Of a stretch of 64,000 bases of DNA, positions 1 to 64,000 are shown piece after piece. Every line of letters starts with the position of its first letter. Within the stretch, counting starts at the first letter, position 1. Source of the stretch: Lytechinus pictus (taxonomy: Eukaryota); assembly GCF_037042905.1 (NCBI RefSeq), contig NC_087251.1:4714001-4778000 (forward strand), given 5' to 3'. A model generated the notes under the pieces. That model did not search any database. It saw only the letters and a list, made by a program, of their open reading frames with translations, and had not been told where the DNA came from. The position numbers were made by a program, and so were the translations under genes.

Positions 1-394
1 AATTTATCAGTCTTCTATATCTATCTTTCGGCATCTAAGTGTATCAATCCATCAAACTTCAATTTTCTTTCTATTATATGTATCTGTTTATTTTTATTTT
101 GTCTGTCATTCGATTCATTTAGTTAATAATTTATATTTAGAAAAAAAACTTTTTCATAACTTTTCATTAAAAAAGTAACTGCAAAAGCATGTTCGGATTT
201 CACTCATATGACTGCTCTCTGTACATGAAGTGCCGAGGAACTCTATTCAGTAACTGTGCAGATTGCATGCGGTGGTGTGGGGCTCGCCTGTGTCGCACGC
301 TGCAACCAGCGACGTGTGTAGACTCTTCACTAGTCGCTTTGTGGCTATTTTTGCGGAAAATGCCTTCGCCAGGGTGTAAAACGGAAACGCGCGT

Positions 395-1690
395 ACCGGC
401 GCCGACCTAGATTTGGTTGACAATAGGCCCTTCTTCATTATTCTACCGGCGCCTATTTATTGGAACTAGGGGACGCTGATTATTCTTGACCGGCGCCGAT
501 TTAGAACAAGTAGTGCTGATTATTTTTACCGACGTCACGTAAGATTCAGGCAGCGGCAATTCATAATTGACTGGCGCCGATTATTCTTGACTGGCGCCGA
601 TTTTTAACCAGGTGGTGCTGATTATTCTTGTCCGGCGCCGATTTAGATTTAGGTGGAGCTGATTATTCTTAATCGGCGCCGGTTAAGACTCAGGCAGCGC
701 CGATTTATAACCAGATGGCGCTGACTATTCTTGACCAGCCCCGATTTAGATTTAGATGGCGCTGACTATTCTTGTCCGGCGCCGATTTAGATTTAGGTGG
801 AGCTGATTATTCTTGATCGGCGCCGGTTACGAACTCAGGCAGCGCCGATTTTTCTTTACCGGCGCCGATTTATAACCAGATGGCGCCGTTTATTCTTGCC
901 CGGCGCCGATTTAGATTTAGGTGGAGCTGATTATTCTTGATCGGCGCCGGTAAAGACTCTGGCAGTGCCGATTTTTCTCGACTGGCGCCGATTTATAACC
1001 AAATTGCGCTGATTATTCTTGTCCGGCGCCGATTTAGATTTAGGTGGAGCTGATTATTCTTGATCGGCGCCGGTTAAGACTCAGGCAGCGCCGATTTATA
1101 ACCAGATGGCGCTGACTATTCTTGACCAGCCCCGATTTAGATGTAGGTGGTGCTGATTATCCTCGATCGGCACCGGTTACGAACTCAGGCAGCGCCGATT
1201 TTTCTTTACCGGCGCCGATTTATAACCAGATGGCGCCGTTTATTCTTGCCCGGCGCCGATTTAGATTTAGGTGGAGCTGATTATTCTTGATCGGCGCCGG
1301 TTAAGACTCTGGCAGTGCCGATTTTTCTCGACTGGCGCCGATTTATAACCAAATTGCGCTGATTATTCTTGTCCGGCGCCGATTTAGATTTAGGTGGAGC
1401 TGATTATTCTTGATCGGCGCCGGTTAAGACTCAGGCAGCGCCGATTTATAACCAGATGGCGCTGACTATTCTTGACCAGCCCCGATTTAGATGTAGGTGG
1501 TGCTGATTATCCTCGATCGGCACCGGTTACGAACTCAGGCAGCGCCGATTTTTCTTTACCGGCGCCGATTTATAACCAAATGGCGCTGATTATTCTTGTC
1601 CGGCGCCGATTTAGATTAAGATGGCGCTGATTATTCTTGATTGGCGCCAGTTATATGCAGGCAGCGCACTGCTGTTTATTTTTAACCGGC
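395..1690. repeat. GGCGCC-rich minisatellite/satellite with ~350-bp higher-order repeat
   Basis: Variant ~20-41-bp monomers (gctgattattcttg.ccggcgccgatttagatt...). The block starting at 1021 recurs at 1371, and 1081 recurs at 1431. Confidence 0.9.
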
Positions 1691-1789
1691 GAAGTTGTTG
1701 GGAAAAGGGTAGTTGATGATATGATTGTGCTTTGCTGGGGGATAGTCTTTCCTTACTGTTGTTAATATTGTATCAGTGTATAATTTTTT

Positions 1790-1952
1790 CAAGCGGCGCC
1801 TTTTCCTTTCTTTCCTTTATTTTTATATTTTAAAGCAGCGCCTTTTCTTTCTTTTACTTTTCTTTTATTTTTTTTTGAGCGGCGCCTTTGGCGCCGCTCA
1901 AATATTAGGGGGGGCGCGCGCCCCCTGCGCCACCCCCCTGGATCCGCCACTG
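1790..1952. mobile_element. Right end of an hAT-like MITE (…cccctggatccgccactg)
   Basis: Same terminus as the TSD-bearing elements at 40725-41070 and 44956-45153; matching left end not found in the window. Confidence 0.6.
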
Positions 1953-4900
1953 GTGCGTAGATTTGTCTGTTTTTTATACAAGCTAACTTCTTTCGACGAT
2001 TTCATTCTCATTTAAGCATTGAATGTTAGAATACAATCCTTGTACGTTGCTTTCCGTTTTTCATTCATTACATACAGTATGTGTCTGAATGGCTTTGATT
2101 ACAAGAAAAAAAATCCAAAAGAGGGCGCTGAACGAGTCTGACAGAAGTAAATTCTTGCTAAGCGTCGATGTTACAAAGGTTGCAACACCTTAAAATTTGG
2201 AATTTTAAGTCAATATAAGTTGTATTTTCGCGCCTTTACCAAAGCTTAATTTAGACAACACTTAACACTATTTATTTATTTTTTATTCATTTACTTTTGA
2301 ATGAGAAAATAAAATCAAAGAATTGAGACAAATTAAAGTTGCCCAGCTTTTTTAAGTTAAAGAGAATCCACCCCTTAGAAGAAAGTTCAACTGCTGTTTA
2401 AATAATTCGCAGATGAAAGGCACAATGTCATCGTTAACATAAAATAACTTTGATTAATCAGTGGTTGGATTGATGCAAAGTCTCATGTGGGGGGGGGGGC
2501 GGCAGGTGGTAGGAAGATTGATATTTTGGGTGGAGAATTGTTTTTAAAAATTGTGCAACCCGCCCTCTCTATTAATAAAACTACCTGCTAGTTAAACATA
2601 AGGGTCATAATGTTTTGGAGTTTGTGGATGTCCAGAAATAGGTCGAATCTCTAAACCAGGAAGGGTTAAGGAGGGGGCAAGGACCGAGCGATCGTTAACC
2701 CCGACCCTGAGCTCAGCATCTGGGATGACTTGGGATGGTATATCTGTCAGCGGTTTCACTAGGTTGAAGGACGAGAATCTACTTATCGTTCGATGAAAAC
2801 TATTCACTACAAGGAAAAAACCGCCTCCTCTGTGGGGCACGGGAGTTGAGCAGAGTATACCTGGCCGACCGACAAGTCGGGAAGTGTTCTCTTGTAAGGG
2901 TAACCTCGTCTTGTTCCTTCGTCAAGTCAAGTAGTTGGTGCATGGAGTAAGGGTCGTAACCCCCCAGTTAGTAGAGTTCTCCGAGGATAGCGAGTCTGAA
3001 TAGCACATGGTGTTCTGGTTGACTAGAGAGGGTAGTCGGTATAAGGAGATGAGCCGAGCTAGCGGGGACCGTTGAGAAGACAGCAAGGAGCAGATTTCTG
3101 GAGGTCATGGACTCATTCAGGTCTAAAGCCTTGAAACTTACTTGAAACGTGCTATGAGACGACAAAACCTTGACTGAGTAGATTGGAAAAAAGCTTATAA
3201 TGATGATATTTAATTTCCATCTTTTTGATTTTATCCAACCATATTTTTAAGAATATTATGCTAGTTAACTTTAAGGCCTAAATCAGCGTATATAAATATA
3301 TAGTTTAATGACATAAATTAGAGAAGAAAAAAAAACTACTATACGATTTTTGGTTTGTTTGCTTGCTTGCCCAGTCCACTATTGAGAAAAACATAATTCA
3401 TCAATACAAAAGCAGCAAATATGATGTTAAACTTATTTTCGTGCAGATTATCTTTTTGTCCGCCCAGGTGCGTATCAAGAATATTTCATGAAGAATTTCA
3501 TAATTGACTGGGCCACGAAAGCAATTGCTAATTTATAAAGGAATTATTATTTGAAAAGTAATAATAGATCTGAGATTTCGTTGCAAAGAGGAATTTTGGT
3601 GCCGCCAAGAAAAAGTTAAGAAGCAAAATACACAAAAAGTACGGTCACAATTTCACTTTGACAGAAAGAAAACATTTTCACTCGACATATTTCAATTCCA
3701 GTAATAACAATAATATTGTTATTAATAATAACAATAATTTCCAATTACTTGGATGTGCGAAGGTAATTACCTTCCATCTTCTGAGAAAAATAATAAAATC
3801 GCTTAGTATATACTTTTATTGCTTATTCTTCTTCTTCGACAATTCTATTATAAAATTGTCCTTATATTGTGTAAAACAGGACAAACCTGGCCGATATTTT
3901 TTAAAATTTTATTAAAAAAAAAATAGATTTCCTCGAATATGCGGTCTATTGAGGACTCGTTAATTTATATCATTGGTGATGCCACATTTACATAAACCAC
4001 ATTATGCAAACATACAATTATATAGACGAAACACTGCAAGATAATTGGACGTTGCTGATATAGACCACAAATTCATTTTACAAAGCTTTCGGCTTCAAAC
4101 CTTCTTCTATATCAGCAACTTCCAATCGTCTTACAGTTTTTTGTCTACGTATCTTTTACAAGACAAGAGTCATGTTGCTGCTTGCTTACATTTACATTTT
4201 TCACTATTTACATAATAACGGAAATATGAAAGAATTATTCATAACTAATGACATTTTGACTTTCCATTACTAATGAAATAACAGGCATTGCAATATTCAT
4301 TAATGACATTTTTTAAAAATATTGTGAATTCATTTTATGAGTAATGGTTAAAGGATGAATCAAGAAAGGAAGGATGGATTTAATGTACTTGTAAATAATT
4401 GAAATTGGTTAAGAATTATCTGTAAATACAAATGCACATTTAACACGTATGAGATATTGAGAAAAGGTTATCATTTATCCTTAATGTATTACCTAATTAT
4501 TATAGTCCTACATAAATGATTAATGATTACTGTTATACATATTATGAACCGTTTTGTAAATGATATTATAAATAATATCACCATATTCATCTATGCTGAT
4601 AAATAAATCGACGACTAACGATATCGCCCGGTATTCAGTTGTCATTTTTTCCTCATTTCACAACCATGTGAACATTGACATAGTGTATGAAGGTCAAAGG
4701 TCCTGAAAGCCCCGGATGGAAATGTTTACCTCGTCTTTTTCAAGAATGGTGGTTGCTGTAATAGTAAGGTGGAGTGTCTTGATATCTATGGAGGTTAACA
4801 ATATAGAGACAGTGGTAGTGTTGCTAAAATGATAAAGATGATGGTAATGATGGTGACATTTAAAAAGATAGCAATGGAGCTTGTTTATGTTTGTATAGCT

Positions 4901-7169
4901 ATGTTATTAGCCGTCTTGAAAAGAAGTTATTATCTCCTTTCCCTCTCAGTTTCCCAATCCTCTTGTAACCTTCTCTTCCTTTTCTTTCTTCTCAGTCTCA
5001 TTTATAAACATTTTCTATATTTTCATCATGCTATCTGTTACATTAACTTATGAAGTATTTCCCCCAAACTTACATAAAGGTTGTTAATCTAATTAAAGCT
5101 GGCATTTAGAAGCATGTACTCTACTCATTAAGACTTGACGCTACAGGTCTATACACTTACCTGTATCATAAAGTGCAATGCGAGAAAGACTAACGGTATG
5201 AAAATGCAGAAGTATTGCTGGATGCATGGAAGAGAAATGGATATACTTGATCAGTTTCTTAACACTGAATCCTAATGTAGTATTTATCGTTCTCAGGAAC
5301 TTCAGTCATCATGGATATGTTACACAAAGTACCTATATTCATAACTTAGGGCATGTAAGAAAATGTTTGATAAAATTTCGACCCAAAATGTAATCAATCG
5401 TTAATGTATAAATTCCCTAAGCTCCATTAAGACAGAATATAACAATTTGTAGTAGAATCGCTCCTTTTCTTGTTGGTGTTTTTGTTGGGGATGCCATTGT
5501 TTCCCTTATGGGGAACTTTCATCATAATGCTTCAGTCATGTCAATCACTATTTTTCCATCAAAATAAGTTTCCATATCGCAATAAGCTTATTGAAGGTAT
5601 ACATAAATGTGTGAGGATCATTCATTTATCTCTGAAGTAACCACATAACAGTCATTTCTCATGTTTCTGGCCGCTTATTTTCGATTGAGCAATGATGGCG
5701 CACTTCATATCCACTATAGATTTCATATCGAGTTATCCACATGTCCTGTGTATCATTAAAAGGCAGTCTACCCAAACCCAAATTTGGCTTTGATATAGGA
5801 GAGAGAAAAAAAAAGGGAAAAAAATCATAGTTGAAGGTATGTGAACAAATCCAGTGAAGAATAAGTGGGTTATGCATATTCAATGTATTAATTTGTGACA
5901 TCACACGCGAGCAGTTTCTTCAATATTAGACTGAACTTACCCTTTAAACACGTTTGAACAATGATGGCGCACTTCATATCCGCCTTAGATTTCACATTGA
6001 GTTATTCACTGAACGGGGGGGGGGGGGGGGGGGGGGGGTGAACGACAAGTTTAGCACTTTAGTTGTTTCTTCCCTGTTTCGTAATGTTTCTATAAATTTC
6101 AAAGTTCAGTGTTACAAACAGAGCCCTGTACATTTACCATTCACAATTGACTTTTTTTTTAAAATAGATATTGTATAACAAGTTTTGGTCAATTGCCCCA
6201 TTTCATTAACCCTTTACTACTGTCATAATCATTATCATGAGTATTATACACGGGTCAACCTGTTTTAATAGGCATTGTACAAAACTAACAAACATAAAAT
6301 AAGAAATGCATTTGCTTCCCACCAAAATAATTCAAGCCAGGTCGAAGGACCTGAGAAACGAAATTGAAGAGCGCCATCATTTGGAAAGTGTACCTTTGAA
6401 ACTACATTATTGGTGGTAAGCTTATTTTGGTAAATAAATTAATTAATCAAGAAGGGATTTTGAGGCGAAGGTATTATCCAAACGCTGTAAAAAAATAAAA
6501 AAATGAAATGAAATAATTAGCTTGGCTATTTAGAAAGGAATATAATGTAATGAACTGGGTATTCTCGTAAGGAATGGCAATTTTATTAATGATTTCGCTG
6601 GCCTTCAAACATAGTTGACCTTCTTCTGGTTTCAATATTTGCTACGATATTTACAATAAGTCATAAAAATGGAAAAGTACAAGATTCAGTTACATTTCTA
6701 CAAGAAAGAGAACCGCCCATGCATGTAGTCCATGATCCTAATTCCATGAACTGCAGTCGCCGACTATCTCGGCTGGCTCGACAACGTCAATAATTGTGTC
6801 TATGCATCATTGAATATAACCTTGATATTCATTTCGTTGACACTATCGCTTAATCTAAATCACAGCCTGTATGGACTACATCACTAATTTATCAAAATTA
6901 GCTTAATATTACTTATCAAAATACACTTGTTTGCGGGTTATTGGATACTGTGAGCACTATAAATACATGAACTAGTAAAGCTGTGCTATGTGAAAATTCC
7001 CATGCTATCTGGGACACACGTGGATACTACCGGCTATTAACTCAAATGATGTGCTAGCAAAGTCGACATGCTATTATGTCGAACTTATTGAGGTCTGGGA
7101 CTCGGCATACTATTTACTCTGTATTAGATATTGATCAGAGTGTCTTTTTATGAGGTCTTTATAAAATAA

Positions 7170-7183
7170 GTTGCCATGGAAAC
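7170..7183 (+). promoter_or_regulatory. RFX X-box (GTTGCCATGGAAAC)
   Basis: Matches the X-box consensus; strong donor GG|GTGAGT 37 nt downstream. Confidence 0.5.
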
Positions 7184-8078
7184 GCAAAAAACAATTGATC
7201 GTTTGGATTCTGCAGGTTGGGTGAGTACACATGCCTTGTATGTTTGTTAATGTACATGTATGTAAAAATGGAAATGCTGTAAGACTAGCATGTGTCTGTA
7301 ACTGACTGTCAACATGTTTTTGTTTTCATAAAACAATGTGAAACATACACATAGGAATATTATATCAACTCTTAGTCCCATGTGAAATATATTATCCTTG
7401 TTTAGATGATGGTTTCGAGCAATCATTAATTTAATGTATAATGACTAGTTATTGAAACACTGTGACTCTCTGTACATGAAGGGTAAAATCAATAGTTGTG
7501 TTTGCCGCGTCCAATTCCCATATCCCTGAATTCTGTTTAAAAATTCGGTGAATAATGTAATTGTCTCATGCATGAGCAGAGGATATCACAAAGAGAGAAG
7601 AATAATGGGGAGATAATAAACAGCTTTAATTATATCGACGTCTATCTATACCTATGTATACGAAAGTATACTATACATGTATATCAATGGCGTACCTGCA
7701 ATGTAAAACCTCGTCACGAGAGGCAAACATTTTTTTGAAGACTATAGAAGAGAGGTCGAATGTAATTTACACAAGCTATTTGTTTGTTCCGTCAAAGTAT
7801 TATTATTGGCAATTAAAGAAAAAAGTTATCACAATTCTGTCTGGGGTGAGAGGCATTCCACCCAGGCCTGTTCCCCTACCTCTTCCATCCAGTTACCTAG
7901 TGCTATAAATATGGCCTATAACAATATACTCAAAATTAATGTGCCACAAAACCCCTATACTACATGTTCGATTCATTTGCATTATACACAGACCATTTTC
8001 AGACTCGCCAACATACCGTGCAACCTACATAACTCGACAGTTGGGACCTTTCGCAAACCTCACGGACGCTAATATTAG

Positions 8079-8206
8079 GGTCCCCTAACACAAAAGTTAA
8101 AGCTTAATCATACACTTGATTTTTAAGATTGATTGTGCATTATAGTCAATAGAATCAAACGTAGAAAAGTGCTCTACAATCAATGCTAAGCTTTGTGTTA
8201 CAGGGG
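8079..8206. mobile_element. Short MITE
   Basis: cccctaacacaaa…aagctt / aagctttgtgttacagggg inverted ends. Confidence 0.5.
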
Positions 8207-8696
8207 TTACAGGCCCTACAGATCTGCGTTTCGTGAGCAAAATTCTTTCCCGCGACACCCGCACCATACATGCATGTACATTACGACTGATGGCTGGAGA
8301 TATTCGAAATGCAGGACCTACAATAGATTATGACATGGATAAGAAAGTGGTTTTTCAAACAAATCGAGTACATATTGAGTGAGGAAAAAGTTACTGAATT
8401 AAGGCTTAGATATAGATCATTACAGTCCATCGAATCGATATTGCATTTAATGTGGATTATTGGTGGATCTCTGGCAATTGATTCCATGGGTCAAATCACC
8501 TCTCCAGCAGAAACCATTTCGCATGTGTTGATTATGTACACAGCATGTATACGTCTGAACAAGGAGTTACCTTTGTCTGAACACGTACCAGCCGAAATTT
8601 CTTTTGCTTACTCCTACACAAACGATATGCCTCTAGCACACAATGTAATGGGCATTATGTTTTACTTTCCCCAAAAATGGGGATTAGATTCGAATT

Positions 8697-9013
8697 CCCG
8701 GGGGGGGGGGGGGGGCACTTCCATTGATGATTGGATACCAGGCACGACCATGCGGTTTCGAAAAGCACCCTAAACAAGGGAAGCAAGGCTTTTCCATGAA
8801 GAATATGAAAATGCATCTCTTACGAAGTATTTAGCTTGTGAAACCCTACAAGTATTGAAAACATATCCTCCTTTTCAGTATTTTAAACATCGTGTTTGAC
8901 ACCCTTATAACGTTACATAGGCCTATACGTAACGTACTTGCCCACTCTTTCCCTTTCTTTTTACGCGTGGTCGCGCCTGGTATCCACTCTTCAATGGAAG
9001 TGGGCCCCCCGGG
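8697..9013. mobile_element. MITE with CCCGGG termini
   Basis: Inverted cccggg..cacttccattga..ggataccaggc.cgacca / tggtcg.gcctggtatcc..tcaatggaagtg..cccggg. Confidence 0.7.
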
Positions 9014-9609
9014 CGGCCTCTCGAGCTCTGGGAGGAACCAAATGTGGCTTTGGTAAGTCGTCCTAAATCGGATATATCGCTGTTACCATAGTAGCAACCA
9101 GAATTTTGCACACGAAACGCAGATTGAATGTATCCGTTCCAGATGCGAAACGAAAAAAAAAAATTCATGTCACACAATTTGCATTGCAGGACAGAGTTTT
9201 ACAACCATGACGACGGGCCCAAAAGTCTCTTCCAAAATCAACTACCGTCGCAAATAAGCGTTCGCGTTCTCCAACGAAAGGTCGGGAGTACCTACGCAAC
9301 GGTTCGTTAATATGGACACATGTATTACATTGGAACGACGTATCAACAATATAAGACAATTCAGAAGCAAAATGGCCCATTATGTCCTTTATCTAGCAAT
9401 CCCACCAATGAAACTGAACAAGCTAATACGTTATTTTGAATGGCATACTACTCCTCAGATTTGTTGATGTGACTGAAATCGCGACAAACTATTTATCCTG
9501 TTATAAGTTTAAAAGGGAGCAGAATTCCAGTTGTATGGAATAGAATAATAATAACAATAAAAAAACCTATTTATTTGGCTACTCATGAATATAGTTTAGT
9601 CACGACTTA

Positions 9610-10286
9610 AGGCCTGGTCCCACTGGCCGACGGGTACAAAACGTATTCATAAAGGACACAGCGGACGAACAACATTTCGCGGGTGGCTCTATCCGTTTGT
9701 ATCCGCTCCTAAAAAGGAAAAAAAATGTGAAAAATTGGCGAAAACATAACGGAAAAGAACGGATGTAGGTAGTATGTAGCCTGGATGTTAAAAGGTTGTT
9801 CATCGGAAACCTTGCGGATGATAACACATAGAAGTGGATGACAGCTCCGAAGGGGTTGCTGGTGGATTTTGATACTTTATTTACGAGATGCATACGCTTA
9901 CATCCTTTCTATTTCCCTGCTTCTAATGATTTATAGATCTTCCAAGTACCTTATCGTTCCTCCCTTTTTCCGTTGTTCAGCTTCAGTGGATCTAAGATGC
10001 CCAGAGGACGCAGAGAGGATACAGCGGACGTTTAACGGATGATAACGGACATGGAACGTTTGTTGCTCGTATATGTTGCGGATTACATCGTACCGGCGGA
10101 AAGTTCATCCGTTCTATAATTTTGTGGAGCTCAAAAGTGTTTGCGCGGATGTAATCACAGTTGGACGGATGCTTGATGGATAGAGCGTAATTATGTGAAA
10201 CGGATGCATAGCGTTTTACAACGGATGGCAAGATTTTTTTACGCTTTACATCTGCATGCATTCGTAAGTGCAGTGGGACCGGGCCT
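9610..10286. mobile_element. PIF/Harbinger-like MITE
   Basis: TIR aggcctggtcccactg / cagtgggaccgggcct; TTA flanks. Confidence 0.75.
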
Positions 10287-10364
10287 TTAAATCAATGATT
10301 AAAGTTCAGAAATGAATACCCGAGTCTCTCGTGGATACACAAATTGAATTGTGTATGGTTATGG

Positions 10365-10540
10365 AGAGAGAAAGAAAGAGAGGCTAAGAAATAAATTATA
10401 GAGATACAGAGAGGGAAATGGATAGAGAGAGAGGGAGAGAGTCTAGAGAGAGAGTATGATAGAGAGATGGAGAGATTATGATAGAGAGAGGAGAGATAAA
10501 AGGGGAGAGATGAAGGGGGGAGAGGGTGAGAGGGGGTACA
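10365..10540. repeat. GA-rich low-complexity tract
   Basis: Direct reading. Confidence 0.85.
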
Positions 10541-13500
10541 GTCAGATGTTTGTTCACATGACACAGTGCAACTGAAACATTTTCTGTCATTTGCGATTCA
10601 CTAACTTCACATCAAAAGTAGATGATATTATTTTGTATACACTGAAAATGTCTTTTCCGAAAAAAAACTGTGTGAAAAAAATTGGCAGGCATTATCATGA
10701 TTGAAATCAGTTTATACAGTCACACTGATGTGTCGACTTCACAGGTATGAATGTGATATTATTGGCAGAGTTTGGGAATAACTCACTTCATTCAAGGTTA
10801 CTCCTTTAAAGATATCAGTATTGACTTCCTTATTGGTGTATCTAATCCCTCTTAAGGTAGAATAATTGGCATCGCACACAGGTATGACGGCAATTGGTCT
10901 ATATCACATAATATTCCCATCTCGCCTCGTTCTTCTCAAGAAGATGATGGCCGTGTTTAACCCCTGGCTTCCTTTTCAGCATTCATAAAGGTTAGCTTCG
11001 ATAGGTACCATCTTCTTTTCTGTACCTCTTTGAATGAAAGGAATTTGGTAACTCTACCATGAATGGTAACTGCGCAGAATCAAATCACAATCAAAGATTC
11101 CATGCATTGGAATCACAAGGTCTTCTCAAGCTTTGATGATCCATGTTGGCAACTGATTTCATATTCATGTTAATATCAAATTGTTTACCTGTTAGTTAGT
11201 TTAATTTCTGTCCATGTTAATCTTGATTGTTTTGTTTACTGAAAAATTGAGAATGAACAAGAAATTGAAATCTTGAGGGCAAACCAAAGTTATAATATAA
11301 TTTTGTATATAGTTGCCTTGAAATAGATTTGAAACACATCAAAATGTGATATAAGGATGACCCAAGCAACCAACTGCTTATAAAAAGTGCAGATCGTTAT
11401 ACCCCATCATTTTATGAAACATAATGCTCTTCCCTTAAAGATAAAACAAAACATGAACCGAGTCATGTCTATCACGACCCGGCTTAAAAGGAGTTTGTTT
11501 TAAACTTCTCTCTCTTGAGTAAGTATACACTGTTGAGACTCATCTTAAGTCTAAATCTGTAACACGTTACAGTATTCATTTTCAGTCTGACGTCTTGTCG
11601 ATGATATAAGAATATATACAAGTGTACCGTATTATATATTACCAGATTACAGTGTGCTAAAGTGAATTATGCTACGTATTGAAAGACATGTTAACGTGTC
11701 ATTTATCTAGAGAACGAAAATTAATCATGTTAATAGAAAGCGGTCCCATGTAGCGATTCTTACAAATTCATTATCATGTATGCTCTCGATGTCTATCGGT
11801 GCATGCATGAGAAGTGATGTAATGAAGTCGCCCATGACATATATAGAACACTGATGATTACAATTTGGCAGCTATCATGTAGGTGTCGATGATGAACAGT
11901 GCATAAAACTTTAATCTAGTCACAGCTGGGGGCAAAATAAAAGCTCCAGTCTACCCTCCGATATATTCGCCATAAACATGACAAACATCTTGTCTGGTGT
12001 GTGAGGGATCCTACGGAGCATGCCTAGTTCTGTGAAGGTACATGGAAGAGATATTCATAATCCGAAACCCGAGGAGAGTTGGGAATGAAAGGGTAAGAAA
12101 GCTAAGCCGATCAGACCCAGGACTGTAAATGGGATGTACTTCCCTCTCTGAAGTACGACACATATACATCGTTTTTAACTGGAAATGAGAAATGAGGACG
12201 ACTGATCAAAAATAGGATTGATCACTTTGTATAGGCATATAAACCACAACGGTGCATCACAGAAAAAGTCGATGATTTTTTTTTATATCTTTAGCTCAAT
12301 CGTTGTTTTAAAATTTCTATATTCATTTTTAATGTAGCTGTAAAAAATGCATTGATCAACAAACATAACTTCACTTTACATGTCTACCCCCCCCCTCTCC
12401 TCTTCCTCGCTCTAATTTATCAGTAACACGAATTAAACATCGGAGGTTATAGAGGGAATAGTTGTACACCATCTTAGTTGAATAGAATTACAAAGGTTTG
12501 AAGTCTAGAGGATAACATGCATTGATTTGAAGTGTGCCCTGATGGGAGAGGATGTCAGCTTTCTATACAAGTACCACATCTTGAGAAAAAATTAACATTT
12601 TCAAGAAGAAAGCAAAGCCCTAAGAAAAACACTGATGTCAAGGAAAGCACGGTCGTAACGCATGCAGTCCCGTCTACTTGTTTTCGAGTAATGGGCGAAT
12701 TGCTGTTGCTGGAAGATAAATTGACAGGTCGGATTGCATTGATTTTGAGAGTCAACATTGCTTATGTGTGAGTCAGAGAAAAGTATCCGAATAAAATGAA
12801 GAAAAGTATAAAAAAAAAAGTTAGGAGTGAGGTCAAACTGCTTGCCCTAAATATAATGTTAAGAATAACTTCCTGTAAAGCCAACGTCACTGTGTACGAT
12901 CCGCTATACGTTCCTGTACGAAACTGTGCCATCGTAAGCCTCTTTGTTTGAGAATAGGACTAAGAATCGGTTTTCATCGTAGCGACATCATGCGATTGAC
13001 GTGAGACCTTCTTCCACGAAAACTATATGCAGTATATTCAATTTTCAGAATCTTTTTCAGATTTCGTTAAAGGAAAAGTAAATTTTTTGAACAGTGCATA
13101 ACATTAAGAGAGTTAACTAAATAATTAGATACATAAATAGATAAATGAATAAATAAATAAATAAATAAACAAATAAATCAGTAAATGAATATATGAATAG
13201 ATAAATAAATGAAAAAAATAACAAAACAAATAAATAAATATATAGAGTATTTACCCAGGTCCTCTGCGACTATTGATTGATAGAAAACATGGTTGACGGG
13301 TCTAGATTTGCAAATGATGGATAATTGATATTGTCCCGTCCAATACGAGGATGGACTTTAGAAAGGGGAAGGATGAAGCAGTGGGTGGATACATCATTGA
13401 AGATGGAAGGAGAGGTTGTTGGCGGATTGAAGCTTAATTTGCGATCCATTGAAACCCAAGTTATTTCGGAGGATTACTATGAACTTTTGTGCAACCATTA

Positions 13501-15147
13501 ATGATTAAAGGGATATAAAATTTGCAATCGTGAAAGGGTTTGCTTATGTTTTTTAATGTTATTTGATGTTTGGTGGAACGTGAATGGAATTCTAGCTTGG
13601 GGAAAGGATACTGGACATGTCAAACTCGTGTTCTTATCTTTTGACTTATATTTTCAGATAGTGGGATTTCTAAATCTGTGAAAAACTAATCAGTAGTGTA
13701 AATACATGTACACGGTTTTATAGGGTGACTTCGTTCAAAAGTTTCCATTTGTTATCATGTGGAGAGCTGTAACTATAGTTACTCAAGTTATTCAAAGTTA
13801 TTCAGTTATCAAAGTGCCTAAAGTTAAGGATTGTAAACAGAAAGAGGCACATTGAATTTTCAAGAAAATATGAATGTTTGAATATACATCATATCTAGAA
13901 AATATTTTGAACAACCATGCAGATTAGGTGTTGACGTTGCTGGCTTTCCATAATTGTGGTTGATTGGATCAATAGCAACTCTTTTTAAGACGGGTCCCAG
14001 GTATTACACCATGTTTTATGTCGACCGTGTGTGTATACCTTTTACTTTCTGCTCATTCTTTTCGTAGACTGACTGTAATCAAGTTCAAATTTTCTTTAGC
14101 CTTATTCTATATATCTTTATCTGAGCCTCCTTTTCGATATTTCAATAAGAATTCCCTACATGTCGTTCCCCCTCACTCGCCCGTCTTTATATTTTCGACG
14201 TTTTCGAAGGATTCCCATTTTTTTTTTATCTGGCGGTCATGCTTCTCATTCGATTTTCCCACAGAGGCCTGAAAGCATCCAATTTCCTTTACCATATCGT
14301 TTAGCGATCCGGACGCACTTGACTTATTCACCTCGTCACAACCACACTGCATCTATTAAACTACCTCTTATACCATCCCATCATGCACTAAATGTAGGAG
14401 TTACATCAGACCTACATAGGAAGAACAATGTGAGGTTCGGAATAAAGAAACGTAGAAATACTTGGATTTATACTTGTAGTTATTATTAGGATGTTTCTTC
14501 ATTCCGATCTTTTTCTGATGATTCATATAATTCTTTGTTTTACAGAATAGAGCAACAAAGAATATTTATACATCAATGTGGCGACATACACACCCTACCA
14601 CACCAACATACGCGCATGCGCACCCTCACGCCCCAAGCCCATCCGCTCTCACACACACATAATATGCTTATACAAAGACAAAGTCACTCTTCAACATAAA
14701 ACTAAGAAATATTTCATTTGATATAATTTATGTGCATCCAATTTCCTTTACCATTTCGTTTAGCAATCCATTGTAGAAAGCGTCCGAAAATGCCCTAATC
14801 GCGAATTTTTCGCAACGGCGACGCTGCCGTTCTCTTCAACGCACCGATCCTTTGAAAATACAATTAAAATCACAATGGAGAACTGAGAAGCTTTTGTCGA
14901 AAGTTGGTAGACTGGGACAGCGGATCATCCGAAGATTTGTACCGGACGAACAATTGCAAACATATCCTTATCCAGAGTCACGAGACAATGCTGCTCTCCC
15001 GGTCCACCAACTTTCGACAAAAGCCTCTCAGCTCTCCATTGTGATTTGACTTGCATTTTCAAAAGAACTGGCGCGTTGTAGAGAGCGACCGCGTCATGAC
15101 TGCAAAAAACTCTCTATAAACTTCAGCTCAGAAAAGTATTGAAGCTT

Positions 15148-15711
15148 AAAAGTGACACCGTGATGTTCATATAATCATCTTGTCATGTCTACATCTCTTA
15201 GGGACAAGGATAAGATTACGAGATTTCGGATCTCCTCACGTTTACATCCCGTGTAAGAGATGATCAGATGAATCTTGTGGGAGAGATGATCAGATGACAA
15301 GATCTTGGATCTCTTCATGTCTACATCTTATAGAAGAGATGATCAAATGACAAGATCTTGGATCTCTTCATGTCTACATCTTATAGAAGAGATGATCAAA
15401 TGACAAGATCTTGGATCTCTTCATGTCTACATCTTATAGAAGAGATGATCAGAGGGCAAGATCTCGGATCCAAGATCTTGCCATCTGATCATCTCTTCTA
15501 AAAGATGTAGACATGACGAAATCCAGGATCTTGCCATCTGATCATTTCATCTTAAAGATGAAGACATGGCGAGATAAAAGATCTTGTTTTCTGATCATCT
15601 GTCGCACAATATGTAGACATGACGAGATTCAAGATCTTGTCATCTCATCTTTTCCCTTAAGAGATGTAGACGTGACGAAATGATTATATGAGCGTCTGAG
15701 TGGCACTTTTT
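15148..15711. repeat. Palindromic mini-foldback built from a 53-bp unit
   Basis: 53-bp tandem unit (gatcttggatctcttcatgtctacatcttatagaagagatgatcaaatgacaa) inverts about ggatcc at 15466-15471; outer ends are also inverted. Confidence 0.8.
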
Positions 15712-17699
15712 TTAGTATGATCGCCCATGTCAACATTAATTTCATCATAGTCAGCATTGTGTTGTGGACTGAATAATCTTTGCCAGCCCATTTGGATCGG
15801 TGATATGATAATAACCAGCCACTCTTTGAACATTCTACCAAGTGTTCATTTAAGCATATTATGTTTTACATTTGTTTTATTAGTAATAATGAAAAAAGAA
15901 ATCAATTTGATTTATTATTTGTTGTATTGATCTAGTATCGTAAAAATGTAAAGAAGAGACTTGGCCCCATTAGAATACATCGGAGGACAAGGGGGAATGC
16001 CCATTGAAAGAATTTATATCCTTATTATTTTCACCCCTCCTGACGAGGTATTATAGGTATGAGCAGAAAAATATGTTTTATTACCAGCATGATTGTGATT
16101 TTTCCTTTTAAATAAACCATATAGAATGATGAACGTAAAAATCCGATATCAGTTTCTATATATTTCCATGGATTAAAAATTCTAGTCAGTCTCTTGTAGT
16201 TGTTAGTGTTGATAAATCACACTGCACTGGCTTGGGGTTATTATCATCTTCGCTCCAATTCACGGAATCAATCAAGTGCGTGTTCAATTCAACTGTGAGA
16301 TTCCATTCCTATTTCTATCGGGGGAAAAGTGAACATAAATGTTATTAATATCGTGACGTCATTAGTCGCTTCGTTGAGCGGTGTATAGATGACTGATGGA
16401 TAATGTGGGGTTCGAGAAGGCGATGATTTATACCCCTGACTGTATTAAATCATGATGTTAGATTAGGGAGGACCGTAACTAGGACAGGGGTTGATATCCT
16501 AATGATTCACCAGACGTAAGGAAGACAACAACAGAAAAATCCCAGCAAACGAACAGACATGGTATCACGAACCTGGATAGGCTGAATGGTCGAAGTAAGG
16601 GAGGGGTTTTGATCGGGAAAATATACCCAATATTCAAATATCTAATCACCTTCCTCTCTGCAAAACCGTTATTCATTATCTATGAATAAGAAATGCTTTA
16701 CATATATATAAAAGGGGGGAAAGCAGCCATAAAGTCAAAGGAAATATTTGATTGTATCGATTATATTAGTGATATATTTGTTCATTGATAACACCTATGT
16801 TAAAGGAAACCGAACAGAAAGTTGATTTAAATAAAAAGAGAAAAATTCAAAAAGAATAAAACTGAAAATTTCATCAAAATCGGATGTAAAATAAGAAAGT
16901 TATGACTCTTTAAAGTTTCGCTTAATTTCTCAAGAAAGTTATATGCAAATCCTGGTTGGTATGCAAATTAGGGGACTGATGACGTCATCCACTCACTATT
17001 GCTTTTGTACCTTGTTATACGAAAATATTTTCTGTCCATTGTCAAGTGAACCAATGATTAATTCCTCCCTGAACATGTGGAATTAGCATTGTTTAATACT
17101 ATATGGTTCAGTGAAGTTGATCCTTATTGTATATGAGGAAAATTAGATGCCCATAAAAGCAGTATGGTAATAATGCTGATAACAATAAAAAGTGTTATTG
17201 ATATGAATATTATTATTATTATTAATATTGTTGTTATCATTATCTTTATCATTATTGTTATTATTATCATTGTTGATATATTAACATTTATTATTATTGT
17301 TGTTGTTGTCATTATCATTATTACCATTGGACTAATTTGTAAATGTTTTGGATGCGGTTTGTACCTGTCAACTTGTTTCTTTGAACGAATGCGTCACAAG
17401 ATCCATCAAGTCCCCCATACATTGAGGTCTATAAAGATTAGATAGTCATGGAAGACTACACGCTGAAAGGCATTAGAATAAACATGATGCTGAAACATAC
17501 GACCGCAGGCTTTCAGAAGATATAAACGCATCCACCAATTTTCCTAATTGACAATTGTTTGAATTATGCTACTATAAAGATTATTGAAACACGTCCAAAC
17601 CCATGGCAGCGTGGGGTATCCATCACAATATCATTATACCATCGTACAGAGTTAAATAATTCCATCAAGAGTCATGGTCATAACAATGGACAAAAATTG

Positions 17700-18233
17700 A
17701 AATATAATAATGCATTTAAAAAAAAAGAGAGCCGTGATACTCTCACATCAGAATTAGCAATATAAGGGAAAAATATAACCGGGTGTGGGTAATTTGATTC
17801 TCTGAAATAATCACTGGTGATTCTGTTGAATATATTGTTTTGTTTGTGTTTTTTACTTATGTCGTGTTAGTGACATTCATTCCCCTTCTCCGTGTATGTA
17901 TCACCCCCCCCCTCTCTCTCTCTCTCTCCTCATTGAAACATATCACATGTGATGAACATGATACTAAATATGTTTCAATGACGAGCGATATGGTATAAAT
18001 GAAAATTATTTTTAATGACAAATGTATTCATCCATGTACTAATGTGCACAAGACAGAGAAAGAGAGAGGGGGGGGGGGATACATACACAGAGAAGGGGAA
18101 TTAATGTCACTAACACGACGTGATTATTTCAGAGAATCAAATTACCCACACCCGGTTATATTTTTCCCTAATAATGCTAATTCTGATGTGAGAGTATCAC
18201 GGCTATCTTTTTTTCAAATGCATTATTATATTT
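17700..18233. repeat. Long inverted repeat upstream of the first CNG coding exon
   Basis: 17700-17814 is the reverse complement of 18120-18233; 17862-17925 pairs with ~18055-18118. Confidence 0.8.
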
Positions 18234-18428
18234 TTTACTCGCCTTTTCGCTCTCTCTTACAACCTCCCCTTTCATCCCCCTCCCTTCCTCCGTCACCTAG
18301 CTAATACAATATATGTTCATAATATTCCCAACTATCTTTTTTTATTCTCTAACAACATCTCTTTGATTACGTCTGACTTAATTATGAAGGCATAGTAAAC
18401 TTTAATCCCTCCCCTCTCTTCCTCTTTC

Positions 18429-18459
<31 letters not shown>

Positions 18460-18673
18460 GACCTCTTTCTGTGCATTTTAACTCTAGACTAACCATTGGT
18501 GAAACGCGCACGGAGTTCCTCTCAGCTCCTCTCCATAGTGCTAATCATTTCAACAAGGAGACCACCACCAATAAGATCAGATGCCAATGTACTGCTTCTT
18601 CTGTTCACGTGGACGACATCCACATAAAAAGAGGAATACTTGCATTATCTCAACTTAAGGAGAGAGCAGGCAG

Positions 18674-18904
18674 ATGGCTAGTCAACGGGATGCTGATGAG
18701 AGGAAAGTCAATTTTAGTTCTAATATGTCGACCAGAGACACAAGAACAAGAACGGAAGACAACAGTACAAGTGTAGGAATAGGAGCAAATAAAAACACGA
18801 GTGATACCACATCAGCGGACGATGGAGAAAGAGGAGGAGGAGAAGAAGGAGAGAGAGGCGAATGTGAAGAAGAGGAAGATGCAGTTAATGATGACGAACG
18901 AGAG
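18674..18904 (+). CDS. CNGA: CNG channel coding exon 1 (acidic low-complexity N-terminus [11 protein letters not shown]...DDERE)
   Basis: ATG preceded by an in-frame stop. 77 codons, ends GAG|gtaaac in phase 0, matching the phase-0 acceptor at 34163. No homology support, so less certain than the other exons. Confidence 0.6.
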
Positions 18905-21900
18905 GTAAACAAAATCAGATATTTTTTTTTCGTCTTTTGAATGTACTTTTAAGTACGTTTGACTTGCCGTTATTAGCTTCTCAGATTGATGTGTTTATAA
19001 TTTCGCCTGAAGTTTAAGCAAATTTTTTTTTAAATCAATGCCAATTTCTTTTCAAACTTACACCTACAACGATTTCCATGTTTAAACTACCGGAATTAAT
19101 GTTGATAATACCATGGCTTTCAGCTTTAAAAATGCATCATTAATATCAATGTCATTTAGATCATCATCATAATCATCATCATCATCATCATTTCCTCCTT
19201 CTTCTTCTTCTTATTCATCATCATCATCATCATCTTCTTCTTTGTCTTCTCCTTTCTCTTATTTTCCTCCTTCACCATCTCTATATTAAACCATCATCAA
19301 TATTACTCATCATTGCCCTTACTATTGTCAAATCCCGACAAGAGCATGTTTTAATTTCAAGCAGAATGAAATAAACGATTTTCCTCATTTGGACGAGTCC
19401 TGGACATACGAGCTGAAAACATGCCATGATTAAGGCATAATCCCGCTCCCCTGAGCTTTTCCATGAGCAGCAAATCGTACGTACGTTCGTTGATCATTTA
19501 AATCCAATTTAGTTTTCAATATTGTTTGTCTACTTAATTTTTAGAAATTGAATGCATTTGGTGTAGTCCTTCGGTTCTCTTCTCATAATTTCAACTCAGG
19601 GAATAGTGCCAGAGTACGATTGCATGTCAATGGGAAATATAACCGTTTGTCGTACAATCATTTGCAGAGTTTCAAAATTACATCCGCTCTTCAGCATTTT
19701 AATTTTTAATTTGCTGATTTAAAGAAGCTTGACATAATGTTAATAATGTAAAGCATCTCATTTCACAGACATATTATAGAAGGATTGTCATGAAAATGAG
19801 AACGATCAATGCGGAGATAAAATACCATTAGCGTCAGGCTGGCTTAAGACCATAAAATCTTGGATGCAAAACAGATTAAGGGAATAATAGGATTATTCAA
19901 CAAGAAACTCCCATCATCTCACCATGGATACCTCCAATGGTCTAACATAGATTATAATATCAGTAGGAATAGGATCTATTTATTTTCATCATTAGCATTG
20001 ACGTTCATTTCAGATCAGCGAGAAGTTCACTGGTTAAAAGGTCTTTTATCCATGTATTTCATGAACACTATTCAAGTCATATCATCAGTCATGCATCTCT
20101 CTCACTTGTCTGTTTTTCACATCTTTTCCCCCTTTCTTCATTCTATTCGACCTATTTAAGTTTTATTGCATCCAGGTTTTTAAAAAAATGTTATTTGATT
20201 ATACTAACAAATCAAACATCTTTCTCTTTCCATCTCTCTCTCCTTCTCACTTCCTCCTTTCTCTCACCCGCTCTCCCCCCCCCCTCTCTCTCTCTCTCTT
20301 CCACTCACTCCCCTCTTCTTTCTTCCTTTTCGTCTCTATAATTCTCACCCTTTCTCTCGGCACTTTCTTTTCCATCTGCATTTCCTTCTGTGTGTCTTAT
20401 TCTCCATATATATTCCTAATATTCATTTCACTTGTGTCTTATCTTGCTTTCAAATGTCTTTTCCCATCTCGGTTCTATACCATGCATGCCTTTTTTCTTA
20501 TCGTTTCTTTGAATTCCTACCCTTTTTGTGACTTGTCTGTTTTAAAGGGATTAATGCTCATCTTGTTTTATTCTATACATATTTAAATCATTTTTGAAGC
20601 GCAATGAAGGTAACGTCTCCAGTGAAAAACGCATCTTCACATTCCAGCATGTATAGTTTTAGTCAAAGCCCTATTCCCTGCAGGCTCAGCTATATTATAT
20701 TGCCATTGTAAACCTTCCAATATGACAACAAGAACAATTACCTCGTGGTTGATATCTTCGCCATATTCTTTTCATTCATAATAGATAGATACCACGTGAT
20801 TGAGCCATCAACCCCCCCCCCACCGGGTAGCGTCCATGGTTACCATCGTTTCATAAAGAAATACTGTGCCGTTTCTATGCAAGTTACCTTCATAGCTGTC
20901 CTTTATCTGGTTTCCATGCATTGCCTTCAGATTTGAGGCTCCATAGTCAATTAATATACTTATACATGATGATTATCATTTTCTTGTAGACAAGTAAAGC
21001 ACTGCCTCTATACACTGTAAAAAATATTGGGTAAAATTTTAACAAGCACGAGGGTAATTATGTGTTCAACCAATTGGGACAGTATTTTACCCAATGCGGG
21101 AAGCATATTGTCCAGTAAGGTTAAACAATAAGCAGCAATTACTTTAGAATGGGCAAAATTTTCATCACAATGGATAAATAAAAATGCCCCCTCAAATGCC
21201 CAATGTTGGTTGGACACATAACTACCCTCACGAAGCATTTTTACCCAATATTTTTAGAGTTTATTTAAACCAGTGTTTAGTCCCTGAATGAATAAAATAA
21301 AAATGGTAAATTTCATCAAGTTGATTCATCGTGAATTTTTTTTTCAAATTCGTATTATTATACATCAAGATCAGCCCTGTTGTTTCGTGCGGTACATGTA
21401 AACATGCAATAGCTGAGTAAGCGATACCTAACAACATATACGTGTGTTGAGGATAAAGCGTGAAGGTTATTAAACTAATATTCACTCAATGCAATCGTAT
21501 CAATATCAATGTTTAGTGAATGTATGAGTGTCTGAATGTGTTATTGCATATCTGTGCAAAGTTTTACTAAACTGACAGGTAAATCATTTTTGATCGAAAA
21601 ATAACCAAAAATGCGAAGAAGCTTGTATTACTCGACCGCAGGAGTGTCAACACTATAATATTGTATAGATTCTAGTACAATACGACCACACTCTAATGAA
21701 ATGTTCATTGTATTGATATTATTGTATAATTTCAATTCAATAACAATGTGTTGGTATACTCGTACAAGAAATGTCCCGTGATGATAATCTGGTTTTGATT
21801 AAAATTGTGTCAATTTAATCAGAGTAGCTTTGATTTTCACTAGCTCCTACATCATGATAAATTCACTAAAATTCAGAATATCATATACCAGTGTTTACTA

Positions 21901-24900
21901 AAATTGTCCTCGGAACAGCCATTCAAATGTTTTATATACAATTGCAAATGAGAACAAAAAACCAAAAATTCTGTGTGATTCCAGGTCAGTTTTCTGACAA
22001 AATGCGCCTGCAAAAAAACCAAAAATGTCTTGATTGACCATGTCAAGTTTGTAATCGATTTAACTTTGGTAGTGCCCATGGGATCTGCTATTCAAACAAC
22101 ATTTCAAACAACATTTTTCAACCAATGATATGCTGATATGAATTTGACGAAGACCTACCTGATTGTATTCAATATATTTTTCATTAAAATAATCATCTCT
22201 TGAAAATCCATCCATCAAGCTTAGTGAAATAAAGCAATAATACATGACAGAAATGCGAGAAGACTTTTTACAAATTTTTCTTTCAGATAATGTAATAGGC
22301 TTGTAGGATTTTAGCTTCAAGAAAAAAGCACCCGTATTAATGATTCTCTATGTTTTATTTTTGAAAATCTGATGTTTCAATCGAAAAGCGTTTACATTTA
22401 AAAAAATATATTTTTCATGTTCCTGAAAAAATAATGGCCTTGAGCATCAGGAAAATATTGACGACACCCAATCGTCGGAACTGAATAATCGTCTAAGAGG
22501 ATATCTGTTTTCATCCAAATTGCGCAAGGTGTTTGAAATGTAAACACCATCACCTCTTAGAAAATTAGAATTCATCGATTTTTGTGATGTCCTGCAAGGT
22601 TCTTATGTCTCCGGTATCCTAGCCTCAGGGGGTAAGAATGAAACAAAATGATACAGGTTAGTGGAAGAGTGTTGATAAAGATGAAATACAAAACTAGAAA
22701 GAAGGAAGATGCAACATGATCACATGAAGGGTGAAAGTAAATGTGGGAGGGGAGTAATGAACTGTATAGTAGGAAATAAGAGAATGATTGTGATTAGTAA
22801 GATTACATTATACCTATAAAAAAAACGCCTGGAAATGGTTCTAAACGAACAGGCGCAAGAAAAACTGCGTTCGGTAGTTTAGAATGAACGAATATTGTCC
22901 CCTTTGAATTATCATTTTCAATTTTTTCTCTGGGTATGATACCCGGTAAAAAAATCATCGATAATTAAAAAATTGTTAGTTCACAAATATCAAAATAATG
23001 TTGAGTGGTCTCCTAATCTATCATGTTGACACCAAACTTGATTTCGGTTGGAAAGCGTGGCAAAGATAAGTGATACAATTCAGGTGATATTGGCAATTTA
23101 CAACTAAATTTACATCCATGCCCCCATTTGTTCTATTGTCATGTTTAATCAAGGCATTAAAGTGTGATTTTGGCCGAAGTTAACATCTGTCACATTTATT
23201 CATGTCCTGTCTATGTAGGTATATATGAGGCGCCGAATGTACCAATATTATATAGAACAATTATTTGTTATATAATCATTATTTATTAAATAATAACTAT
23301 TATTTATATATAATTTACATTTTATTTGTAAATAACTACTATTATATAAAATATCATTTATAATTATTTATATATAATTCCAAGTAATACTTCATTATTT
23401 GTAAATAATAATAGTTCGACATTCCATTATTTATAAATAATGATTATTTGTTTTTCATTATTTATAAATAATGATTATTTGTTTTTCATTATTTATAAAT
23501 AATGATTATTTGTTTTTCATTATTTATAAATAATGATAATTGGTTTTTCATTATTTATAAATAATGATTATTTGTTTTTCATTATTTACAAATAATGATT
23601 ATTTGTTTTTCATTATTTATAAATAATGATTATTTGTTTTTCATTATTTATAAATAATTTGTTGAGTTTTCCATTATTTATAAATAATGATTATTTGTTA
23701 AATAATGAAAACGTCTACTTCATTATTTATAAATAATTTTTTCGAGTGCACCATTATTCTCATTATTTATAAATAATCATTATTTAATGTTCGAGTTTTC
23801 CATTATTTATAAATAAAGATTATTTGTTAAATAATGAAATATCTACTTCATTATTTATAAATAATAATTTTGTTTCAATATCCCATTAATCATTATTTAT
23901 AAACAATTTTTACAGTTTGCCATTATATACAAATAATCATTATTTGTATACAAATAACCATTATTTATTAAATAATGCCATTATTTAATAAATAATGCCA
24001 TTATTTATTAAATAATGGAAAACTCGCTATAACATGCAAATGTGGGACCGCCCATGATATGAATATTCATGATGCGATTTCCTTTTTCGTGATTTTTCTT
24101 CACAAATTTTTGTCCATTTCCTCTTCATAATGACATTTCTTGAAGCAATTTTCTAGGGATATGGTCTGATTGTAATATTCTTCATTTTCTATATAACTTC
24201 GTCTTCGTAGAAATATCAAAAAGTGTAATTTTATACGATTTTTCCTACAGTTCACAATCCCCATAGGCGCGCGTGTACGGTAGGGACAACCGGTGAATCG
24301 ACGGAGTGCTCTTCATCGAAATACTACGTTGGTTGGTCCCCGGAAGTGGCGGGCGGAATTTAGCCCGAATCCTCGATGGAAGTCGATCAAGTGCATATGA
24401 GCTGAGAGAGTGAAATATCAGTGTACTTGTACAGGCCCTTCTACTTTTTATAAATATTTCTTGTTGCTTTTTTTGTTAAGTTAATTTTTCCTGGTGTAGA
24501 GATAAGTTTCAGTTCTAATAATGCACTTCAAATACATTTTGGAGTGTCTGTTTGAGGCGTTTGGGGCGATTTCACCCTGGCCCCAAAATGCTCGCAACGA
24601 CAATACGGGGGCATGATGACCCCTAAATTTTTAAAAACTTATTTTTCTATTGAAAATTATCACAAAATTCACCAAAAGTGTGCACGAAAGCCTTCGTATT
24701 TCACTTTTAAAACTCCAAAAAGTGCCCAAATGACAAGCTTGGTCGCTTCGCTGTGTCGCTTAATTCAACTTGAGAACGTTTACGCGTCTGCTTCGATATA
24801 TCCCCCCCCCCCCCTCCTCCGAAAGAAATTCTGTATACGGCCATGCTCTAAAGAGCCTGGCACATTGATTTATGTATACTTTCATTTTCATTATTTTTAT

Positions 24901-27900
24901 CTCATTATCAACATGGCCTTACGCATAATTTTTTCCAGGGGGGCCGGGGCCGGAGCATGACGCGCGTAAACTTTCTCATAAAAATCTTGAAAAAGCGAAG
25001 CGACCAAGCTTGTCATTTGAGCTTGGTCGCGCCGCTGTCTCGCTTTCAAGATTTTTTTGAGAAACTTTACGCGTGTCCTAGCTGCCATGATGATAATGTG
25101 ATAAAAATAATGAAAATGAAAAGTACATACTATAAATCAATGTGCCATATGCTCTTTTGAGCATGGCCGTTCACAGAATTTCTTTCGGGGGGTGGGGGCA
25201 GACGCGCGTAAACGTTCTCAAGTTGAAAGCGAGACAGCGAAGCGACCAAGCTTGTCATTTGGGCTTGGTCCCGTGGCTGTCTCGCTTTCAAGATTTTTTT
25301 TGAGAAAGTTTACGCGCGTCATGCTCCGGCCCCGGCCCCCCTGGAAAAAATTATGCGTAAGGCCATGTTGATAATGAGATAAAAATAATGAAAATGAAAG
25401 TATACATAAATCAATGTGCCAGGCTCTTTAGAGCATGGCCGTATACAGAATTTCTTTCGGAGGAGGGGGGGGGGGATATATCGAAGCAGACGCGTAAACG
25501 TTCTCAAGTTGAATTAAGCGACACAGCGAAGCGACCAAGCTTGTCATTTGGGCACTTTTTGGAGTTTTAAAAGTGAAATACGAAGGCTTTCGTGCACACT
25601 TTTGGTGAATTTTGTGATAATTTTCAATAGAAAAATAAGTTTTTAAAAATTTAGGGGTCATCATGCCCCCGTATTGTCGTTGCGAGCATTTTGGGGCCAG
25701 GGTGAAATCGCCCCAAACGCCTCAAACAGACACTCCAAAATGTATTTGAAGTGCATTATTAGAACTGAAACTTATCTCTACACCAGGAAAAATTAACTTA
25801 ACAAAAAAAGCAACAAGAAATATTTATAAAAAGTAGAAGGGCCTGTACAAGTACACTGATATTTCACTCTCTCAGCTCATATGCACTTGATCGACTTCCA
25901 TCGAGGATTCGGGCTAAATTCCGCCCGCCACTTCCGGGGACCAACCAACGTAGTATTTCGATGAAGAGCACTCCGTCGATTCACCGGTTGTCCCTACCGT
26001 ACACGCGCGCCTATGGGGATTGTGAACTGTAGGAAAAATCGTATAAAATTACACTTTTTGATATTTCTACGAAGACGAAGTTATATAGAAAATGAAGAAT
26101 ATTACAATCAGACCATATCCCTAGAAAATTGCTTCAAGAAATGTCATTATGAAGAGGAAATGGACAAAAATTTGTGAAGAAAAATCACGAAAAAGGAAAT
26201 CGCATCATGAATATTCATATCATGGGCGGTCCCACATTTGCATGTTATAGCGAGTTTTCCATTATTTAATAAATAATGGCATTATTTAATAAATAATGGC
26301 ATTATTTAATAAATAATGGTTATTTGTATACAAATAATGATTATTTGTATATAATGGCAAACTGTAAAAATTGTTTATAAATAATGATTAATGGGATATT
26401 GAAACAAAATTATTATTTATAAATAATGAAGTAGATATTTCATTATTTAACAAATAATCTTTATTTATAAATAATGGAAAACTCGAACATTAAATAATGA
26501 TTATTTATAAATAATGAGAATAATGGTGCACTCGAAAAAATTATTTATAAATAATGAAGTAGACGTTTTCATTATTTAACAAATAATCATTATTTATAAA
26601 TAATGGAAAACTCAACAAATTATTTATAAATAATGAAAAACAAATAATCATTATTTATAAATAATGAAAAACAAATAATCATTATTTGTAAATAATGAGA
26701 ATAATGGTGCACTCGAAAAAATTATTTATAAATAATGAAGTAGACGTTTTCATTATCTAACAAATAATCATTATTTATAAATAATGGAAAACTCAACAAA
26801 TTATTTATAAATAATGAAAAACAAATAATCATTATTTATAAATAATGAAAAACAAATAATCATTATTTGTAAATAATGAAAAACAAATAATCATTATTTA
26901 TAAATAATGAAAAACCAATTATCATTATTTATAAATAATGAAAAACAAATAATCATTATTTATAAATAATGAAAAACAAATAATCATTATTTATAAATAA
27001 TGGAATGTCGAACTATTATTATTTACAAATAATGAAGTATTACTTGGAATTATATATAAATAATTAGAAATGATATTTTATATAATAGTAGTTACTTACA
27101 AATAAAATGTAAATTATATATAAATAATAGTTATTATTTAATAAATAATGATTATATAACAAATAATTGTTCTATATAATATTGGTACATTCGGCGCCTC
27201 ATAGGTATAGAGATGCTTTTGTGAGACCATCTGAAGGCCGCATCAGTACGTCAGTGATAAGATTGAATGAAATCATAACAGAGTATATTCATTTATTCAT
27301 GCGGTTCCGAGGGATGTCTATGAAATGAGAGCCAAGGGAACAGACATTGAACGAGAGGAACGACCGAAAATATAATAACAAAAAAACATCGAGAATACAA
27401 ACCATGTCTGAAAAGGAATGGAAAATATTGGTGATGTAGTATAATCATAACCATAATTGTAAAAAGAAATTGAAAATCATCAAACTCCGTCATAGAGAAA
27501 GTTACGGGGTGGGGTTAAGTCATCTAAATAATTTCATCTCACCCCAAAAGAAAACGTGTTCTGTTAATGACATGCAAATTTTCTGTATTGTACTTCTGAG
27601 ATCTACCACATTATGAATTCTTAGATATTATTACATTATTTCCCAAATTTCTGAGCAGATAAATAAAGCATTTGATAGCGATGCAGGCTCGGGGATTGTG
27701 TTTGTTGGATTTGAGTTATTTTGTTGTTGTTATACATGCATAATTCCCTAGGATCTTTTTTAAAAGAATACCGAGCTCCGATTCCGACTCACTGATAGTT
27801 GTACATCAAGGTAAGTTGCAAGGGTCAAGTTCAAATTATATATCTCATCTCGTTGACCTTATACCTTATACACCGTTATTTTGAATATTTTTTTATCAAC

Positions 27901-29522
27901 ACAAGAAAAAGTACTTCCCTTCGATTCCAAATATGGTTATTCATTAAACATATTAAAAAGTGTAGCCTAATTAACAGACACTGGTTTTCACTGGGGCCTT
28001 TTCGTAAGAATAAAAAGTAAATATACATATACATACAAACAATAAGATACATGAGTAAAGATTAAAACTATATACATATTACGCAACTATGTGTTACAAG
28101 ATACAATGTGAAGGTGAATGTTTAAACAAAATCTAAGAAAACTGCATGGGTGGAAACAGAAAAGGGTTGGTTAACTATAGTCTGACAAAGAGCAAACAAT
28201 GATAATATAGCTCAAATTGATAACATGAAAGACTGACTTAATCAACTGTGCACTATCAATTCATGAAATAAAGAAATAAAATTGTACAATAATACAAAAT
28301 TACCTGAACTAATGCAAAGGAAAAACTTTTTAGTTGAATGAAACCGGGATAAGTAACAATGTGAAGGAAAACGAGAATTATCAAAGTGCTTTCAGATCAT
28401 TTTTAATGCATCAAGATTAGGGGAACGTCGAAGTTCAACTGTGAAAATATTCCAATGTGCTATGCCCGCAATGTCAAATAACTGTATTCGGTTTTATATC
28501 TATCTGCATGTTACAATTTCCGTTAAGATTGGGCGTTGCCCGTACTGCTGCACCATCATAAAGAGTAATCTTTTTGCCAGAATTGAGGGAACTAGTTTGT
28601 GAATACATTTAAAGACCTTAGATAATCATGATTTTGTTTGCTTTTCCTGAAGAGAATACAATATTACCCTTCAAAGAAATGATTTTATACTATACGCGTA
28701 TTTATCTTCACTCATTGATTAACTTTTGTGTGAAAAGGGTGCAAAATTAAAATAAAACTGACTCGCAGGAGTCATATTCTGCAAAAATAAAAGTAAATAG
28801 TACTGATGTTAACTTAATATACTCTAATCATAAGCCTGCTCACTATGGCGAAAATAGTCAATATGGCGTGGTTTGCCAAATGAAAAGAAGACCATCCGCC
28901 ACTCGTCAGTTATGATCATCTCTCACATAAACAAAGGATATGAAGATATATTTTCCTGAAAAAAGATCTTCTTTTTGCAGTAGATCTAATAGATATTAAT
29001 TTTCAAAATTTATGAATGATTATTTCTTACCTTATCGAGCTCATGATGATTTGACAGAAGAATCACGTTTCCAAAAATATTTTATTCATCACGAGTGAAG
29101 GAAAATTACTTGATCAAAACAGTTTCCCAAAAATTTATGTAAACATGTTGAGTTTGCGTAAGGTAGTTTCAGATCTACGAAAGATGTGAAATCTAGTTAC
29201 TTGCTTGGTTTTTTTATGAATCCAGTTTTGAGGGGATTCATTGTCCAAAGAAAGAACATTATTCACGAAGAAAGCGCATGTGATAGGTCCTTGTTTTTAT
29301 TCAAACCTATCTCTCTATAACATCATGCCTTGCGACAAATTAATGTACTGACTATCTAAACAAGATGTTAAACTGCTTTTTATGAATTTATGTTTACTGT
29401 GATTACATCACTTTCCTATGAAATAACATTGCCATTAAAAGGGTCTGTTAACAATATTTTCTCCCTCTTCTCTCTCCCTCACTCCTTCTCACCCTCTCTC
29501 TCTCTCTCTTTCTCTTTCTATT

Positions 29523-29577
<55 letters not shown>

Positions 29578-29609
29578 GAAATAGTCTGCTATATATATAT
29601 ATATATGAA

Positions 29610-29693
<84 letters not shown>

Positions 29694-32600
29694 AATGTGT
29701 GAAGTTATACATGTACTACAGCTTTGACAACTCTTTTTATTTAAATATTGTAAAGAAATGGATGAAGAGAACAATGGTAGGCGTAGCTTAAATCAAGGTT
29801 CCCCAGAGCTATCTACCCTTTTTGGAAAAATTGGTGATGCCGAAAAAATGCCCCTGCCGGGAATCGAACCCGGGCCCCCAGCTTTGAACGCCGGTGCCTT
29901 AACCACTAGACCACAGAGACGGGTCAGTGGCTAGGGCGACCCCGATCCGATTGACCGTCAGATAGGGGCATTTTTTCGGCATCACCAATTTTTCCAAAAA
30001 GGGTAGATAGCTCTGGGGAACCTTGATTTAAGCTACGCCTACCATTGTTCTCTTCATCCATTTCTTTACAATATATATATATATATATATATATTACCGT
30101 CCCACACTCCCAGTCACTTTCACAGCATGCCCATCAACGTTGTAAGATTTCAAAATGGTCGTCATTATTTCATTATGTAATAGGATAAGATACATGCACA
30201 GCATCAATATTTCTACATCAGAATCTCAACATACGTTGCTATGTAGGTCATGCCTGTAGTAGTTTGCAATCCAGATAAGACGTTAACTTATTGAATTTGT
30301 ATATTATGTTTCTAATTAAATCTTCAGACAAACGCCCGTTGGCGATGGATGATTGGGCTCGTAGAGGTAGGTAGATTCCCCATCATCCATTTTCTTAATT
30401 TTCACAAATCCCTGTCATCCACGAGATATATTTTTCTCGACTATAAAATACAAGGTACAAAGGGGAAAAGCTCTATGTATATTCTGTTCATTGGATCTGC
30501 ACGGATATTAGCTGGGATTTCGAAGGCCGTCTATCAATCTATATAATTGGTGTCGTATTTATAGATGTTTCCAGTGCAGAAAACAATGATTTCTTGTACA
30601 CGCCTTTGATCATATTGAAGAGCTAGTACGTGTTGTCATGTTGGGTTAGGATTTTTTATATTTTTGATAATGTACTGTGTTCAATCGTTTTCTCCAAATT
30701 GTTCAAAAATGAATGTAGAAATATGATTTTATATATCTGAGTGTGATAGTCGTTCTCATGGTATTCTTTGGATGCTATCATAAACTTATCAGTTGAGAGA
30801 TATTCTTAATTTTTGTTATCAATTAAAGGCAAATTTGACTTCACTCAATTGTGTTTGTACATCTATATCTGATTTTACATGGCACTTTAATCAACAAGTG
30901 CGTCTACACTAAAAAACAAATCAGTAAAAAATGACTAGTTAATAGGGTCAGGTGGGTGCCACTGTTATTATAGTCATATTTGACAGTTTTCTAGTCGTAT
31001 TTTACTAGAACAGAGTTAATTCTAACTAGAATTTATGTCAGAAATGTGACTAGCACATCAGTTGCACCCAGCTGACTACTTGTCTAGTCAATTTGACAGA
31101 TTTGTTTTAAGAGTGTAGGAAGAAATATGTCAAGTCTGTAAAAAATTAAATATTATATAATTCAAACAATATAAAAACAAGAGAAATAGAGAGTGGGGGA
31201 AATCGTCAACCCTCTCATTTTCATGTCACTGGATTGTGCATTTAAAAATGTTGTGAAAAATAACATGAACTATAAAATGTCATAACTTTCTTATTTTATA
31301 TTCGAAATTTTCAACATTATGCTTGTTTGATTTTTCTCTTTCAATTCAAAATCATCTTTTTTCGGGGTAGACGTGACGGTCGCATATATAAATGTTGAAA
31401 GACAAACTTTAAAAGGGAAAATCTCTAAATGTTTTTTTATGAATTATCCAAAAAAATTCTGATTAGCAGTAGTAAATCATTTTGTTTTAAATGAAGCCAA
31501 TGATTTAGATTTAAGTATTTAAGATTCAAATTCAAAATATATAGTTTGGTTGGTCACGTACTATATAGCTATATTTCACCCCGTGGTTACTCTGTATTCG
31601 GTTTTTATTTACAGTCATAATAGGCTCATTGTCTCATCATAATATTAATATCCATGATTCCAGGGCCATGATTACAGCCATGAGAACTCCGACATACAAT
31701 AAACATTCAGTCATGTTTTATTTTTATACTTCTTATGAAGCATAGCTTATGATCCTAAAAGGGGGGCAATCAATATTCATGCATGCGAAACAAAATATGC
31801 ATAAATTCAGACAATACAACGTTATAACCGCATCATCGTAAACCGACAAAGTATATATATGTCTTGTATAACATGTAGGATATGAAAACTATACCATACA
31901 TGTCATAGACAGTGGCAAATAATTGATTACTATTACTACTGGTGATAATATCAATTCATTTCGTGTGAGGTGATGTGTAAACCCGAACTGTTTTCTTTAG
32001 GCTATATACGGCTGGTGGACACCTCACGACTCGTGAAATAATGATGGAGTTATGGTAGATCGACGGAGAAAGGTTAGAGTTACACACCTAGAGGCTCGTT
32101 CAAAACTGTTTTGACGCCGAAAAACAAGGCAATTTTACTTGTGAATACGCTTGCGATATGAGTTCCTGATCAATCCGCCATCTTGTAAATGCCCGTTGAG
32201 CACATTATGAACTACACGGTAAAGAGGGGGGGGGGGGGGGGTAATCAAGCACCTAAATACACAACAATGGTTTTAGCGAGTTTCAGGCACTTTGAGCCAT
32301 AGTATTCAGATACCTGATGACTGTCATTTGCGAGAGATTTTGTCAGTCATATTTTTAAGCAATGGGTTATTCATTAATCAATGAAGAAGGGGTGGTGGAT
32401 GGTAAAGGACAAAATGATATTTTCGTGTGTTTTATTCGAAACTTAACAGGAATGAGCTTCTTTATCACATTCTTAATAACTAGTTATTGCAAGTATCTCT
32501 TCTATAAATTATGTTGAGATCACTTTACATCAGACCTTTCGTCTAATTATTCAGCTTCATTCATCATGCATGAACTTACCCCATATCCATCCCTATCATC

Positions 32601-34845
32601 AATCGCATCCTACATGCATGAAGACTAGACAAAAGCTGTCGGTGTTGACAATAGTTTCATAGCCATTGTAAGTTGGTTCAATGGACATATCAAATGCAAT
32701 GAAAGTATTCATTCATGCAGCGTTGATTGTAATTATACTACCCTTTTAAAAGTATACAGACAGACATGGAAGTAAAATTTATGACCAATCAAGTAAAAAT
32801 CTATATTGATAAAGAAAAAGCTGTGCAGTTTCCTCTGGTACTACCTTGTGAGGTTTAAGTATATGTGGAAGCCAAATAAAACTTCAAACTTAATTACAAG
32901 CTTGGAAATAATAATAATCACCATCATCAATAATCTGAGGGTTTTTTTTATTGCGCTATATACGATACAATATCAATGAATATGTGATCATTCTCAAAAG
33001 CAGTTACCTTGTATTGCATTTCCTTCAAAATTAAAGTTGTGATTATATCATATTGATTGTGCTTGATTGCAATGTTTACCGTTCACTGATTTCATGTACA
33101 TTCCTCTTATTCAAAATACAAGTAATAATAATAATAATAATAGAGGATATTCATCAAGCGCATACACTCTAAAAACAAATCAGTTAAAAAATTAGGGTCA
33201 GCTGGGTGCAACTGTTATTCTAGTCATATTTGACTATTTTCTAGTCGTATTTTACTCAAAGAGAGTTATCTCTGACTAGAATACTATGTCAGAAATGTGA
33301 CTGTCAGTGATTGCCATATCAGTTGCACCCAGCTGACTACTGGTCTAGTCAGTTTGACTGATTTGTTTAAGAGTGTAATAACTAGTATAGTTCTCTATGT
33401 GCTGTACAATTGGAAATAAACAAAGGATAAATATAAAAAAAGGAGTTCGTCTTAATTCATAACTCATTTTATACTTGATTTAACAGAATGATGCTTTTCA
33501 CATATAATCGTTATCGATCGTCATCTTAATCAGTCATAGTACATCGCAGTCATGTGCATAGATGGAGGTAGATTGAGTGTATTATCATTTTAATCACGAC
33601 TAGATCTAGCTAAAGGCAGCAAACTGCTGTGTTGGTATGTGCTATTAGAAATCCGTCACGTACGTTGGAGAAGCAAGTAATTGGTTTATATAAAGGGATT
33701 TTAAATTAAAAAACGTACCCTCAAAATGAGAATTGTACCCACATATTTTGTGTGGTGCCCCCACGATGGATGGATGGATAAAAATGAATGAACAATCATG
33801 CAAATGTTTCTATATTGAAAACAAGTGTCCATTTGCAGGAATTACGATTTTAGTAATTTCGTCATTAAAAAAGGGTATTATAGTAACATGGTTCAATAGC
33901 TATGATAGCCAACAAAGATCACATGTTTTTCATAGAAGTCAAGAAAATGACACATTTACTAGTTAGTTTCCATGAATTTGAGCCCATGTAGAATAAATTT
34001 AGATCACCCATACTCAAATCTTCTCTCACACTCGTAAAAAAATCCACACAATTCTGTAAACATGCTAATGGCGTAGTTTCAGTGACATGGCTGGTGACGT
34101 ACTGTGCTCTATACAGCGCTTTGGAGTTTTAATGATTTTTTAAAATTTTATTTAACTTGCAGAATATTTTGGAGGGTAATGAATTTGTGATTGACCCTGA
34201 AGGTGACTTCGTCTATCGATGGATGGTGAGTATTTAGTCATCCAAATACTTATCTCTATTCCATTTTACCTCATAATATATGGAACAAGAGAAAATTGAT
34301 TTAGAATATAATGCTTCAAATTTTGATATTGGTCTTGGATAGAATATGCATAACATTTAACAGTACCCGTTGCTAACGTAGTGTTCTGGACTACCAGCTG
34401 TTTTGCTACTTATAATGATTAATTTCACTCTCTCGGTTCCTTATTCGCAATCCAGTGTTTTTATCAGTTAAACGTGTAAGTTCCGAACTTCATTAACATT
34501 GACATTATTCACAAAAGGAAAGTCCTTCTTAACTTATTCTTCTTGGAATAATTAACCTTGCTCGAATCTTTAGTATCAAGTCTGTTTTTATTTGCAATAC
34601 AATCCATTCGTTATTAAAGTAGGGAGGTTTGTATCTTTCATTGTTATCTTTATTATTATAATTGTACTTTTCTTCTTCTACAACCTCATTTTGAATGTTT
34701 CCTAGGCAGTGCAGAAAGTTACATGGTGTGCGAGCATGCCATGATCCGATGACCGGGATGATAATGTATGTAAAACGATTAGAGACGTCGTTCCGAAATA
34801 TTGATATAAGCGCTATAATGTGGATTATTGTTATTATTATTGTTA

Positions 34846-34876
<31 letters not shown>

Positions 34877-37800
34877 GATGATCATCATTATCAGTATTGT
34901 TATTGTTATTATTATTATCATTATCATTATGTTAAAATAATCTTAATCATTACTGCAGGAACTTAAATTGAGGGAAGTAGATATCCCCCTTTTTTTTTTA
35001 AAAACTTAACATTGAATGATCATTTGAGATAGATATCATTTCCACACTATGATATTAACTTTGTCTGAGTTTATGATTGGTATCCCTTCTTCGTCTCTTT
35101 ATACAGGGTCTAGTAGCCTTCGCAGTAGCGTACAATGTGTGGATAATCGTCCTAAGGGTAGCGTTTCATCATCATCTTTCCAATCAGGTTAGCAAATCAT
35201 TCAATTCAATTATGACGGAGCTATTGCCCTCACGTGACTTCCAAGTGGCCTTTATTCCAGATGTTGGGATTCTGAAATTCGATGCATTTATCTGACTTCT
35301 TATTACTTTAATTTCTCTAGGGCAGGAAAGTAATTGTGATTGTCTTATTTCTTTACTAATCATAAAAAGTTTGAAGCCTTAAAAAACAGGCTTAAACTGA
35401 ACATGCTGAAGCTTATATGAATTCGTACATCATTGTATGCTCTCTTAGTAACGTCAAGAAACTTTATTTTTGTTCAAATGGTAAATCTTGCAAAACTTTT
35501 ATTTGCGTGTCTTGTTTTCTAATAAATCCAAGAGTGCAGTATTGGTCGCATAAACAATATTCAGATTCTATTATTGATATATACTATTCGTATCAAACAA
35601 ACATGTACAAAAATAAACTCACGAAACATGACACAGAATTAAGTAAGAAGCCAATGTAATCTGGGTGCATGTACTTTAGGCAGATGTCCTTGTTTCCTTG
35701 CTGTTTTGTTATTTTTCATGAAATAATGATCATTGTCATCGTCGTCGTCGAAGAACTGCTTCTACACCATAATCAATAATGCTCTTCTTTAGAGGCATTA
35801 AAGTAGATATTCGTAAAGAAGTTATCTTTTTATTGCTTCATTTTACAGCCGCGTTCAATACTAAGCTCCATCCAATTGGAGAAACTTTTGAGTATTCTTA
35901 AAATGCAACTCCCTCCTCTGTTGATCCTTCTTATCTCACAGGGAGGGATCACGTGGTAAAAGTGAACAATATAATCATGCGGTGTATACCCCAAGATTCA
36001 GTACTTGGACCACTGCTGTCTTTTCTGTATATTGTCTCTATCCATCACATCTGATTCAATCAGTGATATACCACTATTTTAGGTATATCAACCTGACCTA
36101 AGGGAGATAGGGTTGAGAGAGAGAGAGGGGGGGGGGGGGCGGACAGAGCGAGGGGGGTGGAGAGCAGACACATATAGCTGATATCCGTGTCTATACAGTG
36201 GCGTACCGTGGGTCACGGCATTGGGGGTCACCAGCAGAAAAAAAATGAGTCACTTAGTGGGCATGCGAAGCGCGCTCATTGGCCAGGTATACTGACCTAA
36301 TATAGAAGTTTGAAGGACTGTGCCATTAAAATGATAAATATAAGACTAATCAAATAACGCGAGAGCGAATTTTTTTTATTCAGACCCGAAATAATAATCA
36401 TACGAACCTGTCTCACTAAACAAACAATACGAGCGCGAAGCGCGAGCTAAAAGTTTTGTATATATTGACCCCAAACACGAACATTTTAAGGACTATTTTC
36501 TACGAATTCATGAAGAGCATATATATTACCATAGTCATCTAATTCGAGCGCCAAGCGCGAGCTGATTTTTTTTTTAGTATGACACCTAAACACATGAAGC
36601 GCTTTTTGTATTCATTGTAATAATTCTCCTTCCCCCCTTTTTTTTTGGGGGGGGGGCTGGGGATGGTTGGGTTGCACGTCTATGGTTAAAGTATAGAAAA
36701 ACCCTCATCGAAGCCATGGCCGAAGCTAACTTGGGTATAATATAACATTTGATGAGCATGCTACCAGGTGGTAAATCTCATGTTGCATGGGGTTCCACAG
36801 TGTCATCCTTTAGAAAGATGGGTTTTAGACATCGATACCTTTGTCATTTCGAAACTTGACTCATGATATGCACTTCCAACAAACCATCCTGCCAACGAAC
36901 TTATGAAGCTCCAAAGAATTAAAATAAAAGTTTGGAATTACAGAGAAGAATCGATTGCAACTGGTGTCATGTCACTCTCATCATCCCTCTTTAATATTGC
37001 TGACTCCCGATAGACAAGCGGATTTGTTAAAGATCCTTCTTGTCATCGTTTCTCTTGGCTCAAACACACTCCCTCCCTTACAAACAGAACGAAGAAATAG
37101 CTTCATCTTCATGTACATCATTTTAAGAACCTGCATTACGACCAATATAGCTCGTCATATGAGCTGCACCCACCTTTAAAACTGCTCTTAAGTTTTATCC
37201 TTTAATATTCATTTTTCTCTACTCGGTGATTGTTATTTGTATCGCTTAATATAATACACTGTTGGATAATAATCTTTGTATCATTATTTAAGATGGACTC
37301 TGCGGTATCAGTATTTTCTATGTCATAAATTGTTTAAATGATATATTTCATATTTTGCGATAGCTGTGATAATTGTTCAATACTTTCCACAAATATGTAT
37401 AAGTAAACAAAAATAATTCATTATGAAAAATGCGAAGAGACTTCTTGTATAATGCGCTTCAGAAATGCAATAAATCATCATTATGATTACTGTTATTATC
37501 ATTATCATTATAAATATCATTATCATCATGATAATTATTTTCACCACCGTTATCATCGTCGTCATCGTCATCATCATCATCATCCTCATTTTTCAAATGA
37601 GAGCTAATGGTAAGGTAAAAGAGCAAAAGCAATATTCATGCTTGATACAATTGCTAAAAGGGCATGGTTCTCTCAGAGGTCATGCTTAAACCAAAGACGC
37701 CATTCCAATGTAGGTAAAATGGCCAAAATAATAGAGAAAGGAAAATCTGTCATAGGGCGCTGTTGACCTTCTGTGGGGTTAGTATCAAGTTTCACAGTAA

Positions 37801-40800
37801 ATACCTGATGTGTACTTCACTACTCAGAACCCTTTACTTCATGCATGCCATTTTATCTGGCTATGGAACATGGGATAAGCCATTTAGATGCTTTCAAATT
37901 CAACCGCTCATCATACAAATTAGCATCCTGATATTTGAATATCGGCCGCAGTCATGGAGACCTGTACCAATGAACTGTGAACCAAATATTTAGATTCAAG
38001 CTTGTGTTTTATGTATTAATATTTTATTTAGTTTCAGTTTACCATGCTATAATGACCAAGGTTTAAGCTACATTCTAAGACGGGCTGGGAAAATGAGATA
38101 TATACAAGTGTTCAAGATTTAAAAAGAAATACGATATTTCACATCTTACCAATAATGTGTGTGCATTAAAAAAGTTTGGGAGGAGGGACGGAGCTAGTCA
38201 TCTGAATAAATCAAAGATAAGAATAAGATTTTAGTAGAAAGTAATATTTTGATTCCTTTCATTACTGTCTTCACCAAAATAATTTTCATGGCTTCTAGAA
38301 AAGAAATATGAAAGGTTACATTTTGGATATTCTGGTGTCAAAATTATTATTGTAAAGGGTCACGTGGTAAAAGGTTGAAAACGTAACCCAGTTATATTTT
38401 GTGTGGTAAGACCAGATCATATCATCCTCTTCATTCACAGAGGATTTCCTTTCAATTTATCCAACGCAGATTTGCGACTGCGTGACAAGCGTTGAATTTA
38501 AGAAATAATTTCTGTGTTTATTGACAGAATAAGGAAGTGAAAACTAAAAAAAATATCAATTTAGATAATGAAGGCAGATTACCTTCCTAATTAGGTGCTC
38601 AGTTTCTAATGAGAAAAAGACCGACCTAGAATATTTGACCCACTGCTTTGATCCACAGTATTAATTATTCATACTATTCAAAATATCAGATGAATCTGAA
38701 AACCAAATACATCAGATATCAACTAAACTTTCCTTGCCATGCTGTTTATATCTTTCCCTATTTTTGTTCTCATTTTATTTCAGCATTAATGTATAAAATT
38801 CTAAAGTTTAAGGATTTGAAATAAACAGATCGGCTGTAAAGAATGACAAGCCGAATATTTGATTTATCTTAAATCCAAAGGATTAATCAGATCTAAAATA
38901 TTAAAATTCAAATCTGTAAGGTTTAAATCTAAATCCAATGTTCAGACGGTCACTATTCACAGCCAATGTGGATTTATTTTAAATCCTTAAAATTTAGAAT
39001 GTAGATTTCATAACTGTTTACTGTATTAAAAAATACGATTCTAGGACCCTGAACCGTTTCGATGGTCATTTTGATTCAGAGACCATATACCGAGCTGTTT
39101 TAACCTCTTAGGCTCTTAAAACTTTTGATTATATTTTGGAACTATAATTAACAGATTTCTCATCATGTCCTACAATTCCTGTCGCATTAACATTTATTTA
39201 TTTATTTATTTATTTTGTTCTATTTACCCAGGGTAGTCTCGTTAGTACAAAACTGCGTTACAAGAGAGCCCTGTTAAAATACAAACATATTACAATATTA
39301 TACAATGTAAAAAGAGTAAAACATTACATACAACAACATGACTTCATGACTTAATAGGTACACTCTTTCAGGAACAAGAATAAAAACTGTCAAAGGCGAG
39401 GTGTATGCATGTGTCTGTGGGGGCGCGTGTGCACTACCCATTTGGAAACGGGGATGGCCTTGATATTTTGTGTGTCCTCGGTCCAAATTCGAACCCATGT
39501 CCCAAAGAACATGATTCAATACTCAAATCGCAACGAGATCATCGGTTGTAGGCCTAAATAGTAAAACTTACAAATGATTAGCGGTGTTGCAGATTCCTGA
39601 CAAAGAGGTCATCGGTTATGTAATGAAAAACAAATCTGATTTTAACTATAAACTTGTATTGTGTGTGTGGGTCAGGGTGTGTGTACATGTGCGTTCGCAT
39701 AATGTAGGGTCCATGGTTAGATTTAGATAGGAGGATCTCACTTTTCACTGATATACTGATAAAAAAACGTTCCGGTATATCAGTGCCTGTGATAATAAAT
39801 TGCCATAGAAGTAATAATAAATGTTGATGGCTACCGCATGTGCATCCAATTGCCCAGCAATATACAGTTTATTCATTTGAATTAATGTGTTATCTTTCTG
39901 TACATATTTCATTAAAATTAAAATTTGTTCAGATCAATGTCATTTGTAATACGGACATCACTTTGAGTATTGATGCTACTGGAGGTTATTCAGAATAAAT
40001 TCCGACCTATACATACACAACAAATATGAATACATATTCATATTAATATAGGCTTAACTTACATGTATATGAATATTATATATGCTTGATATATTCAAAT
40101 GTATGGGTAAAAACATAATACATATTAGTGCGTGTAATGACCTTTTCATGAAGTATTTCTAACATTTTATGTTTTTCATCTATTGGTAGGCAAATGCTCA
40201 ATATTTCGGTGTTGTAGATCTTGTTTGTGACACCATCTTTGTCGTCGACTTCTTGGTTAACTTCCGGGTCGCCTTTCTTCAGCATGGTCTCTTGGTGAGT
40301 GCTTATTCAAAGTCAATTTGAAATTTAAAAATGATTTTATTGGGTAACAACAAAACCGCTAGTTCAAATAGTTAAAAACATATTAACAAAATTATACATA
40401 AAAAGATTTCTAGTTTGAATACGAATTAACTCAATGAATATATAGGAACACAATATAGAAGGATGTTTATATTCATAATTCATCCCTATACACTTATCAA
40501 TTAAGTTGATTTTTTTATATATTAATACAATAACAATTTTTTTTCTGAAATGACAAAAACGTAAAATTGTGAGAATCATAATGTAAGGGTATATCTACGT
40601 TCGGAGAATGGTAAACGTTTGATAGAGCAATAATAAAGTTATGACTAATATAAGACTATGCCATTTGAAATTGCTCTTGGTGAGAAGAGTTTGAGAGACA
40701 ACTATCTCATTAGTTTGTCATGTACAGGGGCGGATCCAGGATTTTCCAAAGGGGGCCAAATTTTTCGGATGAAAATTTTGAGAAGCCAAAAAAAAAAAAA

Positions 40801-43800
40801 AGGTTTTTAACCACAAATGAAGGATAAAAAATTGACAAGCAAAAAAAAAAAAGGTTTTCAACCACAAATGAAGGGTATTTTGTACCCAAAAAAATTTAAC
40901 AAGCCCCCCCCCAAAAAAAAAAGGTCTTCAATTTCAAAGGGGGGGGGGACACATTTCGGTTTCAATGGCATTTTTACATTACAAATTTTACAAATTTTTA
41001 TTTTTCTTCTCAAGGGGGGGGGGGCACGTGCCCCCTGTGCCCCCCCCCCCCCACCCTGGATCCGCGCCTGGTCATGTATTTGATAAAGGGAATTAAGGTT
41101 TCCTCATTAACGCCCTTTTCCCTTTAAAACGGTGATATAAATATAACAGAAGAAAACATATGATTCTGATTTCAATCCCTAAGTTTCAAGCAGAAAATAT
41201 TTTGATATTTGAGCAAATAGAGAGAAGTTCTTATATGGTATCACTAATACATACATATATATATGAGAAATTATACCATTGTTCTCTTCATTTACTTCTT
41301 TCACTATATGCATATATATATATATGAGGCCAGAATATTACATACACCCAGGAAATTCAAAGAAAAGTTGACACTTGCCAAACATCATAAAATTCACGGT
41401 ATCTTAAAAATATTTGTGCTATCATGACGAATTTGATATCAAACCAATGAATATGTCATGCCCCTTCATCTCATTGCTTTATCATCACGAGCTGAAAAAA
41501 AAATTAGGTGTAATTTCCCCCCTAAATCTTCATATTTGAGGCAAATCAAAAATAGAAACTTGACAAAAACATTTCATATTTGTGCTAGTTACTTCTCAAC
41601 ACAAACATTTCAGATTACACTTTTTTGTTCAGTGGTGACATATCATGATGTAATATGAATCATAGATTTGACATTTATACATTTCTACGAAACAATTATT
41701 GAAAATATAATAACAAACAATAAAATGCATTTGGCACGAATATTACTTTTTTTCAAAGAAAATTCCACCTGAAATATATACTTTAATCTTAACGGCATCC
41801 CAATCACGTGACGCTCTTTCATTTGATACCAAATTCGTCATGGTAGTATTTATGTTTCTGAAGATATAGTAAATGTTACGATGTTTGGCAAGCGAACAAA
41901 TTTCACTGAATTTCATGGGTGTATGTAAACTTCTTGCCTCAACTGTATGCATCTACTCATTATCATGACTTTGTTGTCTTGTAGGAGATACATCGACAAA
42001 TGGAAAGACAAGACGATTCTGATGTTGTAAACTATAGATTTGATAGAGCCCATGCAGAAGGCTTAAAGCTAAAGCTAAAAAATCAAAATATTTGGTAGTA
42101 TACAAGCAACATCCACATCATTTTGTCTTTTCTTTCGCCAGCAGGTATAATGGTTACAACCTTCTATAAGTTTATAAATTTATTCCAATTGCTTTGCACT
42201 GATTTTGTTGAAAATATTTCTTACCCCTTCCTCTGATTTCTTTTACACAATTTTTCGCTTAGGTTATATTCCCTTTATAAGTTTCAAATACTACCGAAAC
42301 TTATCATTATTGAGTACCACATTGTGTAGGTCTTCATGCTTCATGATTCATACACAGTGAACTGATTTATGGTTGTAATCGCCATTACTTTTTATACGGT
42401 CTAATTTTTATGATGATACTCATTTTAATAATTGCTATCGTTTATTTGTTTTTCTCTTTCACAAATTCTTGTTATGTCTAGGTTAAAGATCCTGCGAAAC
42501 TAAGCGCAAATTATCGGCAGCATGTCAGATTTAGATTTGACGTAGTTGCTATGGTGCCCTGGGGTGTGGCTTACGAAATATGTAGAGGTATGTGATTTAA
42601 AAAAAATTGCATGTTTGGCCTCAACAAATAATGGCTCATTGCGCAACGTTCGATTACCTACATAATACCTTATATTTTACAATTTATTGTCTCGCACCTA
42701 TTTATGAAATTTAGACTGGGAACCATGCGCATGTTTGGTGGCCATCGATGCTTTCGCCTAAAAGCCTCCTCACACACGAACGATTACCGCAGACTAAGTA
42801 AGAGATGCGAATTCAAACAGATGACCAACGATTTTTCAATTCGTCGAGAAAATCTTAAACATGTTCAAAATTTCCGCGCGAATTTGAATAATCGCAGCTG
42901 TTAGTTCAAAAGGTGTACGAACCCAAACACGAAGGGTAAATATGATTTACTACCATTGAAAACGATTTAAAACAAAAACATATTTCAGGCAATTCGGTTA
43001 GGTGTGAGGGGCCTTAAAGACCAATTATATAAAGCCCCCTCACACCTGACCGACTGTAGGCGGAGGATGGGTGACGAATGGGAAAAATGTACGCGAATTC
43101 AACGATTTCAAATAAAATCTCCGTCAAATCATGCGATCAGTAACTATTGTCAAATTGTATCAACGAACGGTAAGCGAAGGATAAATATGACATGCGAAGG
43201 ATATCGATTTTTTGGTTCACCTCTTTGAGTAAATTGCAGCCGAAGGCGAGTGAAGGGTTGATATACCCAAATAAGACGAACGAACAGTGAGCATTGATTT
43301 GATACGGCGTGCGATTAGAAACGAAGACGAGGGAATAGATCGGGGGTTCTTGTACGTTTGTGTCATCGTGTTGCTTCGTTAAAGGTCAAGTCCACCCCAA
43401 AAAAGTTGATTTTAATAAATAGAGAAAAATCACACAAGAATAACATTGAAAACTTCATCAAAATCGGATGGAAAATAAGAAAGTTATGACATTTCAAAGT
43501 TTCGCTTATTTTTCACAAAACAGTTCTATGCTCAACTCAGTGATATGTAAATGAGAGAGTCGATGATGTCACTCACTCACTATATCTTTTGTTTTTTATT
43601 GTTTCAATTATACAATATTTAATATTTTATGTAAGATTCCCTTTGAGAATTACCCACAATAATATAGATGGCATCTCATCATTTGCTTTTCAATAAGTAC
43701 AATTATCGTCACAATTGCTATACATAATGTTAAGAATAGGTTGCAGTATAGATTAATTTAATTCTTATTGAATGTAAGGGAAGTTGCAGATGACACCAAA

Positions 43801-46800
43801 CGAAAACATTTCAGGGAATTCTTAATTTGTCTTGTTTTTGCAGAACTTTTATTGCCTTTACGACTTTTCAACATCTCACTACGTAAGTATATTCCTATAA
43901 TTATCTCTTGATATTATTCTTGGATGTTCATTATATACCATACCTATAAATGTTTCTTTGTTCATCCTCGTGTCAATTTATCATGTTTTTTTCACCAAAT
44001 GCCAGCCGCGTGTAATGAGATCTTGTTTTAACGTAGGATACTTGATTTGATTACGTAGATAGCTTGAAATAAAAACAATCTTTATTCTTTATCTCTAACG
44101 GTCATCCTGATCACTTTATACACTGTTATATAGCATCGTTGTTTTGACAGACAATTCAGATTAAATGCACCATTTAGAATTATTTAGTGAAAGCAACAGT
44201 TTTTGTGTGACGGTAAATTTAAGTGGTTAAATTATTATTTATCAACAATCACTCAATGAGCAGCTCAAAGTAAATAGCTGTACCCAAAGTGCGATATTGA
44301 GCACTATATAGATATATATACACATGTTCAGTATTTCTAGTGCTAACTATAGCACGTAACCTTAGCATTATACGTTTGGAAGTGTATAAATATTGCTATA
44401 TTCGTCTTTCTGTCCATATTTTATTTTTTGTATCATTTTCTCCAATTTATACTCGCGTCTTTCTACCGTCCACCCATCCATTTATTTACTCCCTCTTCCT
44501 CATAAACCACAAATCGTATACTCGCATATCCAATTTAAAACCTATCCACACCAGTCAATCAATCCGTCAGTTCTATACTCTCATCTATAAAGCGTCTGGC
44601 GTTTGTTAATATTTAAACTACTATTTGAGGTTCAATTACAATTTTAATGATCACATTTGAATAACCTGCACCCATTAGCTTCAATCTATTATCCTGTCAA
44701 AAACTCATTTTATGATTAAAGACTCGTCTGTCGCTTACAATGGAAAATGAAGTGAATCGAACCTGGTTATAATTTCATTCAATTTCCCGGAAAGTTACAA
44801 AAGAAATTAGTTCAATGATGTTAAATTCAAGGCGCATCGAAGAATCCAAACAAAGTGTTAAATAATTACATATTGCTTAAATGGCAGTCTAGTCTCGATA
44901 AAGGACATAAAATTATGAAATGTAGAATGCGTCGGGTAATATTATAAATTGACTGCAGGGGCGGATCCAGGATTTTCCAATATTTCGTCCAGGAAAATAT
45001 CTGACAAGCAAAAAAAAAGGTCTTCACTTAAAAAAAAAGGGACACACTTCTTTTTTAGCGGAAATTTTAAAATACAAATTTTAATTTAGCCTCTCAAAGG
45101 GGAGGGGGTCCATGGGCCGGCTTTGCCCTCCCCCCCACCTGGATCCGCCAGTGATTGACTGTCACGGTGGGTTTCGGGCAAATTTTCATCTATGTAAAAT
45201 GACTTCACAGATAGCTTACTTCCTCATATGATTACAACTATAATTACTATCGAGAACCCATAGGAGATTTTATAGATGGGCTATGTCCATTTTTGTTTCA
45301 GTATTGCTAATTATGAATATGTTAATTTGAAATATGATACGATTAAAGCTATTTTATACTGTGGATATCACAATCCATAAAAGTGATTGCGCGAAAGTTG
45401 ATTTACCAGTCTCCAGTACAATATACTTGAAATATATGCCCATTTGAAGATGTTGATTAGATTAAACATCACCGGAGTTTTGATATTTGACCTAATGTAC
45501 CTTTGCATACAATAAAAATTCTGGATATCTTAGAAAAGAAATGCATTTTAACGCTTACTCCATTTGAGATATATGGTCTCCAAGATGCCAAAATATCTGT
45601 GCAGAAAGTTCTGGAGATCCCAGATAAAAAAAAGAAAGGGGGACATATACGTTACTATCAAGGAACCAAAAGCTCTCTGATGGTGTGTTTAAAATTTACA
45701 TGTTAGTTTCTCAATAATCTTTGGATATGCCTGTACAATAATTCTTGCAAGTGTTCAATTGGTCTCTCACTTGTGTCTGCGCTCAGTGATCTTCTTCGGG
45801 GTTTTTCACATCATTTCTCAGGAATTGGTGATTTTTCGAAAATGTTCTGCAGTCGCCACAGTTGTTTTTCAGAAGATTCTTTAAAATTCATGAAAATTGA
45901 CCCGGTTGATCTGTCAATGTTTTCCTAAAATATTTATTTTTTCAGTTCCACTGTCGAGAGATATTGCAAATCACTAGTTTGATTACGATGACGGTGATTT
46001 CAAATCACGAACCTGTTCCAACATTGTATTTACAGAATGCTGAGCTTGCTTCCTTAAATTCGAGAGTGAATTATTACAAATTGTGATTGATTTTGGCACG
46101 AGATATGTTAGATAAGTGGTGAAATGTTCAGGACTTTTAAATAATGGAATTTTTTTGAAGAAAATGTTCGGGAGAATAAGAAAGGATAGACAATCTTTTA
46201 ACCTGACCAGCGAATATTCTCGAAATGTAAAAATTTAAAATGTCAATTTTACTTTTAAGACATATCATTTTAATCCCTTTGTTAACAATGCCTCTGAGTT
46301 TAATATCCAGTTTAACTCTGTACTATGTACTAATCTTAATGTCAGCAAGCCTGTTATCAAAATTTGTGGTAATAGTGTTGATACAGTTGATAATATCATT
46401 CACCACGGTCATGCTGTCAACAATAATGTCTATAATTTTGATACATCCAAATGTGCAGGGGATTTAAACCGTCAGTGTAATATGTTGTTGGCTATATTTT
46501 AATATGCTAATGCCTGTCTCAGAAACTTTATTTTTAAGAAACATTGTTCAAGTTGTTATGGGACTCAGATATTTCCTTCGTATGACAATAAAATTGTTTG
46601 GATAAATTATGCAAGTATTGGAGGATAGCAATAAGAAGAATATGGAAAATAACTTGACGAACTCATAATCGCTATTTACCTCACTTAGTGGGTGTAAAAG
46701 ATCCAATTCTTGTTTGAAAAAAAAAACGCTGCTTATCTTTTTAAATAAAGCAATGAATTACACAAATAATGTGATGTCATTTGGCATCGGTAAATATTGA

Positions 46801-47385
46801 GCCCATTCTGTAATGGGTGGTAACTTAAGATACTTACATTACAAATATTGTTTGACGATAAATGAGATTAACAAAAATTGGTCAGAGGTGTGTGACAAAG
46901 AAAGTGATGTTATTTTAACAGTTGACCAAACCATGGACCTTCTACTCAGTGTAGTAGGTCCATGATCAAATCAAAGAGCTATTATGTACACAGTGATTTC
47001 TATTCAGTACTCGTGTTATTATTTGTACTTTGTGAATATATTTGTTATTGTTGCATCATTGTGATTGTGCTTTTTTATAAAAGCAAATGAAGAAGAATTA
47101 ATAACAATAAACTATCTGCTGAGCTATTTTTTATTGTCATCACATAGGGATGGTAAAAACTCACAAGTAAATGATCATGGTTATCTTTGTTTCTGGCATG
47201 ATTCCTTTTTTTTAGCTCAGATATCAACACCTGTTCTTCGGCTTCCCAAACTCTTAAAATGGCACTCACTCGATACCTTCTTCGCTAAATGGGATAGGTA
47301 AGAATACTTTAAAGAGTACCGAGATGGGTAATGTGTGTGGGCGAAACAAGAGTGGAATGGGTGTACTCAATTACCCATTCTGTTT

Positions 47386-47427
<42 letters not shown>

Positions 47428-50400
47428 TTACCAACCACTATTATCGAAATGTAAAGTGTCATCGTTATTCATACAAAATTGTTACAATTTGTTTTCAGAT
47501 ATTATATATACTGCTTTGTTCATTTGATAAATAATGAAATTTTCTTTGAATATCAATTCTGTTAACACTAATCCTAAAGAAGCCCTTGTCTGAAAAATGA
47601 TAAGAAACTATATATTTCCCATTTGGATTTTGAAGGGATATTGTTGAAATTGGGGAAAAAAAACCTGAAGTATATCTGATTTCAAAATTAATCCTCTATA
47701 ACTGAAATATTTAAATTAGAATTCTTTACAGAATGTAGGCCTTATGAGAGAATTACCGTTTCTGGATTATTTGATATAATTTTGGTATGAATGATAATAG
47801 CATAGTAACGTGCATTATTGATTGTTTAACCCTAGTATCATCTTTCGATCTTTTTCATCTCAGCCGCACCAGTAATCCTAATCGCCTTCGTGCATTCAAG
47901 CTATCTATGTATCTAGCAATCAGTATACATTGGATCGCATGTTTTTACTACATGCTTTCTGAGGTAAGTAAGATATGTATCAAAGATGCGATCATGTTTA
48001 ATATATGAACCTCATTTTGAAAGCACATCGGCAGTCAAAATGAAATGGCACGTTACCATTACAAATCACTCGAATTGTTATTAAAAGAGAAGATCGTATC
48101 GGAAATTATGAAAGCAAGCGTAAAAATGTTGAATTGAAAGTGGAATAGCTTGATATTGTGAAATAATTTAGGGAGAATGATGATAGGAAAAGATAGAGAG
48201 AGAGGATGGGAGAGGAAGAGAGAGAGAGAGAGAGGGAGGGAGGAGTTGTACAGATTCATAGATAGATACATCATAGATACATACATGATAATAATAACGC
48301 TTTATTTTCCCAGGGTAGCCACTTCAGAATAGGAAACTTCTCTACAAGCGGGCCCTGCATAACGTGAAATAACACTGAAAACTCATTTTGTGCATGTTCG
48401 AACCATACCGCATTTCACCTTCCTGGTTTTATAACATTATTCAGATGAAATACCATTGGTTTTGTGAGCAGAAGTGGAAAATTATCTAATCGAAAACTCT
48501 TAAGATTATTCATATACCTTGTGAGCGCACAGCCACTGTCGCGTGTGTAGGGGTGGGGGTGGGGGTGGGTGAGGTGTATGGATGTGTGTGTTTGAGTTGT
48601 ATATGCAATGTTTTGTATGTATGGGAGTAGCAAGAGAGTGTGAGTCACCCGTTTGTGAGTGTGTGGGAGGATGTGTGTATTGTGGGGCGTTGCAAGAAAC
48701 TTGCGATCAATTGCAAGTCTAAGTTTCGTTCCCGAAATCAAGCATGCCGTGCAATTAATTGCAAATTTGCGATTGATTGCTAATCTGCTTCATGAAACAA
48801 GGAGTGTAATCTGATTTGCTAAAGTTAAAAGTGATCAATCAATTGTAAAACTGCAACAGAATATTTGCGATTGATTGCAAATATTTTCTTGCAACACCCC
48901 CTTGGTGTGCGCGTGTGTGCGTGTATTAGCAATAGGGAGGTGCCGTGGCCGAGTGGTCTAAAGGCGACCGCACACCTTACGATTGGTCTGCGACCTGATT
49001 TCAGAATAAAATGTAGTAGAATTTGATGATAATATTGAGACTTAGAATATCTTTCTGTGTAATGTTCTAAATCATCGTACGAATACCTATGTTCAAATAT
49101 GTGATTATGCTATCATCCTTCTTAGAATAAAAGCGAATTTAATATCTAGTCGCAATGACGTCATAGCAGTCGTACGATTGGCTACGATTTGAAGCTAATT
49201 TGGTCTATACTCCAAAATAAAGGCGTGCAATCTTTCAAAATGTTGATATTAGTATTCTTTCAATTAATTTTAACCTCAAATAAAATGATATGTTCCATTC
49301 ACATTTTCAGAAAATGAGCAAAATGCGATTTGTTCCAAAATCGGATCGCGAACAGTCGTAAGGTGTGCGATGGCCTTTAGGCGCCTGGCTATACATGGAA
49401 AGTCCGGGGTGTATTAGCAATAGTGGAGGTGCCGTGGCCGAGTGGTCTAAGGCGCCTGGCTATACATGGAAAGTCCGGTGTTCGATCCCCGGCCGCGGCA
49501 CCTATGCCCGTGAGCAAGGCATTTAATTTACAATGCTCTTTTATCCTGCTTTCAAATAAAAGGAAATGCTATAATTATTATTGGTAAATAGGTGTGCACT
49601 TATTTCACAAAAAAAAAGGAATTGCCTGCTCGATTGAATGGGTTTGAAATGCAGTTAGACCTGCCCTTGTCCAAGTTCATGCCACAAACCGCCATCTCAA
49701 ATGGCTACACATTTTGAACTCGATACAATAAATACAATCAATACAATATCCTTGTATCATTGATATTTATTTTTCAAGTCTCAAAATAGTGTAGACAGCT
49801 GGCAGCCGTCTGTTTCGAGGAGTTTAAAATTTTTTTTTTTTTAATTTCTCCTCGTACACAGACGGCTCGCTATGTCGTGCAACCACCATTAGGGGGTTGA
49901 AAATGCGGTGCCGGGTAAAAATGGCAGAGGTAATAATGGCAGAGGTAAAAATGGCAGAGGTAAACATGGCAGAAGTAATAATGGCAGAGGTAAAATTGGC
50001 AGAGGTAAAAATGGTAGAGGTAAAAATGGAAGAGGTAAAAATGGCAGAGGTAAAAATGGCAGAGGTAATAATGGCAGAGGTAAATATGGCAGAGGTAAAA
50101 ATGGCAGAGGTAAAGATCATGATATGCTACATCAACAAGGAAAAAGACAGAACCTTTTCGGTTAATATCAGTCATAGTTATTGAACTTGAATGGACTCCT
50201 CTCGACGAAAGGAGTATTATGAACTGATTAGATATTATATGGATTTTTCTGTCATCATTTTAGGTCTATACTTTATCGTTGATATGATCAAACTCAAACT
50301 ATTTCATGCCAAAATAATTTCAATTAGTGATTGATGAAAGTATTTATCTTGGCCAGTTCGTATAGTAGAACAGCACTTCATCCCATACATAACCAACAAA

Positions 50401-53400
50401 TTTTAATGTAAAGACCAATGTGCGCTACCATTAACACACTGAAATAGACAAGTTCGGGATTTCTTTGAACCACTGGCATAACTTGGATAACAGAAAAATA
50501 ACAAAACGTTCTGTAATAAAAGCAATTTTTCATATTTCAACATCATAATGGATCCGAATAGATATTGATATGATACGTATATAGTTTAATGTAAATGATA
50601 TAATAATAGCAACTAGTGTTCAGTTTTTCAGAGCAATACCTCATTGCACCTAGTCCAAGTGGATGTCAGGTTCCTAACCTAGTTTCTATGGTAACAGTTA
50701 CCGCATTAATTTTGAAATGTGTAGCGAATCAGGGATTTGAATTTTTAGGTGTTTCTTAGGTACCATTCTATCGACCTGTTTTGAAGGGGAAATTCACCCT
50801 GACAAATGGTTTACTGTAAAATTAGCAGAAAAATATATTGGTGAAAGTTTGCGGCAAGCCCATCAAAGATTAAGATAGTTATTAGAAGTTTGAGTTTTTA
50901 TGATCTGTGACGTCATATACTAGCAGCTGCCCCGTATTTAATGCACCAAAATGTATACTTTTCAATATTTTAATCAGTGGTTCATGATTGCTAAAAAAAA
51001 ATCTTTCAGGTGCGGATGTGAAATGATTTGTATGTTACAATAAAAGCTATTTTAAGAAATAAGAAATACCAACTCAAGTGTTATCAATTTGGTGCAGAAG
51101 ATCTACAGCATCATTTGAAAATGTTACCCTTTCCATTAGTCAAACATTATAATTCCAAATTTCTTCTCAGAACCTTTCATATTTAATCTACATGGAGGGG
51201 CTTTGGGGTTTCTTGGCATGGGGGTTTAAAACTGACCATTTATACCTCTATCATTTTTACCTTTGCCATTATTACCTGTGCCATTTTTTCCTGTGCCATT
51301 TTTACCTTTGCCATTTTTACCTCTGCCATTTTTACACCGAGCCGAAAATGCATATTCCCCCGACGGTACTCATCGATTTTTGTCTTTATTTCATAAAAAT
51401 ATATAAAAAGAACTGTACCAAAATAAAGATTTTGGCCTGAAATGCACCAAAACGGGGAAAATAAACTTAAAAGGGGGGAAAACAGTGACTTACTCCGGCT
51501 GTCGCGCAACTTCACTTCCCAGTTTTATCCGAACTTAATACATAAACATATGGCCATTGAGTCCCTGTACAGATCGAGCTAGAACTTCGGTCTCTGTATT
51601 TGGTGAGTGGAGCCAACGGAGTTCAGCGGAACAACCAACATAACAGAGACCGAAGCTTTTGGTCTAAAAATAATGCTGCTCGATATATTTCACTATAATT
51701 ACTAGGATTCACCTATTTCATAAATGCCGATTATTACTAAATTTTCTTGTTTGCTGCTATCATCATGCGACTGATTCTTGGCTCATCCTTTCTTCTTTCC
51801 ATGAGATTTAACTAATCGCTATGATTTATCCCAGTAATTTCCTTCATCTTCTCCCCTGTATAGTATACACTCACGTTCACACACTTCATCTGTGTCTTAT
51901 TTTCAAAAATATTACTCTTGTTGTTTTAGACCCGAAAATTACCATTTGCTTGCATTTTCTCATAGCCTTTATAATCATCATAATCATCTACAAAAAAAAA
52001 TCTGTTCGGCAGAATTACTATATCAGAATCGCCAAGAAATAAACATAAATCTTGCACTTCACACGTATGTATCAACGCTGTAGCGTAGCAACGAGCTTCC
52101 TGTGAAATTCAATTACCTTTTTTGAAGTTATTGTGTTTTCTTCGTCTTTATTTTTGTCTGTTTTATTTGTTTGTTTGGGTCCTTGTAGGGGTGGGGAAGG
52201 CTGCTGCTCTCCCCCCCCCCCTTTGGTTATTTGTCCTGGAAGCTGTGTAAAGTACCAAAATTGTATTTTAGCGAACGAGAAAAGTTTCAGCCATTAGAAG
52301 AAAGGTATATCTAAACGTTTTTAAGAGGTCCGTTATTTGTGTTTAATTTTTATCAGTAATAATTCCACATTGCCTTTTTGCCCGACTGTCTGTCCTTCTC
52401 TCTCACTCTTTAGAACTTGTATTCAATATTTATAAATTGTTTAGGGTGTAACCAAACAAAGTCATATTCTCCAAAAATAAACGCAGAAACATCGTTTGAA
52501 AGTGGTAGTGGGAAGTTTTATGTCCTCCATGAAAATAACGGCAACAATTAACAGAGCCATAAAACACTAATAGAACGCCATATGAAAATGTAGATGGAGA
52601 TGAGGTATATAGCAGCAGTCAGTATCCTGATATCCAAATGTTACTGCTTTGTGACGTGTGCTCCATCACTAACTATAGCTTTGATGGAAAGTCCACTAGC
52701 TAAACGCCATCAAAATACAAATAAATACACCCACAAATTATCATCAACAAAATGTCAGCTAATTGCTCACTAAACACTTTTTTTCAAGACAGGGATGACG
52801 TTTTTGTTTGTTAAAAGCGAACCGAGAAACCTAGATACTCAATCTTGGTTTGAAGATTGTAGACAGCTTTAGTATACGTAGCCTCTCATGAGGCACTGCG
52901 AGTGATCTTTGACTTGAACTCCATGCATTATTCAATATGTAAATGGACATCTGGACACAAATATGATCATTGTGTTTTTGTCGTTATTTCTTAAACAGTG
53001 GATTTTGTCATTATTATTTAGAGGGAACATGATGACAACCATCCTATACATTATTAGTTGGAGGTATAAATCAATGTCATAAGCAATGTCACCATTTTGC
53101 CGTCATTCATTTATACTAGTTCCTTGGATCGTCAAAGAAAAATTATAATTGCAAAATTTAAACTAGTCTTAACAGTTGTTTTTAAGCGTAGTAATTACAA
53201 TTATACATCATTTTCATCAAGTGGAATATCTGTTTTTAGCCTACTCGTTAATAAATATCCGCCGTAGAAAAAAAAGGCAAATGAACTTGAGTCTCCCCCC
53301 CCCATACGAACCAAGATGTTAAATAAATGGATAGAGAATCAACATTTAGAGCCTTGTTTACGTGGAGGCATTCCTTATCTTTCATTCAAAATTCTAGTCA

Positions 53401-56400
53401 TGATTTAAATTGGTCACAAAATAATGAAGGACCCACTTGTAAATGATATTGACATTAAATATCATCTTTCTATAGCGCAGTAGATATTGCAGTGAATAGA
53501 TCAATATATCGCATGCTTACTTGATGCATCTCAATTCCTGACAACGTCTTTATAATGGCCACTTGTTTACCATCTTTCATCTATTTTTTTTAAATGGTTT
53601 ACCATATCAGTGTTGTACTGCGAGAACATGATGAAGGAGAAAAAGTAGAATGCATTATTGAAAACAATGTCAGATAAACCATTAGTGTGGACTACAATCG
53701 AATACATTCTTTTTTTTCATTCAGTTAATGTATAATCATTGAAAGTGTGGGGTCAATCTACATTATAATTATATTATTAATCATAGCATCTTCTCCCTTT
53801 TCCTTATAAACTACATTTTGAGATATTGACGGACATTGATAACAAAATATGATACTCTATTCCTCCACAGTTCGAAGGTTTCGGGGTAAATGCTTGGGTC
53901 TATCCTTTGGATACAATGGAAGAAGATTTCACGAGGTAAGACTTTCATGAGATGTGGAAAGCATGGTACCCATCATCAGAATGAAAGCAAGGGGAAAATA
54001 AAGAGTTTGAAGAAGAAGAGAAGGAGGAAGAAGGAGGAGGAGGAGAATAACAAGAAGACGAACAAGAAAAAGAAGAATAAAAAGTTTGAAAAGGAAGAAG
54101 GAGGAAGAAGGAGAAGAAAAAGAAAAAGAAAAAGAAAAAGAAAAAGAAAGAGTTTGAAGAAGAAGAGAAGTAGGAAGAAGGAGTTGGAGAAGAAGAAGAA
54201 AGAGGAAGAAGATGAAAAAGAAGAAGATGATGATGATGATGATGAAGAAGAAGAAGAAGAAGAGGAGGAAGAAAAAGAAGTACAAAAAAAGAATATATAA
54301 AAATATATTTTATGTTGTACTATACAGGCATTATTATGTTTTCTCTACCACTAGCAAATATATCAAGATAATGTATTGGTCCACTGTAACACTGACGACT
54401 ATCGGAGGAACTCCAAATCCAGTTACAAATACGGTAAGTTATCATCCCTCCTCCATTCCTACCCCCTGATTGAGGAGGGAAGTCAAAGAAAAAACGGTTC
54501 ATGGGATCGTGTCACTTCCATGAACATTATTATAAAAGCAATCTATCTGTATAAAGTACCGAAGCGATGGCGTCAGTTGCCATGGTGTCATGGCTGCCCG
54601 GTTTGGTACTCTATATGACGCTATCTTAATTACAAAGTAAAATAGCCAAATACTATTTTTGATGTTTTTACCATGTATTGTATGTAATAGGCCCGTTGAA
54701 TTTGTAAGTCGTAATCCTGAATATTTATTACACAATCTCTTCATTTGAGTAGCTCCGGCCCCGCTCCGGCCTGGACAAGCCCATTTCTTGACCTCTTTGG
54801 CGACGATAAGTTGCCGTTTTCCCCATTACCATAGACAAGCCTCATTCAATGAAGGATTGAATTTCTCTGGAACGAAGAAGTTAGGATCGATGGCCACAGC
54901 TCTCTCCACTCTGTCTGAATTATTTTAGTAAATTCATATGTCGCCCTCTTTCGTCTAAATACAAGCGCGGTTTCCCATCAAATTGTAGTTCAATCAATGA
55001 TTGCTTTCGGGGGGGGGGGAAGAAGTGATTCGTGCAATGTTGTTTGCCAGATGAGTAGTCTAGCGCCATCTTTCTTGTCTACTCGGCGTCTTTGAATAAA
55101 AATTAATTTTTATTCATTACTAGTAGTTCATTACTGTATGGTTTATGATGTAATTAAAAAGAACACATCGAATCAAATTATTACATTAATTTCGTACATG
55201 CTTATGATCCCGAAATAAACTTATGTCATAATAACCGATCTTTAGATAATGGTATTTCTAGTTGTTGTATTTCATATGGGTTTTAAGGCGCGTACCATTC
55301 AAAATGTGAATGTGAATATTTTCACCTACTGATTATTCTAATTTTGTGGTTATAAAATGATAAATGGATTTGTCAGCGCTGCTTTAAATGCAATTCGTTG
55401 GGCATTGTGACAGGTTGGTCATCACAATCATTGATTGTTTGAAAAGTATTTTCTGGCCAACCTCGTTTGGCACTTTGCTTGCTCAGTAGCAAGCACTGTC
55501 ATGGCCCCTCCAATGCCCAGGCAAGGCCGTGTGATGCCTGTCAACAGGAGGCGATTCGGAGTATTCTTCTAAAGCCCTTCAAAACATTACTCTGGAATTT
55601 TGAGAAACAAATCTTTTAATTGAAAAAAAATTGATTTAGCTTCAAATTTTCAATATAATTACAAAGTAAAGCAACATAATTTAAAAGTATATAGTGTTTA
55701 CATCAGTAAACAGTCGAGGTAGAATAACAAGGCATGAGAAACATTTTCACATTCGAAATACGGATGAAAATACCTTTTAAAAATAATAGCCACGTCACAA
55801 TCGCTTACATATCATTATTCTTCATGGTTTTACCTCAAAGACTATGCCATATTTACTAATATTTAATTGCTGTAATTATTCAAGGACATTTTTTTTTCTA
55901 GGAATATGCATTTACAGGGATGACATTTTTAATAGGCGTGTTCCTATTCGCAGCTGTTGTTGGAAATGTTGGCGATGTGATCAGCAATATGAATGCTTCC
56001 AGACAAGAATTCACAACTAAGTATGCTTTATTTCATTAAGATAGTTGCTGTACAATTTATAATAATGTGTATTTATGAAGTTCCGTTTCGCACAAGACCT
56101 GATTCATAACGAAGAGAGAGAGAGTGAGAGAGAGAGAGTGAGAGGGATTGGACGGAGCGGGGAGGGAGAGCGACTAAAACGATACCTGCTGGAAGATAAA
56201 ATAACCAGGGGGATAAGGGAGGTAAAGGCGGGAATATTCTATTCCTCAGAATATGCAAAGTTTGCCGAAATTTTTTGAAATTATGATCAGAATGGCATTT
56301 TTAATAGGCGACGAAGAACAAAAATTGAACACACATAAAACATTTTGACAATGATTCCATGACGAAAATGAGAGTTCGAAATAGGTGCATTAAAATTAGT

Positions 56401-59400
56401 TATGATTGCATTTCATTCTGTTCATTATTATTCAGCCCTATCATGTGTAAATTGAAGGTTCAGGTCTTACTTTAACTTTCTTATATATATTCTTCAGAAT
56501 GGATGCGATCAAGTTTTATATGAACCATCGTCGGGTTCCTGAACATTTACAAGATAGAGTAAAGAAATGGTCAGACTATGCCTGGAGCAGGTAAGTCATC
56601 GTATCATTTTTTATTTACCCATTTTCCTCATTGCCATCGTGTTATTAATCTACTAATTTATTACTTCATAACGTGTTGGTCTAAAGTGCTATTTTCTCTT
56701 TCCATTATCATGCATTTGAGCTCATCCTAGGCACATGTGACAGTTGTTTCCACATCAGAAGCTCAGGTAACGGGATTTCTATGGAGTTATATACACGCCT
56801 CATCACCACCGTGCAAAAACATACACTTAGCATGCTTAGGATACTTCTAATTCAACATTTATTACGATAAATAACACTGATTTAACCCGCCTGTGCCATT
56901 CGAAAAGTGTATCATATTTCTTTATATCTATTTTCAACTCTATTCAAATATTTCACACAATGCGATTTTACACTAAAAAATACATACCGTTAAAAATAAG
57001 CAGCTTGTAATTTCTAAGTTCTGAAAACTGTTTTTAAATGAAATTGTTTCAGAACACAAGCCTTAGACGACCAGACGTTTCTTGATATTCTTCCACCGAG
57101 ACTTCGGGCAGAGATTGCTATACATGTACATCTCGAAACACTTAAAAAGGTAGGCTGGATAATGAAGATATAAGCTATGATTCAAACATATCGATGTATT
57201 ATCCTTCTTCCCTTCTTCTTCTTTTCTTTTCCCCTACCCCTACTTGTTCTTATTCTTATTCCTGGTGTTGTTTTTGTTGTCATTATTTTTGTCTTTCAGC
57301 ATTATGATTACGATTTTTGTTGTTACCATTTATATAATTATAATTATCATTATCGTTGCTATTATTATTATTATTATTACTATTATTATTATCAGTATTA
57401 TTATTATTATTATCATTATTATTCATAGTAGTAGTAGGAGTAATAGTAGTACTGGTAGAAGTAGCAGCAATAGTAGTCTTATTCAGTTATTATGATAACA
57501 AAAACATCATCCTCATCATTTTCATTACAATAATAAAAATGGATGCTTATTATAGCACATAATATAAAACAGAATCTCTCTGCGCTTTACATACAAGTAA
57601 TTTAGTATTGTACCATTAAAGTAGAATAAGATAAGAAAATCCATAAAGGCAATCGATGTCAAACTTCTAAGGACATAATGGTGTGCAACACATGATCTTA
57701 GTAAAAAAATAAACAAAAATGTACGAGAAACGATACACTATTTGCGCTTGTATATATCAGCACATAGTCGTTAGTTCAATTTCAGGAAACAGGTTTTCAT
57801 TCGAGAACATGATTGTGATGCAGTTTTGATATCTTTATTTTCCTTTTCAAAACTTTTTAGGAATAAAAAAAATGCAAAAGAATCATGAAACATGTCATTC
57901 AATCCCCCATTAAATAAAAAGTAATTATCATTCTGATTTTCAATTCAATGTTCTATAAAACCATAATATTTATGAATATAAGAAATGTTCTTATCTTCTT
58001 CAATATTAATTGGGCATAACTGATGCTATATCTATATTCTCTGAAACAATTTTTTTTTATGTCCAGGTGAAGATATTTGAAGACTGTGAGCAGGGTCTGT
58101 TATGTGAATTGGTCCTCAAACTGCGATCACAGATCTTCTCCCCTGGTGACTATATCTGTCGAAGAGGAGAGATTGGAAGAGAGATGTTTATTATAAACCA
58201 TGGCCATGTTCAGGTAATGCAGTTAATCTTAGCTTAATCACAATGTTCTGAAGCTTGTAAAATCCAGGCACATTCATTTATGTATTAATTATATCACATT
58301 GTGAAATAAATGGCCGTCACCAGTGGGGAGGGGGGGGGGGGGCGGAGGGTGCGAACGTACCCTCCTCTAGACCACTTTTATTTTGGCTTGTAACATTTCT
58401 CGTGACCAAAATGACCTTCGTTTTGGTAGTGAAACGCTTTTATTTTGCTTGTCAAATTATTTAAACCAGCACACCCTATTTAAAATAAAAATTGTTCATA
58501 GGGCCACCAGCAGCATTGACTGACGTCGGAATAGGTAATTTTTTGTCTCCCCCTAACCCCCCCCCCCTCCTTGGAAAAAGCTGATGACGGCCATGTTACT
58601 ACTCGCATCTCCTCAGTGTAAAACTATCACATACATTACGATTTGCTCAATGCAAGGTATTGGATGAGGTTGAATGTGCATGGGTAACATTTGATCAATT
58701 ATTAAAGGTCAAGCCCACACAAGTATAACATCAATTTGAATAAAAAGAACCAGCCCCCCCAAAAACAAAAAAATAATAAAGAAGCAAAATGAACAAAAAT
58801 AAAATATAAGATGTAAAAACAAGAGAGTATGATATTTTGAAATTTAATTTGCTTATTTTCATAGAACAGTTATTGTAACACGGGTGATATGCAAATGTTG
58901 AATATGTCACACACTCGCAATATCTTTTGTATTTTATTAGATGAATAATTATTTGAATTTTTTTTCAATCATTGCAGATTTGACCACAATGAAGTTCTTC
59001 ATTGAATGGTAATAGATTGCACTAAAATGTTGTCCTTTATTTGGGAGATGACACTCGATGCGTTATAACGCCAACATGGCAAATTAAATTTCGTTCTTAG
59101 ACGGATAAATCCAGTGTACCCAGATATCTAAAATGAAACTGATATCGATCTTTTGTAGGTCTAACTAGACATTGATGTATGTCTGCTTCGTGTTTATAAG
59201 ACTTGTAAACAAACCTCATATATTTCTATACCAGTTATTGACCACAGAGTCTTAATTATCAAGGAACTAATCAACCAAACAATCAAACATTTAAATAGGG
59301 AAACAATATACCACCTTATTCTGCGATAGAACCATCGACGGGCGTCTTCCACATAAATCGGCATCGGATATCACTGAATAAGAACGGACTGGGGTTCTCC

Positions 59401-62400
59401 GATGAAACTTGCACTTTTTCAATTATACACTCAACATATCGAAGAATGGTGCTTTAGTGGTTACGATGGCTTTCGACTCGCTGATACCCAATCTTGTACC
59501 TATTCATTGGAACAAACATGGGGAGATTGGTTGAGACATCCCCCAGATAGTCGGCGGCGTCTCACCGTCGTCGCTCGATGACTACAGCCATTGCCGCCAT
59601 CTCCAGACACAAAACACATGTTTCAATCAGAGAGTGGGAGTTTCAATGCCTGCACTGTGTGGAGTTCATTTGAGAATCTCCAACTCTGTCTAGATAATAG
59701 GGATAATGATATCGGTGGTATCATTGCTAGAAATCGTGAAATCTTTTTAACAAATACGAAATATCATTTTGTTTTCTAATTGTGTCGATTCCTACACGGT
59801 GCGGAATGGGGGGGATTCAATTTTGAAAATAATTCAATGAACATGCTTATCTCGGTAACCGCCCCTTCACTAAAAATTATAACATAATCAAAATAAATAA
59901 TAATAATGTCTAGAGTATGATCATGTGTTTGGGGGATTTGGTTATGATTACACTGCACTATAACCTGACTGAAACGGGGAAGTGTGAAGTTACTATTCCC
60001 CCTCCTAAAGTAAATGTAAAAAACTCAGAACATGGTGAAGGGATGTGGTAACTAGTAGCTATGACGATAGTAATGATTCAAATTGGTATCGGTTGTACTC
60101 ATTGCCCGGACTCATTGCTTGTTTTTCATAGTGGCAGAGGGTCCACCTCATGGACGGGAGATCTTAGATCTTTAACTGAGACAAATCCATACCAAAGACC
60201 ATCTTTTTCTTTTCTTTTTTATTAAAATATCCTATAAAGCTAAGCCCTCATAATGTATATGTTTAAGGGTTGACTCGCAGAACGCGTGCACCGGTCGAAT
60301 CAAATGTTCATTTTCAATGTTTTATGAATAAGACTACAACTTTTGGTGAAAATATTACTTTCATATTTTGGCCTCTGAATATAACTTAGGAATAAACCTT
60401 GGCGGAACAAATGATCCATGTTCAAACATGAAAAACAAGCTTAGAATTCTGTTTATCGTGCGGAACCAATCAACTACTTATCATCGATTCGTCGGGCGTC
60501 GTGTCCGATATAAAGCCCTCCGTCGTCACCCTCAATGACCCTCTATCAGCGATCAGTTTACAATCTACACGCCGCTGTTTAGGGCGTGTCTAATCACTTG
60601 GAAGATCCCCTCCTACCAATCCAGAATGGTGTCTCCGTATTACCCTTCGATTCAATCCCTTTCCAATCTTTCAATAACACTCCTGTCTGTTTAACATCGA
60701 ATAAAACAAAGCGATATGATAGTGCCCTCAAAATAATAACCGTGTGTTTGTTCTCGATGTCGACCGTTTTGTTCCGCTCCAACAAAAACATGATCGACGT
60801 CAACCGGTGCCGAGAAAAGACCCCTCCATGCATTGAGGGGGTATATTTCACAGCTTTATAATTGATGTAACCAGTATATCAGACCTTGATTAACAAGTGT
60901 GTCAAAGAAAATCACGATGGAGTAAACAGATGACTCATTTCTGGGATATGCGTATAACTTCTGATACACGTTTGCAATTATTCTCAATATTGTATAAATA
61001 TGAACTTCGATTTCTTTAGTTACATCATACCCAGAATGATTTATATTATATAGATATGCCAACCAGTGGTTTAAAGAGAAATCGAACGTGTCTTAAAAGG
61101 GTAGTTCACCCTAAAAAAACTTTGTTGTAAAAATAGCGAAAAAAAATGATAAAAATATTGATGAAGATTTGAGGAAAATCCATTTAAGATTTAGAAAGAT
61201 ATTAGAATTTTAAATTTTTGATTTGTGACCTCATAAACGATCAGCTGCCCCATACATTATGTTATAAAAAATGCATGAAATTCAATTTTTGAATAGTTCG
61301 TGATGACTTATTTTTGTTTTCTTTTTAGGAACGGGTGAAATGAATGTACAAAAAAAAACATTTTCAAAATTTCTGAGAAAAATGACATTTCATTGATTAT
61401 TTACCATAATAAAGCTGCTCGCATATGACGTCACAAATTCTTTAAAAAAATATTCTTTGATGGATTTTTCTCAAACCTTCGGCAATTTCTGCAATTTTTG
61501 CAACAAACTTTTTGTCAGGGTGAACTTCCCCTTTAACCCGCGAGATTCTAATTCTGTATCATTTTTTGCATGGAAAACAGACCTATATGTAAGAAAGGGA
61601 AAACAAGGGAAATTATAATAAAATAAGGTAAAAATGATAACCTCAAATTGGCAATTTGATGAGTAAAATTTAAAAAAAATGTTGAATTTTTCACCTTTCG
61701 CATTAGCAATGTCACTGTAGGAGCACATTTCATAGGTTCTTCTTCACTTTTCAATGCTGACATTTGTAAAGTTGCAGATAAAGTTGCTCCAACCAGAATA
61801 GTGCTCCCAGTGTGACATTGGGTTGAGGTTTGCACATTTTAAAACGGTGCGATTTCGATTGGGAGAACTCTCGTAATTGTAATATAGAAGTTCATTTTTC
61901 CTGTCTATAAAGACACACTGTTTTCAAGGCTGTTATCTAGATAACAGTTTCACCCATCGATTAAAATCGTCCCCTTCCACTATCGCACTGATTTCACCTG
62001 GGGACCGTTTCATCAACTGTTTTGTCCGACAAGTTGTCAGATCTGACATCTTGCTTGATTTTGATTGGCTGAGAAGCACAGTTTCTATGGTAATTGTCGG
62101 ATAAAATGGGACTTGTCGGATAAAGTCTTTTCATGTAACGCTCCCCAGATTTATCGTGGTCTGACCATGGACCTATAACCAATCAGCGGTGGCAACTGCA
62201 AACTATATCCCTTAACATTTCCCAATAACTCCCGTCCCCTGACATACAGGTGGTAGTCCAGGACCAAGAGACCCAACAGAGTATGGTGGTAGCTAACCTA
62301 TCCGAGGGAAACTACTTCGGTGAGATCAGTCTACTCAAGCTTGATGAGGGTCAAAACAGGAGAACAGCTGATGTCGTTTCGCTTGGATACTCAGAATTAC

Positions 62401-62840
62401 TCTGTCTCTCCAAGAAGGACCTCATGCAGGTTGGTGCATGGTTCGAATCTCACAAAATTGTCAAAAAAAGGAAAATGATAAAGTTTCGACTGCTGGATAC
62501 ATTTTAGTATACGTCTTATTTTATGCCAGTCCCACATTAATTGCCCTGCAGAATATTTGGTGAAGCCTATCTTCAGACTTACAGAAATTTCTACAGGCGG
62601 TGGAATCACATACAATTTTTATTCATGTTTTGCTTATAAATTTTTTCTCGTGAGATATATGTTACATTCTAAAAAAAGAAATAAAGAAATTCATCATGAC
62701 ATGACGCTTGTTTCCATGGTTACACGATTTTTATCTATATATTTGTTTTTTCTTCAGGCGCTGGTAGAATATCCGGATGCAAAGAAAGTATTAGAGAAAC
62801 ACGGGAGAGATCGGATGGAGAAAAACAAAGAGGCGGCAAG
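18674..62840 (+). CDS. CNGA: Cyclic-nucleotide-gated cation channel subunit (CNGA-like backbone, atypical pore), 16 coding exons, 3' end possibly beyond 62840
   Basis: Manually spliced exons join in frame at GT-AG sites and give CNG motifs: [12 protein letters not shown] (pre-S1), [15 protein letters not shown] (S5), [14 protein letters not shown] (pore), [14 protein letters not shown] (S6/C-linker), [60 protein letters not shown] (CNBD), [10 protein letters not shown] (C-helix). Confidence 0.95.
21013..21260. mobile_element. MITE with CACT termini
   Basis: cactgtaaaaaatattgggtaaaa / ttttacccaatatttttagagt. Confidence 0.65.
23224..27203. mobile_element. ~4-kb foldback (palindromic) non-autonomous transposon
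   Basis: Arms ~23224-24992 and ~25287-27203 are near-perfect inverted copies. Outer domain of AT-rich ~30-bp tandem subrepeats (cattatttataaataatg...), inner non-repetitive domain. Direct repeat ggtata at 23218-23223 and 27204-27209. Confidence 0.92.
28380..28620 (-). pseudogene. Decayed CR1/L2-group LINE ORF2 3' end
   Basis: Minus-strand translation pieces [12 protein letters not shown]…[25 protein letters not shown] match the typical LINE ORF2 C-terminus (WN.LP..LR...SL..FK..LK); frameshifted. Confidence 0.65.
29525..29693. repeat. (TA)n microsatellite (also 30072-30093, 47388-47425)
   Basis: Direct reading. Confidence 0.95.
29748..30071. mobile_element. MITE with perfect 108-bp TIRs carrying a tRNA gene, TA-flanked
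   Basis: 29748-29855 is the exact reverse complement of 29964-30071. Flanked by TA and next to (TA)n tracts. Confidence 0.85.
29849..29920 (-). tRNA. 72-nt tRNA-like gene with TCA anticodon (opal-suppressor type) inside a TIR element
   Basis: Minus strand GTCTCTG TG GTCT AGTGGTTA AGGC A CCGGC GTTCAAA GCTGG GGGC CCGGG TTCGATT CCCGG CAGGGGC A. All four stems pair (with G-U), A- and B-box intact, followed by TTTTTT. Confidence 0.7.
30907..31115. mobile_element. MITE, TA-flanked CACT…AGTG; copy 1
   Basis: Inverted ends; near-identical copy at 33165-33375. Confidence 0.75.
33165..33375. mobile_element. MITE, TA-flanked CACT…AGTG; copy 2
   Basis: Inverted ends; homologous to 30907-31115. Confidence 0.75.
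34163..34225 (+). CDS. CNGA: CNG exon 2: [21 protein letters not shown]
   Basis: ttgcag| acceptor, |gtgagt donor; conserved pre-S1 'V.DP.G..YRW' motif. Confidence 0.9.
35107..35187 (+). CDS. CNGA: CNG exon 3 (S1): [27 protein letters not shown]
   Basis: atacag| acceptor, |gttagc donor; 'YN.W....R..F' S1 motif. Confidence 0.9.
36196..36685. mobile_element. Degenerate hAT-like non-autonomous element with gcgcgaagcgcgagct subrepeats
   Basis: cagtggcgtac start, repeated gcgaagcgcg motifs, G-run end. Confidence 0.45.
40190..40294 (+). CDS. CNGA: CNG exon 4 (S2): [35 protein letters not shown]
   Basis: ggtag| acceptor, |gtgagt donor; D...D.....D S2 pattern and FR..FL..GLL. Confidence 0.9.
40725..41070. 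mobile_element. hAT-like MITE
   Basis: TIR caggggcggatccagg / cctggatccgcgcctg; 8-bp TSD gtcatgta on both sides. Confidence 0.85.
41341..41925. mobile_element. MITE with ~100-bp imperfect TIRs
   Basis: catacaccca.gaaattca…ttgccaaacatc…catgacgaatttg.tatcaaa is mirrored at 41822-41925. Confidence 0.65.
42482..42587 (+). CDS. CNGA: CNG exon 5 (S3): [35 protein letters not shown]
   Basis: tctag| acceptor, |gtatgt donor (phase 1); V.D..KL...Y.....F..D....P motif. Confidence 0.9.
42762..43014. mobile_element. PIF/Harbinger-like MITE (a second related left end follows at ~43033)
   Basis: TIR aagcctcctcacac / ggtgtgaggggcct; TAA flanks. Confidence 0.65.
43844..43882 (+). CDS. CNGA: CNG exon 6, 39-nt symmetric small exon in the S3-S4 linker: (E)[12 protein letters not shown]
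   Basis: Strong ttgtttttgcag| acceptor and |gtaagt donor; phase 1-1, open frame. Confidence 0.55.
44956..45153. mobile_element. hAT-like MITE, same family
   Basis: TIR caggggcggatccagg / cctggatccgccagtg; 8-bp TSD attgactg. Confidence 0.85.
46330..47100 (+). pseudogene. Decayed non-LTR retrotransposon ORF2 3' end
   Basis: Pieces [10 protein letters not shown]…[12 protein letters not shown]…[22 protein letters not shown] resemble the LINE post-RT C-terminus; stops and frameshifts present. Confidence 0.65.
47216..47297 (+). CDS. CNGA: CNG exon 7 (S4): [26 protein letters not shown]
   Basis: ttttttttag| acceptor (phase 1), |gtaaga donor (phase 2); P.LRL..LLK S4 motif. Confidence 0.88.
47864..47963 (+). 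CDS. CNGA: CNG exon 8 (S5): [33 protein letters not shown]
   Basis: ctcag| acceptor, |gtaagt donor; RT..PN and HW.AC.Y motifs. Confidence 0.93.
48683..48901. mobile_element. MITE
   Basis: TIR ggggcgttgcaagaaa / tttcttgcaacacccc with internal ttgcgat..attgc repeats. Confidence 0.65.
48962..49376. mobile_element. PIF/Harbinger-like MITE inserted into a SINE tRNA head
   Basis: TIR aggcgaccgcacaccttacga / tcgtaaggtgtgcgatggcct; TAA/TTA flanks; splits ...gagtggtctaa|ggcgcctggc. Confidence 0.8.
49425..49618 (+). mobile_element. tRNA-derived SINE (head duplicated upstream at 48936-49408)
   Basis: A-box tggccgagtgg and B-box gttcgatcc, degenerate anticodon arm, body gcacctatgcccgtgagcaaggcatttaa, A-rich tail. 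Confidence 0.75.
49907..51343. mobile_element. TU/foldback-like element with inverted 15-bp tandem arrays and 8-bp TSD
   Basis: (GGTAAAAATGGCAGA)n at ~49913-50114 and its reverse complement at ~51235-51335. TSD gaaaatgc at 49899-49906 and 51344-51351. Confidence 0.75.
53871..53935 (+). CDS. CNGA: CNG exon 9 (turret): [21 protein letters not shown]
   Basis: ccacag| acceptor, |gtaaga donor; GFG...WVYP motif. Confidence 0.93.
53995..54290. repeat. Purine-rich (GAA/GAT/GAG)n low-complexity intron
   Basis: Direct reading; lies between exons 9 and 10. Confidence 0.9.
54355..54433 (+). CDS. CNGA: CNG exon 10 (pore helix/filter): [26 protein letters not shown]
   Basis: cactag| acceptor, |gtaagt donor; YWST.TLTTIG..P.P pore motif. 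Confidence 0.93.
55902..56020 (+). CDS. CNGA: CNG exon 11 (S6): [39 protein letters not shown]
   Basis: ttctag| acceptor, |gtatgc donor; GNVG..ISNMNA.R motif. Confidence 0.95.
56498..56590 (+). CDS. CNGA: CNG exon 12 (C-linker): [30 protein letters not shown]
   Basis: cttcag| acceptor, |gtaagt donor; MD..K.YM..R.V...L..RV..W.DY.W motif. Confidence 0.95.
57053..57149 (+). CDS. CNGA: CNG exon 13 (C-linker): [32 protein letters not shown]
   Basis: tttcag| acceptor, |gtaggc donor; LP..LRAEIAI.VHL.TLKK motif. Confidence 0.95.
57300..57450. repeat. (ATT/ATC)n low-complexity tract (others at ~17200-17325, 19140-19240, 34820-34935, 37480-37590)
   Basis: Direct reading. Confidence 0.9.
58067..58213 (+). 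CDS. CNGA: CNG exon 14 (CNBD N-half): [49 protein letters not shown]
   Basis: gtccag| acceptor, |gtaatg donor; highly conserved CNGA CNBD sequence. Confidence 0.97.
58309..58595. mobile_element. Degenerate MITE
   Basis: atggccgtcaccag+G-run / C-run+ctgatgacggccat. Confidence 0.5.
61097..61532. mobile_element. TTAA-flanked (Kolobok-like) MITE; related fragments at ~16800-17120, 31120-31370, 43380-43630, 50783-51180, 58705-59050
   Basis: TTAA|aagggtagttcaccct … agggtgaacttcccct|TTAA with long inner inverted similarity. Confidence 0.7.
62000..62146. mobile_element. Short MITE
   Basis: gggaccgtttcatcaa…tccgacaag / cttgtcgga…ttcatgtaacgctcccc. Confidence 0.55.
62250..62429 (+). CDS. CNGA: CNG exon 15 (CNBD phosphate-binding cassette): [60 protein letters not shown]
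   Basis: atacag| acceptor, |gttggt donor; FGEIS and RRTA motifs. Confidence 0.97.
62758..62840 (+). CDS. CNGA: CNG exon 16 (C-helix): [27 protein letters not shown]
   Basis: cttcag| acceptor; AL.EYPDAK motif. Ends AG|gtaaat, or reads on to TAA at 62842-62844. Confidence 0.92.
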
Positions 62841-63099
62841 GTAAATTAATTAGTGAATTTCTTATTTTGTTTTCATCAACGAGTCCTTGCCGAAACTAGA
62901 TGATTTAAATTTACTTTTTCTATCTGATATATGTTTGTTAGATATATATCGGCCGTAAGTAGATCACGAAGAAATTAGAATTTACAAACATTTACGATCT
63001 GCGCGACTTTGTGAAAATGATAGAAATTGATTGTACCGATCAACTGGGATGCAATACCATTCCCCATTCAGGACTGATGCTATAAACTATCATCTCTTT

Positions 63100-63329
63100 T
63101 TTGATATATTACTTTATATAATACTGTTATCACTTTATACGTTTGTATTTTAACAATATCATATGGACTGATGATTGTATAATTATGTATTATCACCATT
63201 GATTGTTTTTAATTGTATATAATTGTATTGTTTGTTATCCAGGGCCTCATGGAAGATCAACTTTTGTTGAATGAGCTACCCTGGTGAAATATGAATAAAT
63301 AAATAAAAAAAAAAAAAAAAAAAAAAAAA
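63100..63329 (+). mobile_element. LINE/SINE 3' tail with stem-loop and poly(A); related tails on the minus strand at ~39190-39275 and ~48290-48358
   Basis: ccagggcctcat…atgagctaccctgg + aataaa + A-run. Confidence 0.55.
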
Positions 63330-64000
63330 ATGCCAATATAATGTTGCAGAAAGAGAAGATGTACTTTTAAATGTCTCTAAATGGATTGTGTTATGATTCA
63401 CTATACTTTAGACAAAGGTGATGATTTATTTCAAATATTGATTTTAGTGGCTCTCGCTTTGCTCGCTTGTCAATTATCTGGAAGGAAGCCAATCAATAAA
63501 AAAAAAGATGAATGAAAAAATGCTAACAGAATAACAAAATATTCGCAAATTTTGATTTGATAATCTATATAGTTTGAAGCTACATAGTTTTTCATGGGGC
63601 AACGGCCACAAACCTTTCTTGACTGCAGAATCAATCCACGATTATTACAATGATAAAACCAACAATAATATATATTTCAGATAGTAGAGAACAGATATAC
63701 ATCATCGTATCGGGTCGCTAAAACGGGACACAATCTACTTGCTCTTTTTGGTAAATTAAAGAGTGAGTTTACATTGGGACGTTGCCTCTCACTATGTCTC
63801 ATCCCCTACCCTAGCATTCAATCGAGATGTTTATTATGGAATAAACAAAACCCACTGCATCTTGCCTCAATTCAAATCTCTAATTGCTATTGCTCTGTAA
63901 TTCATCGCTACTATGATCGTCCTACCGTCAGTTTTCTCGATCAAGAATTGGGGACATCGTGTTGTAAACTAACGAGCAGGTAGATGACAAAAGGGATAAA

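Follow-up and report, generated by a model that had tools for sequence, protein, structure and literature searches.

What is the 4-kb palindrome that lies near the start of a CNG channel gene of Lytechinus pictus, how did it get there, and what becomes of the RNA copied from it? In the window, that is, the whole 64,000-nucleotide stretch of DNA analysed, positions 23224-27203 (3,980 bp) do form a real and near-perfect palindrome, as an earlier note had proposed. The element is probably a young, non-autonomous cut-and-paste DNA transposon made up almost wholly of two terminal inverted repeats. Its parts are the following.

23218..23223, + strand: left copy of the target-site duplication, GGTATA, read from the sequence, with the boundary set by loose ends at 23224
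23224..24977, + strand: 1,754-bp left arm, a terminal inverted repeat starting TATGAGG, from sequence comparison
23224..23390, + strand: AT-rich domain at the terminus, present in many copies in four public runs and rich in A>G/T>C in RNA reads
23391..24019, + strand: outer tandem domain of about ten 31-bp units, derived units and three 20-bp units, 15% GC
24020..24723, + strand: inner domain, non-repetitive
24724..25553, no strand: central array in which self-complementary units of ~205 bp (Y) alternate with spacers of ~70 bp (S)
24978..25301, no strand: 324-bp spacer between the exact arms, in which partial pairing persists through Y1 and Y2
25302..27203, - strand: right arm (1,902 bp), ending CCTCATA
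26485..26846, + strand: 181-bp tandem duplication, right arm only
27204..27209, + strand: right copy of the target-site duplication, GGTATA, read from the sequence

The arms account for 92% of the element and give a duplex of 1,749 pairs. They were said to be almost identical and bipartite, and they are both. Once indels, which lie in tandem repeats, are set aside, three substitutions (at 23332, 23360 and 23988) separate them; the largest gap-free block is 1,237 nt long with 2 mismatches, and they match without any difference over at most 824 nt. Compared with the left arm, the right arm has one 31-bp unit fewer, the 181-bp duplication and a 2-bp poly-G difference. The copies of that duplication (26485-26665 and 26666-26846) differ at 6 places, and its true span is wider than the 26700-26880 first proposed. 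The outer part (23224-24019) has 15% GC and carries the 31- and 20-bp repeats, and the inner domain has 38-45% GC. Long inverted arms whose outer domain is tandem and whose inner domain does not repeat, arm lengths that vary with the number of tandem units and a non-coding middle are all features of foldback elements. None of the 7 element open reading frames scanned (12 listed) reaches the Pfam cut-off, in agreement with the claim that no transposase is encoded; the two mirror-image frames are there, with 134 and 97 codons, and part ways at the poly-G. Rfam gave no match inside the element and one tRNA match elsewhere in the window. The inner domain also holds the inward-facing motifs CCGGAAGT (24340), GGGCGG (24351) and TATAAA (24449), which we take to be of promoter type and which might, at a guess, act as promoters.

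Such symmetry could be produced by the assembly itself, from a fold-back read or by polishing that evened out the arms. Polishing is able to inflate arm identity, the largest share of the words of 21500-28900 found in any listed run is 0.24, and no read spans the element. However, the flanks are unique and unmirrored, a perfect direct duplication is present, the arms differ by 3 indels and 3 substitutions around an asymmetric spacer, and the same terminus joins other flanks in independent runs. An artefact is thus very improbable.

The ends are defined by these independent data. In DNA run X9, 21 contigs with mixed flanks carry loose letters before 23224 (agreement 0.41); in RNA run X23, 31 reads carry loose letters before 23223/23224; and a contig of run X2 begins exactly at 23224. 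Since public contigs and reads break at this position with many different flanks, the symmetric ends TATGAGG…CCTCATA and the 6-bp duplication are fixed and the family is dispersed, as had been anticipated; dispersed copies are a further foldback feature. The GGTATA duplication is perfect, with a chance of about 5e-4 for a 6-mer match, and it is seen at the one complete copy out of one, duplications at other sites not being pairable. An asymmetric 8-bp reading, offered before as an option, is disfavoured: among the best 14 of 51, terminal loose ends fall at 23223/23224 and none at 23226. X9 depth climbs from 65-166 over the flank to 1,889-17,250 over the terminus, figures that do not give a copy number. 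As the outer 167 bp alone were compared, other copies may not be full palindromes. Within the 64-kb window, the terminal 10-mer matches twice, both times at the element's own ends, and blastn finds no long match outside the element. An exact-pattern scan of metagenome contigs returned 0 stretches with the terminus and 0 with the Y core, and the single viral-contig match to a 17-mer was put down to chance.

The insertion also appears to be young, as the note had suggested. A close relative seems to have an empty site here; this evidence is moderate, as it consists of an X9 depth of 70 at 23160-23199 from one contig, and a coverage hole proves nothing. The 3 unaligned letters that end this flank contig were discounted, the same right-end overhang being present in 3 other X9 records. 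Contigs of X1 and X2 differ from the terminal 167 bp at 1 place and carry no flank. These runs have other organism codes, and horizontal transfer was considered and dropped, because host-species DNA at low depth would give the same picture.

Which enzyme moved the element? Its termini are TA..TA (TAT at 23224, ATA at 27203), and its duplication is 6 bp at the single complete copy; both are features of IS3EU/GingerRoot transposons. Polinton/Maverick elements, which share the 6-bp duplication, were rejected, as they end in AG..CT simple repeats and the element here in TA..TA. IS3EU elements are described as ending in TA..TA and as making, in most cases, a 6-bp duplication (PMC10045372), and GingerRoot with TA..TA in 72 of 77 copies and a 6-bp duplication (PMC6839031); terminal inverted repeats and occurrence in aquatic animals complete the likeness (PMC10045372, PMC12730594, PMC6839031). 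The inverted repeats described there are 100-150 bp in GingerRoot and "longer than 30 bp" in fungal IS3EU, whereas those here reach 1.75-1.9 kb; the element also differs in being without a transposase gene and in a fourth letter off the TAYGG motif, which is that of fungal IS3EU families (PMC12730594). Against the full TAYGG..CCRTA consensus, itself drawn from fungal families while GingerRoot is defined by TA..TA, the terminus TATGA agrees at 4 of 5 letters, with TGA and not YGG at letters 3-5. We infer IS3EU/GingerRoot membership from these termini and the 6-bp duplication, because no transposase is linked to the element's ends.

The same foldback could instead have been moved by a hAT6 enzyme, or by a Mutator- or P-type enzyme with the ends misread. 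The terminus starts TAT as in IS3EU, and TATGA would not fit YARNG, with which hAT elements usually start. hAT6 transposons do make 6-bp duplications (PMC12730594), as found here, and most foldbacks are Mutator-like with 8-10 bp duplications (PMC4079207). On this single copy a 10-bp duplication with 1 mismatch could be read; however, the loose ends fix the end at 23224 and thereby exclude the 8- and 10-bp readings, so that a Mutator-type foldback of the Tetris or Tm1 kind was set aside. We consider another mover unlikely. Foldback structure is thought to have arisen independently in several superfamilies, with Mutator and P named (PMC4079207). Our literature search, with Repbase and subscription journals outside it, found no paper tying foldback structure to IS3EU/GingerRoot and nothing specific on hAT6 ends.

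TU elements of Strongylocentrotus purpuratus likewise live in a sea urchin and have long arms, the outer domain of which is tandem and the inner domain free of repeats. As described, TU1 differs in that its duplication is 8 bp, its outer unit 15 bp and its middle segment longer. The likeness to TU and FB elements put forward earlier holds for the foldback architecture; kinship by mechanism is not supported, the 6-bp duplication and TA..TA ends fitting IS3EU/GingerRoot. Tetris of Drosophila virilis also has a non-coding middle, its arms, which reach 1,735 bp, are built of flanking, tandem outer and inner domains, and no autonomous partner was found for it; in contrast, its duplications are 8-10 bp, its assignment is to Mutator and its tandem unit is ~220 bp vs. 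31 bp here (PMC4079207). Galileo copy 112 of Drosophila willistoni consists, like the element here, of two long arms only (4,246 and 4,680 bp), which are likewise unequal through tandem repeats. Galileo arms are reported to grow by recruiting internal sequence, but Galileo is a member of the P superfamily, with 7-8 bp duplications (PMC4168063).

How the arms grew may be recorded at the centre, whose array reads as follows.

24724-24911: mirrored half-Y and S
24912-25089: Y1
25090-25161: S1
25162-25367: Y2
25368-25433: S2
25434-25553: half-Y

The order Y1-S1-Y2-S2-half Y runs head to tail: S1 and S2 are direct homologues (62/66) and the Y1 loop is oriented in the same way as that of Y2. The mirrored S0 is identical to S2 (66/66), and the left arm mirrors the right arm exactly into Y2 and is joined to Y1 at the corresponding position within that self-complementary unit. 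The centre would be a readable record of arm copying. Between the arms there are 0 differences in the inner 958 bp and 2 in the outer 198 bp (p=0.03), and the inner arm may have been copied recently. The homogenisation envisaged as still ongoing finds no support at the termini, where each arm has 1 private substitution compared with the X1 and X2 contigs.

These data also bear on another history, in which a short-ended family transposon inserted first and the long palindrome formed in place, full-length mirror copies being rare. The inner-outer contrast between the arms, the junction lying within a self-complementary unit and the fall of X9 depth from 17,250 to 3,211 inward across the terminus would agree with it; the X1 and X2 contigs, so close to the terminal 167 bp, argue against it, as do the RNA reads described below. 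We regard it as quite improbable. In the preferred reading, that of a transposon consisting almost entirely of its arms, a mechanism compatible with the exact ends, the 6-bp duplication and the many further insertion sites would be as follows. An integrase-like IS3EU/GingerRoot transposase encoded elsewhere would bind the TATGAGG ends, perhaps aided by the subterminal repeats, and insert the element with a 6-bp stagger. The arms would have been enlarged by copying, and the Y1/Y2 junction is of the kind expected from a template switch or from the point at which a conversion tract stops.

The place of the element in the gene is given by the following exons.

18674..18904, + strand: candidate first coding exon of a putative long CNG isoform, whose phase-0 GT donor fits the acceptor at 34163
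30349..30366, + strand: first coding exon of the short CNG isoform, 5/6 residues matching P0001, then GTAGGT; downstream of the element
34163..62841, + strand: the other CNG channel exons, as 14 tblastn blocks that match P0001 residues 5-486, each of them on +

The candidate exon at 18674 matches a starfish N-terminus weakly (E=0.87). The placement in CNG intron 1 proposed earlier stands for the predicted long isoform and not for the short one: the closest database isoform has its first coding exon downstream, so that the element is intronic only if the longer isoform is made.

Read-through RNA would fold into a ~1.75-kb duplex and could be hyper-edited by ADAR; the Dicer processing and cruciform extrusion also proposed in the note are predictions. 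The dsRNA/ADAR proposal holds at the level of the family, where RNA reads show heavy A>G/T>C change; for this copy, editing would follow from the same pairing, and no RNA read was found at its own junction (depth 0 at 23160-23199). In X23, 37 of 42 changed places are A>G or T>C, vs. 25 of 84 in X9 (p=3e-10), the X9 count taking in flank differences; for changes from A or T only, the figures are 37/41 and 25/56 (p=4e-6). Changed places are not independent of one another in either comparison. The RNA evidence amounts to 40 reads of one run with no matched DNA, and the RNA and DNA runs differ in organism code. Two clipped X23 groups (4 and 3 reads) show T>C only, at 11 and 10 of 30 letters, that is, 11 and 10 of 17 T, with none of the 13 other letters altered. 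The change is unlikely to stem from metabolic labelling or global deamination, given that ~60% of T differ within the clipped stretches and the flank consensus keeps its A and T. No edited A has a 5' G, in line with PMC9989829. The pattern points to ADAR hyper-editing of family transcripts, presumably from loci other than this copy; such change would need paired arms or antisense RNA at those loci too, contrary to a palindrome formed in place here. It is well known that young repeats undergo editing. Repeats hold 86% of the editing sites of S. purpuratus, and hyper-editing favours young repeats and DNA transposons and disfavours a 5' G; there the substrate is two neighbouring copies, whereas here one element would pair with itself (PMC9989829). 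Nothing specific on editing in Lytechinus was found in the literature searched.

More tentatively, and with considerable doubt, sea urchin IS3EU/GingerRoot transposases might move "all-arm" elements whose kilobase palindromes are of their own making, through template switching at self-complementary modules that they have captured. Each insertion in a transcript would then be a complete, nearly fully edited ADAR substrate, and convergent transcription may come on top, from the inward promoter motifs of the two arms. If this were true, such families would be a main endogenous dsRNA source in echinoids, and foldback structure would have a new way of arising. With a foldback that has IS3EU/GingerRoot ends, a little-studied, integrase-like superfamily would join the foldback origins, and the family offers a ready test system for the handling of long dsRNA in an echinoderm.

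The element spans 3,980 bp (23224-27203) and is made up of two arms and a central spacer:

23224-24977, left arm
25302-27203, right arm
between the arms, spacer of 324 bp

Plain alignment of the arms gives three gaps and 6 mismatches, and segment-wise comparison leaves 3 substitutions once differences in tandem and G-run length are allowed for, which bears out the near-perfect palindrome described in the earlier note. The right arm has one 31-bp unit fewer than the left, an extra 181-bp duplication and a G run shorter by 2 bp. This duplication, previously placed at 26700-26880, does exist but lies at 26485-26846; its two copies differ at 6 places, vs. 3 between the whole arms. It may be older than the present insertion or derived from another copy. 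The outer 800 bp of the element are tandem (15% GC), and the inner domain has 38-45% GC. A fold-back read artefact would need mirrored flanks; those of the element are not mirrored. GGTATA directly flanks both ends (chance about 5e-4).

The left flank and the outer 167 bp of the left arm (the terminus) were compared with four of 24 listed public runs, among which the highest share of words from 21500-28900 was 0.24; the comparison draws on the best 40 of 113 rows of differences, 14 of 51 rows of loose ends (sequences that stop matching the window) and 12 of 161 pieces. In the DNA run X9, 154 contigs match the region. Flank depth is 65-166 with about 6% of letters differing from the window, and the source is therefore a close relative or a divergent individual; depth on the terminus reaches 1,889-17,250. 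Loose letters precede 23224 in 21 X9 contigs (agreement 0.41), the single contig of DNA run X2 begins exactly at 23224, a contig of DNA run X1 has a foreign flank before 23223, and 31 reads of the RNA run X23 continue into foreign sequence upstream of 23223 or 23224. No break at 23225-23226 occurs among the best 14 of 51 loose-end rows. Thus, the ends are symmetric and the target duplication is the 6-bp GGTATA, rather than the asymmetric 8-bp version also proposed. The X9 flank contig, which alone covers 23160-23199 (depth 70), stops aligning at 23223, and no filled junction was found among the X9 contigs compared. The site is probably empty in X9, the coverage hole being weak evidence and the 3-letter overhang uninformative. 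Position 23354, A in all 26 X9 contigs and T in the window, X1 and X2, is a lineage-diagnostic site within the family.

Self-complementary units of ~205 bp (Y1, Y2) and spacers of ~70 bp (S1, S2) form an array at the centre. S1 and S2 are direct homologues (62/66) and the Y1 and Y2 loops share one orientation, which argues for a head-to-tail native order. The left arm mirrors the right exactly down to 25302, within Y2, and continues into Y1 at 24977/24978. The mirrored left arm could have arisen by a template switch, or by a conversion tract that ended within the palindromic unit. The inner 958 bp of the arms show 0 differences (upper 95% bound 0.3%; p=0.03 vs. the outer 198 bp). Relative to X1/X2 contigs, private bases occur at 23360 (left arm) and 27095 (right arm), which suggests that nothing maintains identity between the outer ends; these bases may instead be assembly errors. 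Of the recent insertion or ongoing homogenisation envisaged earlier, arm identity is most simply read as a young insertion and the inner arm may have been copied recently, but the private bases speak against homogenisation of the outer ends.

The Lytechinus variegatus CNG alpha-3-like protein matches 14 blocks on the + strand (34157 to 62841), one channel exon being 98% identical (best of 68 matches), a level that points to a Lytechinus-like sea urchin as host. Its first six residues are best placed downstream of the element, at 30349-30366, before a splice donor. At 18674-18904 lies a candidate earlier exon, whose donor is phase-compatible and which weakly matches a starfish N-terminus (9/16, E=0.87). 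Since this exon is a candidate, the location in "CNG intron 1" holds for a putative long isoform only. The candidate alternative first coding exons flank the element on either side. Elsewhere, a tRNA-like Rfam match (29849-29920, - strand, 55 bits), possibly a SINE head, lies just beyond a long (TA)n run; 49914-50114 (13.4 copies) and 51236-51335 (6.7) are arrays of one 15-bp unit, inverted relative to each other and ~1.1 kb apart; 474-1667 holds tandem repeats of complex structure, whose periods of 20, 41, 123 and 350 bp are nested; and a 53-bp unit array (15272-15681) possibly represents subterminal repeats of another transposon.

Twelve stop-to-stop frames of at least 60 codons occur in the element. 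None of the seven scanned reached the Pfam cut-off (best E 0.024), in agreement with the reported lack of a transposase ORF, and an Rfam search gave no match inside the element. At 24340-24454 (+), CCGGAAGT, GGGCGG and TATAAA stand in promoter-like order, facing inward, with a mirrored set near 25823-25937 (-), so that both arms carry it; CpG observed/expected around the motifs is 1.27, vs. 0.84 for the window. The set includes ETS-like and GC box motifs.

The arms could form a duplex of 1,749 pairs; the predicted folding energy of the centre is -689 kcal/mol, vs. -242 for 20 shuffles. In raw run X23 (~6% sampled, 8.7 million records), 40 reads match, 32 of them less than 95% alike. Among 42 changed places in this one run, 16 are A>G and 21 T>C, i.e., 37/42 vs. 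25/84 in X9 DNA, which has a different organism code (p=3e-10; p=4e-6 for changes from A or T). As reads from either arm align to a single reference sequence, both types are expected among these changes, which are tallied without strand. In two groups of clipped ends, of 4 and 3 reads, 30 letters read as the element itself apart from 11 and 10 changes, respectively; every change is T>C, and the changed sites coincide only in part. The changes resemble hyper-editing by ADAR, which young repeats of S. purpuratus are known to undergo (PMC9989829). From one RNA run, set against DNA of another animal, the family RNA appears hyper-edited in a manner that fits ADAR; the predicted dsRNA editing thus has support at family level, but none of the 40 reads crosses the junction of the present locus.

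Among other possible relatives, hAT elements usually start with YARNG, Polintons have AG..CT simple-repeat ends, and TU1 of S. purpuratus has an 8-bp duplication, a 15-bp outer unit and a longer middle segment. Published work on IS3EU, whose structure is described as largely unexplored (PMC11934779), gives TA..TA ends with usually 6-bp duplications (PMC10045372) and, in fungi, TAYGG ends (PMC12730594); for GingerRoot it gives TA..TA in 72/77 copies, 6-bp duplications and repeats of 100-150 bp (PMC6839031). The element carries this TA..TA end signature and works like a foldback. Foldbacks are described as mostly Mutator-like, with 8-10 bp duplications (PMC4079207; PMC3169594) whereas that of the element is 6 bp, and Galileo as a P-type exception (PMC4168063). 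IS3EU/GingerRoot membership is putative, because no transposase is linked to the element and hAT6, as an alternative source, also produces 6-bp duplications. Foldback arms paired with such ends were not found in the open-access articles searched; the architecture and RNA editing are known phenomena. The element is a real, young, non-autonomous foldback with IS3EU/GingerRoot-type ends.

Follow-up and report, generated by a model that had tools for sequence, protein, structure and literature searches.

According to PMC8557442, Penelope-like elements (PLEs) insert with a high degree of 5' truncation, as partial tandems and beside an adjacent inverted, 5'-truncated copy, and non-autonomous PLE families (Naiad and Chlamys) form multicopy head-to-tail insertions. 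The same source documents a bias towards (TA)n for Naiads, which carry an N-terminal endonuclease, states that this microsatellite bias makes target duplications unreadable, and attributes assembly problems to tandem and inverted insertions of the PLE type. Tandem retrozymes of animals, which are non-LTR elements built of non-coding units of a few hundred bp, have been proposed to be non-autonomous PLE derivatives (bioRxiv 10.64898/2026.07.22.740005). For bivalve SINEs, tandem-like and palindromic structures were reported (PMC11481361). The repeat family described here, from Lytechinus pictus, shows 5' truncation, partial tandems, multicopy head-to-tail runs, an adjacent inverted, 5'-truncated copy and an insertion bias towards microsatellites. 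Because this pattern matches PLEs and their non-autonomous derivatives, we favour, with guarded confidence, the reading that the locus is one insertion of an abundant non-coding, tRNA-bearing repeat that is copied as a PLE-dependent passenger by target-primed reverse transcription.

The window, i.e. the whole stretch of DNA that was analysed, comprised 64,000 nt (contig NC_087251.1, positions 4,714,001 to 4,778,000 of the forward strand). Family sequence was located at 29688-30081 by blastn, with (TA)n adjoining on both sides. The features are given below in window positions.

29525..29687, no strand: TA-rich microsatellite left of the insertion; pure (TA)n of at least 8 units at 29525-29572, 29590-29605 and 29616-29677
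29688..29848, minus strand: unit positions 73-231, downstream of the tRNA (blastn); ends at the family's "231" site beside (TA)n
29738-29855, minus strand: left inverted arm, within the unit 73-231 piece (self-complementarity)
29843..29848, minus strand: T6 run right after the discriminator base, in the form of a Pol III terminator (read directly)
29849..29920, minus strand: tRNA-like gene, 72 nt, anticodon TCA, loop GUUCAAA with G32 (ARAGORN, Infernal)
29921..29965, minus strand: unit positions 362-406; these 45 nt stand before the tRNA in all array units (blastn, 97.8% identity)
29964..29968, no strand: inner junction, where the inverted copies meet; its spanning 33-mer has one genome site
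29964..30081, plus strand: second copy, inverted and 5'-truncated, approximately unit 66-181, forming the right arm; ends at the "174/181" site, into (TA)n
30072..30093, no strand: (TA)n right of the insertion (sequence, blastn)

The element is a head-to-head pair of truncated repeat copies. Unit positions 1-231 corresponded to window positions 29920-29688 at 96.1% identity (blastn). Sequence comparison confirmed perfect complementarity of 29748-29855 with 29964-30071 (108 nt), with a further 108 nt enclosed between them; pairing remained perfect for 3 nt further outward (111 nt) and reached 118 nt with 2 mismatches. The sequence-only reading had taken these arms for the terminal inverted repeats (TIRs) of a young DNA transposon. 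They are inverted copies of the unit part downstream of the tRNA, and they arise because a copy with the tRNA and the 45 nt upstream of it faces a copy cut down to the last 7 tRNA nt and the downstream part. Its observation that the arm supplies the 3' acceptor strand and the terminator was correct, as the left arm includes the 3'-terminal 7 positions of the tRNA together with T6 (A6 on the plus strand, 29843-29848); T6 follows the tRNA in array units, too. The left copy continues for 50 nt past the supposed TIR, with no counterpart on the right. When the 33-mer across the inner junction was searched at up to 3 mismatches, the genome contained one match (reversed-pattern control, 0). None of the five window ORFs of at least 130 aa had a Pfam match, and there were consequently no coding clues near the element.

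At least 1,796 tRNA modules (stems matched exactly, with any loop; 0 in the reversed control) and no fewer than 3,064 matches to the arm motif (up to 3 mismatches; control, 0) were found in the genome, in agreement with the earlier claim of a young, multi-copy repeat of the mobile type. At this locus the element, with family sequence from 29688 to 30081, is larger than the sequence-only reading had given it. Most family members sit in tandem units of 406-412 bp (array periods 406 and 412, match 99%; one run, at least 38 units), each consisting of the 72-nt tRNA-like gene, T6 and a spacer of approximately 330 nt. Some copies stood alone as single pieces, whereas others formed head-to-tail runs of units or head-to-head pairs of truncated copies. 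The unit contained no ORF, Pfam match or ribozyme, and the tRNA was its only significant Rfam match. Scans at gathering score returned the tRNA only; with the threshold relaxed to E 5 and more than two units scanned, the tRNA was accompanied by weak sub-threshold matches, among which there was no ribozyme family and no hammerhead. By word search, no tandem repeat bearing a tRNA with TCA anticodon was found described in the open-access literature.

For end and junction statistics, 72 insertion blocks in 66 loci were mapped. Loci were sampled from the top BLAST hits and the hits on two contigs (about 70 of well over 1,000). Downstream-type ends fell at unit 170-181 or 221-231 in 91 of 103 cases, and these fixed ends lie at motifs of the unit that are rich in TA or CA (ACAATAT, TTAAATA, ACACA, GTATA). 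The 41 upstream-type ends were scattered across unit positions 1-376. Truncation on this side was random, with cuts even inside the tRNA, and copies reached past the tRNA on its upstream side into unit 232-406, spanning several units. (TA)4 or longer was found beside 88 of the 103 downstream-type and 29 of the 41 upstream-type ends. No target-site duplication was readable in 35 simple insertions, because the insertions lie inside (TA)n. The 72 blocks contained 95 direct, 34 head-to-head and 3 tail-to-tail junctions. Arms within one locus were identical at 11 of 23 loci; among 7,889 between-locus pairs, 15.6% were identical.

A MITE-like DNA transposon with 108-nt TIRs and a Pol III tRNA as cargo, moved by a transposase, would account for the perfect inverted arms of the window copy, for the multi-copy family and for the TA repeats on the flanks, which resemble the TA target duplications of Tc1/mariner-type elements. 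The likeness to MITEs is confined to the window copy: the family has no common TIR, inner sequence or junction, and most copies lack an inverted repeat, as the excess of direct over head-to-head junctions illustrates. Inner breakpoints differed at every head-to-head locus read off the maps and arm lengths varied, the window junction was unique, the left copy overran the supposed TIR, and no transposase partner was seen at about 80 loci. The transposon reading is thus largely refuted, and we give it almost no credence. The unique junction could also stem from an assembly artefact at the window locus, such as a fold-back chimeric long read in a microsatellite region rich in repeats, and the assembly problems reported for PLE-type insertions (PMC8557442) point the same way. 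Such an artefact is very unlikely, since head-to-head junctions are frequent (34 in 72 blocks), each is framed by (TA)n and canonical end sites, and several opposite-strand joints within the unit were present in reads and contigs of independent runs.

In the window, ARAGORN identified a single tRNA (29849-29920, minus strand, anticodon TCA). With Infernal and Rfam, it was assigned to RF00005 tRNA with 55 bits (gathering score 29, E 6.6e-11), a score that is not pseudogene-like. The cloverleaf proposed in the sequence-only reading was thereby upheld (acceptor 7 bp, D 4 bp, anticodon 5 bp, variable loop 4 nt, T 5 bp), and so were the intact A box (TGGTCTAGTGG) and B box (GGTTCGATTCC), both read directly. 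The commonest family copy of the tRNA scored 60.9 bits; scored tRNA matches of the genome ranged from 51 to 75 bits. The 3' acceptor strand is CAGGGGC in the window copy versus CAGAGAC in the family, which results in two G-U pairs. Minimum free energy (MFE) folding yielded the acceptor, anticodon and T stems without the D stem, and the MFE Z-scores of -0.9 (window copy) and -2.0 (array copy) are weak taken alone.

The anticodon UCA and A36-A37-A38 are features that the module shares with tRNA-Sec and natural opal-suppressor tRNAs, and A36-A37-A38 is typical of UNN-reading tRNAs in general. G32, in contrast, is unusual among tRNAs. tRNA-Sec has an extended acceptor/T stack, a long variable arm and a 6-bp D stem. 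An identity with tRNA-Sec, which had already been dismissed from the sequence, was rejected on the 7-bp acceptor, the 5-bp T stem and the 4-nt variable loop in place of a long arm; RF00005 was the best-scoring member of its clan.

TCA was conserved among copies: it was present in 67 of 67 and 42 of 46 copies identified by ARAGORN and in 98 of the first 100 pattern matches listed. For mutation analysis, the tRNA was compared with its flanks. Singletons occurred at a rate of 0.87% in the tRNA versus 0.39-1.5% in flank segments, and non-consensus bases at 1.15% in tRNA positions 1-65 versus approximately 1.3-6.4% in the flanks, where the motif used for picking loci was omitted. Private changes were found in 21 of 41 complete copies and affected the B box, stems and anticodon. 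By singleton rates, no purifying selection on individual tRNA copies was detected. Between subfamilies, the tRNA was more uniform than the flanks, and each of the three frequent variants of the 3' acceptor exchanges A for G opposite U, which keeps the pairing.

Six copies carry TCC instead. They have diagnostic sites in common and average 95.4% identity to the consensus, versus 99.1% for 109 TCA copies, and by this divergence they are an older subfamily; their anticodon is Gly-like. Because the older subfamily carries TCC, TCA most likely goes back to a C36-to-A change in a source copy with a TCC (Gly-like) ancestor. The constancy of the anticodon then reflects recent common descent and not selection, as the tRNA is hit by private mutations no less often than the flanks, and older copies have TCC. 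The module has its T arm, and partly its D arm or loop, in common with the canonical Gly-TCC, Gly-GCC, Glu-CTC and Glu-TTC genes; no canonical gene of this genome was close overall. The canonical tRNA-Gly and tRNA-Glu genes are metazoan in appearance. Gly-TCC would be the favoured source of the head on two features of the older copies, their TCC anticodon and their TTCCAA loop.

Decoding of UGA was examined in actin-domain matches, 80 of 90 of which had no in-frame stop. Among the ten with stops, two contained mixed kinds and the others a single kind (TGA in 4, TAG in 3, TAA in 1). No one stop codon recurs in these ten, and there was no signal of TGA as a sense codon in actin exons. For RNA analysis, two raw long-RNA RNA-seq runs and two contig runs (X10, X16) were used. 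The whole unit was covered about equally in both directions, roughly tracking genomic copy number; these reads could be read-through transcripts or DNA carry-over. There was no start or end pile-up and no tRNA-sized product in these long-RNA libraries, which are unsuited to tRNAs. Owing to this library type and the even, two-directional cover, the RNA-seq data are uninformative on expression of the tRNA.

These data bear on a further explanation, in which the copies are working tRNA genes, i.e. a selected opal-suppressor or UGA-reading family with the arrays as tRNA gene clusters. Consistent with it are the intact cloverleaf, whose 55-61 bits lie inside the range of the genome's tRNA matches, the presence of A box, B box and T6, A36-A37-A38, the uniformity of the tRNA between subfamilies and the pairing-preserving acceptor variants. 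We nevertheless regard it as highly improbable. Private mutations occur in the tRNA at the frequency seen in the flanks and strike its B box, stems and anticodon, truncation runs at random through the tRNA, G32 is atypical and older copies have TCC. Approximately 1,800 neutrally decaying copies with a TCC ancestor also differ from natural opal-suppressor tRNAs, and the canonical tRNA clusters of the genome look different from these arrays and are located elsewhere. The absence of a recurring stop codon in actin matches, and of a read pile-up on the tRNA in libraries unsuited to tRNAs, adds to this. The suppressor function suggested in the sequence-only reading was therefore not borne out: the TCA anticodon looks like an inherited point mutation and not like a working suppressor.

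PLEs are present in the genome. One family with a C-terminal endonuclease was sampled, with an ORF of 954 aa (RVT_1 at 434-623, GIY-YIG at 855-944). All three sampled copies had a (TA)n tract approximately 1.3 kb past the ORF, with two alternative 3' ends. The (TA)n bias in print belongs to Naiads with their N-terminal endonuclease (PMC8557442), in contrast to the C-terminal one sampled here. Comparison of the repeat with this one PLE family gave no 3' similarity (score 30, shuffle mean 26.2; score reached by 204 of 1,000 shuffles), and against the 3' part of the repeat the PLE 3' end was outscored by other stretches of the PLE 3' UTR. No hammerhead was found at gathering score in the three PLE copies, in which the pieces may lack the 5' pLTR.

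For a PLE-dependent passenger, the ends of a broken TA microsatellite would both prime copying, with the sense strand of the repeat as template for target-primed reverse transcription. Copies are anchored at the fixed sites downstream of the tRNA and cut at random on the upstream side. In L1 twin priming, two priming events at one break lead to an inverted, 5'-truncated structure. The proposed route resembles it in both respects and differs in that both arms end at the same template 3' end sites, facing outward; such an arrangement would follow if the two TA-repeat ends used identical TA-rich sites for priming. On this reading, constraint acts on the tRNA module in the source copies, where it might serve as Pol III promoter or processing signal, and individual copies would not be maintained as decoders. 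As T6 stands right after the tRNA, a Pol III transcript started by the tRNA would lack the downstream part, and another promoter or read-through would be needed.

Alternatively, the insertions could have originated at the DNA level. (TA)n tracts would break often, and repair would copy abundant repeat DNA, either other arrays of the 406-bp unit or its extrachromosomal circles, primed by TA microhomology at TA-rich sites of the unit and without reverse transcriptase; fold-back or template switching would produce the head-to-head pairs. Fixed ends at TA- and CA-rich motifs are what microhomology priming predicts, multi-unit copies are compatible with rolling copying of a circle, no 3' end is shared with the one PLE family compared, and the RNA evidence is uninformative. 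On the other side, repair would be expected to use many templates and not one family at thousands of sites, the genome has PLEs that end in (TA)n, and the combination of features is the one described for PLE retrotransposition (PMC8557442). We consider a DNA-level origin possible, although unlikely.

Passenger copying by a PLE enzyme also has to be set against SINEs. With tRNA-derived SINEs, the repeat shares a tRNA head, A and B boxes, a 3' microsatellite, 5' truncation and, now and then, tandem or palindromic arrangements, and a SINE-type head in an inverted duplication, which had been named as the case against the transposon, came close to what was found. The tRNA head and the inverted copies agree with it. 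T6 directly after the head does not, as no Pol III transcript would span head, body and tail. Furthermore, copies regularly run upstream of the tRNA into the previous unit, and it is the 406-bp unit that is repeated and not a head-body-tail element; a LINE-derived tail was not identified. Retrozymes resemble the family in their tandem non-coding units and are defined by a hammerhead ribozyme, which the repeat unit lacks. Compared with known PLE derivatives, the repeat has a complete tRNA-like gene with its own T6 in place of any known module, and it lacks 3'-end similarity to the PLE family sampled. A bolder version of the passenger reading, which we put forward tentatively and think rather improbable, would make the family a novel sort of non-autonomous Penelope-type retroelement, with a complete tRNA gene where retrozymes have their hammerhead. 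RNase P and RNase Z would cleave transcripts of several units at every tRNA, or the tRNA would serve as Pol III promoter, and a PLE enzyme would copy the pieces into (TA)n, with both TA ends as primers.

Had a DNA transposon been spreading an intact opal-suppressor tRNA, the finding would have been remarkable; what the data indicate is more ordinary and yet instructive. The hundreds to thousands of "SeC" or suppressor tRNAs that tRNA scanners report in an animal genome can result from one point mutation in the source copy of a repeat with a tRNA head. The family offers clean natural data on a poorly understood insertion mechanism, the one behind tandem and inverted microsatellite copies: its outer ends are fixed, its inner ends random and its orientations biased 34 to 3, all directly readable. 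If the tRNA indeed serves a PLE-dependent passenger as its module for processing or as its promoter, the retrozyme concept would extend past ribozymes. If the reading as a novel PLE-type element is true, approximately 1,800 Pol III-ready tRNA genes with UCA anticodon would be a by-product, and low-level UGA read-through could follow if any of the UCA-anticodon copies are charged.

Arm complementarity was checked, and the perfect 108-nt inverted arms around a 108-nt spacer described in the sequence-only reading were recovered. The arms lie at 29738-29855 and 29964-30081 (118 nt, 98% complementary, 108 nt apart) and are perfectly complementary between 29748-29855 and 29964-30071 (108 nt); the next 3 nt outward also pair perfectly. 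In all 64 kb of the window, ARAGORN called one tRNA, with anticodon tca, on the minus strand (29849-29920). Infernal/Rfam assigned it to RF00005 (tRNA; E 6.6e-11, 55 bits against a gathering score of 29) and folded it as an ordinary cloverleaf in which the variable loop has 4 nt and the anticodon loop reads GUUCAAA, so that both programs confirm the proposed 72-nt TCA cloverleaf and that its fold is not that of tRNA-Sec. The claim that the arm supplies the 3' acceptor strand and the terminator-like T6 was likewise correct: the left arm contains the final seven tRNA positions and the subsequent T6. MFE folding of the tRNA recovered the acceptor, anticodon and T stems and lacked the D stem; the folding Z-scores, -0.9 in the window copy and -2.0 in a copy from an array, were weak. 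The commonest tRNA of the family scores 60.9 bits, with Watson-Crick pairs throughout its acceptor stem; relative to this tRNA, the window copy carries A to G at two 3'-acceptor positions, giving two G-U pairs.

The element belongs to a 406-bp repeat unit, numbered here from tRNA position 1, which was mapped on the window as follows.

Segments of the 406-bp unit in the window
29688-29920, minus strand: unit 1-231
29921-29965, minus strand: unit 362-406
29969-30081, plus strand: unit 71-181

The left copy extends 50 nt beyond the left arm, up to the '231' end site, and the right copy ends at the '174/181' site. By this mapping, the supposed terminal inverted repeats (TIRs) are where two inverted unit copies, each truncated differently, overlap. 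The 33-mer spanning the inner junction occurred once genome-wide at up to 3 mismatches. A CT-rich microsatellite (29470-29520) stands immediately before the (TA)n tract left of the element, and a weak 36-nt fragment at 41274-41309 matches the arm of the repeat (86% identity, E 9e-5).

The 344-bp element was searched against the genome that the window comes from, which has 368 contigs totalling 811.7 Mb and for which all search counts are lower bounds. At least 170 scored matches were obtained from 740 candidates, many of them ~410 bp apart. Tandem Repeats Finder reported 7.9 copies of a 406-bp period and 5.3 copies of a 412-bp period, both at 99% match. Each unit consists of the 72-nt tRNA, T6 and ~330 nt of spacer, and tRNA was the one significant Rfam family in it, whether the scan was run at the gathering score or with E as high as 5. 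A tRNA pattern that fixed the anticodon stem and the variable region but allowed any base at the seven loop positions gave at least 1,796 exact matches genome-wide (reversed-pattern control, 0); one run among them comprised at least 38 units. With up to 3 mismatches allowed, a 31-nt arm motif gave at least 3,064 matches and its control none.

For insertion anatomy, the unit was mapped on 30 loci from the element search, 4 of which overlap others and were excluded from counts, and on 40 loci from arm-motif matches on contigs C1 and C2; ~70 loci were thus examined out of well over 1,000. Ends and junctions were counted in the 72 insertion blocks wholly inside a locus. Outer 3'-type (downstream) ends fell at unit 170-181 or 221-231 in 91 of 103 cases, most commonly at 181 and 231 (33 each) and at 170 and 223 (9 each). 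The 41 outer 5'-type (upstream) ends were scattered across unit 1-376. (TA)4 or longer lay within 30 nt of 88/103 3'-type and 29/41 5'-type ends, and target duplications were unreadable. Inside blocks, 95 junctions were direct, 34 head-to-head and 3 tail-to-tail. Wherever the map was read (~30 head-to-head loci), the breakpoint pair was different: 362|66-71 in the window, and elsewhere 331|100, 313|99, 373|79, 335|108, 334|118 and 285|297, for example. With neither TIRs nor an inner junction in common among the loci read, and with arms derived from differently truncated inverted copies, the proposed TIR DNA transposon was rejected. Arms within one locus were identical over the compared part at 11 of 23 loci, against 15.6% of 7,889 between-locus pairs, which agrees with each arm pair coming from one event or one template.

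Other repeats adjoin the same (TA)n tracts (flanks of loci L015, L016 and L039 on the 3' side, and of L044, L049 and L035). At three loci a common sequence beginning TTGTAGCCGAACCGACTTT comes after the TA run, and an end pair, CAGTGCGTCCCA... / ...GGCCCACTGTG, resembling Tc1/mariner-type inverted ends, adjoins TA runs at three loci. At locus L017, a perfect palindrome centred on (TA)n, GAGTAGTG(TA)nCACTACTC, precedes the array start, and an unrelated 166-bp tandem repeat (201-613; 2.5 copies, 89% match) lies ~230 bp from the tRNA-repeat array. In this genome several mobile families seem commonly to land in, or start from, TA microsatellites.

Anticodon variation was assessed with ARAGORN, which read tca in 67/67 calls (62 distinct copies) at the first 30 loci. 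At the 40 arm-motif loci, the less biased sample, calls were tca in 42/46, tcg in 2, tcc in 1 and unassigned in 1. Among the first 100 of the at least 1,796 pattern matches, the loop was GTTCAAA in 92 and TCA was kept in 98. The arm-motif loci held 41 complete tRNA segments: 11 had the commonest sequence, 9 one of two 3'-acceptor A-to-G changes, and 21 private changes, including in the B box, stems and anticodon. Singleton variants amounted to 0.87% of site-copies in the tRNA and 0.39% to 1.5% in flank segments. The family is large and its TCA nearly universal, but given the private changes and flank-like singleton rate this uniformity is no evidence of selection on copies. The non-consensus rate was 1.15% at tRNA positions 1-65 versus ~1.3-6.4% in flanks (locus-picking motif left out), and the first, more biased locus set gave 5 differences per 1,625 tRNA site-copies versus 4-5% upstream. 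Low between-subfamily variation combined with flank-like singletons indicates that the tRNA is kept in source copies while daughters decay neutrally. Each of the three common acceptor variants replaces A by G across from a U and so preserves pairing, which is suggestive given the small number.

To trace the anticodon, a pattern was searched that combined the family T arm with a variable loop of 4 nt and excluded A as third anticodon letter, giving at least 167 matches. By reading, the first 100 included family-type copies with TCC (20), TCG (6) and TCT (2); the remainder were canonical clusters of tRNA-Gly(GCC), tRNA-Gly(TCC) and tRNA-Glu. Six TCC copies were fetched and had the same unit context as TCA copies at greater divergence: mean identity to consensus over unit 73-170 was 95.4% (93.9-98.0%), versus 99.1% for 109 TCA copies. 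Since they also have diagnostic changes in common (position 104 in 5/6, positions 183 and 215 in 4/6), they represent an older subfamily with a Gly-type TCC anticodon and loop GTTCCAA. Canonical Gly-TCC here has loop CTTCCAA and a T arm identical to the family's; G32 is uncommon in tRNAs. Judged from these sequences, the TCA of the young, abundant subfamily would most simply reflect a C36-to-A change in a source copy. Actin-domain matches were free of in-frame stops in 80 of 90 cases. The other ten carried TGA, TAG or TAA, none recurring (two mixed kinds, eight a single kind); such a spread is to be expected where alignments cross introns. Among these 90 matches there was no sign of TGA as a sense codon. 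With private mutations in the tRNA and older TCC copies in addition, a maintained role as opal suppressor, as had been suggested, is very unlikely.

Two older TCC copies (L075 459-540, L080 443-529) have a small extra insertion in the anticodon arm, for which reason ARAGORN reads them as odd 82-87-nt tRNAs. Dense canonical tRNA gene clusters were seen at C4:9700711-9735957 (43/49 scored tRNA matches, 51-69 bits), C3:30240611-30341529 (tRNA-Gly(GCC)) and C13:22080297-22129345 (tRNA-Gly(TCC)). In contrast to the 406-bp arrays, these clusters are irregularly spaced. Most of 1,065 matches to a common D-arm pattern belong to a second, unrelated tRNA-headed family with the Glu-type TTC anticodon loop TGGTCTAGTGGTTA[C/T]GACTCTCGTCTTTCA (e.g. 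C1:3352707, C1:8645252, C2:2068873), probably a tRNA-Glu-derived SINE.

No run recorded as RNA was among those listed as containing the sequence, and none was labelled small-RNA. Four runs were aligned to one rotated unit, two of raw RNA-seq and two of contigs under other organism labels, the contig runs being presumed RNA. The RNA-seq runs placed 1,921 and 1,335 reads on the unit, covering it entirely and about equally in both directions. Depth was greatest on the arm part, of which the genome also has most copies, and no site was flagged for a pile-up of molecule starts or ends. Reads spanned unit-to-unit joints and several opposite-strand joints, which shows the arrays and the inverted junctions in data independent of the assembly. 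RNA libraries do at least contain the repeat; these reads are uninformative on mature tRNA. In the contig runs the family was present under at least two other organism labels, one with 825 contigs (430 of them at least 99% alike). Run X10 (coded organism C) gave just 5 matching contigs, ~90-95% identical; in one of them the 5' part of the tRNA is joined to another tRNA-like sequence, suggesting that relatives carry tRNA-headed repeats that are related to this one yet distinct.

The family combines high 5' truncation, head-to-tail multi-unit copies, an adjacent inverted 5'-truncated copy, a strong (TA)n bias and unreadable target duplications. This five-feature set is common to it and Penelope-like elements (PLEs), for which Craig et al. 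(PMC8557442) describe it, with (TA)n as the preferred target of Naiads and multicopy head-to-tail insertions of non-autonomous families. Tandem-like and palindromic arrangements are also reported for bivalve tRNA-derived SINEs (PMC11481361); unlike SINEs, the present family has T6 straight after the head, and its copies run on upstream of the head. A GIY-YIG search of the genome gave at least 16 matches from 468 candidates. One PLE copy has a 954-aa ORF with RVT_1 at 434-623 and, C-terminally, GIY-YIG at 855-944. All three PLE copies fetched (L081, C19:10758600-10766000; L082; L083) end in (TA)n, reached ~1.3 kb past the ORF at two alternative end points. No hammerhead was detected at gathering score in the fetched pieces of these copies. 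Similarity between the 3' end of the sampled PLE and the 3' part of the repeat was not significant (204/1,000 dinucleotide shuffles scored as high). At one PLE locus, a tRNA repeat copy lies ~250 bp past the (TA)n tract and itself ends in a second (TA)n. A second C19 PLE copy lies at 10767337, and the two C19 copies face head-to-head, ~4.4 kb apart.

In the favoured reading, both TA-repeat ends of a cut microsatellite, (TA)n being its own complement, would prime copying at the TA-rich sites of the unit; two nascent copies joined in the middle would yield a head-to-head pair. The main rival is DNA-only repair, by copying from arrays or circles via TA microhomology, which accounts for the anatomy almost as well. 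Priming from two ends would account for the 34-to-3 orientation bias and for the identical arms. At the window locus a tRNA-bearing tandem repeat was recently inserted head-to-head, and its insertion signature is of the PLE type.
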